Part shown: in pieces, positions 1-64,000 of the stretch | Layout of the letters: each line of letters opens with the position of its first letter | How positions within the stretch are numbered: the first letter of the stretch is position 1 | Assembly (NCBI GenBank): GCA_963744655.1 | Contig: CAVUUJ010000001.1 | Coordinates: 335,835 to 399,834 of the forward strand | Length of the DNA stretch: 64,000 nucleotides | Direction: 5' to 3' | DNA from: an uncultured bacterium | GTDB taxonomy: Bacteria > Verrucomicrobiota > Kiritimatiellia > PWTM01 | The notes under the pieces: generated by a model | What the model saw: only the letters and a program-made list of their open reading frames with translations | The model's database searches: none | What the model was told of the DNA's origin: nothing | Made by a program: the position numbers and the translations under genes

Positions 1-186
1 CTTCCCGTACTCGGACACGAAGGCCTTTATGGCGGTTTCGATGGACAGGGCCGCCTGCTCCGCCGTGGCGCGGTTGGCCGCCTGGCGGGCGGCGCCGACG
101 GCCGGGAAGAGCAGGGCGACGAGCAGGCCGATGATGCCCATGACGACCAGCAGTTCGATCAGCGTGAAGCCTGTGCGCTTTCTCAT
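1..186 (-). CDS. Prepilin-type N-terminal cleavage/methylation domain protein (type IV pilin or T2SS pseudopilin); the 3' end runs off the window start
   Basis: Reverse-strand translation from ATG at 186 gives MRKRTGFTLIELLVVMGIIGLLVALLFPAV..., the classic G|FTLIELLVV prepilin peptidase site plus a hydrophobic helix. It lies 50 nt downstream of the platform-protein gene on the same strand. It is absent from the ORF track because the window edge truncates it. Confidence 0.85.
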   Translation of the reverse strand, partial: MRKRTGFTLIELLVVMGIIGLLVALLFPAVGAARQAANRATAEQAALSIETAIKAFVSEYGK

Positions 187-236
187 GTCCTTCTCCCTGG
201 CGCGCGCACGGGCCGCGCGCCGCCCGTCCGGCTGCG

Positions 237-1533
237 CTAGCTCAACTTGCCGATGATGGAAATCATGGGGAGGAAGAGCGCGATGACGATCGTGCCCACC
301 ATCATGGCCAGGCCGACGATGAGCAGCGGTTCGATGATGGAGGTGAGGGCCGCCACCGCGTTGTCCACCTCGTCGTCGTAGTTGTCGGCGATGCGCATGA
401 GCATGTCCGGCAGGCGCGCCGGTTTCCTCGCCGACCTCGACCATGCTGACGACCATGGGCGGGAAGATGCCCGAGGCCTCGATGGGCGGGGCGATGTTCT
501 CGCCTTCCTTCACGCGTCGTGGACGAGCGTCACGCCGCGCGCGATGACCTCGTTGCCGGACGTGTCGCGCACGATGTTGAGGGCCTGGAGGACGGGCACG
601 CCGGAGGTCATCAGGGTGCCCAGGGTGCGGGTGAACCGCGCGATGGCGGTCTTCTGCACCAGCGGCCCGAAGATGGGCATGCGCAGCTTGATCGAGTCGA
701 GGACCAGGCGCCCCTTCGCGTTGCGGGCCACGGCCTTGAGGAGGAAAACGAGCACGACGAGGCCGGCGAGCACGTAGGGAGTGCGCTTCACGAACAGGTT
801 GCTCGTGTTCATGACCAACTGGGTCAGCGCCGGCAGCTGGGCGCCCTCGAGCAGGTCTTCGAAGATCTCCGCGAACTTCGGCACGATGTAGGTCATCAGG
901 AAGGACATGATGCCGCCGGCGACGCAACAGGACGACGATGGGGTAGATCATCGCGCTGACGACCTTGTTCTTGATCTTCTGCGCCTTCTCCATGAACTCC
1001 GCGAGGCGGGTGAGCACGACGTCGAGCACGCCGCCGATCTCGCCGGCCTTCACCATGTTCACGTACAGCCGGTTGAAGATCTTGGGGTGCTGGGACATGG
1101 CCTCCGCAAGGGTGCTGCCCGACTGGATGGCCTCGGCCAGCTCGTTCATGGTGCGTTTGAGCCGGGGGTGCTGCTCCTGTCGCTCGATGACCTGCAGGCC
1201 GCGCAGCAGGGGCAGCCCCGCGTCGATCAGCGTGGCGAGCTGGCGCGTCACGATCATGAGCTGCTTCGGCTTGACCCGGCCGCCGCCGAACAGGACGGGA
1301 ACATGGATCTCCTTCTTCAGGCCGCCCTGGGCGGCCCCCTGCGCCCGGCGGCCGCGCGGCCGGGAGGGCGACTTGGCCTTGCCCGGCTTGCCGGCGCCGG
1401 CCTCGACGACCTCGGTGGGGAACACGCCCTTTTCGCGGATGCGCCCGATCGCGGCGTGCTGGTTCTCGGCCTCGACGGTGCCGCGCACCTCCTTGCCCTT
1501 CGCATCCAGCGCGGTATAGGCAAACGTCGCCAT
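237..1533 (-). pseudogene. GspF/PilC-family inner-membrane platform protein; frame broken by at least 3 single-base indels (possible assembly error)
   Basis: Pieces in three frames join into one GspF/PilC protein. They read [22 protein letters not shown] (ATG 1533, GGAG upstream) ... [14 protein letters not shown] / [21 protein letters not shown]...GNEVIAR..VHDA / [32 protein letters not shown] / [17 protein letters not shown]...[12 protein letters not shown]-stop. Breaks lie near 930, 497 and 415. Confidence 0.85.
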
Positions 1534-1596
1534 GTCTCCACGCTCCTCTCGTCGTTCCGGCCGCGCGGGGCGCCCGGAGGGCCCCCCTCGCCGGGC

Positions 1597-3344
<1,748 letters not shown>

Positions 3345-3351
3345 GGGTCGG

Positions 3352-4431
3352 TTACCTCTTTCTTCGGGCGTTCATCTGCTGCAGCTTCTGCATGACGGCT
3401 TCCGGGTCCTGGGCCTTGGTGATGACGTCCTCGTAGCTGATCATGCCGCGCTCGTACAGATCCAACAGGTGGCGTCCAGGGTGACCATGCCCCACCGGCC
3501 GCCGGTCTGGATGTCGGAGGTGATCCGGAACGTCTTGTTGTCGCGGATCAGGGCCTGGATCGACGGGGTGGCGATCATGATCTCGAAGGCCGCGACCCGG
3601 CCGGGCTTGTCCTGGCGCGCGGCAGCAGGATCTGGGAGATCACCGCCACGAGGCTGGAGGCCAGCTGGGTGCGGATCTGTCTCCTGCTGGTTGGTCGGGA
3701 AGGCGTCGACGATGCGGTCGACGGTGCGGGCCGCGCCGGTGGTATGCAGGGTGGCGAACACCAGGTGGCCGGTCTCCGCCGCGGTGATGGCGGCTTCCAT
3801 GGTCTCCAGGTCGCGCATTTCGCCCACGAGAATCACGTCCGGGTCCTGGCGCAGGGCGCGCGCGCAGGGCCTCGGCGAAGGCCGGCACGTCCACGCCGAT
3901 CTCGCGCTGGGTCACGATGCTGCTTCTTGTGCTCGTGGTAGTACTCGATCGGGTCTTCGATCGTGATGATGTGGCAGTCGCGCTCCTCGTTGATGATGTT
4001 GATCATGCTGGCCAGGGTGGTCGTCTTGCCGGAACCGGTCGGGCCCGGTCACCAGGATCAGACCGCGCGGCTTGTAGAGCAGGTCCTTGACCTGGCGGCG
4101 GCAGCCCGATCTCCTCCAGGGTCAGCAGCTTGGAGGGGATCTGGCGCAGCACGATGCCGACGTTGCCCTTCTGCGGAAGACGCTGACGCGGAACCGGGCC
4201 GCGTCGCCGAAGCCGAAACCGAAGTCGCGTCCCGCCGTTCTCGCGGACGCTGCATGCTGGTTGTCCTCGGAGGTGATGCTCTTCATCAGCCGCTCGGTGT
4301 CCTCCGGCGTCAGCGGGTCGGTGTCCAGCGGGTGCAGGGAGCCGTGGATGCGCAGGACCGGCGGCGCGCCCACGGCCAGGTGCAGGTCCGAGGCGCCCTC
4401 GTCCGACCGCGAGTTGCAGCAGGTCGTTCAT
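3352..4431 (-). pseudogene. pilT: PilT-type twitching-motility (retraction) ATPase; multiple frame switches (possible assembly error)
   Basis: MNDLLQLAV / ASDLHLAVGAPPVLRIHGSLHPL...; QKGNVGIVLRQIPSKLLTLEEIGLP; [18 protein letters not shown]; [46 protein letters not shown]; [25 protein letters not shown]. It is about 360 codons and has no T2SSE_N domain. A +1/-1 pair near 3690/3625 leaves the ORF open but garbles about 22 codons. Confidence 0.85.
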
Positions 4432-4462
4432 CTGCAGATGTCGTGCGGACTTCGATGCGTCA

Positions 4463-6209
4463 TCAGTCTCGGTCTCCCATGGTTACCCGGAACACTTCTT
4501 CCAGCGTGGTGATCCCGCCACCACCTTGCGCAGCCCGTCTTCGCGCAGGGTGCGCATGCCCAGTTCGCGGGCCTGGGCGCGCAGTTCCGCTGGCGGTCAC
4601 CTGCTCGAAGATCATGTGCCGCACCTCGTCGTCGATCACGAACATCTCAAAGATCCCATCCGGCCCCGGTAGCCGGTCACGTTGCACTCCGCGCAGCCCT
4701 TGCCCTGGTACAGCGTGGCACTCGGCGACCTGCTCGGCCGCCGGGCCCGAGCAGGCGCAGCTCCGTGTCCGTCCGGCGTGTGCTCCTCCTTGCACTCGTC
4801 GCAGATCTGCGCACCAGCCGCTGGGCCATGATCGCCCGGGTGGAGGAGGCCACCAGGAACGGCTTCACCCCGATGTCGATCAGGCGGGTGACGGCGCTGG
4901 GCGCGTCGTTGGTGTGCAGGGTGCTGAACACCAGGTGGCCGGTCAGGGAGGCGTTGACCGCGATCTCCGCCGTCTCCATGTCGCGGATCTCACCGATCAT
5001 GATGATGTTGGGCGCCTGGCGCAGGATGGAGCGCAGGGCGGCGGCGAAGGTCAGGCCGATGTCGGCGCGGACCTGCACCTGGTTGATGCCGGAGAGCTGG
5101 TACTCGACCGGGTCCTCCACGGTGATGATCTTGCGGTCCGGCTGGTTGATGCTGGTTCAGGCAGGCGTACAGGGTGGTGGTCTTGCCCGAACCGGTCGGG
5201 CCGGTGACCAGGATGATGCCGTCCGGCAGCGCCGATCAGCCGCTCGAAGGTCTGCTGGTCGTCCGAGAAGAACCCGAGCTGCGGCAGCCCGAGCATCAGG
5301 CTCTCCTTGTCCAGGATACGCATGACGACGCTCTCGCCGTGGTTGGTGGGAATGGTCGGAAACACGCAGGTCGAGGTCGCGGCCCATGACGTTGATCTGG
5401 ATGCGGCCGTCCTGCGGCACCCGCTTCTCCGCGATGCTCATGTTGGCCATGATCTTCACGCGGCTGATGATGGCCGACTGGAGGCGCTTGGGCGGGCTCT
5501 CCACCTCGTGCAGCACGCCGTCGATGCGGTACCGCACCCGGAACTTCCGCTCCAGCGGCTCGAGGTGGATATCCGAGGCGCGGCTGCGGAAGGCCTCCAG
5601 GATGATCAGGCTGACCAGCTTGATGATCGGGGCGTCGGACTCGGTGATCGTCCTCGTCGTCGCCGATCAGCGTCCTCGCGGCCTCGGCCAGGCATCGCCA
5701 CCGATCCCTCGGTGATCTCCTCGAGCATCGACTCCACCGTCGCCGTCGACCTGCGGGTAGTACTGGTCGAGCGCGACGTCGATCTCCTCGGCGGCGCCAC
5801 CACCCCTTCGACGTTGGTCTTCAGGATGTAGCGCAGGCTGTCGAGGGTCTCCACGTCGAGCGGGTCGCTGAGGGCCACCGTCAGCGTGCTGTCCGTGCGG
5901 TAGACGGGCACGACTTGTAGCGGCGGGCGACGTCGGCGGGCACCAGGTCGATGCACCTCCTGGGCGATGTCCAGGCCGGTCAGGATGATGCGTCTCCATC
6001 CCGAACTGGTTGGCCAGGGCCTTCAGGATGTCGATCTTGGGAAGCCCCGTGTTGCGGACGAGCACGTCGATGACGTCCTTGTCCTCCTGGCGCGACGAGT
6101 GAAGGGCCTCCTCGCCCTGCTTCCGGTTGATGAGCCCTACGCCTTCGAGGATCTCCACGATGTACTCGTCGTTGGCTGTCAAATCGCGTGCTCCTGCGTC
6201 GACGGGCAT
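4463..6209 (-). pseudogene. Second GspE/PilB-family ATPase; multiple frame switches (possible assembly error)
   Basis: N-terminus MPVDAGARDLTANDEYIVEILEGVGLINRKQGEEAL...ILKALANQFGMET (T2SSE_N-like). Further pieces read [60 protein letters not shown] and [72 protein letters not shown]. The tail is GITTLEEVFRVT. The pieces lie in different minus frames. Confidence 0.85.
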
Positions 6210-6280
6210 GCACTATCGTGACAGACGGATAGTAGGCGCACGAGGCTCACGCTGTCAACGGGCGACGGGCCGCCCCCGGC

Positions 6281-6628
6281 TCACGGGCCGTCGATTTCCA
6301 GCGAGGAAAGCAGGAACTCGCGACCGCCTTCGAGGTCTGCCTCCGCGTGCCCGCACGAGGGGCAGGCGGGGAACACCCCGGTCGCCTCCCACCCGTGCCC
6401 GCAGGCGCGGCACCGCGCCCGGGCCGGCGCGGCGACCAGCTCCAGCCCGGCGCCCTCGCAGGGCGTGTCCTCCGCGGCCATCGGGAAGGCGAAAGCGAAG
6501 GCGTCGGGATCGACCCCCGACAGGGCCCCGATCCGCACCGTCACGCGCAGGGCGCGCTCCGCCCCCTCGCGCCGCAGCACGTCGTTCACCTGCTCGACCA
6601 GCGCCTGGGCCAGCGAGAGTTCGTGCAT
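6281..6628 (-). CDS. hypA: Hydrogenase nickel-insertion protein HypA
   Basis: 115 aa with the MHELSLAQALVEQV N-terminus typical of HypA and a zinc site CRACGH...CPSCGH. It starts 1 nt after the hypE stop. Confidence 0.9.
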   Translation of the reverse strand: MHELSLAQALVEQVNDVLRREGAERALRVTVRIGALSGVDPDAFAFAFPMAAEDTPCEGAGLELVAAPARARCRACGHGWEATGVFPACPSCGHAEADLEGGREFLLSSLEIDGP

Positions 6629-6629
6629 C

Positions 6630-7646
6630 TCAACAGATCCTCGGCAGCAACTCGCCCTGCGGCCAGTCGACCAGCCGCCGCCCCCCCACGCGCGTGGCGA
6701 GGACCACCTGCCCGGCGCGGCGCGCCGCCACGCGGCCGACGTCCGCCGCGTCCCGCCCCTCGGGAAGGGCGCGCCACGCGGACAGGATCGGCGCCGCCGC
6801 CTCCGGCGCGCACGCGAGCAGCACGCGCCCCTCGCAGGCGACGTGGAGCAGGTCGACGCCCAGCACCTCGGCCACGGCGCGCGTGGCGGGGCGGAAGGGG
6901 AGCGCCTCCTCGTCGATCTCCAGCCCCACGGGCCGTCCCTCCACCGCCTCGTTGGCCACCGCCGAAAGCCCGCCGCGGGTGGGGTCGCGCATGAAACGGA
7001 CGTCCTTCGCGCGCGCCGCGGCGGCCTCGACGAGCCGGTGGACGGGGCCCGTGTCGCTTACCGGCCCGGGGTCGAAGGCGAGGTGCTCGCGCGCGGCGAG
7101 CACGGCCATGCCGTGGTCGCCGAGCGGACCGCTCACCAGCAGGCGGTCCCCGTCCCGCAGCGAGGCGCGGTCGAGCGAGAACCCCGGCATCCGCTCGCCG
7201 AGGCCGGAGGTGGTCACGTACATCCCGTCGGCCTGGCCGCGGCGCACGACCTTCGTGTCGCCCGTGACCACCTGCACGCCGCACGCGGCCGCGGCGTCCT
7301 GCACGCGGTCCAGTACGCGCCGCAGCACGGCCAGGGGCAGGCCTTCCTCGAGCACCAGGGCCAGGGACAGCCAGCGCGGCCGGGCCCCGCACACGGCGAG
7401 ATCGTTCACCGTGCCGTGCACGGCGAGGTCGCCGATGTTGCCGCCGGGGAACTCCAGCGGCTGGACCACGAACCCGTCGGTGGAAAAGACCAGGGGCCCC
7501 TCGCACGCGGGCAGCAGGGCGGCGTCGGGCAGCGAGGCGAGAGGCCCGTCGCCGAAGCGGGTGAGGATCTCCTCGCGCACCAGGTCGGCGGACAGCCGCC
7601 CGCCGCCGCCGTGCGCGAGCTGAACGGTCTGGAGACGGTCGTCCAT
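6630..7646 (-). CDS. hypE: Hydrogenase maturation protein HypE (carbamoyl dehydratase)
   Basis: 338 aa with an AIR-synthase-like fold signature (GGGG..., DLAV.GA.P) and the diagnostic C-terminal PRIC. Confidence 0.9.
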   Translation of the reverse strand: MDDRLQTVQLAHGGGGRLSADLVREEILTRFGDGPLASLPDAALLPACEGPLVFSTDGFVVQPLEFPGGNIGDLAVHGTVNDLAVCGARPRWLSLALVLEEGLPLAVLRRVLDRVQDAAAACGVQVVTGDTKVVRRGQADGMYVTTSGLGERMPGFSLDRASLRDGDRLLVSGPLGDHGMAVLAAREHLAFDPGPVSDTGPVHRLVEAAAARAKDVRFMRDPTRGGLSAVANEAVEGRPVGLEIDEEALPFRPATRAVAEVLGVDLLHVACEGRVLLACAPEAAAPILSAWRALPEGRDAADVGRVAARRAGQVVLATRVGGRRLVDWPQGELLPRIC

Positions 7647-7812
7647 GGGCGAAGCCTAGCCGAAGACCGCGCGCGGGGCAAACGGCCGCCCGCCGCCGCC
7701 CCGGGGGTCCGCCGCGCCGGCGGACCGGGCCCGCCGGCCCGCTCCGGCCGTGACGCGGCCGCGGCGCCGGGGTATCCTGGGCCATCCGCGGTAACGCGGG
7801 AAAGGAGAGCAC

Positions 7813-8250
7813 ATGAAGCGCAACGGGAGTTGGTTGATCGGGCCGTTGCTCGCCGCCCTGTTCGCGGCGCCCGCCGTCCGGGGCGCCCCCGAGCGCGTGA
7901 GCGCAGAGCCGGCGGGCGGCGTGCCGGTCGTGCGGGCCGAGCAGGCCGCCGGGTGGGTGGGCAAGGAGGCGGTCGTCGAGGGGGTGGTGAGCACCACCAA
8001 GTACCTCGAGCAGGTCAACCGCCAACCGACGTTCCTCAACTTCGGCGAACCCCACCCGAACCACTGTTTCACGGCCGTGATCTTCGGCGGCGACCGCGGC
8101 AAGTTCGCCGGCGAGCCGCCCGAGAGCGCCTTCCTCGGCAAGCACGTGCGCGTGCGCGGCCGGGTCGAGGACTACAGGGGCAAACCCGAGATCATCGTCC
8201 GCGACCCCGCCCAGATCGAGGTGGTCCCGGAGCCCGAGGCGGTCCCGTAG
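7813..8250 (+). CDS. Secreted hypothetical protein, possibly OB-fold-like
   Basis: AAAGGAGAG lies upstream of the ATG. The signal peptide is MKRNGSWLIGPLLAALFAAPAVRGAP. I found no motif I can name. It is the only plus-strand gene inside the hyp cluster. Confidence 0.55.
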   Translation: MKRNGSWLIGPLLAALFAAPAVRGAPERVSAEPAGGVPVVRAEQAAGWVGKEAVVEGVVSTTKYLEQVNRQPTFLNFGEPHPNHCFTAVIFGGDRGKFAGEPPESAFLGKHVRVRGRVEDYRGKPEIIVRDPAQIEVVPEPEAVP

Positions 8251-8271
8251 CCGCCGCGGCCCCGCACGGGC

Positions 8272-9381
8272 TCAGGATGCGCCGTCTCGCTCGTACTTGA
8301 ACCAGGCCGCGCAGCTGCCCTCGCTGCTGACCATGCAGGGGCCGACCGGCCGTGACGGCGTGCAGGCGGTGCGGAACAGCGGGCACTGCGGCGGCTTGAG
8401 CTTGCCCTTGATGACGTCGCCGCACCGGCATCCCGGCCGTTCGCGGCCGCCGTCGGTGCGCACCCCGAAGCGGCGCGCGGCGTCGTAGCCCGCGTAGGCT
8501 TCCCGCAGGCGCAGCCCGCTGGCCGGGATGACGCCCAGGCCGCGCCAGGCGGCGTCCGCCGGTTCCAGGTAGGTCTCCATCAGCCGGCGCGCCAGCGGGT
8601 TGCCGCCGGGCCGCACGACGCGCTCGTACTGGTTCTCCACCCGCGCCTCGCTCGCCAGCAGCTGGTCCAGGATGCCGCGCAGGCCGAGCAGGATGTCCAG
8701 CGGCTCGAACCCCGCCACCACGCACGGCAGGCGGTGGGCCGCCACGAAGGGCTCGTACGCGTCCGCGCCGATGATGGCGCTCACGTGCGCCGGGCACAGG
8801 AAGGCGTCCACCCCGATCTCCGGGTCGGCCGCGAGCGCCTCCAGGGCCGGGGGCACGAGCTTGAAGGCCACGAGGAGCGAGAGGTTGCCGACCCCTTCGG
8901 CCCCGGCGCTCCGCACGAGGCTCACGACCGGGCCGATCGTCGTCTCGAAGCCGATCGCCAGGAACACGACCTCGCGGTCCGGGTGCGATCGCGCCAGCTC
9001 CAGGGCGTCGGCGGGCGAGTAGCACACCTCGACCGCCGCCCCCCCGGAGCGGCATTCCGCGAGCGTCGTCTCCGAGCCGGGCACGTTGACCAGGTCGCCG
9101 AAGGTGGCGACGACGTGGCCGCGGCCCGCGAGCTCCACGGCGGCGTCGACGTACCCCGTGTCGGTCACGCAGACGGGGCAACCGGGCCCGCTGACCAGGT
9201 CGAGGGGCGGCGGCAGCAGGCTGCGAAGGCCGTAGCGGCCGATCGCCATGGTGTGGCTGCCGCAGACCTCCATGATCTGCACGGTGCGACCGGACGGCAG
9301 GCGCCCGGCGCGCTCGCGAATCTGCCGCGCCAGTTCGAGCGCGGGCTTCGGGTCGCGGAAGGCGTCGAGGTAGCGGGCCAT
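8272..9381 (-). CDS. hypD: Hydrogenase maturation protein HypD
   Basis: 369 aa with CGSHT, GPGCPVCV and FETT motifs and the C-terminal Cys cluster of HypD. Confidence 0.9.
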   Translation of the reverse strand: MARYLDAFRDPKPALELARQIRERAGRLPSGRTVQIMEVCGSHTMAIGRYGLRSLLPPPLDLVSGPGCPVCVTDTGYVDAAVELAGRGHVVATFGDLVNVPGSETTLAECRSGGAAVEVCYSPADALELARSHPDREVVFLAIGFETTIGPVVSLVRSAGAEGVGNLSLLVAFKLVPPALEALAADPEIGVDAFLCPAHVSAIIGADAYEPFVAAHRLPCVVAGFEPLDILLGLRGILDQLLASEARVENQYERVVRPGGNPLARRLMETYLEPADAAWRGLGVIPASGLRLREAYAGYDAARRFGVRTDGGRERPGCRCGDVIKGKLKPPQCPLFRTACTPSRPVGPCMVSSEGSCAAWFKYERDGAS

Positions 9382-9399
9382 GACCCGGGGGCGCGGCGT

Positions 9400-9639
9400 T
9401 CAGCCGGGCGAACCCGCCTCCCAGGCCTCGGCCAGCTCGCGGAACATCCCGATGCGCAGGTCCGCCTCGTCGCGGTCGAGCCGCTCGATCGCGAAGCCGG
9501 CGTGCACGATGACGTAGTCGCCCGGGCGGGGATCCTGCACCAGCGAGAGGTCGACGTCGTGTCGCGCGCCGTCCAACTCGACGGCGCCCATGGGCGGCGC
9601 GCCCAGCGCTACGATTCTCATGGGGATGCCCAGGCACAT
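9400..9639 (-). CDS. hypC: Hydrogenase assembly chaperone HypC/HupF
   Basis: 79 aa with the N-terminal MCLGIPM motif and an OB-fold-sized protein. It sits directly upstream of hypD. Confidence 0.9.
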   Translation of the reverse strand: MCLGIPMRIVALGAPPMGAVELDGARHDVDLSLVQDPRPGDYVIVHAGFAIERLDRDEADLRIGMFRELAEAWEAGSPG

Positions 9640-9661
9640 CGGTCGAAGATCCTTCGCGCGC

Positions 9662-10742
9662 TCAACGCTTCACGCGGGCGTTGCCCTTCCAGATGCTCCA
9701 GACCTGCTCCTCGTCGGCCGGCTGCGCGTAGTCGGTCAGCAGCGTGGCGACCAGCGCGCCGCTCGCCCAGCCGAACTGGACCCACTTCTCCGGCGCCCAG
9801 CCGCGCAGGATCGCGTAGAGCATGCCGCCGACGAAGCCGTCGCCGCCGCCGATGCGGTCCAGCACGGCGATCTCGCGCGGCTCGACGACGTGCCAGTCGG
9901 CGCCCTCGGCCAGGATGGCGCCCCAGCGGTGCAGGTTCGCGTGAACCACTTCGCGCAGGGTGGTGGCGAAGACCGTTGCGTTGGGGTAGGCCCCCTTGAC
10001 GCGCCCGATCATGTCCTTGAAGCCGTCGATCTTGGCGGCGAGATCCTTGCCGCCGGCCTCCGGCCCCTCGATGCCGAGGCAGAGCTGGAAGTCCTCCTCG
10101 TTGCCGACGAGGATGTCGGCCGCCGCGGCGATCTCCGAGAAGAGGTCCCGCAGTTCCCGTTCCCGGTTCATCCAGAACGAGGCGCGGTGGTTGAGGTCGA
10201 ACGAGATGCGCGTGCCGTGCTTCTGCGCGGCGCGGGCGAGCTCGAGGCAGAACCGGCCGGTCTCGGGCGAAAGCGCCGCGATGAGGCCCGAGAGGTGGAC
10301 GATCTGCACGCCCTCGGTGCCGAAGATCCGGTCCAGGTCGAAGTCCTTGGCGTTCAGCTGCCGCCCGACCTCGCCGGCGCGGTCGTTCTGCACGCGGGGG
10401 CCCGCGCGCGCCGAGGCCGCTGTCGGCCAGGTTGAACTGGTGGCGGTACCCCCACGGGCCGCCCTGCTCGAACTCGGGGCCCTCGACGTCCATGTGCCGG
10501 CGCGCCAGGTCGTCCCGGATGATCCGCGCGACGGGGCTGCCCTTCACGAAGGCGGTCAGCACCTTCACGGGCAGGCCGAGGAAGGAGGCGACGCTGGCCA
10601 CGTTGGACTCCGCGCTGGTGACCTGGAGCCGGAACGTGTCGCTGCAGTGGAACGGCTGTCCGCCGCGCGGCGTGAGCCGCAAGCCCATGCTCGACGGCGC
10701 GAGCAACGCGTAGGCGCAGTCCGGTCTGAGCTCGATCGTCAC
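9662..10742 (-). pseudogene. PfkB-family sugar kinase (2-dehydro-3-deoxygluconokinase-like) with one frameshift in a C5/G5 run near 10395-10400
   Basis: The N-terminal piece is MTIELRPDCAYALLAPSSMGLRLTPRGGQPF...HQFNLADSGLGAR. The C-terminal piece is RVQNDRAGEVGRQLNAKDFDLDRIF...DRIGGGDGFVGGMLYAIL (the PfkB GGGD anion hole). Removing one C from CCCCC joins the two frames. The gene length is not a multiple of 3. Confidence 0.75.
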
Positions 10743-10857
10743 GTCATGTCCTTCCTGCCGGCGCCGGTCCGTGCCGGGCCCCGGAATGTCGCAGGTCGGC
10801 CGGGGCCCGTCAACCCGCGGAGGCCGCCGGCCGGCCCCGCCGGGGAGCCGGCCGGGT

Positions 10858-11424
10858 TCATTCCGACCCGGCCACGGCGCGCAACACCATCGGTTTCTCG
10901 TACTGGAACAGGGGCGGGGCGTCCGGCCGGTCGATGAACGCGAGAAGGGCGTCCGGCGCGTGGGTGAGGGTGACCCGCAGGAAGCGGTTGGTCTTCTCCA
11001 CGAAGCCCTCGAGAAGGCCCGACGTGACGGCCGCCCGGAACCGCTCCGGGTCCGGCGCCCAGAGCACCAGCTCGCCGGGTCCGGCCGGTGCGTACTGGAG
11101 CAGCCCGTAGCGCTCCGGCCACGTTCCGTCCTCCCGGAAACGCACCGAAAGAAAGCGGCGCGTCTTGCCCTCCGCGACGACGGCCTCGCCCTCCCGGACC
11201 CGGAAGCGGTCGTCCTTCCACTCGAGCCCGGCGATCCGCGCGACGCCGTTACTTGCGAACCGGACCGCCAGCAGGCTGTCGCCGACCCGCCAGGTTCCCT
11301 CGATGCCGCGGTCCACCGGGTAGGGCGCCGCGCCCAGGGGCTGCGGCGTGCAGACCGAGGAACAGCCCGCGGCGAGCAGGGCGGCCAGGACGGCGCCCGC
11401 CGTGGCGGCGCATGCCTTTTTCAT
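10858..11424 (-). CDS. Lipoprotein of unknown function
   Basis: The signal peptide carries a lipobox: MKKACAATAGAVLAALLAAGC|SS. No recognisable catalytic motif. Confidence 0.6.
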   Translation of the reverse strand: MKKACAATAGAVLAALLAAGCSSVCTPQPLGAAPYPVDRGIEGTWRVGDSLLAVRFASNGVARIAGLEWKDDRFRVREGEAVVAEGKTRRFLSVRFREDGTWPERYGLLQYAPAGPGELVLWAPDPERFRAAVTSGLLEGFVEKTNRFLRVTLTHAPDALLAFIDRPDAPPLFQYEKPMVLRAVAGSE

Positions 11425-11481
11425 GGCTTCTTCTCTCCCCGCCGGGGGTCCGCGCGGACGGCGCGGGTGCGCCCGGCTGCG

Positions 11482-13893
11482 CTATCCGTCGTCTCCCGCT
11501 TGCGGCGGCGGGCCGCCCCCGCGCCGGCCCGCGTCCCCGCCGGGCGGTCGCCCGGCGACGGCGGCCTGGCCAAGGGCCACGCAGCCGTCGTTGGGCGGCG
11601 AGAGGCGGTGAAGGAACACGCGGAAGCCGAGCCCTTCGAGCCGCGGGACCAGCCCGTCCGTGAGTACGCGGTTCATGAAACACCCGCCGGAAAGCACCAT
11701 CGCCCGCGCGCCCACCCGCCCGGCGGCGTGCGCGGCCATGGCGAGGCCCGCCTCGACGACGCTGTCGTGGAACCGCCGCGCCTCGGCGGCGGCGTCCGGC
11801 GCGGGCGCGCGGGCCGCGGGCCGCTCGGCGAGGCGGGCGAACAGCGGGGACCAGTCGACCACGAACAGGCCGTCGCGTTCGGCCGTGCGGAAGGCGGTCG
11901 GCGCGCCGGGCCGGGACGGTCCGGCCCGCCGGGCCCAGGCCTCCAGGCGGACCGCGGGCTGGCCCTCGTACGTGGCCGCGCGCGGCGCGATGCCCAGGGC
12001 CGCCGACACGGCGTCGAAGAGCCGGCCGGCCCCGTGCGACAGGGGGGCGTTCAGGCCGGTCCGGACCTGGTGCGACCACGCGGCGAGGGCGCCGCGGCTT
12101 ACCCCGAAGGCGGCGCACCAGTCCGCCGGCACGTCGAGGCCCAGGGCGAGCCAGCGCGCGAACAGCTGGCGGACGGGCTCGCGGACGGCGGCATCGCCGC
12201 CGGGGAGCGGCGCGGCGGCGAAGGTGCCCAGGCGGCGGAAACCGCCGGGATCGACGTAGAGCAGTTCGGCGCCCCAGATCGTTCCGTCGGGGCCCAGGCC
12301 GGTTCCGTCGAAGACCAGCGCGAGGGCGTCGTCGAGGCCGTGCTCGGCCATGCAGGCCGCGGCGTGGGCGTGGTGGTGCTGGACGGCGCAGAGCGGCAGC
12401 CCGAGCGCGCGCGCCATCTCGCGGCCCCCGCGCGTCGCGTGCATGTCCGGGTGCAGGTCGACCGCGACCGCCTCGGGCTCGGCGCCGAGGAAGCGCGGCA
12501 GGTCCTCCACCACGCGCCGCCAGCCGGCGATGGCCTCGGGGGTCTCCAGGTCCCCCACGTGGGGCGAGAGGACCACCTCGCCGCCGCCGCCCACCGCGAC
12601 GGCGTTCTTGAGCTCCGCGCCGAGCGCGAGCACGGTGCGCGCGAGGGGCGGGGCGACGGGGATGGGCAGCGGCGCATGGCCGCGCGCCCGGCGCCATACC
12701 TGCGGCGCGCCCCGCTGCAGGATGCACAGGCTGTCGTCGTTCCGCAGGCGGATGTCGCGGTCGTGGTCGAGGAAGACGTCCGCGATCCCGCCGAGCCGCT
12801 CCAGGGCCTCGGCGAGGGACAGGCAGATGGGTTCGCCCCGCCGGTTGCCGCTGGTCATGACGAGCCAGTCGAAGGCGGCCGCCGGGTCGCCGTCGAGCGG
12901 CTCCGCGAGGAGCAGGTGCAGGGGCGAGGCGGGCAGCATGACCCCCAGGGTCGGCGCGTCCGGCGCCAGGAGGTTGCACGCGGGGCCGGGCGGGCAGGGG
13001 GGCCGATCCTCCCCGGGGAGCAGGTCGAGGATGACGATGGGCGCCGCGGCCGAGCGGAGCAGGTCTTCGGCGGCCGGGGGGACGTCGCACACGGCACGGA
13101 CGGCCTCCAGGCCGCGCGCCATGACGGCCAGCGGCTTGTGCGGCCGGCGCTTTCGGTCCCGGAGCCGCCCGACCGCATCGCGGTTCGCGGCGTCCACCGC
13201 CAGGAGGAAGCCGCCGATCCCGCGCAGGGCGACGATGCGCCCGGCCGCGAGGGCGCGGCGGGCCCCGCGCAGCGGGTCGCCGTCCACGGCGGCGCCCGCC
13301 GCGTCCAGCAGCCGGAGCCGCGGTCCGCAGGCGGGGCAGGCGATGCTCTCGGCGTGGAACCGGCGGTCGGCCGGGTCCCGGTACTCCCGCCGGCACGTGT
13401 CGCAGAGGGGGAACGACGACAGGGTGGTCCGGGCACGGTCGTACGGCATGTCGCGCACCACGGTGTAGCGCGGGCCGCAGTCGGTGCAGGTCGTGAAGGC
13501 GTAGCCGTAACGCCGGTTCGCGGGGTCGAGCACCTCGCGGCGGCACGCGGCGCACAGGGCGAGGTCGGCGGGTATCGCGACGTGCCGCGCGACGGAGGCC
13601 CGGCTGCCGTCGATGGTGAACGGGGCGTGCGGAGGTCCCCCCGGTAGCGGCCGGGTCTCCGTCTCCTCGATGGAGGCCACCCGCGCCGGGTGCGGCAGCC
13701 GGTCCGGCAGGTCGCGCAGGAAGGCCGCGACGTCCTCCGCGGGGCCTTCCAGGACGAGCTCGACGGTGCCCGACCGGTTCCGGACGGAACCGCCGAGCCC
13801 GGCGTGTCGCGCGAGGCGGTACACGGCGGGCCGGAAGCCGACGCCCTGTACCACGCCGCGCAGCTCCACCACTTTGCGGATGCGGGCGGCCAT
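11482..13893 (-). CDS. hypF: Carbamoyltransferase HypF
   Basis: 803 aa with an acylphosphatase-like N-terminus (VELRGVVQGVGFRP), paired CxxC zinc fingers (CAACRREV...CTDCGPRYT, CDTCRREY...CPACGP), and YrdC-like and Kae1-like C-terminal parts. Confidence 0.92.
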   Translation of the reverse strand: MAARIRKVVELRGVVQGVGFRPAVYRLARHAGLGGSVRNRSGTVELVLEGPAEDVAAFLRDLPDRLPHPARVASIEETETRPLPGGPPHAPFTIDGSRASVARHVAIPADLALCAACRREVLDPANRRYGYAFTTCTDCGPRYTVVRDMPYDRARTTLSSFPLCDTCRREYRDPADRRFHAESIACPACGPRLRLLDAAGAAVDGDPLRGARRALAAGRIVALRGIGGFLLAVDAANRDAVGRLRDRKRRPHKPLAVMARGLEAVRAVCDVPPAAEDLLRSAAAPIVILDLLPGEDRPPCPPGPACNLLAPDAPTLGVMLPASPLHLLLAEPLDGDPAAAFDWLVMTSGNRRGEPICLSLAEALERLGGIADVFLDHDRDIRLRNDDSLCILQRGAPQVWRRARGHAPLPIPVAPPLARTVLALGAELKNAVAVGGGGEVVLSPHVGDLETPEAIAGWRRVVEDLPRFLGAEPEAVAVDLHPDMHATRGGREMARALGLPLCAVQHHHAHAAACMAEHGLDDALALVFDGTGLGPDGTIWGAELLYVDPGGFRRLGTFAAAPLPGGDAAVREPVRQLFARWLALGLDVPADWCAAFGVSRGALAAWSHQVRTGLNAPLSHGAGRLFDAVSAALGIAPRAATYEGQPAVRLEAWARRAGPSRPGAPTAFRTAERDGLFVVDWSPLFARLAERPAARAPAPDAAAEARRFHDSVVEAGLAMAAHAAGRVGARAMVLSGGCFMNRVLTDGLVPRLEGLGFRVFLHRLSPPNDGCVALGQAAVAGRPPGGDAGRRGGGPPPQAGDDG

Positions 13894-13987
13894 GACCGTA
13901 CCGGGGCAGGCTACGCCCGCCGGGCGGGGGTAGCAAGAGGCCCGGGCGGCGCGTCCGCCGGGCCCCCGGGCGCTTTGCCGCGGGCGC

Positions 13988-14368
13988 CTAGGCCTGTCCC
14001 AGCTTCTCCGCGAGCGTGCGGAGCAGAACCTGCGGCTGGATGGGCTTCTGGAAGACGCCGTTGAGCCCGAGGTCCTGGTAGCTGGTGGCCATGTGCAGCT
14101 GGTCGCCGGCGGAACTCAGCATGTAGATCGGGGCCTTGTTCCCGAGGAGCTGTAGTTCCTTGACGAAACTGGTGCCCGAATCGACCTCCTCCATCATGAG
14201 GTCGACGATGATCACGTCGGGGCCGGACGCCTTGAACGCCTTGAGGCCCTCCTCGGCCGTGGGCGCCGTGACGACCTCGTACCCGTTGGGCTCGAGGATC
14301 ATGCGCACCGCGTCGGTGAAGTCCGGGTCGTCGTCGATGCAGAGTACTACGTGTTTTCCGTCGTTCAT
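13988..14368 (-). CDS. Receiver-only (CheY-like) response regulator
   Basis: 126 aa with an acidic pocket IDDD, the phospho-acceptor context IIVDLMM, and the conserved Lys in FQKP. There is no output domain. Its start overlaps the hoxW stop (ATGA at 14365-14368). Confidence 0.85.
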   Translation of the reverse strand: MNDGKHVVLCIDDDPDFTDAVRMILEPNGYEVVTAPTAEEGLKAFKASGPDVIIVDLMMEEVDSGTSFVKELQLLGNKAPIYMLSSAGDQLHMATSYQDLGLNGVFQKPIQPQVLLRTLAEKLGQA

Positions 14369-14871
14369 GGTTCGTTCCTCGCTTGGTCCTTCGCGGACCG
14401 CTCCAGCTGTCTCACGGCCTCCTCGAACGTGCCCTGCCGCAGGACGGGCTCCACGAAACGCAGGGCCGCCGCCAGGTTCTCCACCGCCCGCTCCGAAAGG
14501 CCCTCGTCGAACGCGTTGAACCGGTAGCCGCGGATGCCCAGCGCGTACCCCCGCGTCGGCGTCCCGAACAGCGTGTGCGCCATCGCCAGCACGGCGGACG
14601 GTTCCACGCTGTGGGAACTGAAGCTGATTTCCCCGGAGGGCACAACCCTCCGGAGGAAAAAAGGCTCCGGTCCGTCGACCGCGGCATCCGCGAACACCAC
14701 CACGTCGTGCCGGGCCGCCGCTTCCGCGTCCTCCACCGTCAACTGGTAGTCGGCGTCCACCGTCACGCCCGGCAGGCCGGCGGCCTCGACGGCCTCCGCC
14801 AGCGCCGGTCCGAGGCCGTCGTCGCACCGCCCCGGGTTGCCGTACCCGATAAAGAGAACCTTACTCAACAC
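14365..14871 (-). CDS. hoxW: Hydrogenase maturation endopeptidase (HoxW/HyaD family)
   Basis: 168 aa. VLFIGYGNPGRCDDGLG matches the GxGNxxxxDDGxG motif of the [NiFe] large-subunit C-terminal protease. It overlaps the hoxH 3' end by 11 nt. Confidence 0.85.
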   Translation of the reverse strand: MLSKVLFIGYGNPGRCDDGLGPALAEAVEAAGLPGVTVDADYQLTVEDAEAAARHDVVVFADAAVDGPEPFFLRRVVPSGEISFSSHSVEPSAVLAMAHTLFGTPTRGYALGIRGYRFNAFDEGLSERAVENLAAALRFVEPVLRQGTFEEAVRQLERSAKDQARNEP

Positions 14872-16316
14872 CCTTCGCCCTGCGGTCGACCAAGTCGCCG
14901 GAGGCGTCCACGAGTTCCACGACGAGCGGCATCTGCCCCATGGCGTGCGTCGCGCAGGAGAGGCACGGATCGTAGGCGCGGATGGCGACCTCGATGTGGT
15001 TCAGCAGGCCCTCGGTGATCGTGACCCCGGAGAGGTGGTCGTGGGCGACCTTCTCCACCGCGCGGTTCATCGGCGTGTTGTTGCTGGTCGTCGAAACGAT
15101 CAGGTTGCAGCGCGTGACGAGGTCGTCCTCGTTGACCTCGTAGTGGTGGAAGAGCGTGCCGCGCGGCGCCTCGATGAGGCCGACGGCCTCGCCGCGGCGC
15201 TCGCCCTTCACGAGCAGGTCCTCGCCCTGGAGGTCCGGGTCGTTGAGCAGGTCGCGGATCTTCTCCGCGGAGTGCAGCATCTCGATCATGCGGGCCCAGT
15301 GGTAGGCCATGGTGACGTTGTTCGGCTTGCCGCCGGTCAGCGCCGTGAAGGTCCTTGCGGGCCTCCTCCGCCTCGGGGGTGTCGATGAAGTCCGCCGTGT
15401 TGAGGCGGGCCAGCGGGCCGACGCGGTACCACCCGTCCTCGGGTCCGAGGGACTGGATGAACGGGAACTTCATGTACGTCCAGTCCTTCACCTCCTCGGC
15501 GATGTAGTCGACGTAGTCCTGGTAGTCGACCTGGTCGAAGATCGCCTCGCCCGCCGCGTCGATGGCGCGCAGGTTGCCGTGGTAGAGGTCCATGGCCCCG
15601 TCGTCGCGGATGAGGGAGAGGTGGTTCGAGTCGAACGAGCCGAAATCGGCGAGGTCTCCAGGTGCTCGGTCGTGTAGTCGCTCGCGATCTTCAGCGCGCC
15701 GCGCGACCACTCCAGGATCTGGTCGATGTCCGTGAGGAACCCGTCGCGCTCGGCGATCGAGAGGTTCTTGTTCACGCCGCCGGGGATGGCGCCCGTGCCG
15801 TGGATCTTCTTGCCGGCGGTGGCCTTGATGATCTCCTGGCCGTACTTGCGCAGCATGACGCCCTGCACGGCGAGGTCCGGGAACTTTCGCGCCACGCCGA
15901 TGACGTTGCGGACGGCCACGTCGGCGTCGAAGCCGAAGAGCAGGTCCGGGCGACACGAGGTGGAAGAAGTGCAGCGCGTGCGACTGCAGCATCTGGCCGT
16001 AGTGCATGAGCCGGCGCATCTTCTCGGCCGTGGGGGTGAGCTGGTCGACGCCGACGATGAGGTCCATGGCCTTGGCCGCGGCCAGGTGGTGGCTCACGGG
16101 GCAGATGCCGCAGAGGCGCTGGACGAGGACGGGCACCTCCCAGTAGGGGCGGCCCTGGATGAAGCGCTCGAAGCCGCGGAACTCCACGATGTGGAGCCGG
16201 GCCTGCTTCACCTTGCTCTGCTCGTCGAGCAGGATGGTCACCTTGCCGTGGCCCTCGACGCGCGTGACGGGTTCGATGACGATCTTGCGGGATGCGGCTG
16301 CGGTTGCTGTTGCCAT
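14861..16316 (-). pseudogene. hoxH: [NiFe] hydrogenase large subunit HoxH (NAD(P)-linked, group 3 type); three single-base frame breaks (possible assembly error)
   Basis: N-terminal motif RLCGICPVSHH and C-terminal motif DPCLSCATH plus a cleavable tail. The three pieces join at about 15945 (extra G: SPGP versus SPDLLFGFDADVA), about 15655 (missing base: HLE/DLADFGSFD) and about 15350 (extra C: ARKD/FTALTGGKPNNVTMAYHW). Confidence 0.88.
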
Positions 16317-16333
16317 GGCGTGAACTCCTGTGG

Positions 16334-16879
16334 TCAGTCGTACTTGATCAGTTCGTAGGGCAGTTCGACGGGCTGGTCGGTCAGCAGCGCCGTCAGGGCG
16401 GCCCAGATGGTGTCCGCGGGCGGCGGGCAGCCCTGCAGAAAGTAGTCGATTTTCACCACTTCGTGGCAGGGATACACCTTGTTGAGCAGCAGCGGGATGT
16501 CCGGGTCGTTGGGGATGCGACCGGAGGGGTTGTGGACCGTCGGGCCGTCGAGGTAGGCCTCGTCGAGGCATTCCTTGAGCGGGATCGTGTTGCGCATCGC
16601 GGGGATGCCGCCGCAGATGGCGCACTCGCCGAGGGAGATCAGGATGTCGCAGTGCTTCCGGAACTCCTGCAGCACGTGCACGTTCTCCTCGTTGCAGCAG
16701 CCGCCCTCGATCAGGCCGACGGCGCAGCGCTCGGAGATGTGCTTGATGTCGTTGATGGGCGAACGGTCGAACTCGACCAGGTCGATGAGCTGAAGGATGC
16801 GGTCGTCGATGTCCAGGATGGACATGTGGCAGCCGAAGCAGCCGGCCAGGGACGTCGTTGCTACCTTGGGTTTGGCCAT
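16334..16879 (-). CDS. hoxY: [NiFe] hydrogenase small subunit HoxY
   Basis: 181 aa starting MAKPKVATTSLAGCFGCHMS, with further Cys ligands (GGCCNEE, GECAICGGIP, GCPP). This is a short small subunit of the soluble/bidirectional type. It lies between hoxU and hoxH. Confidence 0.85.
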   Translation of the reverse strand: MAKPKVATTSLAGCFGCHMSILDIDDRILQLIDLVEFDRSPINDIKHISERCAVGLIEGGCCNEENVHVLQEFRKHCDILISLGECAICGGIPAMRNTIPLKECLDEAYLDGPTVHNPSGRIPNDPDIPLLLNKVYPCHEVVKIDYFLQGCPPPADTIWAALTALLTDQPVELPYELIKYD

Positions 16880-16893
16880 GGTCGGGCTCTCCT

Positions 16894-17610
16894 TCACTTC
16901 GCCGCGCCGGCGGGATGCTCGATATCGGATCCGATGGGTTCGTGGTCGTAGGTGCGCTGTCCGACGGGCACGAGGTAGCCCTGGCGCTTCCGGACGATGC
17001 AGCCCACGGGGCAGAGGTCCGGGGCGCGGTCGCCGGCGTCGAGGTCGGTGCCGCCGAGCCCCTTCGCGTCGTTGACGCTGATCCGCTTGGCCGGGCCGCG
17101 GCCGACGAACCCGAAGACGTGCTTGCCGTCGAGCTCCTCCGAGGCGCGCACGCAGCGGGCGCACAGCACGCAGCGGTTGCGGTCGACCAGCACGTCGGGG
17201 TGCGAGGCGTCCACGTCCCGCTCGGGGAAGAGGTAGGGGTAGCGCGGGGCGAGCAAGCCCAGCCGGTAGCCGAGGGCCTGCAGTTCGCAGTTGCCGCTCC
17301 TCTCGCAGAACATGCAGTAGTGGTTGCCCTCTACGAAGAGCATCTCCACGAGGCGCTTGCGGTGCTCGTTGACTTCCTCCGTGTCGCTGTCCACGACCAT
17401 GCCGGCGGTCGCGGGCGTGGTGCAGGCGGCCTGGGGGCGCCCGTTGACCATCACGGTGCACACGCGGCAGGCGCCGAAGGGCGAGAGCTCCTTCTGCGCG
17501 CAGAGCCGCGGGATGTAGATGCCCGCGTCGTCCGCGGCCTGGAGGATGGTCTGGCCCTTGCGGGCCTCCACGGTCTTCCCGTCGATCGAGAGTGTGAACG
17601 TGTCGCTCAT
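16894..17610 (-). CDS. hoxU: Diaphorase Fe-S subunit HoxU (NuoG N-terminal-like)
   Basis: 238 aa with a 2Fe-2S ferredoxin N-terminus (C..GACRVC) and 4Fe-4S motifs (CMFCERSGNC, CVLCARCVRA, CPVG). Confidence 0.85.
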   Translation of the reverse strand: MSDTFTLSIDGKTVEARKGQTILQAADDAGIYIPRLCAQKELSPFGACRVCTVMVNGRPQAACTTPATAGMVVDSDTEEVNEHRKRLVEMLFVEGNHYCMFCERSGNCELQALGYRLGLLAPRYPYLFPERDVDASHPDVLVDRNRCVLCARCVRASEELDGKHVFGFVGRGPAKRISVNDAKGLGGTDLDAGDRAPDLCPVGCIVRKRQGYLVPVGQRTYDHEPIGSDIEHPAGAAK

Positions 17611-17629
17611 GGTGGCTCGCTCCCCTGCC

Positions 17630-19447
17630 TCAGTCCTTGTAGATGACCGAGTCGCGCCCGGTCAGTTGCCTGGAGTCCTCAAGGGCTCCCCGGATATCGA
17701 AGTTGGAGTGGAAACCGTCCTCGCCGACGGCGCGCGTCCGGCGGACGTACAGGTCCCGGAAGCCCGCCAGGGTGCTGAGGACGGGGTTGGCCGCGGTCTG
17801 GCCCAGGCCGCAGCGGCTGGCCGTCTTCATGGTCTGGCCCAGCTGCTCGAGGTACTCGAGGTCGCCCTCCTCGCCGCGGCCGCGCGCGAAGTCGCCGATC
17901 TTCTCCTTCAGGAGCACCGTGCCGACCCGGCAGGGGGTGCAGTACCCGCAGGTCTCCTCGACGAAGAAGTCCAGGAACCTGCCCACGACGGCGAACAGGT
18001 CGCGTTGCGGCCCGAACACCATGACCGAGCCGCCCGTGGCCAGGTCGTCGTAGCAGATGGTCCGGTCGAAGTCTTTCGGGCCGACCATCCGGCCCGACGG
18101 CCCGCCCACCTGGACGGCCTGCGCGTCCTCGGCGCCGGCGTCCTTGAGCACGCGGCTCAACGCCACGCCGAAGGGGTACTCGTACACGCCGGGGCTGGCG
18201 CAGTCGCCGGACACGCTGAGCAGCTTCGTCCCGGGGCTGCCCTTGGAGCCCATCTCGGCGAACCAGCCCGGCCCCCGCTCGAGGATGCGCGCGGCACAGC
18301 AGAACGTCTCGACGTTGTTCACCGAGGTCGGAAGGCCGAGGTAGCCCTTCTGGGCGGGGAACGGCGGGCGGTTCTTCGGGTCGCCGCGCTTGCCCTCCGC
18401 CGAGCTGAGCAGCGAGGTCTCCTCGCCGCAGATGTAGGCGCCCGCGCCGAGCTGGATGCGGAGGTCGAAATCGAAGCCCGCCTTGCCCAGGATCGACGCG
18501 CCCAGCAGGTTCCGGTCCCGGCGCTCCTGCAGCACGTGCTCGAGGAAGTCGGCCAGGTAGGCATACTCCCCGCGCAGGTAGAGGATGCCTTCCGCGGCGC
18601 CGATGGCGTAGCCGGCGATCGCCATCCCCTCGAAAAGCAGGTCGGCGCACTCGGTCAGCACCACGCGGTCCTTGAACGTGCCCGGCTCCCCCTCGTCGGC
18701 GTTGCAGACGACCACCTTGCGGTCGCCCTCCGCGGCGCGGGTGAATTCCCACTTCATGCCCGCGGGGAAGCCGGCGCCGCCGCGCCCGCGCAGCCGCGAG
18801 GTCTTGATGTCGCGGATGACCTCCACGGGGCTCATCGCGATGGCCTTGCGCAGGGCGGCGCCCGGCGGGAGCGCCGCGAACACCACCTCGCCCTTGCGCC
18901 GGATGCCGTTGTGGACCATCGCGTGCACGAGCGGGTGCGCGTTGTTGCCGTCGCCGAGCCGGTGCACGAGCTTGCGCGGATCGGGGTCGGCCTTGAGCGC
19001 CTGCACGACCTCGCGCGCCTTGTCGCTCGAAAGGTAGGTCACGACCGTGTCGTTGATGAGGGCGGCGGGCGCCTGGTCGCACATGCCGATGCAGGGCGTG
19101 TGCTCGAGGCTGATCCGGCCGTCGGGCGTCGTCTCGCCGAAGCCGATGCCCAGCTCCTCCTGGAAGGCCTGCGCGACCTTGTCGGCCCCGGCCATCTCGT
19201 CGATCACGTCGTCGCACAGCCGGATCACGACGGGCGCCCGGGGCTCCTGCGAAAAGAAGCCGTAGAAGGAGACGAGGCCCTGTACCTCGACGCGCGGCAG
19301 CTTCAGCCCGGCCGCGACGCGGTCGATCATGTCGCTGCTCATGTGCCCGAACCGCGCATGCACGGCGCGCGCGACGTCCATGAGCCGCGCGGGCTCGTTG
19401 TCGTACCGGCTGCAGATCTCCGCAATGGCCTGGGAGACTTCACTCAT
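17630..19447 (-). CDS. hoxF: Diaphorase NAD(P)H/FMN subunit HoxF (NuoE-like plus NuoF-like fusion)
   Basis: 605 aa. The N-terminal NuoE-like part has CIGMCDQAP. The NuoF part has GRGGAGFPAGMKW (FMN), CNADEGEPGTFKDR, and ESCG-type ETCGYCTPCR. It is the first gene of the minus-strand operon. Confidence 0.9.
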   Translation of the reverse strand: MSEVSQAIAEICSRYDNEPARLMDVARAVHARFGHMSSDMIDRVAAGLKLPRVEVQGLVSFYGFFSQEPRAPVVIRLCDDVIDEMAGADKVAQAFQEELGIGFGETTPDGRISLEHTPCIGMCDQAPAALINDTVVTYLSSDKAREVVQALKADPDPRKLVHRLGDGNNAHPLVHAMVHNGIRRKGEVVFAALPPGAALRKAIAMSPVEVIRDIKTSRLRGRGGAGFPAGMKWEFTRAAEGDRKVVVCNADEGEPGTFKDRVVLTECADLLFEGMAIAGYAIGAAEGILYLRGEYAYLADFLEHVLQERRDRNLLGASILGKAGFDFDLRIQLGAGAYICGEETSLLSSAEGKRGDPKNRPPFPAQKGYLGLPTSVNNVETFCCAARILERGPGWFAEMGSKGSPGTKLLSVSGDCASPGVYEYPFGVALSRVLKDAGAEDAQAVQVGGPSGRMVGPKDFDRTICYDDLATGGSVMVFGPQRDLFAVVGRFLDFFVEETCGYCTPCRVGTVLLKEKIGDFARGRGEEGDLEYLEQLGQTMKTASRCGLGQTAANPVLSTLAGFRDLYVRRTRAVGEDGFHSNFDIRGALEDSRQLTGRDSVIYKD

Positions 19448-19576
19448 GCTCGCACCTCGCTTGGCTCAAGATCATACCTCTGGCCCGTCACCGCACCCGT
19501 AAGGGGACCGTCGTGTTCGCCTGGTCGGAAGGCCGGCGCGGCCCCCCGCAGGCAGGGCCACCCGACGGCGCGGCGC

Positions 19577-19605
19577 ATAGTAGGGAGGCGGCCGGGCGCC
19601 GTCAA
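19577..19605 (-). promoter_or_regulatory. Sigma-70-type promoter candidate for the hox operon
   Basis: The minus strand reads TTGACG-17 nt-TACTAT, about 130 nt upstream of the hoxF ATG. Confidence 0.45.
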
Positions 19606-19690
19606 GCGCCCGCGGGCGGGAAGGGGATATTTTTCGTCGTGCCGCGCGGGGGGGACGCCGCGCGCGCCGCGCGGAGCCCGCGGCGGGGCT

Positions 19691-19719
19691 TTGCAGTCGG
19701 CGGCGCGCCACCCTATAGT
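19691..19719 (+). promoter_or_regulatory. Sigma-70-type promoter candidate for the 19775 membrane-protein gene
   Basis: TTGCAG-17 nt-TATAGT, about 55 nt upstream of GTG 19775. It is divergent from the hox promoter. Confidence 0.45.
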
Positions 19720-19774
19720 GCGCGGGCCCGCGGCGGGTCGGGACGGGCCGCGGGGCCCGGGAGGAGGGTCGGAC

Positions 19775-21526
19775 GTGCGGAAAGGCGGGGGCAGGCGCGC
19801 AGGCGGGGCCGCGCGGACGGCGGGTGTCGTGTTCGGCGCCGCGTTGATCGCGGCCGCCACGGTCAAGGGCGGCGGGGTGCTGCCCACCGCGGTGCGGCGC
19901 AACCCGTGGGCCGCCATCGCCCTCCTGGTGGCGGCCCTCGCGTGCTGGGCCTGGCCCGTCACGGCCGCCTGGTGCCGGCGCGCGCGCCGGGCGGTGCTGC
20001 GCTGCCCCTGGCCGGTCTACTGCGCGGGGCTCTTCGCGGCGGCGGCGGCCGTGGGCGCCGGCGTCGCCCTGCGCGTGTTCGGGGGCGTGCCGCACCTCGA
20101 CGACGCGGTCTCCGCCGTCTTCCAGGCGCGCGTGCTGCTGCGCGGCGCGGTGACCCTGCCGCTTCCGCCGCACGCCGAGTTCTTCACCGTCTTCGGCGTG
20201 CTCGGGGCGCGGGAAGGGATGACGCGGTGGTGCACGATGTACCCCCCGGCGTGGCCGTTCCTGCTGGTGCCCGCGGTCGGGGCCGGGGTGCCCTGGCTGC
20301 TCAACCCCCTGCTGGGCGGTGCGCTGGCGGTGACCGTCGCGGCGCTCGGCCGCGCGCTGTACGGGTCGCGCACCGGTCGGATCGCCGGGCTCCTCTGCGC
20401 GGCGTCGCCGTTCGTGGCGGTGGTGAACGGCACGCACCTCTCGCACACGTCGACCGCGCTCTGCCTGGCGGCGGTCTTCCTCGCCGTCGTCCGCCTGCTG
20501 GGGACCGGTCGCGCCTACTGGGGCCTCGTGGCCGGCGGGGCGTGGGGCCTGGCGTTCCTGAACCGGCCGCTCACGGCCCTGGTCGTGGGCGCGGCGGCGG
20601 GCCTCGCCGTGGCGGCCCGCCCGGCCCGCGCGTGGCGCGCCCGGCGCGGCCTCGCCGCGGCGCTCCTGCTCGCCGCGGCCGCGGCGGGCACGCTCGCCGC
20701 CTGGCAACAGGCGACCACCGGGGATTGGCGCACGCCCGGCCACGAAGTCGGCATGGGGCGCCGCGGCAAGTTCGGCTTCGTGCGCCTCGACGCGGTGCGC
20801 ACGCACACCCCGGCGATCGGCCTGGACTACTCGCTGCGGCGCATGCGGGTCGTGAGCGACCGGCTGCTCAGCTGGCCGTTCCCCACGGGGCTCGTGCTCT
20901 TCTTCCCGTTCCTCGCGCGGCGGGCGCGCCGGGAGGACGCGTGGCTCGTGACGCCCTGGCTCGGGCTCGTGGGCGTGTACGCCGCCTACTGGTACTGGGA
21001 GGAGTACCTGCCCGCGCGCTACACGTTCGCCGCCATGCCCATGCTGCTCGTCCTGGCCGCCCGCGGCTACACGGCGCTGGCGCGGTGGCTGCGCCGCCGC
21101 GCGCCCCGCGCGGCGTTCGCGGCACCCGCCCTGCTCGCGTCCGGCCTGGTCTTCAGCGCGGCGTTCGGCCTGCCGTCCTACGCCCGGGGCTTCGGGCCGC
21201 ACCACGGCGACGTGGAAACCGCCCTGCCGGGCGTGCTCGCGGCGCACGGCGTCCGCCACGCGGTCGTGTTCATGGACGCCGCGGGCGCCGTGCCTACCGA
21301 CGGCGACCGCTTCAACGATTTCTACGCCACCGGCTTCCTGCGGAACGACCTCGGCCTGCGGGGCGACGTGGTCTTCGCGCGCAACCTGCGCGAACACAAC
21401 GCCGCGCTCATGCGGGCCTACCCGGGGCGGCGCTACTACCTGTACGTGTACGACCGGGGCGCGGGCGAGGGGAGCCTCCGCGAACTGCGCCTCACGGAGG
21501 ACGGGTATGCGGTCGATCCTCCCTGA
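19775..21526 (+). CDS. Polytopic membrane protein, possible GT-C-type (ArnT/PMT-like) glycosyltransferase
   Basis: The GTG start is preceded by GGAGGAGG. It has ten or more hydrophobic helices, an acidic first loop (VPHLDDAVSAVFQARVLL) and a soluble C-terminal domain. The upstream part of the 17519-21526 track ORF is antisense to hoxF and is not coding. Confidence 0.5.
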   Translation: MRKGGGRRAGGAARTAGVVFGAALIAAATVKGGGVLPTAVRRNPWAAIALLVAALACWAWPVTAAWCRRARRAVLRCPWPVYCAGLFAAAAAVGAGVALRVFGGVPHLDDAVSAVFQARVLLRGAVTLPLPPHAEFFTVFGVLGAREGMTRWCTMYPPAWPFLLVPAVGAGVPWLLNPLLGGALAVTVAALGRALYGSRTGRIAGLLCAASPFVAVVNGTHLSHTSTALCLAAVFLAVVRLLGTGRAYWGLVAGGAWGLAFLNRPLTALVVGAAAGLAVAARPARAWRARRGLAAALLLAAAAAGTLAAWQQATTGDWRTPGHEVGMGRRGKFGFVRLDAVRTHTPAIGLDYSLRRMRVVSDRLLSWPFPTGLVLFFPFLARRARREDAWLVTPWLGLVGVYAAYWYWEEYLPARYTFAAMPMLLVLAARGYTALARWLRRRAPRAAFAAPALLASGLVFSAAFGLPSYARGFGPHHGDVETALPGVLAAHGVRHAVVFMDAAGAVPTDGDRFNDFYATGFLRNDLGLRGDVVFARNLREHNAALMRAYPGRRYYLYVYDRGAGEGSLRELRLTEDGYAVDPP

Positions 21527-21622
21527 AACGGCGCACCCGGCGCCCGGCCGCCGCCGGCCGGGGGCGGCGGGTTCCTGCTCGGCGCGGCGTCCCGCGGCGC
21601 GGTAGGCTGCGGCCGGTGAGCC

Positions 21623-23215
21623 ATGGGCCATGTACTCGTCAGTTCGTTCCCCGCGGCGCTGCTCGCCGCCTGGCTGGCGGTCGAGGCCGTCCTGCTCGCC
21701 CGGCGCCTCCCGGAGGACGCCCCGGCCGCGCGCCGCGCGCGCCGCCGCCTGCTGAGGTGGTCGGGCCGGCCCTGGGCCGCGTGGGCGGTGCTCTCCCTCG
21801 TCAGCCGCCGCTGGGCCGACCTCGGGTTCAATAACGCGGTCACGTTTCCCTTCTACGCGAACCGCTGGGACCCGTCGCTCGGCGCCTGGGCGACGATCCT
21901 GGAGCGGGCCGCCTCGCCGCTCGTGGGGTGGTGGGTCGCCCTGGCGGCCGCCGCGGCCGCCGCGGCCGTGCTCGCCGTGCACGGGCTTTCCGCGACGCGG
22001 CCGGCCGGCCGCGTGCGCCCGGCCTTCGCCGCCGCGGTCCTCCCGGTCGCCGCGTTCTGCTTCTGGATCGCCACCTCGGCCCTGCCGCGCGGCGCGGTGC
22101 CGGCGGGGCCCCGCGAGCCGGGTTCCCTGCTGCAGGCCTGGCACGACCCGGCCAGCACGCTGCTCTACGCCGTGCCGCACGTGCGGAGCGTCCCCGACTT
22201 CCTCCGCCGGTTCGAGGCCATCCAGCCGGCCCTGCGGCGCACGATCCACGGCGCCTCGCATCCGCCCGGCGCCGTGCTTTCGCTGTACGGCATCGGCCGC
22301 CTGGCCGGGGCGGCGGACGGCGACATCCGCACCGACGCGGTCAAGATCCGCTACGCGCTGGGCCTCGCCGCCTTCGGTACGCTGAACGTGGGGGTCCTGC
22401 TGCTGCTGGGCCGGCTGCTCACCGGCTCGACGCGCACGGGCCTGCTCGCCGCCGCGCTCTGGGCCCTGTCGCCGGCGGCCGCGGTGTACGCGACCTTCTC
22501 GCAGGACGTCCTCTACAGCGTGTTCTTCAACCTGGGCCTGGCAGGTCTTTTCGCGGCGGTGCGGCGCGAACGGCCCTCGGTCGCCGCGGGCGTTCTGCTG
22601 GGCGCGGTCTTTTTCGCCATGACGATGCTCAGTTACAGCTGGTGCCTGGTGACGACGATCTTCGCCGTCTTCGCGGCCTGGCAGGGCCGCGCGGCGCGGT
22701 GGCGCGTCCGGGACTACGCCGTGCGCGTGATCCTGCCGCTCGGCGTGATGGCGCTGCTGCTGGGCGCCACCCTGGCCGCGTTCCGCATGGACTACCTCGG
22801 CGCGTACCGCTTCGCGCGCGCGTACCACGAGGAATGGTACCGCTACACGTCCGCCTACCAGTGGAGCCTGGCGCTGGCGGGGGGCCAGGCGGACCTGCTG
22901 CTGATGATGGGCAGCACGGTCTGCTGCGCGTTCCTGTACGGCCTGGCCCGGGTGCTGCGCCGGCGCCCGGTGGAGCCGGCCGGCGCCCTGCTGCTGGTCG
23001 TGCTCGCCGTCTACGCGATCCCCGTGCTGGTCGGCCCCAACCCGCTCAAGATGGAGACCTCGCGGTGCTGGATGTGGGTGACCTCGGTGCCGATGGTCTT
23101 CGCCGCGACGACCCTCGAGCAGTTCCCGCGCCCGCGCGCGGCCGCGGGCGTCGCCCTGGGCGTGTCGGCGGCCACCGCCGTCGCGCTCAGCCTGGTCCTC
23201 CACTTCGGCGCGTAG
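21623..23215 (+). CDS. Polytopic membrane protein of unknown function
   Basis: 530 aa with many hydrophobic segments. It follows the previous membrane protein on the same strand. No motif I can name. Confidence 0.5.
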   Translation: MGHVLVSSFPAALLAAWLAVEAVLLARRLPEDAPAARRARRRLLRWSGRPWAAWAVLSLVSRRWADLGFNNAVTFPFYANRWDPSLGAWATILERAASPLVGWWVALAAAAAAAAVLAVHGLSATRPAGRVRPAFAAAVLPVAAFCFWIATSALPRGAVPAGPREPGSLLQAWHDPASTLLYAVPHVRSVPDFLRRFEAIQPALRRTIHGASHPPGAVLSLYGIGRLAGAADGDIRTDAVKIRYALGLAAFGTLNVGVLLLLGRLLTGSTRTGLLAAALWALSPAAAVYATFSQDVLYSVFFNLGLAGLFAAVRRERPSVAAGVLLGAVFFAMTMLSYSWCLVTTIFAVFAAWQGRAARWRVRDYAVRVILPLGVMALLLGATLAAFRMDYLGAYRFARAYHEEWYRYTSAYQWSLALAGGQADLLLMMGSTVCCAFLYGLARVLRRRPVEPAGALLLVVLAVYAIPVLVGPNPLKMETSRCWMWVTSVPMVFAATTLEQFPRPRAAAGVALGVSAATAVALSLVLHFGA

Positions 23216-23738
23216 CGGTTCGAGGGCGGCGGGCGGCGGGCGCGCCGGCAGGCGCGCCCCGCACGAAAATGCCGAGGCGGCGGTTCTTGCGGACGCGGTC
23301 CCACGGGAACAGGCGGCCGTTCATCGCCGCGTAGACGCCCGGTCCCAGCACCTGGGCGAAGGCCAGCGCGCTGCCGAGGTTGAAGAGCCCGTCGGAGCTC
23401 TGCAGCCGGTAGGGCACCATGGCGCCCGTGATCACGACGGTCTTCTCCGTCACGCGCGGCCCGAGGAACCGCGCGGTATCTTCCAGGGTGTCGGTGCCGT
23501 GCGTGACCACGATGCGGCGCTCGGGGCACGCCCGGCACGCGGCGAGCAGGCGCCGCCGGTCGTCGTCGGTCATGTCGAGGCTGTCCTTCATCATCGCGAC
23601 GCGGACGCGCACGGGCAGGCGGCAGCGCCCCATCGCCAGCATCTCGCGCACGTGGGTCTCGCGGAAGAACAACTCGCCGGTCCGCTCGTTGTAGTCCTTG
23701 TCGAACGTGCCGCCGGTGACCATCAGGACCAGTTTCAA
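23187..23738 (-). CDS. Asparaginase-domain protein (short, type I N-terminal domain only)
   Basis: LKLVLMVTGGTFDK carries the TGGT catalytic-threonine motif, followed by VVTHGTDTLEDTA (HGTDT motif). The start is uncertain: TTG at 23738 or ATG at 23723. Confidence 0.65.
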   Translation of the reverse strand: MKLVLMVTGGTFDKDYNERTGELFFRETHVREMLAMGRCRLPVRVRVAMMKDSLDMTDDDRRRLLAACRACPERRIVVTHGTDTLEDTARFLGPRVTEKTVVITGAMVPYRLQSSDGLFNLGSALAFAQVLGPGVYAAMNGRLFPWDRVRKNRRLGIFVRGAPAGAPAARRPRTATRRSGGPG

Positions 23739-23862
23739 GGCCGTTCCCCCCGTCGGCTGCCGCGCGGGCCCCGGCGGCGGCCGGCGCGCACTCTGGCGGC
23801 CCGCGTCCGGCGGCGTCAAGAGGCATCGCCACGCGCCGCGCGGGCGCGGACGCGCGGGCCGT

Positions 23863-24279
23863 TCAGTCGTCCGTGACGACGGGCGCGCGCGCCTGCTTGC
23901 GCTCCGAGTGCTTCCTCTTGTCGGCGAGCATCCGCTCCTTCTGCCGCCGCGACCGGCGGCGCTTCTGGCGGCGGATCTTCTCGGCCGCCTGCCGCCGGGC
24001 GCTCGCCTCGCCCCGCACGCGCTCGGCGATCTTCTCGCACAGCTCGCGCCGCGCGAGGAACCGGTTGAGCGCCTGGGAGCGCTCCTGCTGGCAGCGGACC
24101 TCGATGCCCGTGGGCGCATGGCGCAGCACGACGCACGAGGAGGTCTTGTTGATCTTCTGCCCGCCGCGGCCGCCGCCGCGGATGAAGCGCTCGGCCAGGT
24201 CCTCCTCGCGTACCGCGAGCGCGGCCATGCGGCGGCGCAGCGCCGCCGCCTTGGCCGGGGATACGACCGGCGGGCTCAC
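23863..24279 (-). CDS. RF-1-domain peptidyl-tRNA hydrolase (ArfB/ICT1-like ribosome rescue factor)
   Basis: 138 aa with GGQ in RGGGRGGQKINKTSSCV and a long Lys/Arg-rich C-terminal tail, as in ArfB. Confidence 0.75.
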   Translation of the reverse strand: MSPPVVSPAKAAALRRRMAALAVREEDLAERFIRGGGRGGQKINKTSSCVVLRHAPTGIEVRCQQERSQALNRFLARRELCEKIAERVRGEASARRQAAEKIRRQKRRRSRRQKERMLADKRKHSERKQARAPVVTDD

Positions 24280-24298
24280 GCCCGGCGCCCCGCCGCGC

Positions 24299-25252
24299 TC
24301 ACGGCGCGGACCCCGCCCCGCCCGCGCCGCCCCGCAGCAGGTCCACCGCGGCGGCCGCCGGGCAGGCCAGGTCGAGTCGCACCCGCGAGCCGTCCCGCGC
24401 GATCCGCAGCGACTCGGCCGCCCGCGCGACGTCCGGCCGGCCGTCGGACTCGAGCAGGGTCAGGGCGGCGAAGCCGTCGATGACCCGCCGGACCAGCTCG
24501 GCCTCCGCGTCGGTGCCGGCGCGGAACACGACGGCGGCGCGCACGTCGCCGCCGGACTCGCCGACCGCGAGGTGGACCTCCTCCGCGTGGCGCAGGAGGG
24601 TGCTGCGCAGGTCGCCCGCCCGGGGCTTCGCGAGGCGCCCGCCGCCGACGAGAAACGCGCCCGCCGCGGCGGGCCCGAGGGGGGCGAAGGAGGCGGCCCC
24701 GGCGGCGGAGGGCACCCGCGCGTCGAGCACGTCGAGCGCCTGCGCGACGCGCGCGCGGTCGCGCCCCAGGACCGCCGTGGTCTCCGAGACGAAGCAGGCC
24801 AGCAGCGGGACGGGCGGGCGCTCCCCGCGTTCCGCGTTCATCCGCTCCCGGTCGTCCACCCACGCGTGGACGGCGTGGTTTCCGTGGAGGAAGATCTCGT
24901 GCGCCGTGTGGGTCGACACGTGCGCGGCGGCGCGGGCCGGCTCGTAGCGTCCGCGCAGCACGACCACGCCCGGCGCGCCGCCGCCGTCGAAGCCGTGGAG
25001 GGTCACGGACCGCAGGTCGGACCGCGGGTCCATGCCGAAGGCGCGGGTGAAGGCGGCGAGCTGCGAGGCGGCCTGCTCCTCCAGGAAGCGGTCGAGCAGG
25101 TAGACCCCCACGTCGGTGTCGCGCAGGGCGTCGAGGTCGGCGTGGACGACCCACGCCGCGTCGGCCGGCACCTCCGCCGCGCGGAACGGCGCCCCCGCGC
25201 AGAGCGGGGCGCAGACAGCCAGGATCAGTCCGGCCCGGCGGATGGCGGTCAT
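24299..25252 (-). CDS. Secreted hypothetical protein
   Basis: The signal peptide is MTAIRRAGLILAVCAPLCAGAPFRAAE. No recognisable motif. The upstream part of the 24299-26053 track ORF is antisense to the oxidoreductase gene. Confidence 0.5.
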   Translation of the reverse strand: MTAIRRAGLILAVCAPLCAGAPFRAAEVPADAAWVVHADLDALRDTDVGVYLLDRFLEEQAASQLAAFTRAFGMDPRSDLRSVTLHGFDGGGAPGVVVLRGRYEPARAAAHVSTHTAHEIFLHGNHAVHAWVDDRERMNAERGERPPVPLLACFVSETTAVLGRDRARVAQALDVLDARVPSAAGAASFAPLGPAAAGAFLVGGGRLAKPRAGDLRSTLLRHAEEVHLAVGESGGDVRAAVVFRAGTDAEAELVRRVIDGFAALTLLESDGRPDVARAAESLRIARDGSRVRLDLACPAAAAVDLLRGGAGGAGSAP

Positions 25253-25417
25253 CGTACCCTCCTTGCGCGCCGCGCGGGCCGGCGCGCGGCCCCATCGTGG
25301 CGGCGCCGTCCCGCGGGGGCAAGACGGATGTGGCCTGCCGGGGGCGGGTTGCGGATTGCGCGTCGGCCGGGCAGCGGCCAGTATGAGGTCTCCGCCGGAT
25401 GGCGGAAGGGAGGCGTC

Positions 25418-26458
25418 ATGAGCGGAAAATTGCGCTGGGGGCTGCTGGCAGTGAGCGGGATCGCGAAGGCCTTTGCGACGGGCCTGGCGCGGAGCGAGAC
25501 CGGCACGGCCCATGCCGTGGCGTCGCGCGACCGGGCGCGCGCCGAGGCGTTCGGCGAGACGTTCGGCATACCGCGCCGGCACGGGTCCTACGAGGAGCTG
25601 CTCGCCGATCCCGAGGTGGAGGCGGTGTACGTCTCGACCCCGCACCCAATGCACGCCGAGTGGGCCGTCCGGGCGGCGCGGGCGGGCAAGCACGTGCTGG
25701 TCGAGAAGCCGATGGGGCTCTGCGCCCGGGACGTCGAGGCCATGCAGGAGGCCGCGCGGGAGGCGGGGGTCTTCCTGATGGAGGCCTTCATGTACCGCTC
25801 CCACCCGCAGACCGACGCGCTCGCGCGGCTCGTGCGCGACGGCGCGGTCGGCGAGGTGCGCGTGCTGCACGCCGCGCTGTCCTTCACGGCCGCGTTCGAC
25901 CCCGCGTCCCGCCTCTGGTCGAAGGCGCTGGGCGGCGGGGGCATCCTGGACGTGGGGTGTTACCCGGTGTCGCTCGCGCGGCTGCTTGCGGGCGCGGCCG
26001 CGGGCCGTCCGTTCGCCGACCCGCTCGCGGTGACGGGCGCCGCCCGGCTGCACCCGCGCACGGGGGTGGACGCGTGGGCCGTCGCCACGATGCGGTTTCC
26101 CGGCGAGGTGCTGGCCACGCTGTCCACGGGTATCGGCGTGGCCCAGGAGAACGCGCTGCGGGTCTTCGGCAGCGAGGGGAGCCTCTTCGTGCCGAGCCCG
26201 TGGGCGATGTCGCGCGAAGGCGCGTGCCCCGGCCGGATCGTCGTCGCCCGCCGGGGCGAGGCGGTGCGCGAGGTCGGCATCGCGTCGAGCGCGAGCAGCT
26301 TCACGCTGGAGGCCGACGCGGCCGGCGGGGCGATCCGCGCCGGCCGGGCGGAGGCGGAGCCGCCCGCCATGACCTGGGCCGACTCGCTGGGCAACGCGCG
26401 CGCCCTCGACGCGTGGCGCCGCGCCGTGGGGCTGTCGTACGGGCCGGAAGAGGCCTAG
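25418..26458 (+). CDS. Gfo/Idh/MocA-family NAD(P)-dependent oxidoreductase
   Basis: The Rossmann N-terminus is LRWGLLAVSGIAKAF, followed by EAVYVSTPHPMHAEW and the EKP motif (VLVEKPM). GGAAGGGAGG lies upstream of the ATG. Confidence 0.8.
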   Translation: MSGKLRWGLLAVSGIAKAFATGLARSETGTAHAVASRDRARAEAFGETFGIPRRHGSYEELLADPEVEAVYVSTPHPMHAEWAVRAARAGKHVLVEKPMGLCARDVEAMQEAAREAGVFLMEAFMYRSHPQTDALARLVRDGAVGEVRVLHAALSFTAAFDPASRLWSKALGGGGILDVGCYPVSLARLLAGAAAGRPFADPLAVTGAARLHPRTGVDAWAVATMRFPGEVLATLSTGIGVAQENALRVFGSEGSLFVPSPWAMSREGACPGRIVVARRGEAVREVGIASSASSFTLEADAAGGAIRAGRAEAEPPAMTWADSLGNARALDAWRRAVGLSYGPEEA

Positions 26459-26465
26459 CGCATCG

Positions 26466-27863
26466 CTACGGGGCGGCCGGCGCGGGGTCCGGCTCGGGGT
26501 CCGGCGCGGGCGACTCCGCGGCGGGGGCGTCCCGGCGGAAGAGCGGAACGATCCAGCGCCGCGCGTCCCGGAAGGTCAGCAGCAGGAACAGGCCGATCAG
26601 GAGCGTGGCGAAGATCCGGTAGACCCAGCCCACGAACGAGGCGCTCGCGGGGCGCCGCGTGATGCCTTCCCAGAGCGAGAAGAGGATGTGGCCGCCGTCG
26701 AGCACGGGAATCGGCAGCAGGTTGAGGATGCCGAGGTTCACGTTGAGGAAGACCGTGAACCACAGGGCCAGCTTGAAGCTGCCGCGGACCATCTGCCAGT
26801 ACGTGTAGAGGATGGAAACGGGCCCGCCGACCGCCCCCGCGGCCGCCTTGCTCTCGCGCGGCGTGACCAGCGCGCGCAGGAAGCGGAAGATGGCCGTCGC
26901 GTGCTCCCGCAGCTGCGCGAGGGGTCGCGGGTGCACGATGGTGTCGTAGTCCACCGCCACCTGGCTGAAGAGGATGCCGATGAGCGGGCGCTGCTCGGCG
27001 GCGTCGAACTGCGGGCGGACCGAAAGGGTCAGCCGCTCGCCGCCGCGCTGGACGACGACGGGGATGTCTTCGTCCGCGTGGTCGCTGACGAGGGCGACCA
27101 GGTGGGCGCGGCTGAAGACCTCCCGGTCCGCGAGACGGACGATGAGGTCGCCCGCCCGGAGGCCCGCGGCCTTCGCGCTGCCGCCCGGGATGAGGCCGCC
27201 GACCCGGCAGAGGTCCTCCATCATCAGGCCGGCCGGAAGCCGCGCGCCCAGGGTGCGCGGGCCGAGCGGCAGCTCGACCTCGCGCTCCCCGGCGGGGCCG
27301 CGCACGAGGAGCCGCGCGGTCTCGTCGCTGTTGAGCGAGAGGATCGTGAGCAGGTCCTGCCAGTTGCCGACCGGCGTGCCGTTGGCGGCGAGGATGCCGT
27401 CGCCCGGCTGGAGGCCGGCCGCGGCCGCCTCCGAGGTCTCCCCGACGTACCCGACCACGCAGCGGCGCTCGTGGGGCGCGGAGGGCTTGCCGACGACGAA
27501 GACGACGTACGCGAGCAGCAGGGCGAGCAGCAGGTTGCCCGCGGCGCCCGCGGCGGCCACGACGATCTTGCTCCAGGGCGACACGGGCGGGTGCTCCGGC
27601 GCGGGCCCGCCGCCCGTGCCGCGCTCCTCCGTGCGGGGCTCCATCTGGGGCAGGGCGACGTACCCGCCGAAGGGGAGGAGGCCGACCTTGTAGAGCACGC
27701 CGCCGACGCGGCGCTTCCAGACGGCCGGGCCGAAGCCGATGGCGAACACCTCGATCACGAAGCCGCAGGCGCGCGCGGCCAGGTAGTGGCCGAGCTCGTG
27801 GGCGAAGATCGTGAGGCCGAAGAGCGCGACGACGACGGCAAGGGTGTAAAGCACGTTGGTCAT
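26466..27863 (-). CDS. rseP: RIP site-2 metalloprotease RseP
   Basis: HELGH in TM1 (LTIFAHELGHYLAAR), a PDZ region, and the second motif NLLPIPVLDGGH. It follows cdsA in the conserved uppS-cdsA-rseP gene order. Confidence 0.88.
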   Translation of the reverse strand: MTNVLYTLAVVVALFGLTIFAHELGHYLAARACGFVIEVFAIGFGPAVWKRRVGGVLYKVGLLPFGGYVALPQMEPRTEERGTGGGPAPEHPPVSPWSKIVVAAAGAAGNLLLALLLAYVVFVVGKPSAPHERRCVVGYVGETSEAAAAGLQPGDGILAANGTPVGNWQDLLTILSLNSDETARLLVRGPAGEREVELPLGPRTLGARLPAGLMMEDLCRVGGLIPGGSAKAAGLRAGDLIVRLADREVFSRAHLVALVSDHADEDIPVVVQRGGERLTLSVRPQFDAAEQRPLIGILFSQVAVDYDTIVHPRPLAQLREHATAIFRFLRALVTPRESKAAAGAVGGPVSILYTYWQMVRGSFKLALWFTVFLNVNLGILNLLPIPVLDGGHILFSLWEGITRRPASASFVGWVYRIFATLLIGLFLLLTFRDARRWIVPLFRRDAPAAESPAPDPEPDPAPAAP

Positions 27864-27984
27864 ATCCTGTCCGGCCGCACGGCCCTCTGCGCCGGCGGGC
27901 AAACCGCGGCATCATAGGGGCCGCGCGCGGCGGGCGCAACGGGCAAAGGCTCGACGCGGTCCGGCCGCGCGGGGGGCGCGGCGC

Positions 27985-28842
27985 TCAGGGCAGGGGCGGG
28001 AGAAAGAGCTTCGCGTAGAAGTAGAGCAGGGGCAGGGCGGGCAGGATGCTGTCGAAGACGTCGAGCATGCCGCCCATGCCCGCGATGTAGGTGGCGGAGT
28101 CCTTGACGCCCGCGGCGCGCTTGAGGAGCGACTCGGCCAGGTCGCCCAGGATGCCTGCGACCGACAGCAGGAGCGAGAGCAGCAGGGTGTGCATCGCCGA
28201 GAGGCGCACCGCGCCCAGGTCGCCCCCGAGGAGCGCGCGCACGAGGAAACCGGCGGCGACCGCGGTGAGCACGCCGCCGATGCAGCCCTCCCAGGTCTTG
28301 GCCGGCGACACGCGGGGGATCAGCTTGTGCCGCCCCAGCCACGACCCGATGAAGAACGCGCCGATGTCCGTGAACTTCACCACGACGATGAGGAACAGCA
28401 GGAGCCACCGGCCGCGCACGCCGCCCCAGCCCAGGACCAGCCGCACGAGGAACCCGATCGGAAAGGCCACGTAGAGCAGGCCCATCAGCGTGCCGGCCAT
28501 CGTCTCCAGCGGGCGGGGGTTGCGGGCCTGGCGGAACTGGCGCACGAAGACGGCGAAAAAGCCCAGGTTGATGGCCAGCAGGTCCCAGTCCGGGCACCGC
28601 GGGTTGCCCACCCAGCAGGTGATCTTCATCCACGCGGCGACGATCCAGCCCACGCCGATGAGGGTCCCGAGCAGCTTGAAGTTCGGGAGGCGGGCGGCGT
28701 CGAGCAGCGAGTAGAATTCCAGCAGGCCGACCGCGCCGAGCAACCCGGCCGCCACGACGACGCCCGCCGGGGGCGCGTAGAACGTGGCGAGCAGGTAGGC
28801 CGCGCCCATGGTCAGACCGCTCGCGATGCGCTTGGCAAGCAT
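27985..28842 (-). CDS. cdsA: Phosphatidate cytidylyltransferase (CdsA family, divergent signature)
   Basis: A polytopic protein whose C-terminal [28 protein letters not shown] resembles the CdsA signature. The position between uppS and rseP supports the call. Confidence 0.75.
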
Positions 28843-28850
28843 GGCGGCGG

Positions 28851-29598
28851 CTACCCGATGTCCCCGAAGCGCCGCGCGCGGCGCCCGTACTCCGCCACGG
28901 CCTCGCGGAACTCCGGCTCCCGGAAGTCGGGCCACAGGACGGGCGTGAAGTAGAACTCGGCGTACGAGATCTGCCACAGGAGGAAGTTGCTCAACCGGAG
29001 TTCCCCGCTGGTGCGAATGACCAGGTCCGGATCGGGGAGGTCGGGCGCGTACAGGTGCTGCGCCAGCAGGTGCTCGTCGACCTGCTCCGCCCGCAGTTCG
29101 CCCGCCGCGACCCGCTCCGCGATGCGCCGCGCGGCGTCGGCCAGCTCCTGGCGTCCCCCGTAGTTGAGCGCGAGGACCAGGTGCGCGCCCTCGTAGCCGG
29201 CGGTTTCCTCCGTCACCCGCTGGAGGTTGCGCTGGATGTCCGCGGGAAGGTCCGCCAGCCGGCCGATGACCCGCAGCCGGATGCGCTGCTCGTGCAGATC
29301 CTTCTCGCGCCGGCGCAGGAAGGTGCGCAAGAGCTGCATCAGGCCCTCGATCTCGGCGCGCGGACGCACCCAGTTCTCGACGCTGAACGCGTAGAGCGTC
29401 AGGTACGCGCACCCCGAGCTCGCGGCAGGCCCGGAGGACGGCGACGACGGATTCGGCGCCCTGCTCGTGGCCCCGCAGGCGGGGCCAGCCGCGCTCGCTC
29501 GCCCACCGGCCGTTGCCGTCCATGATGATGGCGACGTGCCGCGGCACGCGGGGGGCGCCCGGGCCGTCGCGCGTCCCGGATGGTTGCTCGCCGTTCAT
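28851..29598 (-). pseudogene. uppS: Undecaprenyl-diphosphate synthase UppS with one frameshift near 29405 (possible assembly error)
   Basis: The N-terminal piece has [13 protein letters not shown]...ELGVR. The C-terminal piece is [12 protein letters not shown]...[26 protein letters not shown]. One extra base (GTGCGCGTACC) separates the two frames. Confidence 0.85.
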
Positions 29599-29617
29599 GA
29601 GAGGGCCGCGGGCGGTT

Positions 29618-30896
29618 TCATGCGTCCCGGCGCAGGGTGCTGTCCCGGTTGGGGCCCACGGACAGGAGGCCGACCGGGACGCCGGTCACGGCCTCCAGGC
29701 GTTCCACGTAGGCGCGCGCGCCGGCGGGCAGGTCGGCGAAACGGCGCGCCTCGCGCACCGTGCCCTGCCAGCCGGGCACCTCCTCGTAGACGGGCTCGCA
29801 GCGCGCGAGCCGGTCGAGGTCGGCGGGACGGTGCGGACCGTCTGCCCGTCGACTCGTAGGCGTGGCGATGCGCAGCGTCGGCATGCCGTCGAGCACGTCG
29901 AGCTTGGTCATGGCCCAGTCGTCGATGCCGTTGATCATCGCCGCGTAGCGGGCCACCACCGCGTCGAACCACCCGCAGCGGCGCGGCCGGCCGGTCGTCG
30001 CGCCGAACTCGCGGCCGACGCGGCGCAGCCGCTCGCCGGTCTCGTCGAGTCAGCTCGGTCGGGAAGGGGCCCTCGCCGACGCGCGTCGTGTAGGCCTTGA
30101 CCACGCCGACCACGCGGTCGATGCGGTGCGGCGGCACGCCGGTGCCCGTGCAGGCGCCGCCGGCGGTGGCGTTCGACGAGGTGACGAAGGGGTAGGTGCC
30201 GAAATCGATGTCGAGCATCGTGCCCTGGGCGCCCTCGAAGAGCATCGTCTCGCCGCGGCCGACCGCCTCGTTGAGCAGGCAGACGGTGTCGCGCGACGAG
30301 CGGCCGGCAGTTCCGCCGCCGCCGCGGCGTAGGACGCCGCGACCTCCTCCGGATCGACGGGCTCCACGCCTGGGCGGCGAGGAGCCGGTTGTCCGCGTCG
30401 ACCTTGCCCGCGGAGCCGGGTCTCGAAATCCGGCGTCGAGCAGGTCGCCCATGCGCAGGCCGCCGCGGGAGGCCTTGTCGCCGTAGGCCGGCCCGATGCC
30501 GCGCTGGGTCGTGCCGATCGTGTCGCCCTCGCTGCGCTGGGCTTCGCGCCCCTCGTCGAGCCGTCGGTGGTAGGGGAGGACCACGTGCGCGCGGTCGCTG
30601 ACGAAGAGCCGGCCGACGACCTCGATGCCCGCCTCGCGCAGGCCGCGTATCTCCGCGAGCAGGCCGAGGGGATCGACGACGACGCCGTTGCCGATGACGC
30701 AGCGCTTGCCGTCGTGCAGGATGCCGGAGGGGACCAGGTGCAGGACGTGCTGGTCGTCGCCGACTTCCACCGTGTGACCGGCGTTGCTGCCGCCCTGGTA
30801 GCGGACGACCCACTCGACGTCCTCGGTGAGCACGTCGATGATCTTCCCCTTGCCCTCGTCGCCCCACTGGGCGCCCACGAGTACGATGTTCGGCAT
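29618..30896 (-). pseudogene. purA: Adenylosuccinate synthase PurA; many single-base indels (possible assembly error)
   Basis: The N-terminus is [21 protein letters not shown] (P-loop), followed by [18 protein letters not shown] and [23 protein letters not shown]. The C-terminus is [11 protein letters not shown]...GPNRDSTL. The central third jumps between all three frames. Confidence 0.88.
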
Positions 30897-30983
30897 GCCG
30901 GTCTCCCCCTCCGCACCGGGCGGAAACGCCGCCCCGCCCCTGCGCGCGACCGCCGCGGCCCGGCGGCACGGCCAAGGGACGGG

Positions 30984-31013
30984 AACCTAGGCGGTGCGGC
31001 GGGGCGGGGTCAA
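30984..31013 (-). promoter_or_regulatory. Sigma-70-type promoter candidate for purA
   Basis: The minus strand reads TTGACC-18 nt-TAGGTT, about 90 nt upstream of the purA ATG. Confidence 0.3.
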
Positions 31014-31075
31014 TCCGAAAGGGCCGGGGGGGGCGCGCGCCAAGCGGCCGCGGCGCGCCCCGGACCGAGTAACGG

Positions 31076-31105
31076 TTTACGCCCGGGGCCCCTTTCGGGT
31101 AGCAT
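31076..31105 (+). promoter_or_regulatory. Sigma-70-type promoter candidate for pyrH-frr
   Basis: TTTACG-18 nt-TAGCAT, about 45 nt upstream of the pyrH ATG. Confidence 0.35.
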
Positions 31106-31148
31106 CACCTTTCGGCACCGGGACGGCCGGGGCCGGGGGGGATCGCCG

Positions 31149-31883
31149 ATGCCTGCACGAGCCGCCGCGAAGCCGAAGTACCGACGCATCCTGCTCAAGC
31201 TCAGCGGCGAGGCGCTCGCGAGCGGCCGCCGCGGGGAAGCCTTCGACGCCGACGTGCTGGCCGGGCTGGCCAGGCAGCTGCGCACGGTGCGCGAGATGGG
31301 CGTGGAGGTCGCGGTCGTGGTCGGCGGCGGCAACATCTTCCGCGGCCTGCCGGGCGAACAGGGCGGGATCGACCGGACGACGGGCGACTACATGGGCATG
31401 CTGGCCACCGTGATCAACAGCCTTGCCCTGCAGTCGGCGCTGGAGCGCGAGGGCCTCGTCACGCGCGTGATGACCGCCATCAGCATGCCCGCGGTCGCGG
31501 AGCCGTTCATCCGCCGACGCGCGATCCGGCACCTCGAGAAGGGCCGCGTCGTGATCTTCGGCGCCGGGACCGGCAACCCGTTCTTCACGACCGACACGGC
31601 CGCCGCGCTGCGGGCGAGCGAGATCGAGGCCGACGTGCTGCTCAAGGCGACCAAGGTGGACGGGATCTACTCCGCCGACCCGGTCCGCCACCCCGACGCG
31701 GTGCGGTACCGCACCATCAGCTACCTCGACGCGCTCGGAAAGCAGCTCAAGGTCATGGACGCGGCCGCGTTTTCCCTTTGCATGGAGAACGACATCCCTA
31801 TCATCGTGTTCAACTTCTTCAAGAAGGACGAGTTGATCCGCCTGTTGCGCGGCCGTCCGGTGGGGACCGTCGTCGGACACTGA
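31149..31883 (+). CDS. pyrH: UMP kinase PyrH
   Basis: [23 protein letters not shown] and [17 protein letters not shown], followed by frr. Confidence 0.92.
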
Positions 31884-31917
31884 CGCGGACCCGGCGGACG
31901 ACGCAGGGGAGAGGGAT

Positions 31918-32481
31918 ATGGAATCGCTCGACGACGTGCTGCTGGAAGCGGACGACAAGATGGACAAGTCGGTGGAGTTTCTCCACGCGGAGCTCGCCGG
32001 GCTCCGCACCGGGAAGGCCTCGCCCGGCATGGTGGAGAACGTGCAGGTCGACTACTACGGCGCGCAGACGCGGCTCCGCGAAATCGCCAACATCTCGACG
32101 CCCGAAGCCCGGCTGATGGTCATCAACGCCTACGACCCGACGTCCCTGCCGGCGATCGAGAAGGCGATCCTGGCGGCCAACATCGGCATCACGCCGATGA
32201 ACGACGGGCGGGTCATCCGCATCCCGGTGCCCGAGCTGAACGAGGAGCGGCGCAAGGAACTCGTGAAGGTCTCCCGCCGCCACGCGGAGGAGGCGCGCGT
32301 GGCCGTACGCAACGTGCGCCGCGACGCGAACGAGGCGGTGAAGAACCTGCAGAAGGGCGGGACGATCACCGAGGACGAGCGCGACGGCGCGTTCGGCGAG
32401 ATCCAGAAGGGCACCGACTCCTGCATCGGCAAGATCGACTCCATGCTCGCGGCCAAGGAGACCGAGGTCATGGAGGTCTAG
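31918..32481 (+). CDS. frr: Ribosome recycling factor
   Basis: 187 aa with ELAGLRTGKASPGMVENVQVDYYG and RIPVPELNEERRKELVK. Confidence 0.92.
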   Translation: MESLDDVLLEADDKMDKSVEFLHAELAGLRTGKASPGMVENVQVDYYGAQTRLREIANISTPEARLMVINAYDPTSLPAIEKAILAANIGITPMNDGRVIRIPVPELNEERRKELVKVSRRHAEEARVAVRNVRRDANEAVKNLQKGGTITEDERDGAFGEIQKGTDSCIGKIDSMLAAKETEVMEV

Positions 32482-32613
32482 CCGGAAGGTTCGCGGGGCC
32501 GTGGAGGATCCGCCGCTTCGCGGCCGCCCCGTGCGCCGCGTTCCGCGTGACCCCGCGGTCGCGTGATGACGGGCCCGCCTGGCGGGCGCCGACGGCTCCC
32601 CGGGGCGGGGGCG

Positions 32614-32659
32614 TCCAACCCTTGGAAGCCGGCGGCCGCCGTGTTTCCAACCCTTGGAA
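32614..32659. repeat. Pair of TTCCAA-N3-TTGGAA hairpin motifs (locus A)
   Basis: TCCAACCCTTGGAA at 32614-32627 and TTCCAACCCTTGGAA at 32645-32659, 31 nt apart. The same motif pair occurs at 60322-60368. Confidence 0.7.
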
Positions 32660-32667
32660 GGGCGGGC

Positions 32668-32689
32668 CGCGCGGCGGCCGGGCCGCGCG
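32668..32689. terminator. GC-rich hairpin between the convergent frr and TPR genes (no U tract)
   Basis: CGCGCGGC (32668-32675) pairs with GCCGCGCG (32682-32689) across a 6-nt loop. It lies 5 nt beyond the TPR gene stop. Confidence 0.3.
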
Positions 32690-32693
32690 TGGT

Positions 32694-35036
32694 TCACTCC
32701 CCCGCGGCGGGGCCGGGCGGGGCCGACTCCGGGTAGCGGGCCTCCAGCTCCTCGATCGCCTTGTCGCGCTCCACCGTCCTGCCGAGCGCGTCGAAGCTGG
32801 CGGCCGCGCGGCGCAGCGCCTCGGGGGTGAGTTCCGGGTCGTCGAACAGGATGGCCACGCCGAGGTAGTAGCGCGCCGCGCCCGCGCGGTCGTTCGCGGC
32901 CTCGGCGACGCGGCCCAGCCCGAACATCGCCAGGGCCTTGTCGCGCAGGCCGCCGGTGTCGGAAGCGGCGGCCGCGGCGCGCTGGTAGGCGCCGGCGGCG
33001 TCGTCGAAGGCCTTCGTCTCGAAGAGCGCATCGCCGAGGCGGCGGAAGGCCTCGGCCCGCTCGGGGAAGTCGGTGTCGCCGGCCACGGCCTCGCGCCACG
33101 CCGCCGCGGCGGCGTCCGCGCGGCCCCGCCCGGCGAGGGCGGCGCCCTGCAGGAAGCGGCCGATGGCGGTCCACCGCGGGTCGCCTCCCGCGCGCTCGAC
33201 GAGGGCTTCCGCTGCGGCCTCGGCCTGCGGCCAGCGGCCGCCCGCCAGCCGGCGGCGCGCCAGCCACTCGAGGAGCGCCGGCGTGAGCTCGGCGCGCAGG
33301 CCGGTGCCGAGCAGGTCCTGCAGCAGGTCGGCGGCCTCGTCGGCCTTGTCCCGGCGGTGGAGCAGGCCCGCGAGGCGGTAGCGCAGCCTGTCGGCCCAGG
33401 CGGCCGGCGGATCGTCCGCGAGCGCGGCGCGCAGGACGGTCTCCGCCTCGTCGGGCCGGGCCTCCGCGTCGAGCGCGGCGGCGAGCCAGAAGCGGGCCTC
33501 CGCGCGCAGGGCGCTCTGCGGAAAGCGCCCGAGCAGCCGGGTCAGCGAGTCGCACGCCTGGGCGGTGCGCCCGATGCGCAGTTCCGCCAGCCCCTTCTGG
33601 AAGAGGGTCTCCTCGGCGAGGGCGTCGTCGGGGTGGTCGCGGAGCAGGGCGGCCCACTCGACGAGCGCGGCCTCGGGTTCGCCCTGGCGCGCGAGGCAGT
33701 AGCCGGCCGCGTAGCGCGCGGCGGGCGCGAGCGGGTGCGCGGGATGCGCGCCGGCGAGACGGCGGTAGACCTTGGCCGCCTCGGCCCAGCTCTCCCGTTC
33801 CTGCAGCAGCCGTGCGAGGCGGTACTGCGCGTCGGGCGTGCGCTCGCCGGCGGGTGCGGCGTCGGCGAGGCGTCGGTACCGCTCGATCGCCTCTTCCGTC
33901 CGGCCCCCGGCCGAGAACGCCTCGGCCAGCATCCAGTCCAGGTCGGCCTGCCGCCCCTCCGCCGCGCGCAGGGCCCCGCCGCGCCGCAGCACGTCGGCAT
34001 GGTCGTGCTGCGCGAAAGCGAGCAGCAGGGCCTCGTAGGCGGACTCGGCGGCCAGCCGGTGGCCCGGGTGGGCGGCCCGGAGCGCGTCGTAGGTGGCCAC
34101 GGCGCCGGGCGAGTCGAGCAGCTGCCGCTGGGCGTTGGCCTTGAGGTAGAGCCACTCGGCCGCGGCGTCGCCGGTGGCGGCGGGCAGCGCGGCCTCGGCC
34201 GCCGCGAGGGCGGCGGCGGTGCGGCCGGCCCGGTACGCGGCCCATGCGGCCTGCAGGGCGGCCTCGGCCGCGCGCGCGCTGCCGGGGAACTCGCGGGCGA
34301 GCCGGGCGTACGGCACGGCGGCCTCCTCGTAGCGTCCGCCCCGGTACAGCAGGTCGCCCAGCCGGAAGAGCGCCTCGGCGGCCACCTCGGGGGAGGCCGG
34401 GAGGGCGGCGGCGGCGCGGTAGAGCGGCTCCTGCTCCGCGTCCGTATCGCCGCCGTCCCGCAGCCGGGCGGCCAGTTCCAGGGCGGCGAGCGACGCGTAG
34501 GGCGACGCGGCATGGTCCCGGAGCACGCCGCGAAAGGCGCGCTCCGCCTCGTCGTCCCTTCCCGCCCGCTGCTGGCAGTGGCCGATGTAGTAGGCGGCCG
34601 CGGCGGACAGCTCGGGGCCGGGGTCCCCGTCCTTCAGCTCGCGGAAGAACAGCAGCGCGTCGTCGAACTGGCCCGCCTCGACGAACAGCTCGGCCCGCCG
34701 GAACACGGCGCGCGGCCGGTACTCGCCGGCGGGATACTCTCGCGCGACCCGCTTGTAGAAGAGGTCCGCGGCCGCGGTCTGCCCGAGCGCGCGGTACGAC
34801 TCGGCGAGGCGGAAGAAGACCCGGTCCATGGCCGGGAAGCCGGGCGCGTCGCGCAGCAGCGCCATGTACTCCTTGATCGCGAGATCGTGCAGCCCGCGCG
34901 CGTAGAGCCCGTCGGCGAACCGGGCCTGGTCGTCGGCGGGCACGGACGCCCCCGGCGCCGGGACGGCCGCCAGCACGACCGAGGCGGCCAGGGCCAGCCG
35001 CCGGGCGATGGGGTGGTGCGTCATGGCAGGGCGCAT
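32694..35036 (-). CDS. Secreted TPR-repeat protein
   Basis: About 780 aa with a signal-like N-terminus (IARRLALAASVVLAAVPAPGASV) followed by many Ala/Leu/Tyr-rich 34-residue-type repeats (AEALFRLGDLLYRGGRYEEA and similar). The alternative start is 35024. The rest of the 32694-37421 track ORF is antisense to the cyclase gene. Confidence 0.7.
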   Translation of the reverse strand: MRPAMTHHPIARRLALAASVVLAAVPAPGASVPADDQARFADGLYARGLHDLAIKEYMALLRDAPGFPAMDRVFFRLAESYRALGQTAAADLFYKRVAREYPAGEYRPRAVFRRAELFVEAGQFDDALLFFRELKDGDPGPELSAAAAYYIGHCQQRAGRDDEAERAFRGVLRDHAASPYASLAALELAARLRDGGDTDAEQEPLYRAAAALPASPEVAAEALFRLGDLLYRGGRYEEAAVPYARLAREFPGSARAAEAALQAAWAAYRAGRTAAALAAAEAALPAATGDAAAEWLYLKANAQRQLLDSPGAVATYDALRAAHPGHRLAAESAYEALLLAFAQHDHADVLRRGGALRAAEGRQADLDWMLAEAFSAGGRTEEAIERYRRLADAAPAGERTPDAQYRLARLLQERESWAEAAKVYRRLAGAHPAHPLAPAARYAAGYCLARQGEPEAALVEWAALLRDHPDDALAEETLFQKGLAELRIGRTAQACDSLTRLLGRFPQSALRAEARFWLAAALDAEARPDEAETVLRAALADDPPAAWADRLRYRLAGLLHRRDKADEAADLLQDLLGTGLRAELTPALLEWLARRRLAGGRWPQAEAAAEALVERAGGDPRWTAIGRFLQGAALAGRGRADAAAAAWREAVAGDTDFPERAEAFRRLGDALFETKAFDDAAGAYQRAAAAASDTGGLRDKALAMFGLGRVAEAANDRAGAARYYLGVAILFDDPELTPEALRRAAASFDALGRTVERDKAIEELEARYPESAPPGPAAGE

Positions 35037-35106
35037 CGATAGCCGACGGGGCGGGCCAGGGCAAGCCCCTTCGCGGGCGGCGCCGCGGCGCGCGCGCCTT
35101 TTCCCG

Positions 35107-35135
35107 TTTCGCGCAAGGGGTAACGGCCGTAGTAT
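35107..35135 (+). promoter_or_regulatory. Promoter candidate giving a leaderless cyclase mRNA
   Basis: TTTCGC-17 nt-TAGTAT, with the -10 element ending 6 nt before ATG 35142. There is no Shine-Dalgarno sequence in between. Confidence 0.35.
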
Positions 35136-35141
35136 GGGCGC

Positions 35142-37259
35142 ATGCGCAGCAAGCTCGGGTGGGTTTTCCTGATCGGCGCCGCCTCGGCGCTCGCGGCGTT
35201 GTGGGCCGGGTTCGGCGGGGCGCTGGACCCCTGGGAGTACGCGACCTGGGCGTGGCGCGTGCGGGCCTTCGCGGACGCCGGCCCCGTGAGCGACCGCATC
35301 CGGCTCGTCCTCCTCGACCAGGCCAGCCTCGACTGGGGCAAGGAGCGCGCCCTCGCGTGGCCCTGGCCGCGCGAGGTGTACGCACCGCTGCTCGACTTCT
35401 GCGAGCGCGCGGGCGCGCGGGCCGTGGGCTTCGACGTGCTGTTCACCGAACCGTCGTACGCGGGGGTCGGGGACGACGCGGCCCTGGGCGCTGCGGTCGC
35501 GCGGTCCCGCGCCTTCGCGGGCGCGGTGTTCCTCGGCGCGGAAACCGGCGTGGCGGCGTGGCCGGCGGGTGTGCCGGAGCCGGCCGACCGCCCCGGGGGC
35601 CTGGAGGCGTGGCGGCTCGCGGGCGGGGCCGTCGCCGGCCGCGCCCTGTTCCCGGTGCCCGAGGTCGCCACCAACGCGACCTGCCTGGGCAACGTGTCGG
35701 ACCGGCCCGACGCGGACGGCATCTTCCGCCGCGCGACGCTGTTCGGCCTGTTCGACGGACGCTGGGTGCCCTCGCTCGGCCTGGCCCCGTACCTGGCCTC
35801 GGAGCGGCGCGCGGGGCGCCCGGTGCCGCTCGCCCTGCGGCCGGGCGAGCTGCGTGCCGGCCGCCTGCGCGCGCCGGTGGACGCCGCCGGGCGGGCGCTG
35901 CTGCGCTTCCGGCGGCCCGGCGCCTACCCCCGCTACCGCGCCGCGGCGGTGATCGAGTCGGAGCTGCGGCTCCGCGAGGGGGGCGCGGCGCCGGAAATCG
36001 ATCCCGCCGGCTGGCGGGACGCCTACGTGCTCTTCGGGTTCAGCGCGCCGGGCCTGCTGGACCTGCGGCCGACGCCGCTGAGCCCGGCGGCCCCGGGCGT
36101 GCTGCTGCACGCGACGGTGCTGGACAACGTCCTCTCGGACGCCTTTCTGCGGGAGACGCCGGCGTGGGCGGCCGCGCTCTCGACGGTCCTGCTGGCCCTG
36201 GCCTGCGCGGGCGCCGTGGTGGCCGCGCGCCGCGCGTGGCAGAGCGCCGCGTGGCTCGCGCTCTTCGTCGCGCTGCCGCTGGGCGCGGGCTTTGCGGCCT
36301 ACGCCGCCGGCTGGTGGTACGCGGTGGTGCCCGCCGGGCTCGCGGCGTCGCTGGCGGGGCTGGGCGGCCTGGTCTTCAGCTACGCGACGGAGGGCAGGCA
36401 GAAGGCCTTCATCAAGCAGGCGTTCCGCCACTACCTGAGCCCCGCAGTGATCGACCGGCTCCTGGCGGACCCCGCCCGGCTGCAGCTGGGGGGCGAACGG
36501 AAGGAGCTGACGATCTTCTTCTCCGACCTGCAGGGCTTCTCGGGGTTTTCCGAGCGGATGCCGCCGGCGGAGCTCACGGGGCTGCTCAACGCGTACCTCT
36601 CGGACATGACCGACATCGTCCTCGGCGAGGGGGGCACGCTGGACAAGTACGAGGGGGACGCGATCATCGCGTTCTGGAACGCGCCGGTCGACCAGCCGGA
36701 CCACGCCGTGCGCGCGGTGCGCGCCGCGCTCGCGTGCCAGCGGCGGCTGGAGGAACGGCGCGCCGGGTTCGTGGAACAGTACGGCGCAGAACTGCGCATG
36801 CGCGTCGGCCTCAACACGGGCGAGGTCGTCGTCGGCAACATGGGCTCGCGCGAGCGCTTCGACTACACCGTGCTCGGCGACGCGGCGAACCTCGCCTCGC
36901 GGCTCGAGGGCGCCAACAAGGCTTTCGGCACGTTCCTCATGGTGTCCGAGAGCACCTGGCGCGCGACGGCCGGCGCGTTCGACGGCCGCCTGCTCGGGCG
37001 GCTGCGCGTGGTCGGCCGCCGGGCCCCGGTCGCGGTCTACGAACCGTTCGGCCCGTCCGTCGCGGGCGGGCCGCGGGCCGGCGGCCCGTTCGAGCAGGGC
37101 CGGGAGCGGTTCGAGGCCGGCGCCTTCGAGGAGGCGGCGGGCCTGTTCGCGTCGTGCGGGGCGGACCCCGCGGCCGCGGCCTACCTGCGCCGGTGCCGCG
37201 AGCTGCTGGCGGCCCCGCCGGCGTCGTGGGAACCGGTGTGGAACCTCACGGAGAAATGA
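35142..37259 (+). CDS. CHASE2 sensor domain / class III adenylate-guanylate cyclase
   Basis: 705 aa with an N-terminal TM segment, a periplasmic CHASE2-like region (VLLDQASLD...GFDVLF), three TM segments, and a cyclase domain with TIFFSDLQGFSGFSE, KYEGDAIIAFWNAP and RVGLNTGEVVVGNMGS. Confidence 0.85.
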   Translation: MRSKLGWVFLIGAASALAALWAGFGGALDPWEYATWAWRVRAFADAGPVSDRIRLVLLDQASLDWGKERALAWPWPREVYAPLLDFCERAGARAVGFDVLFTEPSYAGVGDDAALGAAVARSRAFAGAVFLGAETGVAAWPAGVPEPADRPGGLEAWRLAGGAVAGRALFPVPEVATNATCLGNVSDRPDADGIFRRATLFGLFDGRWVPSLGLAPYLASERRAGRPVPLALRPGELRAGRLRAPVDAAGRALLRFRRPGAYPRYRAAAVIESELRLREGGAAPEIDPAGWRDAYVLFGFSAPGLLDLRPTPLSPAAPGVLLHATVLDNVLSDAFLRETPAWAAALSTVLLALACAGAVVAARRAWQSAAWLALFVALPLGAGFAAYAAGWWYAVVPAGLAASLAGLGGLVFSYATEGRQKAFIKQAFRHYLSPAVIDRLLADPARLQLGGERKELTIFFSDLQGFSGFSERMPPAELTGLLNAYLSDMTDIVLGEGGTLDKYEGDAIIAFWNAPVDQPDHAVRAVRAALACQRRLEERRAGFVEQYGAELRMRVGLNTGEVVVGNMGSRERFDYTVLGDAANLASRLEGANKAFGTFLMVSESTWRATAGAFDGRLLGRLRVVGRRAPVAVYEPFGPSVAGGPRAGGPFEQGRERFEAGAFEEAAGLFASCGADPAAAAYLRRCRELLAAPPASWEPVWNLTEK

Positions 37260-37293
37260 AATCGGCGCGCCGCGCGCGCCGCGGGGGAGGGGC

Positions 37294-38145
37294 ATGAAGG
37301 TCGTCGCGGGAGGAGTTCGAGGTTCGTGGCCGGCGGCGCAACCGGAGTGCATGCGCTTCGGCGGCGAGACGACGTCGATCCTGGTCGAGGGGGCCGGGGG
37401 CGAGCGCGTGCTGCTCGACATGGGGACGGGCGCGCGCCGGCTCGGGGAGCGGCTCGCCGGGCAGGGGTGCCGCGACGCCCTCGTGCTGCTGACGCACTAC
37501 CACCTGGACCACGTCATCGGTCTGCCGTCGTTTCCGCTGCTCCACGACGGGCGGTGCCGCCTCACCTTCGCCGCGCCGGAACGCGCGGGCCGCGAGGTCG
37601 GCGGGGTGCTACGGCGCCTGCTCGAGGACCCGTACTGGCCGCTTCAGCTCGACGGCGTGAAGGCGCGGGCCGCCTTTCTCACCCTGCCCGGGCCGCACGC
37701 GGCGGAGCCGTTCGCGCACGGCGGGCTGGAGGTGCGCTGGACGGCGGTGCACCACCACGCCGGGTGCAGCGCGTTCCGCATCGACGAGCCCGCCACGGGC
37801 CACTCGTTCCTGCTGGCGACGGACGTCGAGTGGCAGGGCTCGACGCCCGACGAACGGGAGCGGCTCCTGGCCCTGGCCCGCGAGCCGGGCCCGGCCGGCC
37901 TGGTGTTCTTCGACGGGCACTTCACGCCCGAGGAGTACGGCGGGCACCGGGAGTGGGGACACAGCACGTGGCGCGACGCGGTGGAGTTCGCGCTCGCCGC
38001 GGGCGTCCGCGGACTGCGGATCACGCACCACGCCCCGTCGCACGACGACGGCGTCCTGGCGGGGATCGACGCGGCGGCGCGCGCGGCGTGGGACGGCGCG
38101 GCCGTGGCGGTCCAGGGGGAGGTGCTCGACCCGGGCGCCGCGTGA
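37294..38145 (+). CDS. MBL-fold metallo-hydrolase (possible cyclic-nucleotide phosphodiesterase)
   Basis: 283 aa with LLTHYHLDHVIG (HxHxDH), a later H..G.S, and a C-terminal THHAPSHDD. GGGGAGGGG lies upstream of the ATG. It starts 35 nt after the cyclase stop. Confidence 0.7.
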   Translation: MKVVAGGVRGSWPAAQPECMRFGGETTSILVEGAGGERVLLDMGTGARRLGERLAGQGCRDALVLLTHYHLDHVIGLPSFPLLHDGRCRLTFAAPERAGREVGGVLRRLLEDPYWPLQLDGVKARAAFLTLPGPHAAEPFAHGGLEVRWTAVHHHAGCSAFRIDEPATGHSFLLATDVEWQGSTPDERERLLALAREPGPAGLVFFDGHFTPEEYGGHREWGHSTWRDAVEFALAAGVRGLRITHHAPSHDDGVLAGIDAAARAAWDGAAVAVQGEVLDPGAA

Positions 38146-38173
38146 AGGCGCCTCCGGCGCGGAGGGCGCGGGC

Positions 38174-39214
38174 TCAGGCGCGCCGGGGCTTGCGCCGCGG
38201 GGCGGGGCGGCGGGCGGGCCCGTTGGGGTTCGGCTTGATCCGCAGGTCCGCGGGCTCGATGGTGACGTAGCTGTCCGGGGGCACGCTCTCCATGAGGAAG
38301 ACGTTGCCGCCTATCGTGCTGCCGCGGCCGATGACCGTATCGCCGCCCAGGATGGTGGCGTTGGCGTAGATCACGACGTCGTCCTTCACCGTCGGGTGCC
38401 GCTTGACGTGCTTGACCGGGTTGCCCTGCGCGTCGAGCGGCATGCTGCGCGCCCCGAGCGTCACGCCCTGGTACAGCTTCACGCGGTGGCCTATTTCCGT
38501 CGTTTCCCCGATCACCACGCCGGTCGCGTGGTCGATGAAGAACCCGTGCCCGATGCGGGCGCCGGGGTGGATGTCGACCCCCGTCCGCGCGTGCGTCCAC
38601 TCGCTCATGATCCTCGGCACGATGGGCACGCCGAGCGCGTGGAGTTCGTGCGCCAGGCGGTGCGAGGCGATGGCGAGCAGGCCGGGGTAGGCGAGCTGGA
38701 CCTCGGCGAAGCTGAGCGCCGCCGGGTCCCCCTCGTAGGCGGCCTTGACGTCCTCCACGAGCAGTTCGCGCACGGCGTGAAGCCGCCCGTAGAAGGCGCG
38801 CATGACGCGCAGCGACTCGCGCCGCGCGTCGACCGGCTTCCCGCTGCGCTCGGCGCGGGCGGCCGCGCCCTGCCACCGGTAGGGAAGGGCCTTGGCGATC
38901 TCGGGCCGGAGGAGCCGCCAGGCCACGCTCAGCCGGCGCATGAGGAAGATGCCCAGTTCGTCGTCGCCGACCTCCGCCGGTTGCGCGCGCCCGGGGAACA
39001 TGGCGTCGATCAGTATCCGGAGCGCCTCGACGGCGCGCGAGGGGTCGGGCAGGGCGCGCAACAGGCTGTCGGGCCGGTCCTCGCCCGTGTCCGTGTAGAG
39101 GGGGCGAAGCGAGGACACGACGCCGCAGATGCAGCGCTCGAGCTCGTCGCCGGTGCAAGGCGTAGGCGGTGTCTTCTTCATCGTGCTCGCGCCTCCCTGC
39201 CGCGTTCGGGCCAT
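38174..39214 (-). CDS. cysE: Serine O-acetyltransferase (long EpsC-type form)
   Basis: DPAALSFAEV..YPG, HRLAH.L, ARIGHGFFIDHATGVVIGETTEIG, and left-handed beta-helix hexapeptides. The alternative start is ATG 39181. Confidence 0.8.
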   Translation of the reverse strand: MARTRQGGASTMKKTPPTPCTGDELERCICGVVSSLRPLYTDTGEDRPDSLLRALPDPSRAVEALRILIDAMFPGRAQPAEVGDDELGIFLMRRLSVAWRLLRPEIAKALPYRWQGAAARAERSGKPVDARRESLRVMRAFYGRLHAVRELLVEDVKAAYEGDPAALSFAEVQLAYPGLLAIASHRLAHELHALGVPIVPRIMSEWTHARTGVDIHPGARIGHGFFIDHATGVVIGETTEIGHRVKLYQGVTLGARSMPLDAQGNPVKHVKRHPTVKDDVVIYANATILGGDTVIGRGSTIGGNVFLMESVPPDSYVTIEPADLRIKPNPNGPARRPAPRRKPRRA

Positions 39215-39285
39215 GCGCGAACCTACCGTGCGCCGGCGTCCGTGGCGAGTGCGTTCGGCGCCCGGGGGCCGGGCCCGGGGCCGGC

Positions 39286-39804
39286 TCAGGGCGCGGCGGG
39301 CGGCGGGGCCTGCAGCTCCCGCAGGGCGTTCGCCACCTGCGCGGCATGGCCGGCCGTATCGACCGGGTCGAGGACGCGGGCGATGCGGCCCTCCGGGTCG
39401 ACCAGGAACGTGACGCGCCGCGCGTACAGCCCGGAGGGGGCGAGCACCCCGTACGCCTCGGCGACGGCCTTGCCGTCGTCGCCCACCAGATCGAAAGGCA
39501 GCCGGTGCTTCTCCTTGAACTTCCGCTGCAGCGCCAGGCTGTCCAGGCTCACGCCCAGCACGGCGGCCTGCAGCCCGGCCAGGTCCCGGATCCCGTCGCG
39601 CAACGAGCAGGCCTCGCGGGTGCAGCCTGGGGTGAGGGCCTTGGGGTAGAAGAACAGGACCAGCCAGCGGCCCGTGAAGTCCTCCAGCTTGGCCGGTCCG
39701 CCCGTGGTCGACGCGGCGAACGGCGGCGCCGCGTCGCCCGGCTGCAGCGCCGGAGCGGAGAGGGCGGCGGAGAGCAAGAGGGTCGTGGCGATAGCTCGTT
39801 TCAT
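39286..39804 (-). CDS. bcp: Bcp-type peroxiredoxin with signal peptide
   Basis: VLFFYPKALTPGCTREAC carries the PxxxTxxC peroxidatic site. The N-terminal signal is MKRAIATTLLLSAALSAPA. Confidence 0.8.
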   Translation of the reverse strand: MKRAIATTLLLSAALSAPALQPGDAAPPFAASTTGGPAKLEDFTGRWLVLFFYPKALTPGCTREACSLRDGIRDLAGLQAAVLGVSLDSLALQRKFKEKHRLPFDLVGDDGKAVAEAYGVLAPSGLYARRVTFLVDPEGRIARVLDPVDTAGHAAQVANALRELQAPPPAAP

Positions 39805-39997
39805 GGTCGGTCTCCCGTGGTTTCCGGCACTCTACGACACCCGGCGGGCGGTTGCCACCCGCGGGCGCGGGTCCTTGCGCGGCGAGGGCGCCCGGACCCG
39901 CGGGGCGGGCGCGGGCGTCCGCGTCTCGCCGGTGGACGTCCGGCCCCGCGATCGGCTAGGCTTCGGGCGCCGGCGGGAGACTACCGTGACGACAAGC

Positions 39998-41170
39998 ATG
40001 TTTCGACGGCGGCTGGACTGGATGAACCAGCGCTACCGGGTCCTGCTGGAGCAGGAAAACCCGGTGGACCGCGAGTGGTACAACGGGATCTACGAGCGCT
40101 ACCGCCGGCCCGTGCTGACCCGCGCGCACGTGCCGCTGCACTGGCGCTACGACCTGGACCCCGCCACGAACCCGCACCTCCTGGAGCGGCTCGGGGTCAA
40201 CGCGGTGTTCAACCCCGGCGCGATCGAGTGGGAGGGGAACATCCTGCTGGTCGCGCGGGTGGAGGGGTACGACCGCAAGTCGTTCTTCGCGATCGCCGAA
40301 AGCGCCAGCGGCACCGACCGCTTCCGCTTCTGGGACTACCCGATCGACCTGCCGGGGACCGGTGAGCCCGACACGAACGTGTACGACATGCGCCTCGTCC
40401 GGCACGACGACGGGTGGGTGTACGGGCTGTTCTGCACCGAGCGGCGCGATCCCGCCGCGCCGCCCCACGACCTGTCCGCCGCCGTCGCGCGCTGCGGCAT
40501 CGTGCGGACCCGCGACCTCAAGACCTGGACGCGGCTTCCGGACCTCGTCACGCGCTCTCCGCAGCAGCGCAACGTGGTGCTGCACCCGGAGTTCGTGGGC
40601 GGACGGTACGCCCTTTACACGCGGCCGATGGACGGGTTCGTGACGGCGGGCCGCGGGGGCGGCATCGGGTGGGCCCTGTGCGAAAGCATGGAGGAGGCGC
40701 AGATCGGCGAGGAACAGGTCATGGACGCCCGGGCCTACCACACGATCAAGGAAGCGAAGAACGGGATCGGCCCCGCCCCGCTCAAGACGGACCGCGGCTG
40801 GCTGCACCTCGCCCACGGCGTGCGCGAGACGGCGGCGGGCCTCCGCTACACGCTGTACCTGTTCCTCTGCGCGCCGGACGACCCGTCGCGGGTGATCGCC
40901 GTGCCCGGCGGGCACTTCATGGCCCCGCTGGGGGAGGAACGCGTGGGGGACGTCTCCAACGTGCTGTTCTGCAACGGGTGGGTGGCGCGGCCCGGCGGGG
41001 CGGTGTTCATCTACTACGCTTCCTCGGACACGCGCATCCACGTGGCGACCACGTCGGTGGACCGCCTGCTGGACTACGTCCTGAACACACCGCCGGACCC
41101 GTCGCGCTCGGCGGGCAGCGCGGCGCAGCGGCATGCCCTGATCGACCGCAACCTGCCGCTTCTCGGCTGA
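39998..41170 (+). CDS. GH130 4-O-beta-D-mannosyl-D-glucose phosphorylase-type enzyme
   Basis: 390 aa, co-linear with the Bacteroides MGP sequence as I recall it: RYRRPVLT..H.P..WRYDL...NP.L.ER.G.NA..N.GAI.W.G..L...RVEG.DRKSFFA.AES..G.D.FRFW.YP, QQRNVVLHPEFV.G.YALYTRP, GDVSNVLF.NGW and IYYASSDTR.HVAT. Confidence 0.85.
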   Translation: MFRRRLDWMNQRYRVLLEQENPVDREWYNGIYERYRRPVLTRAHVPLHWRYDLDPATNPHLLERLGVNAVFNPGAIEWEGNILLVARVEGYDRKSFFAIAESASGTDRFRFWDYPIDLPGTGEPDTNVYDMRLVRHDDGWVYGLFCTERRDPAAPPHDLSAAVARCGIVRTRDLKTWTRLPDLVTRSPQQRNVVLHPEFVGGRYALYTRPMDGFVTAGRGGGIGWALCESMEEAQIGEEQVMDARAYHTIKEAKNGIGPAPLKTDRGWLHLAHGVRETAAGLRYTLYLFLCAPDDPSRVIAVPGGHFMAPLGEERVGDVSNVLFCNGWVARPGGAVFIYYASSDTRIHVATTSVDRLLDYVLNTPPDPSRSAGSAAQRHALIDRNLPLLG

Positions 41171-41248
41171 ACGGCCGCGGCGCGGCCGCGCCCGCAGGCG
41201 GCCGGACCGGGCCTGCGGCCCGAGCCCCGGCCGAAGGCCGGCAGCCGG

Positions 41249-42883
41249 CTAGCGGGCGGGCCCGCCCGCGAGGGCCAGCAGCAGGAGGGGGGCCGGCGTC
41301 CCGGCCGCGTCCGCCCGGCCCGCCAGCGCCCCGGGCGGGTAGCGCGAGGTGACGGAGAGGGCCAGGGTGGCCAGCGCCGTGCGGTAGACCTCCCCTTCGC
41401 CGTCGTCCGCGTGCGTGCCGGCGGGCCATCCGCCGGAGGCGGTCTGCCCGGCGGCGAGACCGGCGAGCAGGGGCACGCCGTGGCCGGTCCAGCTTGCACC
41501 GCCCGCGGCGAAGAGCGCCTCGGCCGCGCGGAACACGGCGCGCCGCCCGGTGCCGGGTTCGGCGGCCCGGCCCGCCCGGCAGGCGCGTTCGAGTTCGGCG
41601 AGGGCGCGCCGCGCCTCGGGCGATGCGCCGTGCCCCAGCCGGAAGAGCAGGGAGGCCCGGTTCGCCGGGCCGGCGAGTTCGTCGCGCTCGCCGCGGGGCG
41701 GCGGGACATACAGGGACCCCGCCGGGTCGTACCGCGTCTTCACCGCGGCCACGATGTCCTGCAGGGCGGCATCCAGGCCCGCGACCTGGAGGCCGGCCAA
41801 CCGCGCGGCCAGCAGGGCGTCGGCCCGCCAAACCAGCTCGTCGAGCGAGGGGACCGGGGCCGGGGCAGGCCCGGCCGCGTCCGCAAGCATCGCCGCGGCG
41901 CCCCGCTCGGCCAGCGGCCGCAGGGCCGGCAGGCGGGTCACCGCGTAGGCCTCGGAAAAGGCGGCGACCGCCACCGCGCGCCGCCTGTCGCCGGGTCCGC
42001 CGGACCGGGCCCCGAAGGGCGGGTGCGCGGCCAGGCGGCGCAGGCCCAGGGAGAGCGCCGCGCGGTCCGCCGTGCCGGCGCCGTTGTCCGGCCCGGCCAG
42101 GAGCGCCAGCAGGGCGAGCCCGTCCGTGCCGTCGCCGGGCCAGGTGCCGTCGGGGCGCTGAAGTGCCGCGAGCCGCGCGCGGCCCAGCCGCCGGGCGCGG
42201 GTGACCTCCTGCGCGTACGGGCCGAGGCGGCGGGACGCCTCGAGCGCCGCGGCCCCGGCGCCGCGCGAGGCAAAAGCGCGCGGCAGGGGACCGGCCGGCC
42301 ACCGCGCGGCCGGCTCCGTCTCGTAGAGCGGCAGGATGCGGTTGGCGAGGCGGTCGGCCACCGGCAGGTCGGCGGGCCGGGACGGGGCAGCCGGCGCCGG
42401 AACGGCCGGCGGCTCGGCGCCGGAACCCGCCCCGCGCAGCGGCTCCATGTCGGCGGGCGCCTCCTCGAGGCGGAGGGTCTCCGGGGGGCGGAGCGTGACG
42501 GCGACGTCCCGGGCGGGGTCGGCGGCGGGACGGAAGACGACCACGCGCAGCAGGATCAGCACGAGGGCGGCGTGGGCCAGCACGGCCGCCGCGGGGCCCC
42601 AGGCGTGGTCGAACGCCCTGCCGAAGGGGCCGGGCCGCGCCGCGCCGGCGGCCGCCGCGGCCGCGGGCCGGGCGGGAAGGGCCTCGAGTACGGGCGGGAG
42701 GGCGCCGGCGGCGGCCCGGCGGAAGTGGGTGCCGAGGGCCTCGTCGAGGCGGGTCATGGCGACGAACCGGCGGCGGGCGGACTCGGAGGTCCGGAGCCGG
42801 TCCTCAAGCTCGGCGCGGCCCGCCTCGTCCAGCACCTCGTCCAGGTAGGCGTGCAGCAGCTCGTCGAGTCGCCCGTCCGGCAT
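41249..42883 (-). CDS. Anti-sigma factor with single TM and periplasmic prenyltransferase/squalene-cyclase-like repeats
   Basis: The N-terminus is LLHAYLDEVLDEAGRAELEDRL, the TM segment is AVLAHAALVLILLRVVVF, and the repeats read LQRPDGTWPG...GLALLAL and QTASGGWPAG. The start lies 3 nt after the ECF sigma stop. Confidence 0.65.
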   Translation of the reverse strand: MPDGRLDELLHAYLDEVLDEAGRAELEDRLRTSESARRRFVAMTRLDEALGTHFRRAAAGALPPVLEALPARPAAAAAAGAARPGPFGRAFDHAWGPAAAVLAHAALVLILLRVVVFRPAADPARDVAVTLRPPETLRLEEAPADMEPLRGAGSGAEPPAVPAPAAPSRPADLPVADRLANRILPLYETEPAARWPAGPLPRAFASRGAGAAALEASRRLGPYAQEVTRARRLGRARLAALQRPDGTWPGDGTDGLALLALLAGPDNGAGTADRAALSLGLRRLAAHPPFGARSGGPGDRRRAVAVAAFSEAYAVTRLPALRPLAERGAAAMLADAAGPAPAPVPSLDELVWRADALLAARLAGLQVAGLDAALQDIVAAVKTRYDPAGSLYVPPPRGERDELAGPANRASLLFRLGHGASPEARRALAELERACRAGRAAEPGTGRRAVFRAAEALFAAGGASWTGHGVPLLAGLAAGQTASGGWPAGTHADDGEGEVYRTALATLALSVTSRYPPGALAGRADAAGTPAPLLLLALAGGPAR

Positions 42884-42886
42884 GGC

Positions 42887-43429
42887 TCAGCCCGCCTCCT
42901 GCCATTCGCCCGAGGCGATCATCTCCCGCTCGATGCACGCGCGCAGCCGGTCGCGCAGGCGGGACACGGCCTTGTGCACCGCGTCGAGCTTACGACCCAG
43001 CTGCACGGCCATCTCCCGCAGCTTCAGCGCCTGCCCGTAGCGCAGTTCCAGCAGGTGCCGCGAGCGCTCGGGCAGCTTGCGCAGGCAGGTTTGCAGCGCC
43101 GCGCGCAGCGCCTCGCCGTCGTCCTCCGTGCGGTCGTAGACCTCGAGCACCCGCTCGATGACGCCGGGGTCGAGCGGGGCGGGGGCGCGGCGGGTGCGGT
43201 CGAAATGGTGAAAGGCCTTGTGCACCGCGATCCCGCGGGCCCAGGCGCCGAAGGAGCGGGCCGGGTCGTACTGTTCGAACCGTCGCCACAGCACCAGCGC
43301 GGTTTCCTGGAACACGTCGTCGCAGGCGGTCCGGTCCCGCACCAGCGAACCGATGACCGCGCGGATGTCGTCCTGGTGCGTCAGGAAGTGCTTCAGGAAT
43401 TCCGCCTGCCGGTCTGCGCTCTCTCCCAC
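42887..43429 (-). CDS. ECF-type RNA polymerase sigma factor (PVC-type)
   Basis: Region 2 is DDVFQETALVLWRRF...F.AWARGIA and region 4 is LPERSRHLLELRYGQALKLREMAVQLGRKLDAVHKAVSRLR. A GTG start at 43429 is assumed. Confidence 0.8.
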   Translation of the reverse strand: MGESADRQAEFLKHFLTHQDDIRAVIGSLVRDRTACDDVFQETALVLWRRFEQYDPARSFGAWARGIAVHKAFHHFDRTRRAPAPLDPGVIERVLEVYDRTEDDGEALRAALQTCLRKLPERSRHLLELRYGQALKLREMAVQLGRKLDAVHKAVSRLRDRLRACIEREMIASGEWQEAG

Positions 43430-43574
43430 GATGCCGTCTCTCCGCGACTCCCGCTCCTCGCCTCTTCCCGCGGGGGGTCGATCTTGGACAACAGGATACG
43501 CTTCCCGCGCCGGTCCCGCACGGGCGGGGCGGCAACGAAGGGTCAACCCTCCGGCCCGGCCGCGTGGCGGGCGG

Positions 43575-45086
43575 TCAGTAGGCCTTGGCGAACAGTCCCC
43601 GCCGGCGGCTGGGGCGGCCGGAGAAGATGCACCGGCCCTCCTCCTCGGGCGCATCGAGCGGGACGCACCGGCAGGTGACCTTCAAGGCCTTGAGCTTCTC
43701 GTCCATCTCCGGTCCCTCGGCGAAGTGGCAGTACGCCAGCCCGCCGTGCAGCTCGTTGCCCTTCGGCGTGAAGAAGGCATCGAACTCCGCCGGCTCGTCG
43801 ATCCGCACGGTGCAGGCCTCGCGCAGCGCGAGGGCCCGCTGGAAGAGCCCGGCCTGGATATCGGCCAGTTCCGCCGCCACGGTCTCCACGAAACGGGCGC
43901 GGGGCACGCCGGCCTTCTCGCGCGGCCCGCGGTCTCTCCGGGCCGCGAAGACCGAGTCCGACGCGAGGTCGCGCGGGCCGATTTCGAGCCGGATGGGCAC
44001 CCCGCGCTTGACCTGGTACCAGCTGCGCTCGCCGCTGGTCAGGTCGCGGTCGTCGAGGCGCACGCGGACCGGTTCGCCCTCGTAGCGCTGCGCCTCCAGT
44101 TCCCGTTTCACGCGGTCGACGTACGCCAGGACCGCGGCGCGCTCCTCGTCGTTGCGGAAGATGGGGATGAGGACCACGTGCGCCGGCGCGAGGCGGGGCG
44201 GCAGCACGAGGCCGTCGTCGTCGCTGTGGCTCATGATCAGGCCGCCCACCAGGCGCGTCGACACGCCCCACGACGTCGTCCACGCGAATTCCTCGCGCCC
44301 CTCGCGGCTCTGGAACAGGATCCGCTGCGCGCGGGCGAAGTTCTGGCCCAGGAAGTGCGACGTGCCCGCCTGCAGGGCCTTGCGGTCCTGCATCAGCGCC
44401 TCGATGCAGTAGGTGTTCACCGCGCCCGGGAACCGCTCGCCGGCGGTCTTCTCGCCCCGGATCACGGGCATCGCCATCATCTCCTCGGCGAATGCGGCGT
44501 AGACGTCCAGCATGCGCCGCGTCTCCTCCATCGCCTCCCCGGCCGTCGCGTGGACGGTGTGCCCCTCCTGCCAGAGGAACTCGGCCGTGCGCAGGAACAG
44601 GCGCGTGCGCATCTCCCAGCGCACGACGTTGGCCCATTGGTTGAGCAGGATCGGCAGGTCGCGGTAGGACTGCACCCACCGCGCGTAGGTGGCGCCGATG
44701 ATGGTCTCGCTCGTGGGCCGCACGATCAGCGGCTCCTCGAGCGGCGAGGCCGGAACGAGGCCGCCGTCCGGACCGGGGACCAGCCGCGAGTGCGTTACGA
44801 CCGCGCACTCCTTGGCGAACCCCTCGACGTGCTCGGCCTCTTTCGCCAGGAAACTGATCGGGATGAAGAGCGGGAAGTAGGCGTTCTCGTGGCCGGTCTC
44901 CTTGAAGCGGCGGTCGAGGTCCCGCTGGATGTTCTCCCACACGGCGTAGCCCCAGGGCCGGATGACCATGCATCCGCGCACGTCGGAAGCCTCCGCGAGC
45001 TCGGCCGCCTTCACGACCTGCTGGTACCACTCCGGGTAGTCCTCGGCCCGTGTCGGGCTGATCGCGTGCCGCTCCTGCTTCGCCAT
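43575..45086 (-). CDS. proS: Prolyl-tRNA synthetase (archaeal/eukaryote-like type, no editing insertion)
   Basis: 503 aa with YPEWYQQVV..AEL, class II motifs (FRDE-like RWEMRTRLFLRTAEFLWQEGHT, GTSHFLGQNF) and the C-terminal zinc-binding-domain ending ...LFAKAY. Confidence 0.9.
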   Translation of the reverse strand: MAKQERHAISPTRAEDYPEWYQQVVKAAELAEASDVRGCMVIRPWGYAVWENIQRDLDRRFKETGHENAYFPLFIPISFLAKEAEHVEGFAKECAVVTHSRLVPGPDGGLVPASPLEEPLIVRPTSETIIGATYARWVQSYRDLPILLNQWANVVRWEMRTRLFLRTAEFLWQEGHTVHATAGEAMEETRRMLDVYAAFAEEMMAMPVIRGEKTAGERFPGAVNTYCIEALMQDRKALQAGTSHFLGQNFARAQRILFQSREGREEFAWTTSWGVSTRLVGGLIMSHSDDDGLVLPPRLAPAHVVLIPIFRNDEERAAVLAYVDRVKRELEAQRYEGEPVRVRLDDRDLTSGERSWYQVKRGVPIRLEIGPRDLASDSVFAARRDRGPREKAGVPRARFVETVAAELADIQAGLFQRALALREACTVRIDEPAEFDAFFTPKGNELHGGLAYCHFAEGPEMDEKLKALKVTCRCVPLDAPEEEGRCIFSGRPSRRRGLFAKAY

Positions 45087-45253
45087 GCCGTTCCTCGCTT
45101 TCCCGCGCCAAAGGCGGCCACGTTAGCAGCCCGGGGCGTCGGCCGTCACGCGGGGATTGCGGCGGGGCGGGGGAACGGCGGCCCGCGGGCGCCTGCCGGA
45201 GGGGGAGGGCCGGGGCCGGCGGCCGCGCGCGGGCGGCTGCCGGCCCCCCCGCC

Positions 45254-46440
45254 TCAAGGGCTCACGACCGTGCCGCGGAACTGCTCGGCCCACTGCTTGG
45301 TGGCGGGATGGTCGAGCTGCCGCGGGGTGAAGTGCAGCTGGAGCCACTCCTCGAAGGAGAGGTCCGGGGACGGCACGAGGACCGGGTTGGGCTGCAGCCC
45401 CACGGGGTTGCCGAACGCCGTCGCCGGATCGCCCAGCAGGTTGTAGACGTTGGACATGAAGCCCATCTCGCCCACCCGGGCGTAGTAGTCGAGCGCCACG
45501 GTCACGGCGTCGCCGATGCGGGCCGTTCCGCGTTCAAAGATCTCGCGGAAGAGCTCCTGGTCGAGCAGCGCGTTCTGGCTGTTGAAGGAGAGCGACACCG
45601 GGGACCAGACGGCCACCGCGCCCCCCCCCGGCGAGGCGGCGAGGGCCTCGCTGAGCGAGGCGTAGCCCGGGATGCCGAAGCGGCCGATGATGCAGGTGAT
45701 CGCCACGACGAAGGGGGGACGGTCGCCGTTCTGAATGCCCGGGACGTCGGCGGTGGTCACGATGGCCTCGCTCGCCATGCGGTCCATGCCCGAGTGGCCC
45801 GTGTAGTTGAAGAGCCCGGCGCCGCTGCCGAAGGCCCCGAGCGCGCTGCCGCGCGTGGCGGGGAGGCCGAGCTGCGGCAGGTACGCCTTCTCCGTGGCGT
45901 AGCCGGGCGTGACCAGCGAGGCCAGGCCGTCGCTCGTCGCGGGGAAGTCGCCGCCGTCGTCCGGGTCGTCGGCCAGCATGAACACCTTCTGCTTCCACGC
46001 ACCGCCCGCCTCGTAGGACTGGATCTTGGCCAGCACGGCGCGCAGCTCGGCGGGGGTCATGACCGGGAGGCGGCCCAGCGCCACCTCGGGCACCGCGTCG
46101 CCGTCGATGTCGCACAGCGGCAGGTCGGAGGCGAAGAGACCCAGGGGGGTGGCGAGCATGCCGGGCGGCACGAGGTTCTCGTTGGAGCCGCGCAGGTTCC
46201 GGTAGTCGTAAGTGCCGGTGCCCGCCAGCACGACGTAGCGGGCCGGCACGTTCCACGCCCGGACGGCCCAGGTGATGAAATGGCGGATGGCTTCCGGGTC
46301 CGCCACGCCGTGGTTGAAGTGGTCGTAGAGCTCCTGCAGCTCGACGACGAGGGCGGAGAGCCCCTGGGTCCGGCGGTAGGCGGCGAGCTCTTCGGCGGCC
46401 TCGGTCAGCGACGCCGGCGCGATCACGACGTAGTCGAAGC
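45254..46440 (-). other. Peptidase C25-like catalytic region of the mega-protein
   Basis: It runs from FDYVVIAPASL...AAYRRTQG to the end. The candidate His is in LFNYTGHSG (codon 45794-45796) and the candidate Cys is in VVAITCIIGRF (codon 45692-45694), followed by NLLGDPATAF. Confidence 0.7.
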
Positions 46441-49400
46441 CGTTGGTGGCGGCGGGCAGCGCGGAGAGCGGGACGCCCTCGATCGACGCGGGCGCGAGGG
46501 CGGTCGCCAGGGTCTGCGCGAGGTACCGGCGGTCGCCCGCCGACGGGGCGAAGCTCAGGCTGAACGTCCCGCCCTCCCGCGCGGCCCGGCGTTGCAGGAC
46601 CTGCCGGGGCTCGCACGGGTCGGTGACGTCAAGCAGGCAGATGTCGGGGGTCGGGAAGCCGCGCACGGTAACGGACGCGTGGCCGGCCGCGTCGAACGCG
46701 AGCCGCCCCGCCTCCGCGACGTAGCGGCGCGGGTAGGCGATGTCGAAGCTGTCGACGTAGAAGTACGTGAAGGGCACGCCGGCGTCGAGGACGCCCGCCA
46801 CTTCCAGGGTGTTGGTCCCGTCGGCCAGCAGCGCGGGGCTGAAGGCGGCGGTGAGCACGGCGGGCTGCGCGCCGTTCCAGCTCACCTCGCCCACGGGGGT
46901 GCCGTTGACCCGCACGACGGCGTGCTGGTCGGGATTGGCCGTCGTGTCGGCCGCGCCCTGCAGGTACACGGTGACCTCCGCGTCGGAGCCGGCGGCACTC
47001 CGGCCGCGGGTCGTGAAGGCGAACCGCAGCGGGGCGCCCGGCGCGCTCGCCGTGACGTACTGGTAGCCCCAGAGCCACATGTCGTCGTCGGCGTCGTAGA
47101 ACAGCGAGTTGGCCGGGAACACGTCCTGCTCGTAGTGTGTGCGGTCGACGAACCAGGCGGTGCCGTCGTCGGGGACCGCGCGGCCGGCGCCCACGGTCGC
47201 CGCCTTGATGCCGCGGCCGGACTCGAGCCAGTAGACGTTCTCCGTCGTGAAGAGGCTCTCGATCGCCTCCCCGTGGAAGAAGAGGCCCGTGCCGCCGGTG
47301 TCGGCGATCCAGGGGATCTCGAAACCCTGGTGGGACAGCCGGAAGCCCTGCCGCGCGAGCATCCCCTGCACGTCCGGCGTCGCGAGACCCAGCGCGGCGG
47401 CCAGGTCGGCGGCGTCCACGCGGTGGAGGCCGCCGGCGGTGACGCGCAGGCGGACGCGGTAGGTCGGCACGGCGGGGTTGGCCGCCTCGGCGCGGAGCTC
47501 CGCCTCGGCGCGCGCCGCCGCCGTCGCGCTCGCCGTGCGGTCCAGCGTGGCGGGACGCGCCCGCTGCTCGAAGCGCGGCGCCGGGTCCGGCGCCGCGGGG
47601 GTGCGCGCGGCGCTCCGCGCGCGGCCGGCCGGGCGGGCGGTGGCCGGGACGGCGCCGGGGCCCCGCGGCGCGCCTTCGCCGTAGGGGCCGTAGTGGCGCG
47701 TGAGCCCGGAGGCCTCGACCTCGCGCAGCACGTAGCGGTAGGGCACGTCCCGGCGCGCCGAGGCGTCGACCAGCCGGTAGGTTCCGCCCTGCACCGAGGT
47801 GAGCATCGCGGGCAGGATGTCGGGGTGCACGGGCTCGTAGTCCGCGTCGCCGGGTCCGCGCCGCAGCACGTAGAAGCCGACGGTGCCGACCTCGGAGGCC
47901 GTCTCCCACTCGACGGCGAGCCCCTCGTCCGCGGGCGTCACCTCGAAGCGGGTCACGAGGACGAGCGTGGGGCGCTCGGACGTGTAGCAGAAGTCCGCCC
48001 CGTCCAGGTCCGCGTCCACCAGCGTGACGGGATAGGGGTTCACCTGGCCCTGGTCCACGGTGTCGGGGATCCCATAGGTGGGCCGCTTCATGGCGAGCAC
48101 GCCGGTGGTGTCGCTGACGGCCACGAGGTAGTGGCCCGGGGGCAGGGAGACGAAGGCGAAGTCGCCGCCCGCATCGGTCGTGGCCGTGCCGAACGAGGGG
48201 TCGCCGGCATCCCACACGCCGTTGCCCGCGAGGTCGCGGTAGAGCGTCACGGCCACGCCGGGCAGGGCCGGATCGAGCGCATCCCGGTCGCCCTGGCCGT
48301 CGAGGTCCTCCCACACGGTGCCGAGGATCGACAGGGGCGTGGCGGCCGCGGCATAGCCGAAGTCGGCCAGGAGGCTGTCGGGCGCGGCCCCGGTAAGGAC
48401 GAGCCCGTAGGGGTCGAGCTTGCTGAAACCGTCCGCGTTGGCGATGCCGAGGGTCTTGGTGAACCCGTCCAGGACGTGCCCCACGTCGGTGACGTGCACG
48501 AGGTAGCGCGCCGCCGGCAGGCCGCCGAAGAAGTACCCGCCCCGGGCGTCGGTGGTCTCCGAGGTGACGAGGTTGTCGGTGCCGGGCTCGAGCAGGCCGT
48601 TTTCGTCGACGTCCTGCCAGAGTTCCAGGGTCACGCCCTGCAGGCCCGGCTCGCCGGGGGCGCGGAACCCGTCGGCGTCGCGGTCGTGGAATACGAGGTC
48701 GCCCAGCAGGCCCGCCTCGCCGCGGTAGCCGAAATCGAGGTCGGCCCGGTGCTCGCCCGCCGCCAGGGAAACGACGGCGGAGGGATTCGTGCCGGCCGTG
48801 AGGTGGAGGCCGCCGAGCACGGCGCCCGTGTCGGTGACGGTCACGCGGTAGCCGCCGGCCGCGAGGCCCCGGAAGCGGTAGGCGCCGAGGGGACCGGTCG
48901 TGACGACGGCCGCGGCGTCGCCCTGCGCGTTGAGCAGCGCGAGCGAGACGCCGGGGATCCCGTCCTCGCCGGCATCGACCGCGCCGTCGCCGTCGGTGTC
49001 GGCCCATACGAGGTCGCCGATGCGGCCCATGCCGGGCGCGTGGAAGCCGAAGTCGAGGTTCGCGCGGCTGTCGTTCGCCGGGTCGGCGTCGTCGAGGAAG
49101 GTGATGCCGCCGCTGGTGAGGCCGCCCGCGCTCTGCGGTCCGACGGTGGCGGTGCAGCCCTCGAGGGGGCCGCCCGCGCCGAAGTTGGACGCAGCGACCA
49201 CGACGTGATAGGTCCCCGTACCGAGCCCGGTGAAGCGGTAGAGGCCCGCCGCGCCGGTCGTGGTCGTGGCGACCGCCGTGCCGTTCGAGACCAGGTCGAG
49301 GACCACCCCGCCGCGGCCCGCTTCGTCCGGGTCCTGGATGCCGTCCTCGTCCGCGTCGGCCCACACGAAGTCGCCGACCGCGTACCCCGTGCCGCGGTAG

Positions 49401-52400
49401 CCGAAATCGGCCTCGCGGTACGCCTCGCCGCCGCTGAGCGGGATGGCGCCGGTCACGTCGCCGCCCGTCGTGGACGCCATCCCCTCGAGGACGCCGCCGG
49501 CGGCGAAGTTGGCCGGGGCCGTCCCGGCGAAGTACACCCCGGCCGACAGGCCGGCGAAGACGTAGCTGCCGTCGGGAAGGACGACGGTGGCGGCGGCCTG
49601 CGCGTCGGCGCCGGCGTCGTACTGGCCGTTTCCGTTCGTGTCCCCGTACAGGTTCACCACGGTGCCGGGCAGGCCCCGCTCGTTGGCGTCGCGCACGCCG
49701 TCGCCGTTCGTGTCGTACCAGGCGGTGTCGCCGATCGACGCCGTCCGCCCGTCGCGCACGTAGCCGAAGTCGATGCCGCCGACGTCGGCGCCCGCGACGG
49801 TGACGGGGCGGGTGCTGAGCCCGGTCGTGATGCGGTACCCGTCGAGGACCCCGTGGCGGTCGGTGACCTTCACCGCGAAGCTGCCGTCCGGCACGCCGCG
49901 GAAGGCGTAGGACCCGTCGGCCGCCGAGGCGGTCTCGGCCACGGTCGCGCCGCCGGCGTCGACGAGGGCGAGGGTGACGCCGGGGATCGGCGGCTCGCCC
50001 GCGCCGCCGTCGGCGCCGTCGGTGTCGAGGTCGTTCCACACCGAGCCGGAGACGTCGTGCAGGGACGCGTTCCGGAAGCCGAAGTCGGCCTCCATGTCGC
50101 TGGAGAGAACGGTGGGAACCGCCGCGTTCTGCTGGAGGCCCGCGGCGCCGGCGCCGGCCTGCTCGTCGGCCACGGTGGCGGCGTAGCCGGCCAGGGCGGC
50201 CTGGCCCGCGTCGAGGCTGACGAAATACGTGCCGGGTGCCATGCCCTCGAAGACGTAAAGGCCGGCGGCGTCGGTGACGTGGGTGGCGACCGCGGTGTCG
50301 GCGGACGCCTCGAACACGCCGTTGCTGTCCGCGTCGCGCCACAGCACGACGGCGACGCCGCCGAGACCCGGCTCGCCCGGGCTCCGCAGCCCGTCGCCGT
50401 CGGCGTCGCTCCACACCGTGTCGCCCACGGCGCCCGCGCGGACGTAACCGAAGCGGGTGCCGGAGACATCGGCTCCGGCGACGGCCGCGGGGGCCCGGCG
50501 GGCGGCGGCCGGGGCCGTGGTGGGGGTAGTGGCGGCCAGTTTCCCGGCGGTGTCGGAAACGGCCAGGCTGTAGTCGCCGTCGGGCAGGCCGTGGAACGAG
50601 AAGGTGCCGTCCGCGGCGCTGGCGGCGGTGGCGATCACCGTCCCGCCCGCGTCGAGCAGGTTGACGGTCAAGCCGCCGATGCCGGGCTCGCCCGGGTCGG
50701 CCGTGCCGTCGCCGTCGGCGTCGTACCAGGCGCGGTCGGTGATGCCGTGCAGCGACGCGTTGCGGTAGCCGAAGTCGGCGTTGAGGTAGACGTCGCCCGG
50801 CGCGGCGGTGAAGGGCGCGGACGGGTCGCTGCCGCCGGTGAGCGCGTACGCGGCCAGGACCGCGTCGGTGTCGGTGACGGCCACGGTGTACTCGCCGGGC
50901 GCGACATCCGCGAAGTGGTACGTGCCGTCCGCGGCCGTGGTGGTCGCGGCGACGGCCGCGCCGCTGGAGACCAGCGCGAGGGTGACGCCCCCGAGGCCCG
51001 GCTCGCCGGGGTCGCGGACGCCGTCGCCGTCGGCGTCGCTCCAGACGAGGTCGCCGATCCAGGCGGCGCCGGTGTCCGGAGGCGTGAAGCCGAAGTCGGC
51101 GTCCGCGAACCGCTCGCCCAGGGCCAGGACCACGGCCAGGGGGTCCTGCGTGCCCGGCGCGGCGGCCAGGCCGGCGGGGAGCGTGCCGCCCAGCACGTCC
51201 ACGGTGAACGCGCCCGCGGGCAGGCCGGCGAAGAGATACGTGCCGCCCGCCCCGGTCACGTTCGTGGCCAGGGGCGCGAGGTGCTCATCGTGGAGGACGA
51301 CCGCGACATTCGGCAGGCCCGGCTCGCCCGGGTCGAGGAGGCCGTCGCCGTCGACGTCGAACCAGACCGTGTCGCCGACACTGGCCGTCTCGCGGTCGGT
51401 GTCGAGGAAGTCGTTTCCGGCGTAGGCGGTGAGCACGGTGACCCGGACGGGAATCCGGTTGTCGTTGGGGCCGGCCGTGTCCGCCACGCTGGTGTAGCCG
51501 GCGGGGTCCGTCTCCACGACGACGTACGGCCCGTCGCCCAGGTGTAGGAACTCGTACGTCCCGTCGGCGCCGGTCGCCTGGAGGCGCAGGAGCGCGCCGT
51601 CGGCGGGGTCGCCGTCGCCGTTGGGGTCGCTGAAGAGGGCGACGCCGACGCCGGCGAGCGGGGTGTCGCCGCCGAAGCCCGGGTTGGCGCGGTCCTCGCA
51701 GACCCGACCGGAAACGGAGGCGGCCAGCGTGACGAGGCCGGCGGTGTCCGCCGCGGGCGGCACGGGGTCGCCGTGGACGTCGAGGGCGTAGTCGACCGCC
51801 GCGCGGTTGGACGCGGGGTCGCCGCCGCCGACGACGCGGAACGTGACGTCGACCGTTGCGGCCGCGCCGGGCTCGAGCTGGCCGGCGCCCGTCAGGTCGA
51901 GCCAGAGCAGGCTGCCCGAGCCCTGGCCGTCGGGCTCCGGCGTGGCGCTCACGAACTCGAAGCCACTCGCACTGAAGGTGTCCTCGAGCGGAAGCTCCGC
52001 CACGGCCGTGCTGCCGGTGTTGGTGACGGCGACGCGGAACAGCACCAGCTCGCCGAAGGAGGCCGGGCCGGGGGTGAGGACGGTCTTGGCGACCACCAGG
52101 GCCGGCTGCGTGACGGCGACGGCCGCGGTGTTTGTCGAGACGGCGGCTCCGGCCGTCGCGACGGCGCGGTTCGTCGCGGCCGGCGAGGGGCCGGCGGCGG
52201 TGAAGTCGACGACGACGTTCGTCGCGGCGCCGGGGGCGAGGGGGCCGACGTTGTTCCAGGCGAGGGTGCCGGCCCCGGCGGCGTCGGGCGGCGGCACGGC
52301 GGTGTCGAAGGCGAGCGCGGCGGCGGGGTAGGTGTCGGTCACCTGCACGGTGCCCTGCGTCGTGCTGCCGGTATTCACCACCCGGAGCAGGAAGCGGACG

Positions 52401-55400
52401 GCGTCGCCGGCGACCGCCTGCCCGTCGGCGGGAGCGAGCAGCGACTTGCTGACGGAGATGCCGGGCACGCCGGGTGCGGCGGGCACCGTCGCGGTGTCGC
52501 CGGACGTGTCCGTCGGGTCGTCGGGGTCGGTGTAGGACACGGCGAGGGCCGTGGACGCGGGGGCGTGGAGCACCCCGTCGCCGGGCGACCCGGCGACGGT
52601 CGAGCTGGCGGGGAGGCTGTTGGTGAAGACGCCCGTGTCGACCCCCGTCTCGGCGAGGGTGAGGGTCTCGGTGTCGCCCGTGCCCGTCGTGAGGGTGACC
52701 TGCACCGTGTCGATCGCGAGGGGATCGGTGTCCTGGTCCAGGTCGGTCGTGCGCACGCAGACGGTCTCGTTCGTGGCATAGACGGCCGTGTGCGGCCCGT
52801 TCGGCCCGGTGGTGAACTCGGTCGTGCTCGGGGTGCCCAGGTCGAGCGGGCTCAGCGCGACCGGCGTGGAGCGCGAATCGGTCACGTCGCCCTCGTAGCC
52901 CTCGTGGGCGGTGACGCTGACGGTGTAGTTGCCCTCGACCGCGCCCGTGTGCCAGGCGTACTCGTACGTCTTCGAGCACGCGTCGGCCGCCACGACGCCC
53001 GCGTCGTCCAGCGCGAGCGAGAGGTCGCCGCCGATGCCCGGTCCGTCGGCGGAGAGGTCCAGCCCGGTGATGTCGGAGGCGCCGAAGGGGTCGCTCACCG
53101 TGGCGCGGACGAAGACGGTCTGCCCGTTGGCCGCCGCGGTCAACGGGGCGCCGCCGGGAAAGGCCGCGTCGTAGAGGGCGAGGTCGACGACGCGGATGAC
53201 CGTCGTGGTGGGCAGGACGACCCGGGAGGGATGGGCGAGGCTGTCGTACAGCACCCGGAACGCGCCCCCGCCTTCGTCGCTGGCCACTTCGAGCTGCACG
53301 GCCGATCCCGCGGGGAAATGGGTCGAGACGGGCACGACCCCGCTCCACGCGAGGGTGCCCGCGCCGCTGTCGTAGACGGCGTTGGTGAGGGTCAGGGCGT
53401 AGCCGCCCTCCACGCCGACGCGCGCGGTCACGCTCGGGTGGGCGGGCAGGGCGCCGCTCGTGACCTCGACGTGGGCCACCACCTCGACGAGGCCGCCGGC
53501 GGGGAGGGCGAGCGGCTCGCAGAGCGCGGGCGCCAGGGTGAAGACCGTGCTCGCGCCGCCCGTCGCGGGCGCCGGCCGGACCGGGACGCCGAGGAGCGCC
53601 CACGCGTCGTAGTTGCACGTCCAGGAGATCGTCGCGCCGGACCCGCCAGGCGTCGTGCTGCCGCCCGAGCGGATGCCGTCGCTGTTCGCCACCTCCGAGT
53701 AGCCGTTCCAGAGCACGGTGCTGCCGGCGCCCGGCGTGGCGCTGCGCGAGTCGTCGAGCGCGAAGACGCCGAAGACCAGGTCGCCGTCGTCGGAAGACAC
53801 CGCGAGACTCGCGCTCGTGCCGGAGCCCTTGGTGGTCGCGGGCGTGCCGAGCGGCGAGGAGAGGTCGACGCCGGTGAACGTCGTGACCGCCGCGAACACC
53901 GAGTCGTCGTCGTTGGCGCGGCCGTCCGAGAGGGAAACGACCACGGTGCCGGCGCCGCTCGCCGGGGAGGTGAGCCGCCAGATCTCGCCCTCGGCCTCCT
54001 GGTTCGAAGCGCGCCGGCGGACCCGGGTCAGGCCCTGGGTGGACGTGCCCACGACGTAGTCGACCGCGCTGACGTCGAGACTGGCGGTGCCGTCGTCCTC
54101 GATCCCGATGCCGACGAGCATCAGCCGGTTGGCGCCGGCGGCGGTGACGTGGTCCACGGAGAGGGAGGTGAGCGCCGAGGAACCCTCGGCCACGCTGCCG
54201 GTGGAGACGTTGGACACGGCAAGGGCCGAGGCGGTGCGGAGGACGGCCCCGGTGGACGTGGTCGTGTCGCCCGTGGCCACGGGGTCCACGCGGTCGAGGA
54301 TGTTGCCCGGGCCCGCGTCGCCCAGGTACAGGGGCTTGAACTCGCTGGGGGCGGCCACCACCGCGGTGTCGCTGCAGGTGTCGCCGTACAGCGGATCGGT
54401 GTAGCGGGCGACGAGCCCGTCGCCCGCCAGGGCGTGCAGCGTGCCGTCGCCGGGCGCCAGCCCGAGCGTGGTGGAGGAGGCCAGGGGCGAGCCGCTGGCG
54501 AACACGTGCGTGTCGGGCCCCGTCTCGGCCAGGAGGACGGTTTCCACGTCGCCGGTCACCAGGTCCGTCACGATGACCTCCACGGTTTCGATGGCGAGGG
54601 CATCCGTGCCGGCGTCGATGTCCGAGAGGCGGAGGTAGACGGGAGCGTTGGCGCTGTAGACCCCGACCGGGACGCCGGCCGCGTCGGTGAAGTCCACCAC
54701 GCACGGGTGCGACCCGGCCGGGGGCGGGACGACGATATCGTGGGTGTCGCCCACGCCGGGCAGGGAGGACTGGGCGGTATTGGTGATGTCGCCGCCCGCG
54801 AGGATGACGGTGCGGTAGCGCACCGTGGTCGACTGGCCGCGCAGCAGCAGCGGGATCAGGATGCCTTCCTCGTCGAGGGGGAACGCCGAGGCGGGCGCGG
54901 CGTCGTCGCCGATCGGTACGCCGTCCCGCACCGTGCTGTCGGCGACGTAGGCCAGTTGCGGGGGCAGGCCGTCGAGCACCAGCAGGTTGCCGAGGGCGAC
55001 CAGGCTGCTGTTGTCGAGGGTGATCCGGTACTCGAGCGTATCGCCGATGCTGAGGCCCGGCAGGCCCGAGTCGACGGCGATCGAGCAGTCCTTGACGAAC
55101 ACGGGGACGGGGAACGCGGGCACGGTGGTCCCCATGTCGAGATACGGGTTGCCCGGGCCGGCGACCGCGGGATCCTGGCCCCAGGCGGCGGTGATCAGCG
55201 TGCCGTCGAGCGTGTAGACCCGGAGGCCGGTCTGGTCCCTGTCGCCGTCGTAGAGGCGCCGGATTTCGAGGGCGGCGACGTCGAAATGCTCGTCGTACTC
55301 CTCGCCGGCGGGGTCGGTGAGGGGGCCGCTCCGGTCGCCGTCGTAGTCGACGTAGATGCGGGTGGCGTCCGTCGCCGTGACCCACACGGGGCTTCCGTTG

Positions 55401-56623
55401 CGCGACAGGTCGCTGCTTCCGGGACCCCAGCCCACCACGGCCAGGGTGGTCAGGTTCTGAACGGGCACGAGGCTGTAGCCCCAGTCGTGCACGTTGTTCG
55501 CCGAGGGTTCCGCGCCCACGGCGCCGACGGCGAAGAACGGCTCGCCGCCGTCGGAGCGGAAACGGGCCGCGGAACTCTGCGGCATGAGGAAACGGTAGGT
55601 GTCGCGGGGCGGCACGTCGAAGGAACCGGAGCCGGTGCGCGTGGTGTAGTGGATGGTCACGGGCTGCGCGGCGGCGTTGTGGAGGAGGATGTAGGTGTCG
55701 TCGCCGTCCGCCGCCGTGCCCACGGGCGCGTAGTAGTCCCCGCTCCACTGGTCGGCGGGCGCGAGCGTGAACCAGCGCGACTCGTAGTTCGCGCCGATGT
55801 CGCCCGTGAGGAGGTGGACCTGCACCGGCTTGGACGCCTGCACGGTCGCGCCCTTGAGGATGCCGCCGTTCACCATGTGGGACTCGCCAGGGCCGAGCGT
55901 GACCGCGACGTCCGCCGAGCCGTCGGCGTCGGTGTCGATCTGCACCGCCGTTTCGTCCTCGGCGGCCATGACCAGGAGCCAGACGCGCTCGAACATCGAG
56001 GCGTAGGCGGGGGAGGGGAAGACCACGTCCTGCCCCACGGGCGCGACGTAGGACACGCCCCAGTCGAGCGTCGCGGTGACCTCCACCGCGTCGGCCAGCA
56101 CGCTGCCCGGCTGGACGGCCCACGCGGCGCGGGACATGACGATGCCCTTGGTGGCGCCGACGCGGTCGCGGGCGTCGTACAGGACGGTGGAGGGGTTGCG
56201 CGGAAGCGTGACGAGGTTGCGCAGCGCGATCACGTCGCCCGCGTTGAGAGCCGCGGGATCGCTGGCGAACCCGGGCGGCTTGCCGTTCGCGTCGATGCCG
56301 TCGCCCCACACCTGCGTCGAGGCCTGGGCCGGATGGTCGAGGTCGATTTCGTAGCCGTCTTCCCAGTGGTCGTACACGACGCGCGTGCCGTTGACGCCCA
56401 TGACCATCGAGACGACCGAGTCGATCGTGGTGCCGGTGTTGCCGGCCAGGACCAGGAAGGCCTGGCGGACCTGCTGTTCCGGCACCGGGACGTAGTACGA
56501 CTGCACGACGCTCTGTGCCGGGGCGGAGGGAACCGCCGCGGCCAAGAGACAAGCCGCGGCGGCCGCGACGGTCCATCGTGCGCCCGGACGCGAAACAAGG
56601 GGGTGCATGGCTCTCGTCTTCAT
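45254..56623 (-). CDS. 3,789-aa secreted multi-repeat surface protein with a C-terminal gingipain-like (C25) cysteine peptidase domain
   Basis: ATG 56623 is preceded by GAGGAA and the Sec signal is MKTRAMHPLVSRPGARWTVAAAAACLLAAAVPSAPA|QS. It contains DUF11-type modules, 11 SdrD-B-like modules, and a C-terminal NYTGHSG / AITCIIG / LLGDP region. The frame is unbroken for 11.4 kb. The 190 codons upstream in the track ORF overlap the fur gene out of frame and are not coding. Confidence 0.85.
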   Translation of the reverse strand: MKTRAMHPLVSRPGARWTVAAAAACLLAAAVPSAPAQSVVQSYYVPVPEQQVRQAFLVLAGNTGTTIDSVVSMVMGVNGTRVVYDHWEDGYEIDLDHPAQASTQVWGDGIDANGKPPGFASDPAALNAGDVIALRNLVTLPRNPSTVLYDARDRVGATKGIVMSRAAWAVQPGSVLADAVEVTATLDWGVSYVAPVGQDVVFPSPAYASMFERVWLLVMAAEDETAVQIDTDADGSADVAVTLGPGESHMVNGGILKGATVQASKPVQVHLLTGDIGANYESRWFTLAPADQWSGDYYAPVGTAADGDDTYILLHNAAAQPVTIHYTTRTGSGSFDVPPRDTYRFLMPQSSAARFRSDGGEPFFAVGAVGAEPSANNVHDWGYSLVPVQNLTTLAVVGWGPGSSDLSRNGSPVWVTATDATRIYVDYDGDRSGPLTDPAGEEYDEHFDVAALEIRRLYDGDRDQTGLRVYTLDGTLITAAWGQDPAVAGPGNPYLDMGTTVPAFPVPVFVKDCSIAVDSGLPGLSIGDTLEYRITLDNSSLVALGNLLVLDGLPPQLAYVADSTVRDGVPIGDDAAPASAFPLDEEGILIPLLLRGQSTTVRYRTVILAGGDITNTAQSSLPGVGDTHDIVVPPPAGSHPCVVDFTDAAGVPVGVYSANAPVYLRLSDIDAGTDALAIETVEVIVTDLVTGDVETVLLAETGPDTHVFASGSPLASSTTLGLAPGDGTLHALAGDGLVARYTDPLYGDTCSDTAVVAAPSEFKPLYLGDAGPGNILDRVDPVATGDTTTSTGAVLRTASALAVSNVSTGSVAEGSSALTSLSVDHVTAAGANRLMLVGIGIEDDGTASLDVSAVDYVVGTSTQGLTRVRRRASNQEAEGEIWRLTSPASGAGTVVVSLSDGRANDDDSVFAAVTTFTGVDLSSPLGTPATTKGSGTSASLAVSSDDGDLVFGVFALDDSRSATPGAGSTVLWNGYSEVANSDGIRSGGSTTPGGSGATISWTCNYDAWALLGVPVRPAPATGGASTVFTLAPALCEPLALPAGGLVEVVAHVEVTSGALPAHPSVTARVGVEGGYALTLTNAVYDSGAGTLAWSGVVPVSTHFPAGSAVQLEVASDEGGGAFRVLYDSLAHPSRVVLPTTTVIRVVDLALYDAAFPGGAPLTAAANGQTVFVRATVSDPFGASDITGLDLSADGPGIGGDLSLALDDAGVVAADACSKTYEYAWHTGAVEGNYTVSVTAHEGYEGDVTDSRSTPVALSPLDLGTPSTTEFTTGPNGPHTAVYATNETVCVRTTDLDQDTDPLAIDTVQVTLTTGTGDTETLTLAETGVDTGVFTNSLPASSTVAGSPGDGVLHAPASTALAVSYTDPDDPTDTSGDTATVPAAPGVPGISVSKSLLAPADGQAVAGDAVRFLLRVVNTGSTTQGTVQVTDTYPAAALAFDTAVPPPDAAGAGTLAWNNVGPLAPGAATNVVVDFTAAGPSPAATNRAVATAGAAVSTNTAAVAVTQPALVVAKTVLTPGPASFGELVLFRVAVTNTGSTAVAELPLEDTFSASGFEFVSATPEPDGQGSGSLLWLDLTGAGQLEPGAAATVDVTFRVVGGGDPASNRAAVDYALDVHGDPVPPAADTAGLVTLAASVSGRVCEDRANPGFGGDTPLAGVGVALFSDPNGDGDPADGALLRLQATGADGTYEFLHLGDGPYVVVETDPAGYTSVADTAGPNDNRIPVRVTVLTAYAGNDFLDTDRETASVGDTVWFDVDGDGLLDPGEPGLPNVAVVLHDEHLAPLATNVTGAGGTYLFAGLPAGAFTVDVLGGTLPAGLAAAPGTQDPLAVVLALGERFADADFGFTPPDTGAAWIGDLVWSDADGDGVRDPGEPGLGGVTLALVSSGAAVAATTTAADGTYHFADVAPGEYTVAVTDTDAVLAAYALTGGSDPSAPFTAAPGDVYLNADFGYRNASLHGITDRAWYDADGDGTADPGEPGIGGLTVNLLDAGGTVIATAASAADGTFSFHGLPDGDYSLAVSDTAGKLAATTPTTAPAAARRAPAAVAGADVSGTRFGYVRAGAVGDTVWSDADGDGLRSPGEPGLGGVAVVLWRDADSNGVFEASADTAVATHVTDAAGLYVFEGMAPGTYFVSLDAGQAALAGYAATVADEQAGAGAAGLQQNAAVPTVLSSDMEADFGFRNASLHDVSGSVWNDLDTDGADGGAGEPPIPGVTLALVDAGGATVAETASAADGSYAFRGVPDGSFAVKVTDRHGVLDGYRITTGLSTRPVTVAGADVGGIDFGYVRDGRTASIGDTAWYDTNGDGVRDANERGLPGTVVNLYGDTNGNGQYDAGADAQAAATVVLPDGSYVFAGLSAGVYFAGTAPANFAAGGVLEGMASTTGGDVTGAIPLSGGEAYREADFGYRGTGYAVGDFVWADADEDGIQDPDEAGRGGVVLDLVSNGTAVATTTTGAAGLYRFTGLGTGTYHVVVAASNFGAGGPLEGCTATVGPQSAGGLTSGGITFLDDADPANDSRANLDFGFHAPGMGRIGDLVWADTDGDGAVDAGEDGIPGVSLALLNAQGDAAAVVTTGPLGAYRFRGLAAGGYRVTVTDTGAVLGGLHLTAGTNPSAVVSLAAGEHRADLDFGYRGEAGLLGDLVFHDRDADGFRAPGEPGLQGVTLELWQDVDENGLLEPGTDNLVTSETTDARGGYFFGGLPAARYLVHVTDVGHVLDGFTKTLGIANADGFSKLDPYGLVLTGAAPDSLLADFGYAAAATPLSILGTVWEDLDGQGDRDALDPALPGVAVTLYRDLAGNGVWDAGDPSFGTATTDAGGDFAFVSLPPGHYLVAVSDTTGVLAMKRPTYGIPDTVDQGQVNPYPVTLVDADLDGADFCYTSERPTLVLVTRFEVTPADEGLAVEWETASEVGTVGFYVLRRGPGDADYEPVHPDILPAMLTSVQGGTYRLVDASARRDVPYRYVLREVEASGLTRHYGPYGEGAPRGPGAVPATARPAGRARSAARTPAAPDPAPRFEQRARPATLDRTASATAAARAEAELRAEAANPAVPTYRVRLRVTAGGLHRVDAADLAAALGLATPDVQGMLARQGFRLSHQGFEIPWIADTGGTGLFFHGEAIESLFTTENVYWLESGRGIKAATVGAGRAVPDDGTAWFVDRTHYEQDVFPANSLFYDADDDMWLWGYQYVTASAPGAPLRFAFTTRGRSAAGSDAEVTVYLQGAADTTANPDQHAVVRVNGTPVGEVSWNGAQPAVLTAAFSPALLADGTNTLEVAGVLDAGVPFTYFYVDSFDIAYPRRYVAEAGRLAFDAAGHASVTVRGFPTPDICLLDVTDPCEPRQVLQRRAAREGGTFSLSFAPSAGDRRYLAQTLATALAPASIEGVPLSALPAATNGFDYVVIAPASLTEAAEELAAYRRTQGLSALVVELQELYDHFNHGVADPEAIRHFITWAVRAWNVPARYVVLAGTGTYDYRNLRGSNENLVPPGMLATPLGLFASDLPLCDIDGDAVPEVALGRLPVMTPAELRAVLAKIQSYEAGGAWKQKVFMLADDPDDGGDFPATSDGLASLVTPGYATEKAYLPQLGLPATRGSALGAFGSGAGLFNYTGHSGMDRMASEAIVTTADVPGIQNGDRPPFVVAITCIIGRFGIPGYASLSEALAASPGGGAVAVWSPVSLSFNSQNALLDQELFREIFERGTARIGDAVTVALDYYARVGEMGFMSNVYNLLGDPATAFGNPVGLQPNPVLVPSPDLSFEEWLQLHFTPRQLDHPATKQWAEQFRGTVVSP
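47985..51709 (-). repeat. Eleven tandem SdrD-B/Cna-B-like coding modules (protein-level repeats, diverged at DNA level)
   Basis: Each module opens with a (V/I)GDxVWxDxDGDG-type motif. Starts, read by hand, lie near 51709, 51378, 51058, 50745, 50428, 50056, 49737, 49380, 49024, 48710 and 48330, a period of 313-380 nt. Confidence 0.7.
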
Positions 56624-57087
56624 CTCGTTTCCTCGTGGATCGCGCCGTCCCCGGCGCGCGTCGCTGACCTGGGGCGGCATGCCCGGCAAAGGCCGATGTG
56701 GAGCTCTTCCCTGCGGACGCCCTCTTCGGGGCGGTCCGCGGGGATCGGGACGGCGGTCTGCGCGGTCGCTGCCCCCTCGGGCCGGTTCTCCACGCGCTCG
56801 CACGCGCTGCAGATGAAGTGCGCGTGGGGCGCGGTGACCGCGTCGTAGCGGCTGCGGCCGCTCAGGGTGGGAACCCGGCGGATGGCGCCCGCCCGCTCCA
56901 GCGCCGCCAGGGTGCGGTAGACGGTGTCGAGCGAGATGCCCGGGATCCGGCCGCTCACCGTCCCGAACAGCGACTCGGCGTCGGGATGCCCCTTCGCGGC
57001 GGCCAGCGCCGCGAGCACGGCAATGCGCTGCGGCGTGGCGCGAAGATGCACCTGGTCCCTCAGAACGGCGGTGGCGTAGGACTGCAT
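56620..57087 (-). CDS. Fur-family metalloregulator (Zur-like by context)
   Basis: 155 aa with a winged-helix N-terminus (LRATPQRIAVLAAL...DTVYRTLAALERAG) and HAHFICSACERV plus GLCRAC (two CxxC pairs). Its TGA overlaps the ATG of the mega-protein gene (ATGA at 56620-56623). Confidence 0.85.
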   Translation of the reverse strand: MQSYATAVLRDQVHLRATPQRIAVLAALAAAKGHPDAESLFGTVSGRIPGISLDTVYRTLAALERAGAIRRVPTLSGRSRYDAVTAPHAHFICSACERVENRPEGAATAQTAVPIPADRPEEGVRREELHIGLCRACRPRSATRAGDGAIHEETR

Positions 57088-57134
57088 AGATGGCGCCTTT
57101 CGAGCGGGCGTGTCGTACTTGCGGCGAATTCTTA

Positions 57135-57149
57135 GCTAGGACTGTGCCA
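57135..57149 (-). promoter_or_regulatory. Sigma-54-like -24/-12 element upstream of the fur-family gene
   Basis: The minus strand reads TTGGCAC-AGTCC-TAGCT against the consensus TGGCAC-N5-TTGC(A/T). GG and GC are correctly spaced. The element lies about 48 nt upstream of the ATG. Confidence 0.3.
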
Positions 57150-57400
57150 AGGTCTTCACCGCCCCGCCCGACGGCGCGCGAAGCAGTCGGCAAGACAGGC
57201 GCCGCACAGGAGCGGCCTGCGGGTAAGGGGAGGGGTGCAAGGCATAAGCCGTTCTACAGAAACCATCTACGATGGCGAAGGCAGAAACAGCCGCCAGGGC
57301 GTGCGCAAGGTGGTTAATTCGCACAAATGAGAGCCGTGTTCGCGCTGGTCAGTCCGTGTACACCCGGTGGACAAATCCGGCACCGGGACCGGAGAAGACT

Positions 57401-57429
57401 TTGCATGCGGTATTACTTCGTACTATCTT
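57401..57429 (+). promoter_or_regulatory. Sigma-70-type promoter candidate for the RHH-znuACB operon
   Basis: TTGCAT-17 nt-TATCTT (an overlapping TACTAT is also present), about 35 nt upstream of ATG 57465. Confidence 0.35.
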
Positions 57430-57464
57430 GTGGCCTGACGGTGGAGGCGCGAAGGGAGGGCAGC

Positions 57465-57803
57465 ATGACGAAGTCGGGGACCGAGGTCATTACGTTCAAG
57501 GCGGACCGGGAGCTGTCGCGTGCGATGCGAGGCATCCCGAACCGGTCGGCATTCATTCGTACGGCGATCCTGGGCGCGCTCGACAGCGCGTGCCCGCTGT
57601 GCCGCGGTACCGGGGTGCTCACGCCGTCACAGAAAGGGCACTGGGACGCCTTTGCGGCCACGCACGCGATGGAGGAGTGCGGCGACTGCCACGCCGTGCA
57701 CCTGGTCTGCGAAGCCGGAGGGCCGTCCGGCGCCGTACATCCGTCTGCCGCGGCGCGCGGGGAAGCGGCGCCGCGAACGGCCGCGCGGGGGGACGGGGCA
57801 TGA
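57465..57803 (+). CDS. Ribbon-helix-helix (CopG-like) protein with a Cys/His-rich C-terminal domain; putative metal-responsive regulator
   Basis: GAAGGGAGGG lies upstream of the ATG. VITFKADRELSRAMRGIPNRSAFIRTAILGAL is an RHH pattern, followed by CPLCRGTG (CxxCxGxG) ... H ... H ... CGDCH..H..C. The stop overlaps the znuA start (ATGA at 57800-57803). Confidence 0.65.
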   Translation: MTKSGTEVITFKADRELSRAMRGIPNRSAFIRTAILGALDSACPLCRGTGVLTPSQKGHWDAFAATHAMEECGDCHAVHLVCEAGGPSGAVHPSAAARGEAAPRTAARGDGA

Positions 57804-58660
57804 GCCGGTCGCTCGGCAGGCGCATATTGTGTGCCGCGTCGCTCGCCGCCGCGGCTTGCGGGGCGGGCACGGCGGGCGCGGCGGACGAACCGCTGGGCGT
57901 GGCGGTGAGCATCGCGCCGCAGCGCTGGCTGGTCGAACGGATCGGCGGGCCGCGCGTGGCCGTCACGGTACTGGTGCCGGCGGGTGCCGATCCGCACGTG
58001 TTCGAACCGACCGCGCGGCAGATGACCGCGCTGGCTCACGCCCGGCTCCTTTTCGCCGTGGGGATGCCGTTCGAGCCGGCCCTCGTGCCGCGCCTCCGGG
58101 CCGTCAACCCGCGCCTGCGGGTCGTGGACGTGCGCGGCGAGCGGCAGCGGGAGAGCGACGGACACGGGGGCGGCGAGGACCCCCACACCTGGCTGGACGT
58201 GCGCCAGGCCATGGGCCACGCGCGCGTGATGGCGGCCGCGCTCGCCGCGGAGGACCCCGGGGGACGCGCCGCGTACGAGGCCGGCCTGAACGGACTGCTG
58301 CGCGAGCTCGCCGCGCTGGACGACCGACTCCACGCGACGCTGGCGGCCGTGAAGGGCCGTTCGTTCCTGGTGCTGCACCCGGCGTGGGGCCACTTCGCCG
58401 GGGCCTACGGGCTCGTGCAGCGCGCCGTCGAGCAGGAGGGCAAGCCGCCCTCGGCGCGGCAGCTCGCGCGGCTGGTCGACGGGGCGCGCGCCGAGGGCGT
58501 GCGGGCGGTGTTCGTCGAGCCGCAGTTCAGCCCGCGCGCGGCGCGCGCGCTCGCCAACGAGATCGGCGCGGACGTGGTCGTGATCGATCCGCTTTCCGCC
58601 GACTACGCCGCCAACCTGGAGCGCGTGGCGCGAACCCTCGCGGAATGGCTGGCGCCGTGA
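57800..58660 (+). CDS. znuA: Periplasmic metal-binding protein, ZnuA/TroA family (cluster 9 SBP)
   Basis: It has a signal peptide, ADPHVFEPT, a short His/acidic loop ESDGHGGGEDPHTWLD, and HPAWGHF. It is followed by the ABC ATPase and permease genes. Confidence 0.8.
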   Translation: MSRSLGRRILCAASLAAAACGAGTAGAADEPLGVAVSIAPQRWLVERIGGPRVAVTVLVPAGADPHVFEPTARQMTALAHARLLFAVGMPFEPALVPRLRAVNPRLRVVDVRGERQRESDGHGGGEDPHTWLDVRQAMGHARVMAAALAAEDPGGRAAYEAGLNGLLRELAALDDRLHATLAAVKGRSFLVLHPAWGHFAGAYGLVQRAVEQEGKPPSARQLARLVDGARAEGVRAVFVEPQFSPRAARALANEIGADVVVIDPLSADYAANLERVARTLAEWLAP

Positions 58661-59466
58661 AGGGGACGCCCGAGCGGCCCGCGGTGATCGAAGTGCGCGA
58701 CGTGTGCTTCGGCTACGGCGCGGACGAGACGCTGCACAACGTCGGTTTCAAGGTCCGGGCACGCGACATGGTCGCGGTGGTGGGGCCGAACGGCGGCGGC
58801 AAGACGACGCTGCTGCGGCTGCTGCTCGGCCTGCTCGCCCCGCGGTGGGGGACGGTGCGCGTGCTGGGCGGGGATCCCCGGCGGGCGAGCCGCCGCATCG
58901 GCTACGTGCCGCAGCGGCTGGAGTGCGACCCGCGGTTCCCGGTGACGGTGTCCGACGTGGTGTCGATGGGCCGCGTGGAAGCCCACCGCTTCGGGCCGTA
59001 CCGCGCCGCCGACCGCGGGGCCGTCGAGCGCGCGCTTGCACAGGTGGGCATGGAAGGCCTCGCGCGCCGGCCGTTTGCGCGGCTCTCCGGGGGCGAGCGG
59101 CAGCGCGTGCTGATCGCCCAGGCCCTCGTGTCGGACCCGGCGGTCCTGCTGCTCGACGAGCCCACGGCCAATGTCGATCCGGCGGCAGAGCACCGGCTCT
59201 TCGAGCTGTTCCGCGCGCTCAACGAACGGCTGACGCTCATGCTCGTCTCGCACAACGTCAACGTCGTGACCCGGCACGTGAGCCACGTGCTGTGCGTGAA
59301 CCGCACGGCGGAGATGCATCCGATCGAGGCCTTGCTCTCGTCCGAGTTCCGCGAGTCCTACGGCGGGGAGATGGCCGTCATCCTCCACGACGTGCAGTGC
59401 CACGTCGTGGACCGCTCGCGCGTGCTGGCGACCGGCCACCGCGGGGAAGCCGGGGAGGGCCGCTGA
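58657..59466 (+). CDS. znuC: Metal ABC transporter ATP-binding protein
   Basis: The GTG start overlaps the znuA stop (GTGA). Walker A is GPNGGGKTT, the signature is LSGGERQRVLIAQAL, and Walker B is LLLDEP. Confidence 0.85.
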   Translation: MKGTPERPAVIEVRDVCFGYGADETLHNVGFKVRARDMVAVVGPNGGGKTTLLRLLLGLLAPRWGTVRVLGGDPRRASRRIGYVPQRLECDPRFPVTVSDVVSMGRVEAHRFGPYRAADRGAVERALAQVGMEGLARRPFARLSGGERQRVLIAQALVSDPAVLLLDEPTANVDPAAEHRLFELFRALNERLTLMLVSHNVNVVTRHVSHVLCVNRTAEMHPIEALLSSEFRESYGGEMAVILHDVQCHVVDRSRVLATGHRGEAGEGR

Positions 59467-59467
59467 G

Positions 59468-60316
59468 ATGGGCGCCTTCCTGCACGACGCCTCGCAGTAC
59501 GCCTTCCTCCAGTACGCGCTCGCCGCCGCGGTGCTCGCCTCGGTGGCGGCCGGCACGGTGGGCAGCTACGTGGTGGCTCGCCGCACGACGTACACCGCCG
59601 GCGCCATCTCGCACTGCCTCCTGGGGGGCATGGGCGCGGCCCGGTACTTCCAGCGGGTCCACGGCGTGGCCTGGCTGACGCCGATGCACGGCGCGGTGGC
59701 TGCGGCGTTGCTCGCCGCGCTGCTGATCGGCGGGCTGAACGCGCGCGGCCGGCACCGTGGCGACACGGTGCTCAGCGCGGTGTGGGCGCTGGGCATGGCG
59801 GTCGGCGTCTCGTTCATGGCCGCCACGCCGGGCTACCACGAGGACCTGATGAGCTACCTCTTCGGGAACATCCTCATGGTGACGCCCGGCGACCTCGGCC
59901 TGATGGCGGCGCTGGACGCGGCGATCGTGGTCTGCGTCCTGCTCGTGCACGACCGGTTCCTGGTCATCGGGTTCAACCCGGAGCTGGCGCGGCTGCGCGG
60001 TCTGTGCGTGGGGTGGTACGAGTCGCTGCTGCTGATCCTGACGGCGCTCACGGTGGTCCTGCTGGTCAAGGTGGTCGGGGTCGTTCTCGCGATCGCGCTG
60101 CTCTCCCTGCCGCCGGCGGCGGCGGGGCTGTTCACGCGGAGGCTCGGGACGATGATGATCGGCGGGGTGGCCGTGGCCCTCGTCGTCACGGTGGGCGGCC
60201 TCGCCCTGAGCTACGCGCCCGACTGGCCCGCCGGCGCTACGATCGCGGAGCTGGCGGGGCTGGTCTATCTCCTGGCCGCGGGGGCCCGCCGGCTGCCCGT
60301 CTTCCGGGGCGGCTGA
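59468..60316 (+). CDS. znuB: Metal ABC transporter permease
   Basis: 282 aa, polytopic, of the ABC-3 family type (YAFLQYALAAAVL..., LLSLPPAAA). Confidence 0.85.
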   Translation: MGAFLHDASQYAFLQYALAAAVLASVAAGTVGSYVVARRTTYTAGAISHCLLGGMGAARYFQRVHGVAWLTPMHGAVAAALLAALLIGGLNARGRHRGDTVLSAVWALGMAVGVSFMAATPGYHEDLMSYLFGNILMVTPGDLGLMAALDAAIVVCVLLVHDRFLVIGFNPELARLRGLCVGWYESLLLILTALTVVLLVKVVGVVLAIALLSLPPAAAGLFTRRLGTMMIGGVAVALVVTVGGLALSYAPDWPAGATIAELAGLVYLLAAGARRLPVFRGG

Positions 60317-60321
60317 CGTCG

Positions 60322-60368
60322 TTCCAAGGGTTGGAAGCCTCCTCGCGGGAAGGTTCCAAGGCTTGGAA
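60322..60368. repeat. Pair of TTCCAA-N3-TTGGAA hairpin motifs (locus B)
   Basis: TTCCAAGGGTTGGAA at 60322-60336 and TTCCAAGGCTTGGAA at 60354-60368, 32 nt apart. The flank CCGTGT/ACACGG and a nearby GGGCGG are shared with locus A. Confidence 0.7.
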
Positions 60369-60470
60369 ACACGGGCGGAAGTGCTTACCGCCCGTACGGC
60401 GCCCCGGCCTGGGTGACGCCACGACAACACCCTAGACCACGAGGCGTTACCCTTTCTGTCCCCTGTGTTG

Positions 60471-60512
60471 TGACAACGCATAGCTTCACGATCGTGAAGC
60501 CATGCGTTATCA
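60471..60512. repeat. 42-bp near-perfect palindrome in a lower-GC convergent intergenic region
   Basis: TGACAACGCATAGCTTCACGA|TCGTGAAGCCATGCGTTATCA. The arms match at 19 of 21 positions around a central GATC, and the core CTTCACGATCGTGAAG is perfect. Confidence 0.75.
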
Positions 60513-60679
60513 GGATGTTAACGAATAGGGCAGGTGTTGCAGATGTTGCGGGCGATGCGGCAGGCGGCGTGCAGGCCGGGGGCGCCATGCGGATTGGGGG
60601 AGCTGTGAGGGCCGGGGATCACGGGGGCCGGAGGCGGTGTGCCGGCTGGGGCGGCGGGAGGGTTGGGCGTCGCAGCGGG

Positions 60680-61411
60680 TCAGGGGGTGTCGCGGGGCGC
60701 GGCGGGGTCGGCCGGGGCGATGAGTGCGCGGGACCGGTCGAGGAGGGCGCGGGACCGGGCGGGAACGGCGGCGTAGGCGGCGGCGGTGTCGGCCGCCGCG
60801 CGCCGGGCGAAGTGGCGCAGGGTGGGCGGCGTGAGGGCCACGATGCCCAGGGCGATGCCGAGGACGTTGAACAGGTAGATGACCGTGTACGAGAACAGGC
60901 GGCCCTCGCGGGCGATGTCGCTCTGGTGCGTGAGCAGCATCTGCACGGTGAACGTGAGGTGAAACCCCCAGGCAAGACCTATGAGGCCGAGCCAGAAGGG
61001 CTCGTAGTCGCGCACGTTGCCCACCCGCGCGAGGGCGTTGTAGAGGGCGACGACGAGCAGGGCGTAGAGGGGGAAGAAGTACGGCGCGAGGGTAACGAGG
61101 AAGTGCGAGCGGCTGACCCCCACCCGCCCGCTCGCGGCGCCCACCCGGATGGACGTTACGCGCACGCCGAGCAGGAGCGCCCAGAGGGCGTGGGTGAGTT
61201 CGTGGGCGAAGATGTAGGACAGGGTGGGGCGGGGCAGGCAGAAGTAGAGCGCAACCCACAGCCCGAGTCCGACGAGCAGGGCGGCGAGCGAGCGCGCCGA
61301 GGCGGCGTCCGGCTGCGCCGCGAGCGAAACCGCAAGCCCGGCCAGGGAACGGGTGACCCCGACGCACGCGGGCAGGAGGAGCAGGCCGGCGAGCCACTTC
61401 AGGGACCGCAC
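60680..61411 (-). CDS. Membrane metalloprotease-like protein (HExxH, M50B/DUF3267-like)
   Basis: Polytopic, with YIFAHELTHALWALLLG (HExxH in a TM helix). A GTG start at 61411 is assumed, overlapping the upstream kinase gene by 13 nt. Confidence 0.55.
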   Translation of the reverse strand: MRSLKWLAGLLLLPACVGVTRSLAGLAVSLAAQPDAASARSLAALLVGLGLWVALYFCLPRPTLSYIFAHELTHALWALLLGVRVTSIRVGAASGRVGVSRSHFLVTLAPYFFPLYALLVVALYNALARVGNVRDYEPFWLGLIGLAWGFHLTFTVQMLLTHQSDIAREGRLFSYTVIYLFNVLGIALGIVALTPPTLRHFARRAAADTAAAYAAVPARSRALLDRSRALIAPADPAAPRDTP

Positions 61412-62724
61412 GAGAGCCGCTCCTCCCTGGCCAGCCGCCGCCGCGTCCACCGCTCGATGCGCTTCACGACGGACGCCCGGAGCAACGCGGGCTCGTGGCG
61501 CGCCATCCGCGCGAGGAACTCGCACCGTTCGTCGCGGGGGACGGCGTGCGCGACCGAACCGTTGAGCTGGACGAGGTTTCGCACGAGGCGCCCGCGCCCG
61601 GGCCGCACGCCGCACCGGACGCATTCGAGGTCGATCAGCAGCAGGTCCGCGTCGCGGTCGCCGCGCTCGCGGAGGAGCAGGTTCGTCGCCTTCGTGTCGG
61701 CGTGGTAGATCCCCGAGCGGCGGAGCCGGACGAGCAGGCGCCGCACGGCGGCGGCCACGCGCCGGCGCGCGGGCGCGTCGGCGGCGGTGGGGTGCTGTTC
61801 GGCCCAGGCGCGCAGCGTCGCCGTGCGCTCCTCGAAGGCGCAGAGGTAGTAGCTCCGCAGCAGCAGGCCGCCGCGGCGCACTTCGAGGAAGCCGAGCGGC
61901 CTGGGCGTGGGCAGGCCGGCGCCGAGCAGGGCGCGGGCGGCCGCGTAGGCGCGTCGCCCGTGGGAGAGGCGCCACAGGTAGCGGAGGCGCCGCAGTCGGC
62001 CCGTCAGCTCATACCGCTTGATCACCGCGTCCGTGCCGAGCAGGGGGACGCGGAGGACCCTGGGCGGGGCGCCGGGTCGGCCGGCGGGCTTGAGCACGTG
62101 CGCTTCCGCGGCGGACCCGGCGGACTCGACGGCGCGCGCCAGCTCGTCGAGCCCGAGGTGCGGGTCGGGATGCCAGAAGCCCGACAGGGGGGTGTGCGGC
62201 GGGGAGCCGGCGGCCGGGTTGCGGTAGCGGAGTTCATGGAGGAAGCGCTGGCCGGAGCGGAACCGGCCCTGCTCGCGCGCGGTGCGGACCGCTTCGGAGG
62301 CGAGCAGGCGCGCGGTGTCGCGCGCCGACCCGGCGGCACCTGCCAGTTCCTGCACGAAGAACCGGGCTTCCGAGGGAAGGAGGATCTCCTCGACGTCCGG
62401 CATCCACGCCGCGAGGGCCTGCACGAGGGCCGGCGGCGTCACGGCGGGGTGCGGGGCGGCGACGTCGGGTTCCGCCGCGGCGCCGGCTGTGTCGGGGAGC
62501 GGCAGCAGGAGGTCGTCGGCGGGCAGGAGGCTGAGGTCGGCGCCGCGGGCCCACCGCGCGCTCAGCAGGAGGGCGCCCGCGCGCAGGCGGGCGCGGCGTT
62601 CGCGTCGGGGGAGGGCAGGCCAGCGCGTCCGGAGGGCGCACCACCGGTCGTCCCCGCGCGCGTCGTCCTCGCGGTCCGGGGCGGGACCGGGCGGCATCGG
62701 GGTGGCGGGGTGGGCGTGTGGCAT
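61399..62724 (-). CDS. Lipopolysaccharide-kinase (Kdo/WaaP/RIO-like) family protein with an N-terminal domain of unknown function
   Basis: The C-terminal half has VIKRY (Lys), a catalytic loop GIYHADTKATNLLL, and LIDLE. The start is taken at ATG 62724 (MPHAHP), because the longer track ORF would run through the rpsT promoter. Confidence 0.65.
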   Translation of the reverse strand: MPHAHPATPMPPGPAPDREDDARGDDRWCALRTRWPALPRRERRARLRAGALLLSARWARGADLSLLPADDLLLPLPDTAGAAAEPDVAAPHPAVTPPALVQALAAWMPDVEEILLPSEARFFVQELAGAAGSARDTARLLASEAVRTAREQGRFRSGQRFLHELRYRNPAAGSPPHTPLSGFWHPDPHLGLDELARAVESAGSAAEAHVLKPAGRPGAPPRVLRVPLLGTDAVIKRYELTGRLRRLRYLWRLSHGRRAYAAARALLGAGLPTPRPLGFLEVRRGGLLLRSYYLCAFEERTATLRAWAEQHPTAADAPARRRVAAAVRRLLVRLRRSGIYHADTKATNLLLRERGDRDADLLLIDLECVRCGVRPGRGRLVRNLVQLNGSVAHAVPRDERCEFLARMARHEPALLRASVVKRIERWTRRRLAREERLSCGP

Positions 62725-62735
62725 GGCTGAAAGGG

Positions 62736-62763
62736 TTGACTTCGCGACGGTGCCGCCTAGTAT
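62736..62763 (+). promoter_or_regulatory. Sigma-70-type promoter candidate for rpsT
   Basis: TTGACT-16 nt-TAGTAT, about 80 nt upstream of the rpsT ATG. Confidence 0.45.
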
Positions 62764-62842
62764 GTCACGCCTTTGGGCACTGACAAGAGCAGCCCTGCGG
62801 GGCCGGACCTCCGGCCGGGCCGCGGTGACGGGAGCGAGAAGC

Positions 62843-63136
62843 ATGCCGAATATCAAGAGTGCGGGGAAGCGGATGCGCAACGCGGAGAAGTCGCGGCAGC
62901 AGAACAAGGGTGTGCGGTCCGTCGTCAGGACGGCGCGCGCGGCGTTGCTGGAGGGTGAGGCCGATTGCCCTGCGACGGAGGCCGCCTACCGCGCGTACTG
63001 CTCGGTGCTGGACAAGGCCGTGAAGAAGGGCGTCATGGCCCGCAACGCGGCGACCCGGCGCAAGACGCGGGCGGCAAACCGTCTCCGCAAGGCCAAGGTT
63101 GCTACGGCCGCCCCGGCCGAAGCCGCGGGTGCCTGA
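62843..63136 (+). CDS. rpsT: 30S ribosomal protein S20
   Basis: 97 aa starting MPNIKSAGKRMRNAEKSRQQNK. It is basic and helical, with GVMARNAATRRKTRAANRL. Confidence 0.92.
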   Translation: MPNIKSAGKRMRNAEKSRQQNKGVRSVVRTARAALLEGEADCPATEAAYRAYCSVLDKAVKKGVMARNAATRRKTRAANRLRKAKVATAAPAEAAGA

Positions 63137-63167
63137 AGCGTCCGCGTCGAGCGGCGCGCGGGCTTGA

Positions 63168-63701
63168 TCAGCGCCAGCTCTCGACGATGCTCTCGACGAG
63201 ATCGTGCGCGAGGTCGCGCGCCGCCGTCGGCAGGGCGGAGCGCTTGGCCGAGGCGAGATCCGCGACGACGTCGACCGTCGCTTCGCCCTCCACGTTCGGA
63301 CTCTCCGCGAGGACCTCGCCGGTGCCCGCATCGGTCATGACGAACGAAGCGGTCAGGATGATCCGGTACTCGTTCGGCCGCGCGTCGCGGTCGCGGCTGT
63401 AGGAAATGGGGGTCAGGGTGTACCGCTCCAGGGTGACCTTGAGCAGCGCGTCGGCCTCTTCCTTGCCCACGACGCGCAGCGACGCGTCGGTCTGGAGCCG
63501 CGTGATGGTTTCGCGGGTGGCGTCGACCTCGACCAGCGGTTCGTCGGTGCGGTTGACGAACGTGGGCACGCACACGGTCCGGACGGTCGGCGGGAGCATC
63601 GTGCCGAGCTGGTAGCCCGTGCATCCCGCCGCGAGGCTAATCGCGACCGAGAGGGCGGTCAGGCTCGCCGGCCGGCGACGCATCTTCGGGATTGGGTTCA
63701 T
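63168..63701 (-). CDS. LptE-like outer-membrane lipoprotein
   Basis: The lipobox is LSVAISLAAGC|TGYQLG. It is about 175 aa, with V.VP.F.N.T and ADALL.V.L patterns reminiscent of LptE. The start overlaps the upstream gene's tail. Confidence 0.5.
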   Translation of the reverse strand: MNPIPKMRRRPASLTALSVAISLAAGCTGYQLGTMLPPTVRTVCVPTFVNRTDEPLVEVDATRETITRLQTDASLRVVGKEEADALLKVTLERYTLTPISYSRDRDARPNEYRIILTASFVMTDAGTGEVLAESPNVEGEATVDVVADLASAKRSALPTAARDLAHDLVESIVESWR

Positions 63702-64000
63702 CGTGTTCTATGTCCCCCAGCGTCTGCTGCAACTCCTGTATACGCCGCTCGGCGCCCGGTGTCCATTCCGACCGCGGGAAGCGACGCACGAAGAGGCGGT
63801 AGGCCTCCAGCGCCGCGGCGGGTTTTCGCGCGGTGCGTTCGTAGAAGGCGGCACGGTCGAACGCGCGATGGGCGCGCCGGGCGTGGATCTCGTCGCGCCA
63901 GGCGCGGGCCCGCCCGTGGCCGGCGGTTTCGGGGTGCTGCTGCACGTAGCGGTCGAGGGCGGCCCAGGCTTCCGCGGCCAGCGGGTCGTCCTCGGGCGAC
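63637..64000 (-). CDS. TPR/BamD(YfiO)-like protein, C-terminal fragment (5' end outside the window)
   Basis: The frame is open to the window end: ...AAEAWAALDRYVQQHPETAGHGRARAWRDEIHARRAHRAFDRAAFYERTARKPAAALEAYRLFVRRFPRSEWTPGAERRIQEL. Confidence 0.45.
   Translation of the reverse strand, partial: SPEDDPLAAEAWAALDRYVQQHPETAGHGRARAWRDEIHARRAHRAFDRAAFYERTARKPAAALEAYRLFVRRFPRSEWTPGAERRIQELQQTLGDIEHDEPNPEDASPAGEPDRPLGRD

Follow-up and report, generated by a model that had tools for sequence, protein, structure and literature searches.

Characterised gingipains are endopeptidases, and the C25 genes of anoxic sediments are routinely interpreted as Arg-specific gingipain-like degraders. The clan CD domains of the MARTX and large clostridial toxins, which are likewise caspase-like cysteine peptidases in giant exported proteins where cleavage in cis is possible, belong to family C80 rather than C25, occupy internal positions next to effector domains and need a host cofactor for activation. 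The T9SS sortase PorU is a C-terminal signal peptidase and transpeptidase (PMC11285876, PMC4560394). Among the exported peptidases of anoxic sediments, C25 genes with signal peptides reportedly rank first in abundance (PMC6752024); in anoxic estuarine sediment they account for >40% of predicted exported peptidases and track Arg-AMC hydrolysis (PMC6752024, PMC6469976).

The gene analysed here occupies positions 45254..56623 of the minus strand of the window, that is, of the whole 64-kb stretch of DNA examined, and all of the features given below lie on that strand. It encodes, with very little room for doubt, a Sec-exported giant extracellular or surface protein in which an IgGFc-binding-like head and a beta-sandwich stalk (DUF11 modules, two 120-aa modules and 11 SdrD_B modules) precede a C-terminal unit of ~900 aa with an intact C25 dyad. 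The coding sequence is complete, running in one open frame of 3,789 aa from an ATG at 56623 to a stop codon at 45254-45256; the size of the protein is 400 kDa. Third-position GC was 0.91-0.98 in every 200-codon block of this frame and collapsed to about 0.6 upstream of 56623, and the longer TTG-started ORF (to 57193) was therefore rejected as non-coding, the coding signal being absent from its extension. The exact 3,789-aa sequence, with an identical start, is a called protein in public data, where it is a singleton at 90% identity. Together with the uniform codon bias, this identical call upholds the single unbroken minus-strand ORF described in an earlier account of this DNA made from its letters alone (hereafter, the sequence-only reading). 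Repeat collapse in the assembly is unlikely, because the intragenic DNA repeats are only 60-81% identical and span <=120 nt.

Residues 1-36 (MKTRAMHPLVSRPGARWTVAAAAACLLAAAVPSAPA|QS; 56516..56623) were read from the sequence as a probable Sec-type signal peptide, with, by eye, a basic n-region, an Ala/Leu core and APA|QS. In homologues with the same head the mature chain begins, as here, at an 'AQS..Q(T/S)Y(F/Y)VP' motif, which together with the signal features agrees with the Sec signal proposed in the sequence-only reading. The N-terminal region that this reading could not place now has a family: residues 38-505 (55109..56512) match Pfam IgGFc_binding (PF17517) above threshold (30.4 bits versus a cut-off of 25.6). 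This IgGFc_binding-like head is common to 18 of 166 cassette homologues, in which it is full-length and N-terminal (for example P0025, E 2.6e-121), and a sequence-based search returned no credible PDB relative for it. The head is followed by DUF11 module 1 (residues 507-640; 54704..55105; Pfam and profile matches), a first unnamed module of ~120 aa (residues 640-760, LAETGPDTHVF...YTDP; 54344..54706), a region of ~420 aa (residues 761-1178; 53090..54343), a divergent SdrD_B-like beta-sandwich (residues 1179-1270; 52814..53089; E 1e-13 versus the repeat profile), the second unnamed ~120-aa module (residues 1265-1385; 52469..52831), DUF11/DUF7507 modules 2 and 3 (residues 1387-1634; 51722..52465; profile match) and a stalk of 11 tandem SdrD_B (CnaB-type) modules (residues 1635-2887; 47963..51721; 11 stretches, E 9e-151). 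Much of this had been recognised by eye: all three DUF11 modules were matched; the eleven SdrD-B modules, formerly placed at 47985-51709, were recovered with boundaries 47963-51721; and the two related modules with L(T/A)ETGxDTxVF... proved to be each ~120 aa long and 50% identical to each other (E 3e-25), tandem copies of this module being present in 7 homologues. The earlier parts list had omitted the beta-sandwich at residues 1179-1270, which constitutes a twelfth SdrD_B-like module outside the main array. Also missing from it was the ~420-aa region at residues 761-1178, located between the two 120-aa modules, for which we found no Pfam match (E<=1), no credible PDB relative by sequence and a single weak relative among the homologues. 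The tandem SdrD B-type (CnaB-like) stalk is a trait in common with the MSCRAMM SdrD-type staphylococcal adhesins; unlike these, however, the giant protein is without an A domain, Ser-Asp repeats, LPXTG and a C-terminal hydrophobic segment, and its score with the MSCRAMM SdrD-type model NF012181 was 316 versus a cut-off of 2500.

The conserved C-terminal unit of ~900 aa comprises a beta-sandwich, a basic linker, PorU-like pre-catalytic domains and the C25 peptidase. Its first element, the sandwich (residues 2885-2985; 47669..47971), corresponds to a module described in the sequence-only reading as Fn3-like; it was confidently predicted as an all-beta sandwich (block-mean pLDDT 73-92), but the Fn3 label found no Pfam match. 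In 146 of 166 homologues this sandwich immediately precedes the cassette, with the basic linker likewise shared, and the sandwich was found solely inside C25 genes. It is followed by the Ala/Arg/Pro-rich linker that had already been noticed by eye (residues 2986-3055; 47459..47668), which is basic and predicted to be disordered, and within which the motif FEQRAR (residues 3018-3023; 47555-47572) was modelled as a strand (pLDDT ~79) amid otherwise low-confidence linker. Across the family, K+R make up 17.5% of linkers versus 6.5% of whole proteins, and the linkers have a motif of the form [YF]x[RK]x[AP][HR]. The pre-catalytic domains (residues 3056-3397; 46433..47458), a small alpha/beta domain and then beta-sandwiches, are shared with PorU. 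Segment scans gave no Pfam matches for residues 641-760, residues 761-1270, the Fn3-like module, the pre-catalytic region or the tail.

The Peptidase_C25 catalytic domain (residues 3398-3735; 45419..46432) ends in a GDPA motif and matched Pfam PF01364 over profile positions 1-372 of 374 (250.7 bits versus a cut-off of 23, E 3.7e-74), so that the C25 assignment made by eye now has a full-domain profile match. The proposed dyad also withstood comparison, since His3610 (nt 45794-45796) in NYTGH and Cys3644 (nt 45692-45694) in AITC align with His211 (NYTGH) and Cys244 (DVAC) of RgpB on a gingipain-like predicted fold. The AlphaFold model of the C-terminal region (pLDDT 88.7, pTM 0.86) superposed in Foldseek on RgpB 1cvr with a target-normalised TM of 0.67 and an rmsd of 3.2 A (E 5.5e-18, 365 columns), and on PorU 6za2 over 801 aligned columns (E 1.4e-29). 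Of 163 homologues, 161 keep the His, 162 the Cys and 160 the GDP motif; the catalytic Cys is the sole conserved Cys of the C-terminal unit. On profile, alignment and model, the catalytic domain is a bona fide C25 peptidase domain with a predicted caspase-like alpha/beta fold and a dyad that appears intact. In the profile alignment, the column of the RgpB S1 residue Asp163 holds Pro3561, with Asp3559 and other acidic residues near it in a loop whose alignment is unreliable; as this column appears not to be conserved, Arg/Lys specificity cannot be assumed.

Only 54 residues follow the GDPA motif (residues 3736-3789, ..SFEEWLQLHFTPRQL..; 45257..45418). They match no family and contain no hydrophobic segment, the Ig-like domain and the T9SS CTD being absent, and family scans and hydrophobicity bear out the earlier observation that the protein has no T9SS CTD, LPXTG or PEP-CTERM tail. 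The 54-aa tail is shared with P0017, and it is a short form of the tail found in Verrucomicrobiota/Lentisphaerota relatives, which have a version of ~155 aa with an ADPDGDG..NLMEYAMGWNP motif.

The sequence-only reading had called the peptidase gingipain-type, which is imprecise: the last ~735 residues resemble PorU most closely in both sequence profile and predicted fold, pre-catalytic beta domains included, and the gingipains come next. PorU ranked first in the NCBIfam scan, in the PDB profile search (E 2.5e-32) and in the fold comparison. Residues 3124-3737 matched positions 106-732 of the NCBIfam PorU model (NF033707) at 218.4 bits versus a cut-off of 420, positions 733-1095 remaining unmatched, and the PorU2 model gave 136.4 bits versus a cut-off of 450. 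The giant protein and PorU share the order of pre-catalytic beta domains and C25, the dyad, an 'ADxxD' segment and the terminal GDP motif. Unlike PorU, however, the giant protein is without the C-terminal third and the retained T9SS CTD, and its unit is fused behind a passenger of ~2,850 aa; its host lies outside Bacteroidota, no T9SS genes were seen in the window, and the relatives found belong to non-Bacteroidota phyla. The gingipains RgpB and Kgp (1cvr, 4ief, 4rbm) have the same C25 fold (target-normalised TM 0.6-0.68), an aligned dyad and a catalytic domain that ends at the same GDP motif, whereas the giant protein lacks their prodomain, Ig-like domain, haemagglutinin domains and CTD, reverses their domain order and is only 16-20% identical to them in sequence. 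Neither a whole-protein Pfam scan (E<=0.01) nor the segment scans matched Propeptide_C25 (PF08126). The possibility that the protein is T9SS cargo was rejected because it has no CTD and its host is outside Bacteroidota.

An adhesin-then-protease layout had by implication been taken as unique to this protein, but a C-terminal C25 cassette proved to be the rule across thousands of clusters. In an exhaustive homology search, from which the family homologues were taken, the cassette matched 15,070 protein clusters; a word-indexed search gave just 16-17 relatives and missed the query, and the genome scan for relatives was based on a narrow alignment, a single-protein scan having retrieved none. Among the best 150 homologues, the cassette ended the protein (within 10 aa) in 124, behind a variable passenger, and DUF11, SdrD_B and C25 were combined in 11 of 15 giant homologues. 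The passenger-then-C25 layout is thus the usual arrangement in a protein family that is very large, abundant in the environment and uncharacterised, with at least 263 genomic relatives and with members in Planctomycetota, Verrucomicrobiota, Lentisphaerota, Desulfobacterota, Acidobacteriota, Nitrospirota and others; no characterised protein with a head, a stalk and a C-terminal C25 domain was found. The C-terminal units of relatives called 'C25 family cysteine peptidase' and likewise uncharacterised (P0025, P0093, P0017, MEM7584200.1) are 36-46% identical to that of the giant protein; several have the same head, P0025 (3,795 aa) also has DUF11 and SdrD_B, and downstream of most of them lie PqqD, radical SAM, HprK-like and SipW-like genes, none of which occurs in this window. 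Stand-alone, passenger-free cassettes also occur, for example the lipoprotein-type P0005 and a form in Mesoterricola sediminis, indicating that the cassette has a function of its own. Desulfosudis oleivorans carries one of the homologous loci (L009).

In the window, the giant gene is preceded by a Fur/PerR-family regulator gene (56620..57087), whose stop codon and the start codon downstream share an ATGA and whose 155-aa product is identical to a protein called in public data; a ProRS gene lies directly downstream. The ProRS is 75-78% identical to Pirellulales/Planctomycetia sequences, consistent with the PVC affiliation guessed in the sequence-only reading, and LptE, encoded in the 64-kb window, points to a diderm host. 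The 64-kb window yielded neither Rfam families nor tRNAs, promoter-like or terminator-like sites were not seen between the giant gene and ProRS, and the scanned neighbour genes had no T9SS-related Pfam matches. Across the family, genes for PqqD, radical SAM/SPASM, HprK-like and SipW-like proteins adjoin the C25 gene in 53 of 68 informative homologous loci (78%), and in about 30 loci a PqqD-like ORF of ~95 aa starts -3 to +60 nt from the C25 stop codon. A His-type linker motif co-occurs with this accessory set in 21 of 22 loci, versus 10 of 18 for the Arg/Lys type, in a count that ignores kinship. The window protein has the Arg-type motif, and the four family profiles found none of the accessory genes among the six-frame ORFs of the window (E<=1). 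In one multi-copy MAG, one C25 copy has the accessory set and one does not (L023 and L025). Some 10 homologous loci have sugar-transferase (Bac_transf) genes immediately upstream. We found no literature on this C25 subfamily, on the SynChlorMet cassette or on a link between C25 and radical SAM, and no paper or curated NCBIfam model for a C25-coupled peptide-modification gene set.

We propose, with a probability of roughly 45%, that the giant protein is a stalk-borne extracellular endopeptidase. Head and stalk would bind particles, polymers or cells, the peptidase would act outside the cytoplasm on the protein so captured, and the basic linker may serve as a latency or autocleavage segment, by analogy with other clan CD zymogens. 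The near-invariance of the His, the Cys and the GDP motif favours an active enzyme, and export is favoured by the signal peptide, by an all-beta passenger of adhesin-type domains and by LptE as the mark of a diderm host. An endopeptidase is favoured by the gingipain precedent, the abundance of C25 genes in sediments, the match between the taxa that carry the C25-unit family and anoxic-sediment-type habitats, and the stand-alone forms, while the K+R enrichment and the conserved motif favour the linker as a processing site. Against a degradative role, the closest characterised relative, PorU, works as a signal peptidase and transpeptidase rather than breaking proteins down; nor would one expect the strict C-terminal position behind a conserved sandwich and linker, or the operon coupling, seen in 78% of informative loci, to PqqD, radical SAM, HprK-like and SipW-like genes.

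These same observations allow other interpretations, and both roles floated in the sequence-only reading, a self-processing adhesin and a surface-tethered protease, are still candidates. If the unit acted in cis like PorU, it could cleave the linker and link the passenger, through its newly formed C-terminus, to a surface glycan or lipid amine, so that the head would be displayed on its stalk with the peptidase as a built-in sortase. The best match to PorU by NCBIfam, PDB sequence and fold, which covers the pre-catalytic domains, is consistent with this proposal, as are the two activities established for PorU (PMC11285876, PMC4560394), the C-terminal position of the unit in 124 of the best 150 homologues whatever the passenger, the conservation of the preceding sandwich, linker and motif, a head-stalk-anchoring end topology that mirrors LPXTG- and T9SS-anchored adhesins, and the Bac_transf genes upstream of some homologues. 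However, the score of 218 bits falls short of the PorU cut-off of 420, the C-terminal third and CTD of PorU are missing, there is no known acceptor-delivering partner equivalent to PorZ or PorV, and stand-alone cassettes would have nothing to anchor in cis; moreover, DSSP differences between two models hint that the linker motif may pair with a strand of the beta-sandwich rather than enter the catalytic cleft. We regard a self-anchoring adhesin as rather unlikely. Alternatively, the sole substrate might be the polypeptide itself, cut after export to free the passenger or the peptidase, as with the clan CD domains of MARTX and large clostridial toxins. An autoproteolytic processing role has been suggested for clan CD domains found in large surface proteins of bacteria (PMC3482391), and the constant position of the unit and its basic, conserved linker, predicted to be disordered, would suit such a role; yet such processing domains are typically internal rather than terminal (PMC3482391), and neither the ~340 aa of PorU-like accessory domains nor the stand-alone forms are easily reconciled with a single-turnover protease acting in cis, which makes pure autoprocessing or release an unlikely sole function.

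The accessory genes raise the prospect that the C-terminal unit is a substrate or scaffold of a peptide-modification pathway formed by PqqD, radical SAM/SPASM, an HprK-like kinase and a SipW-like peptidase, the window copy being a paralogue that is serviced in trans or has lost this dependence. The frequency of the set, the abutting PqqD-like ORF and the association of the His-type motif with the set all point in this direction, and both the pairing of the Arg-type motif with an absent set in the window and the MAG with copies of either kind fit a paralogue. Nevertheless, none of the accessory genes is present in the 64-kb window, the motif association ignores phylogeny, no modified residue is known and the only conserved Cys of the unit is the catalytic one, and we consider this pathway decidedly unlikely to account for the window protein. 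Least credible of all is an artefact or a non-enzyme, whether an ORF created by chimerism or misassembly, a pseudo-peptidase without activity or a polymorphic toxin tipped with a peptidase. Long spurious ORFs are frequent in high-GC MAGs such as the source of this sequence, the giant gene is overlapped by shadow ORFs of 2,079 and 1,763 aa, and C-terminal clan CD domains can be toxin tips (PMC3482391). But the codon bias is even along the whole ORF, the internal repeats have diverged, and the head and the C-terminal C25 unit recur in independent proteins from other contigs, with P0025 combining head, DUF11, SdrD_B and C-terminal C25 unit; an assembly chimera was rejected on the basis of these relatives and the uniform codon bias. 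A pseudo-peptidase is at odds with the essentially invariant dyad, and a polymorphic toxin was rejected because the family has a constant C-terminus and a variable N-terminus, the opposite of polymorphic toxins, and because the downstream gene encodes ProRS and not an immunity protein.

Whichever function applies, the giant protein illustrates what the products of many such C25 genes look like: PorU-like enzymes fixed C-terminally on adhesin-type giants. A bolder and quite improbable extension is that the sandwich-linker-C25 unit is a self-contained, T9SS-independent sorting or anchoring module, widespread outside Bacteroidota, which would cut its own linker and tether the passenger to the surface, in effect a sortase joined to the protein it sorts, the linker motif being matured in most lineages by the operon encoding PqqD, radical SAM/SPASM, an HprK-like kinase and a SipW-like peptidase. 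In that case most of the abundant 'gingipain-like' genes in anoxic sediments would encode surface-display machinery and not protein degraders. If the stalk-borne endopeptidase that we prefer is simply a tethered protease, the giant protein would be one more large secreted hydrolase; if the unit instead serves for processing or anchoring, what has been inferred about carbon cycling from C25 counts would have to be revised, and a new mechanism of surface display in diderms would become testable.

The giant gene occupies a single open frame on the minus strand, running from an ATG at 56623 to a stop codon at 45254–45256 and encoding 3,789 aa. Long spurious ORFs are to be expected in a window of ~74% GC, and shadow ORFs of 1,700–2,100 aa, including those of 2,079 and 1,763 aa, overlapped the gene in other frames (45308–51547 (+), 51285–56576 (−) and 51773–56848 (+)); their GC3 was only 0.55–0.70, indicating that they are by-products of high GC and not genes. 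The giant frame, with a GC3 of 0.91–0.98 in each 200-codon block, was the sole frame with a coding signature, and this signal ended at 56623, the high-GC3 frame upstream being a separate 155-aa gene. An exact look-up in public data returned an identical 3,789-aa protein with the identical start, already called on a 597,768-bp contig and a singleton at 90% identity in public clusters. The unbroken ORF described in the sequence-only reading is therefore borne out by uniformly high GC3 and the public call, and assembly collapse is unlikely because DNA repeats within the gene are just 60–81% identical over ≤120 nt.

By eye, residues 1–36 form a Sec-type signal (basic n-region, Ala/Leu core, APA↓QS), as had been claimed, and in homologues sharing the head of the giant protein the mature chain starts at the same motif. 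The head (residues 38–505), which had been considered unplaceable, scored 30.4 bits with Pfam IgGFc_binding, above its cut-off of 25.6. The rest of the earlier parts list stood: domain searches placed a DUF11 module at 507–640, two DUF11/DUF7507 modules at 1387–1634 and 11 SdrD_B modules at 1635–2887, and two modules of an unnamed type (640–760 and 1265–1385) were mutually 50% identical (E 3e-25). Family and structure-database searches assigned no family to residues 761–1178, and sequence comparison identified a divergent SdrD_B-like sandwich at 1179–1270. An 'Fn3-like' beta-sandwich without a Pfam match (2885–2985) is followed by an Ala/Arg/Pro linker delimited in the structure model (2986–3055), mostly beta pre-catalytic domains supported by an NCBIfam match and the model (3056–3397), Peptidase_C25 (3398–3735; E 3.7e-74 over the whole profile) and a 54-aa tail without a family match (3736–3789). 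This tail matched no sorting-signal family in Pfam or NCBIfam, and no segment anywhere in the chain was sufficiently hydrophobic for a membrane anchor, in agreement with the proposed lack of a T9SS CTD or other sorting tail.

The proposed catalytic pair also aligned as predicted, with NYTGH3610 falling on RgpB His211 and AITC3644 on Cys244, and the profile alignment spanned the whole RgpB catalytic domain, ending at the common GDP motif. We modelled the last 739 residues with AlphaFold (pLDDT 88.7, pTM 0.86); the top Foldseek match was PorU (6za2; E 1.4e-29, ~800 aligned columns), followed by RgpB (E 5.5e-18, target-normalised TM 0.67, rmsd 3.2 Å) and then Kgp. The best NCBIfam model was likewise the T9SS sortase PorU (positions 106–732 of 1,095), although the score of 218 bits was below the cut-off of 420. 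Thus, of the label 'gingipain-type C25', the C25 part holds, whereas the gingipain part gives way to PorU, which ranks first in both searches. Alignment and model together indicate that the C-terminal region is a C25 peptidase with PorU-type pre-catalytic domains and an intact, PorU-like active site. It is neither PorU proper nor a gingipain: it shares the pre-catalytic domains of PorU but lacks the C-terminal third and T9SS CTD of that protein, as well as the prodomain and Ig-like domain of gingipains. The column of the RgpB S1 residue Asp163 is occupied by Pro3561 in the profile alignment, so Arg/Lys specificity is not to be assumed.

An orthologue survey, as had been suggested, showed that the cassette is widespread: searching exhaustively with the final 739 residues gave 15,070 clusters, counted by representatives, at E≤1e-3 (5,258 at E≤1e-30), and 263 relatives were recovered when species-representative genomes were scanned. 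Among the best 150 of the 15,070 clusters, all with E below 1e-136, the cassette lay ≤10 residues from the C-terminus in 124, behind passengers of 3–5,531 residues that exceeded 1,000 in 59. The giant form itself recurs, with SdrD_B, DUF11 and C25 combined in 11 of 15 homologues of 2,850–4,100 aa, and the head is common to 18 homologues, such as P0025 (3,795 aa, E 2.6e-121). Judging from these sequences, a passenger followed by a C-terminal C25 domain is the norm across a large family, and the sequence-only reading overstated the layout as unprecedented. Across 163 aligned cassettes the His (161), Cys (162) and GDP motif (160) were near-invariant, indicating an enzyme under selection.

The conserved unit extends upstream of the cassette. 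The same type of beta-sandwich sat just before it in 146 of 166 homologues and was seen only inside C25 genes, and the family linker that follows (~74 aa) contained 17.5% Lys+Arg, against 6.5% across whole proteins. In the model of residues 2885–3789 (pLDDT 84.1) the linker was of low confidence, with a short strand (pLDDT ~79) at the family motif [YF]x[RK]x[AP][HR] and a helix after it. The motif is of a His or an Arg/Lys type; that of the giant protein, FEQRAR (window 47555–47572), is of the Arg type. Verrucomicrobiota and Lentisphaerota relatives (L013, L016, L023, L025, L030 and L047) carry a ~155-aa tail beyond the GDPA motif, W..F..ADPDGDG(V/L)(P/E)NLMEYAMGWNP, and the giant protein and the homologue P0017 have a short tail comprising the first part alone (..EEWLQLHFTPRQL.., window 45257–45418). 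Our analyses show a called gene with export features, an adhesin-type passenger and a conserved C-terminal unit.

The 79 retrieved loci were nearly all from MAGs of Planctomycetota, Verrucomicrobiota, Lentisphaerota, Kiritimatiellia, Desulfobacterota, Acidobacteriota (including Aminicenantes), Nitrospirota, Chloroflexota and Gammaproteobacteria, and none was from Bacteroidota. Of 68 informative loci, 53 had a radical SAM/SPASM and/or HprK-like (ScmC-like) gene adjoining the C25 gene; 32 loci additionally encoded a signal peptidase I of SipW/archaeal type, and 50 a PqqD-like ORF (~95 aa), starting −3 to +60 nt from the C25 stop in ~30. The C25-unit gene heads the set in most relatives, and the PqqD-like ORF follows, often overlapping its stop (L011 7161–10134, L029 7158–10162, L023 7623–10638); in Acidobacteriota the set is convergent. 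Of 22 loci with a His-type linker, 21 had this set, compared with 10 of 18 loci with an Arg/Lys-type linker (Fisher p = 0.0055, ignoring phylogeny). None of the accessory proteins reached a curated NCBIfam cut-off, profiles of these families found nothing in the window, and our literature search found no paper on the operon or its association with the C25 unit. In ~10 loci of Desulfobacterota and Acidobacteriota (L008, L009, L012, L014, L049, L055, L069, L070, L074 and L080), the C25-unit gene is directly preceded by one for a Bac_transf protein (polyprenyl-phosphate sugar transferase), hinting at a link to surface polysaccharide synthesis.

In the window, the gene upstream encodes a 155-aa Fur/PerR-family regulator (56620–57087 (−)). 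Its TGA stop and the ATG with which the giant gene starts overlap as ATGA, and GAGGA stands 8 nt upstream, an arrangement that suggests co-transcription. A metal (Mn/Zn-type) ABC transporter operon (57272–60316 (+); MntC/ZnuA-like binding protein, ATPase, permease) diverges ~180 bp from the start of the regulator, and the giant gene may be under metal or redox control. Downstream lie genes for ProRS, which shares 75–78% identity with sequences from Pirellulales and Planctomycetia, and for an ECF sigma factor (42887–43681); an ORF directly after the latter (41249–42886 (−)) could encode its anti-sigma partner and, like those at 21620–23215 (+) and 32694–35100 (−), is large, with coding-like GC3 and no Pfam match. 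The presence of LptE in the window points to a diderm envelope, and no scanned neighbour gene matched a secretion system. HypE-like AIR-synthase-related protein, HypD, HypF and a NuoF-like flavoprotein subunit are encoded at 6630–14115 and 17630–19465 (−); the host probably has a [NiFe]-hydrogenase.

We favour, with a probability of roughly 0.45, a reading in which the C25 domain would be active outside the cell as an endopeptidase borne on a binding stalk, and the basic linker would serve as a latency or autocleavage segment. This fits the characterised gingipains, stand-alone forms such as the homologue P0005, and the sediment literature, in which C25 genes with signal peptides account for >40% of the genes for exported peptidases and parallel the hydrolysis of Arg-AMC (PMC6752024, PMC6469976). 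Three features tell against this reading, however, and are better accommodated by three others: the resemblance to PorU, the fixed placement at the C-terminus, and operon linkage to a set of peptide-modification genes. The C-terminal unit might be a cis-acting, PorU-like self-anchoring module, which we consider unlikely; the C25 domain might act purely in autoprocessing, a role suggested for clan CD domains of large surface proteins (PMC3482391), which seems rather more doubtful; and maturation of the unit itself by the accessory set appears less probable still. An artefact, a pseudo-enzyme or a polymorphic toxin is very unlikely.

Databases label relatives of the giant protein 'C25 family cysteine peptidase', and the C25 domain family is already known; our literature search found no characterised member of this C25/PorU-like subfamily. 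The giant protein belongs to an uncharacterised variant of the C25/PorU kind, of which it is a new and very large member. P0005 (WP_243346622.1), from the cultured acidobacterium Mesoterricola sediminis, is a stand-alone 730-aa cassette bearing a lipoprotein-type signal (LTLAC, then a Gly run) but neither sandwich nor passenger, and would offer a convenient biochemical starting point.

What the first reader, a model, noticed from the sequence alone, without database searches (positions are those of the whole stretch)
56608..57149. Fur-family regulator whose stop codon overlaps the start of the 11.4-kb mega-protein gene
Seen: the 155-aa Fur-family ORF ends in a TGA that overlaps the ATG of the mega-protein gene (ATGA at 56620-56623). 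The alternative start at 56608 is still only 12 nt away, so the two genes must be co-transcribed. The pair is divergent from an RHH-znuACB metal-uptake operon across a 377-bp, visibly less GC-rich spacer.

Established: Fur/Zur regulators next to znuABC usually act as Zur.

Inference: expression of the giant surface protease/adhesin is tied to metal (probably zinc) status, with the regulator made stoichiometrically from the same mRNA. That arrangement is unusual for a Fur-family protein.
Basis: partly seen in the sequence, partly recalled or inferred. Interest (0 to 1): 0.6.

Follow-up and report, generated by a model that had tools for sequence, protein, structure and literature searches.

The report
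PerR-like regulator gene overlapping giant-protein gene
A small metal/peroxide-sensor-type regulator gene does overlap the start of an 11.4-kb surface-protein gene, but it belongs to a peroxide-response (PerR-like) branch, not the zinc branch, and the pairing occurs in this genome only, so it is a lineage-specific curiosity, not a new system.

Summary
A 155-aa Fur-family ORF (56620-57087, minus) ends in a TGA that overlaps the ATG (ATGA, 56623-56620) of a 3,789-aa secreted SdrD_B/DUF11/peptidase-C25 protein. A GAGGA Shine-Dalgarno lies 6 nt upstream. No terminator separates the genes. This junction is ordinary here: about 14% of confident ORFs in this genome end in an NTGA overlap.

The zinc/Zur reading is not supported.
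- The best sequence, HMM and fold matches are PerR.
- Zur sensing ligands are absent (2 of 4).
- Of the 80 nearest genomic homologues, 50 sit directly upstream of rubrerythrin, katG, peroxiredoxin, ferritin or rubredoxin, some with the same ATGA overlap. None is near znu genes or a giant protein.
- The divergent RHH-znuACB module is conserved in relatives without any Fur gene.
- None of 14 giant-protein homologue loci has a Fur gene upstream.

The regulator is also atypical. The metal-ligand Asp that is invariant in 80 of 80 homologues is Asn101 here. No Fur/PerR box occurs in the spacer or anywhere in the genome. A sigma-54-like -24/-12 element lies 48 nt upstream.

Most likely this is a lineage-specific operon fusion of a PerR-type regulator with a giant surface-protein gene. 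Whether the regulator controls that gene is unproven.

The parts
56620..57087 (-). Fur-family (PerR-like clade) regulator gene, 155 aa. Winged-helix DNA-binding domain plus a divergent dimerisation domain. Cys4 site at C93/C96/C134/C137. Ligands H34, D82, H88 and H90 kept. Asn101 replaces the invariant Asp.
   Evidence: Pfam FUR 76 bits. PerR NCBIfam models score best but below cut-off. PDB PerR 2fe3 is best by sequence and 3f8n best by fold. AF2 pLDDT 82.5, with residues 103-128 of low confidence. Column statistics over 81 sequences.
56620..56623 (-). ATGA stop/start overlap between the regulator gene and the giant-protein gene
   Evidence: Direct reading. NTGA overlaps are common in this genome, 185 of 1,320 ORFs.
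56630..56634 (-). GAGGA Shine-Dalgarno for the giant gene, inside the regulator's last codons, 6 nt before ATG 56623
   Evidence: Direct reading.
45254..56623 (-). Giant secreted protein gene, 3,789 aa. It has a signal peptide, a conserved ~480-aa N-terminal domain without a Pfam model, DUF11/CLIPPER repeats, 11 SdrD_B repeats, and a C-terminal peptidase C25 / PorU-like domain.
57088..57464 (.). 377-bp divergent spacer, 55-65% GC. It must hold the promoters of both units.
   Evidence: No sigma-70 consensus match. No 7-1-7 Fur/PerR box.
57135..57149 (-). Sigma-54-like -24/-12 element TGGCAC-N5-TAGC, 9 of 10 consensus positions with GG-N10-GC spacing, 48 nt upstream of the regulator's ATG. Candidate promoter.
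   Evidence: The genome has rpoN and at least 6 enhancer-binding proteins. There are 68 sites of this quality genome-wide, so about 0.004 are expected per spacer and strand. Absent upstream of 77 Fur homologues and 14 giant-protein homologues.
57128..57134 (-). TAAGAAT, identical to one half of the perfect TAAGAAT-A-ATTCTTA box upstream of a relative's regulator gene. The other half is missing here, so this is at most a half-site.
   Evidence: relatives' boxes in L024, L056, L026 and L025. Post hoc match of low weight.
57465..57803 (+). RHH plus Cys/His-rich small protein. First gene of the znu operon and its likely dedicated regulator.
   Evidence: Conserved at 54-61% identity in front of ZnuA and ZnuC in 9 relatives, without a Fur gene. 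More than 120 homologues, no Pfam model.
57800..60316 (+). znuA (57800-58660), znuC (58645-59466), znuB (59468-60316)
   Evidence: Pfam ZnuA and ABC-3. ZnuC identified by tblastn and ORF.
43575..45086 (-). Prolyl-tRNA synthetase gene, 168 nt downstream of the giant gene. A housekeeping gene, so the operon probably ends at the giant gene.
   Evidence: Pfam tRNA-synt_2b, HGTP_anticodon and ProRS-C_1.

Best explanation
The 155-aa ORF is a real but atypical Fur-family regulator of a PerR-like clade. In that clade the regulator gene is normally the first gene of a short peroxide-defence or iron operon (perR-katG, perR-rbr-rd, perR-prx, perR-hemA).

In this 73%-GC MAG, the place of the defence gene is taken by an 11.4-kb gene for a secreted SdrD_B/DUF11/C25-peptidase protein. 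The MAG looks like a PVC-superphylum organism, inferred from best hits only.

The two genes form one bicistronic unit:
- They share an mRNA started in the 377-bp spacer. The only candidate promoter found is a sigma-54-type -24/-12 element at 57149-57135.
- Ribosomes finishing the regulator gene stop on a TGA that overlaps the giant gene's ATG, with a GAGGA 6 nt upstream (translational coupling).

Inferred, not shown: if the regulator represses its own promoter, as Fur-family proteins usually do, the giant gene is derepressed by the same redox or metal signal.

The signal is unlikely to be zinc. The neighbouring znuACB operon has its own conserved RHH/Cys-rich regulator candidate, and its divergent position is probably coincidental.

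The pairing is lineage-specific, most simply the product of a rearrangement. The sensor site is altered (Asp to Asn101), so normal PerR-type sensing is in doubt.
For: Same unit:
- ATGA overlap and SD.
- No terminator.
- Compact NTGA junctions are the rule in this genome.

PerR-like clade:
- NCBIfam PerR models score 78.5 and 69.3 bits, against Fur 43 and Zur 31.
- The best PDB sequence hit is B. subtilis PerR 2fe3. The best fold hit is PerR-Zn-Mn 3f8n.
- PerR ligands H37, D85, H91 and H93 are kept as H34, D82, H88 and H90, and the Cys4 site is kept.

Clade context:
- P0005: fur-katG-rbr-trx. P0008: fur/katG with a 4-nt ATGA overlap. P0012: fur/rbr-rd.
- Same-class genomes: katG, 1-Cys Prx, hemA-hemCD, rbr.
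- 50 of 80 genome loci have Rbr, KatG, ferritin, Rd or AhpC starting within 1 kb downstream.
- 69 of 79 have a co-directional ORF within 300 nt, and 12 of these overlap.

Uniqueness:
- 0 of 80 Fur loci hold a giant-protein homologue.
- 0 of 6 plus 0 of 8 giant-protein homologue loci hold a Fur gene.

Not Zur:
- Of the ScZur M-site ligands D65, C79, H85 and H87, only the two His are kept (R70, V84, H88, H90).
- RHH-ZnuA-ZnuC is conserved in 9 relatives, with no Fur gene within 10 kb in the 7 loci checked that far.

Sigma-54:
- The site scores 9 of 10, and rpoN plus at least 6 EBPs are present.
Against: - There are no expression data.
- No operator was found. No 7-1-7 Fur/PerR box exists in the spacer or anywhere in the 3.03-Mb assembly, although most relatives examined carry one before their regulator gene.
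- The Asp equivalent to PerR D104 is invariant in 80 of 80 homologues but is Asn here. The neighbouring conserved Gly and hydrophobic residue are also changed. The dimerisation-domain helix is not predicted. The protein may therefore be impaired.
- The PerR recognition-helix Asn61 is Arg here and across the whole clade, so 'PerR' rests on context and HMM rank, not on both signature residues.
- Nearest homologues are at most 54% identical, so orthology is uncertain.
- No second genome of this genus exists.
- The MAG is only 65% complete, so a true Zur or Fur may lie in the missing part.
- The sigma-54-like site has TAGC instead of TTGC and is not conserved in any relative.
Confidence: 0.55

Rival explanations
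1. Relic regulator. After a rearrangement put the giant gene behind a perR-type gene, the regulator lost its sensing function and is drifting. The giant gene is simply expressed from whatever promoter is in the spacer (for example sigma-54 plus an enhancer-binding protein). The overlap then has no regulatory meaning beyond co-expression.
For: - Asn101 replaces an Asp invariant in 80 of 80 homologues. G97 is E and the conserved hydrophobic residue at 102 is R.
- Residues 103-128 are Pro/Ala-rich, with low confidence and no helix.
- No Fur/PerR box exists anywhere in the genome.
- The genome's other perR-like copy is a frameshifted remnant upstream of a frameshifted katG, suggesting the peroxide regulon is decaying.
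- The adjacency is not conserved.
Against: - The ORF is intact in one frame over its whole length.
- The DNA-binding domain, the Cys4 site and four of five sensor ligands are kept.
- GC3 is 0.87, typical of coding sequence here.
- Asn can still ligate metal.
Confidence: 0.25
2. First reader's model. The protein is Zur. It represses both the divergent znuACB operon and its own fur/giant-gene operon from the shared spacer, which ties the giant protein to zinc status.
For: - The gene is divergent from a znuACB operon across a shared 377-bp spacer.
- It is the only intact Fur-family gene in the assembly.
- From general knowledge, Zur genes often lie next to znu genes.
Against: - The Zur NCBIfam model scores 31 bits against a cut-off of 167, and ranks below the PerR, Irr and Fur models.
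- The Zur-specific Asp and Cys ligands are absent.
- 0 of 80 nearest homologues are near znuA, znuB or the RHH gene.
- RHH-znuACB is conserved in relatives without a Fur gene.
- That operon starts with its own RHH/Cys-rich putative regulator, whose family has more than 120 members.
Confidence: 0.08
3. Independent promoters. The giant gene has its own promoter inside the regulator's coding sequence, so most of its mRNA does not include the regulator gene. The overlap would be only genome compaction.
For: - In all 14 relatives examined, the giant-protein gene stands alone behind a spacer of at least about 230 bp in the loci with called genes, with no regulator gene.
- The consensus promoter scan is uninformative in this organism, with 0 hits anywhere in 12.8 kb.
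Against: No promoter-like element was found in 56620-57087. That region scores below 8 of 10 for sigma-54 and has no sigma-70 match. An SD placed for coupling and a 4-nt overlap are the usual marks of operon partners.
Confidence: 0.12

Closest known systems
PerR-headed peroxide-defence operons. Examples: the C. difficile rbr1 operon repressed by PerR (PMC8546684), and the perR-katG and perR-rbr operons of anaerobes seen here in L056-L058, L122 and others.
   Same: - A Fur-family repressor gene is co-transcribed with, and often overlaps, the gene it controls.
- Best HMM, sequence and fold matches are PerR.
- The Cys4 site and four of five sensor ligands are kept.
   Different: - The cargo is a 3,789-aa surface protein, not a peroxide-defence enzyme.
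- The fifth ligand Asp is Asn.
- No PerR/Fur box was found.
- A possible sigma-54 promoter is present.
Zur-znuACB divergons
   Same: A Fur-family gene lies divergent from a znuACB operon across a shared spacer.
   Different: The Zur sensing ligands are missing. The linkage is not conserved. The znu operon carries its own RHH regulator candidate.
Leptospira PerRA/PerRB control of the large Ig-repeat adhesins LigA and LigB (PMC8638967)
   Same: PerR-type regulators influence expression of very large repeat-rich surface proteins.
   Different: In Leptospira the control acts in trans, possibly indirectly, and the genes are not linked. Here the only evidence is physical linkage.
Borrelia BosR, a Fur/PerR homologue acting at the sigma-54-dependent rpoS promoter (PMC3037356)
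   Same: A Fur-family protein is associated with a sigma-54-type promoter.
   Different: BosR acts as an activator at another gene's promoter. Here the sigma-54-like element would drive the regulator's own operon, and it is unverified.

Membership tests
Fur family (PF01475) | N-terminal winged-helix DNA-binding domain plus C-terminal dimerisation domain | tested here: met
   Pfam 76.3 bits against a cut-off of 23.1. AF2 model pLDDT 82.5. All top Foldseek hits are Fur-family proteins, TM up to 0.73. The helix of the dimerisation domain is not predicted.
Fur family (PF01475) | Structural Zn(Cys)4 site from two CxxC motifs | tested here: met
   C93, C96, C134 and C137 sit in columns that are invariant or near-invariant across 81 sequences.
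PerR | Five-ligand regulatory site (B. subtilis H37, D85, H91, H93, D104) | tested here: not met
   H34, D82, H88 and H90 are present. The D104 equivalent is N101, whereas 80 of 80 homologues have D.
PerR | Asn61 in the recognition helix, the canonical PerR residue cited in PMC8638967 | tested here: not met
   The aligned residue is R58 (TVYRTL), as in Fur and Zur, and as in every member of this clade.
PerR | Score above the curated equivalog cut-off | tested here: not met
   78.5 bits against 180, and 69.3 against 200. These are nevertheless the two best-ranking models.
PerR | Linkage to or control of peroxide-defence genes | tested here: inconclusive
   Met for the homologues: 50 of 80 loci. 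Not met for this gene itself, whose downstream gene is the giant protein.
PerR | Peroxide-dependent histidine oxidation and release from DNA | not testable with these tools
   Needs purified protein.
Zur | Zn-sensing site (S. coelicolor D65, C79, H85, H87, or equivalent including Cys) | tested here: not met
   The aligned residues are R70, V84, H88 and H90. D-site residues H84, H86 and H122 align to P87, A89 and R126; E105 was not mapped.
Zur | Score above the curated equivalog cut-off | tested here: not met
   31.4 bits against 167.
Zur | Conserved linkage with zinc-uptake genes | tested here: not met
   0 of 80 homologue loci have ZnuA, ZnuB or RHH. 0 of 7 RHH-znu loci in relatives have a Fur gene within 10 kb.
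Sigma-54-dependent promoter | GG-N10-GC with TGGCAC / TTGC, and rpoN plus enhancer-binding proteins in the genome | tested here: inconclusive
   The site matches 9 of 10 positions with exact spacing. rpoN and at least 6 EBPs are present. No upstream activator site or linked EBP was identified, and the site is not conserved in relatives.

The most novel reading that the evidence does not exclude
A PerR-derived regulator that has changed its invariant Asp metal ligand to Asn has been rewired as the leader gene of a sigma-54-driven operon. It gates production of a giant C25-peptidase/adhesin protein in response to a redox or metal cue. That would be a cis-linked sensor for surface remodelling in an uncultured PVC-type bacterium.
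Probability: 0.15. Interest if true: 0.6.

Novelty: new variant of a known kind. Interest (0 to 1): 0.3.

Why it matters
If the regulator is active, this would be a rare case where a giant adhesin/protease gene is wired in cis to a Fur-family sensor. That would give a direct handle on when such very costly surface proteins are made in uncultured PVC-type bacteria.

As it stands, the main value is corrective.
- Proximity to znuACB does not make a Fur-family gene a Zur.
- The likely znu regulator here is a widespread, uncharacterised RHH/Cys-rich protein.
- The clade to which this regulator belongs is a large group of PerR-like genes that head katG, rubrerythrin and peroxiredoxin operons in anaerobes.

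Tried and rejected
1. Operator search. Relatives show AT-rich 7-1-7-type boxes 14-36 nt before their regulator genes. The window's spacer has none. A genome-wide scan for TNANAATNATTNTNA found no perfect site and only two 9-of-10 sites, neither upstream of an identified peroxide- or metal-related gene. The core [AG][GT]AATNATT[CA][CT] does not occur at all. Only a half-site, TAAGAAT, lies in the spacer.

2. Sigma-70 promoter scan. There were 0 hits in 12.8 kb, so it is uninformative for this organism.

3. Terminator between the genes. The flagged hairpin at 56569-56553 is not part of the minimum-free-energy fold, and z = -0.45.

4. Compensating frameshifts as the cause of the odd C-terminal half. 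Rejected, because homologues align in a single frame throughout.

5. Synteny reconstruction of how the pairing arose. Ten 11-20-kb regions from relatives share no other window genes, so they are too divergent.

6. Sigma-54 sites upstream of giant-protein homologues or Fur homologues. None found. Eight of the 14 perfect genome matches are copies of one palindromic repeat, not promoters.

8. Conservation in close relatives. The regulator is a singleton among 5.8 billion proteins. The next best hit is 53% identical over 58% of its length.
Full report
**What is there**

On the minus strand, a 155-aa ORF (56620-57087) ends in a TGA whose last three bases, plus the preceding A, form ATGA (56623-56620). 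The ATG of that ATGA opens a 3,789-aa ORF (45254-56623).

A GAGGA (56634-56630) sits 6 nt before that ATG. A second in-frame ATG lies at 56608. The long ORF begins with a Sec-type signal peptide. Its homologues align from the mature end AQS|VVQSYYVP, so the start is at one of these two ATGs and not further upstream.

The small ORF is a Fur-family protein (Pfam FUR 76.3 bits). The long one carries DUF11/CLIPPER repeats, 11 SdrD_B repeats and a C-terminal peptidase C25 / PorU-like domain.

Across a 377-bp spacer of 55-65% GC (the window is 73%) lie, on the plus strand, an RHH/Cys-rich gene (57465-57803), then znuA, znuC and znuB. Prolyl-tRNA synthetase follows the giant gene.

**Is the overlap special?**

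No. With a GC3-based ORF filter on the whole assembly (3.03 Mb, 4 contigs, 65% complete), 185 of 1,320 ORFs end in an NTGA that starts another confident ORF. The RHH/znuA junction is also ATGA.

The hairpin flagged as terminator-like just inside the giant gene is not formed in the best fold, and the region folds no better than shuffles. So the two genes look like ordinary operon partners with translational coupling. Equal stoichiometry does not follow from that.

**Which kind of Fur-family protein?**

- All NCBIfam scores are far below the curated cut-offs, but the ranking is PerR (78.5 and 69.3 bits), then Irr (49.8), Fur (43), Zur (31).
- The best solved-structure match by sequence is B. subtilis PerR (2fe3), then 6dk4 (deposited as a ferric uptake regulation protein).
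- The AF2 model (pLDDT 82.5) matches PerR-Zn-Mn 3f8n best, although all Fur-family folds score closely.
- In the ungapped alignment to 2fe3, PerR's H37, D85, H91 and H93 are H34, D82, H88 and H90. Both CxxC pairs are present.
- Against S. coelicolor Zur (3mwm), the Zn-sensing D65 and C79 align to R70 and V84, and none of the D-site ligands that could be aligned is kept.

**Context of relatives**

The protein is a singleton. The nearest of 5.8 billion proteins is 53% identical over 58% of its length.

Its three best relatives on long contigs are:
- fur-katG-rubrerythrin-thioredoxin;
- fur/katG with a 4-nt ATGA overlap;
- fur/rubrerythrin-rubredoxin with a 23-nt overlap.

In genomes of the same class, the best hits precede katG, a 1-Cys peroxiredoxin, hemA-hemCD and rubrerythrin.

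In 80 loci from species-representative genomes:
- 50 have a co-directional rubrerythrin (25), katG (15), ferritin-like (4), rubredoxin (4) or AhpC (2) gene starting within 1 kb downstream;
- none has a homologue of the giant protein, ZnuA, ZnuB or the RHH protein;
- 69 of 79 have a co-directional ORF within 300 nt, and 12 of these overlap, several as ATGA with an SD.

So this clade consists of PerR-type regulators that lead the operons they presumably control. Being first in an operon, and overlapping the next gene, is normal for it.

**Is the pairing with the giant gene conserved?**

No. The giant protein's N-terminal ~480 residues are 55-69% identical in hundreds of 2,000-6,000-aa proteins of Verrucomicrobiota, Kiritimatiellia, Lentisphaerae and others.

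Six such loci with called genes and eight in related genomes have no Fur gene upstream. In the loci with called genes, the giant gene stands behind its own spacer.

The two C25-bearing relatives examined are followed by a second giant C25 gene. Here the follower is proS.

**Is the link to znu conserved?**

No. The RHH protein is 54-61% identical in ten related genomes. It precedes ZnuA and ZnuC in nine of them, and no Fur gene lies within 1.5 kb (nine loci) or 10 kb (seven loci).

The RHH family has more than 120 members and no Pfam model. It is the natural candidate regulator of the znu operon. The divergent position of the Fur-family gene is therefore best read as coincidence.

**Oddities of this regulator**

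- In an alignment of 81 sequences, the Asp equivalent to PerR D104 is invariant in the 80 homologues and is Asn101 here.
- The Gly after the first CxxC (64 of 81) is Glu here.
- The hydrophobic residue after the Asp (78 of 81) is Arg here.
- Residues 103-128 are Pro/Ala-rich and are modelled as low-confidence coil where Fur-family proteins have a helix. This is not a frameshift artefact.
- The clade as a whole has Arg, not Asn, at the PerR N61 position. That fits the Fur-box-like palindromes seen before several relatives' genes, for example TAAGAATAATTCTTA and GATAATTATTATC. The signature residues are those cited in PMC8638967.

In this genome no such box exists in the spacer or anywhere else. 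Only a half-site, TAAGAAT (57134-57128), is present.

Elsewhere in the assembly, a second perR-like sequence survives only as a frameshifted remnant upstream of a katG that is itself split between two frames.

**Promoter**

I confirm TGGCAC-N5-TAGC at 57149-57135 (9 of 10 positions, exact GG-N10-GC spacing).

In its favour:
- The genome encodes RpoN and at least six enhancer-binding proteins.
- Sites of this quality number 68 genome-wide, so about 0.004 are expected per spacer and strand.

Against it:
- Eight of the 14 perfect genome matches belong to one palindromic repeat, not to promoters.
- No such site precedes any giant-protein or Fur homologue.

It is a candidate only.

**Reading**

- Most likely (about 0.55): a PerR-type regulator gene and a giant surface-protein gene were joined into one operon in this lineage. 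Any autoregulation would carry over to the giant gene. The signal is not zinc.
- A serious rival (about 0.25): the regulator is a decaying relic and the linkage has no sensory meaning.
- The Zur model rates about 0.08.

Known parallels are PerR-repressed operons that include perR's neighbours (PMC8546684), PerRA/PerRB effects on the large LigA/LigB adhesins in trans (PMC8638967), and BosR at a sigma-54 promoter (PMC3037356).

Noticed in passing
own genome G000:C1:56996-60800 (outside the window): A katG gene is split between two reading frames (HSPs 59189-58047 and 58054-56996). About 1.4 kb upstream lies a decayed perR-like remnant. Its C-terminal half reads RYDANTDRHHPFVCSACGRVRDF..., with a frameshift before ...MRGRCRRC, and its N-terminal domain is barely recognisable. 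A 254-aa secreted-protein ORF lies between them. This suggests loss of the canonical perR-katG module, or local assembly errors.
   Followed up: partly
window 57465-57803 (+): An RHH protein with CPLCRGTG...CGDCH...C motifs. It is conserved at 54-61% identity immediately upstream of ZnuA and ZnuC in nine related genomes. It has more than 120 homologues (up to 77% identity) with no Pfam model. It is a candidate zinc-sensing regulator family for znu operons.
   Followed up: partly
window 55064-56510 (-), residues ~38-520 of the giant protein: An N-terminal domain with no Pfam or NCBIfam model. It is 55-69% identical across at least 294 giant proteins (2,100-6,500 aa) from Verrucomicrobiota, Kiritimatiellia, Lentisphaerae, Hydrogenedentes, Chloroflexi and Cyanobacteria. 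This is unusually strong conservation for the head of otherwise variable repeat proteins.
   Followed up: partly
L031 15136-20994 and L032 17937-23454; own genome C2:2109097-2111157: The two C25-bearing relatives of the giant protein examined are each followed by a second giant SdrD_B/GEVED/C25 gene. This genome has its second C25 paralogue (38% identity over the C25 region) at an unlinked locus.
   Followed up: no
own genome, 8 copies, e.g. C1:90539-90590, C1:119484, C2:684550, C2:1142302, C2:1162762, C2:1472534, C2:1763146: A repeated element of about 52 nt, ACGTCCACGTCCTGGCACGCGGGTTGCATCGCAGCCCCGCGTGCCAGGTGCC, containing an inverted repeat (TGGCACGCGGG ... CCCGCGTGCCA). It mimics a perfect sigma-54 -24/-12 consensus. 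It may be a REP-like or mobile-element end.
   Followed up: no
own genome C2:1575499 (+) and C2:2087462 (-): Perfect TGGCACG-N4-TTGCA sites lie next to enhancer-binding-protein genes. One precedes a prepilin-type N-terminal (pseudopilin-like) ORF. These are likely genuine sigma-54 promoters of this organism and useful as a reference set.
   Followed up: no
window 39286-39831 (-): An AhpC/TSA peroxiredoxin gene lies 5.4 kb beyond the end of the giant gene on the same strand. proS and a plus-strand GH130 gene lie between them, so it is not part of the operon.
   Followed up: no
L025 7102-10061 (related genome G001): The Fur-family homologue in the closest family-level relative directly precedes hemA and a hemC-hemD fusion. 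This echoes, from memory, the hemAXCDBL membership of the B. subtilis PerR regulon.
   Followed up: no
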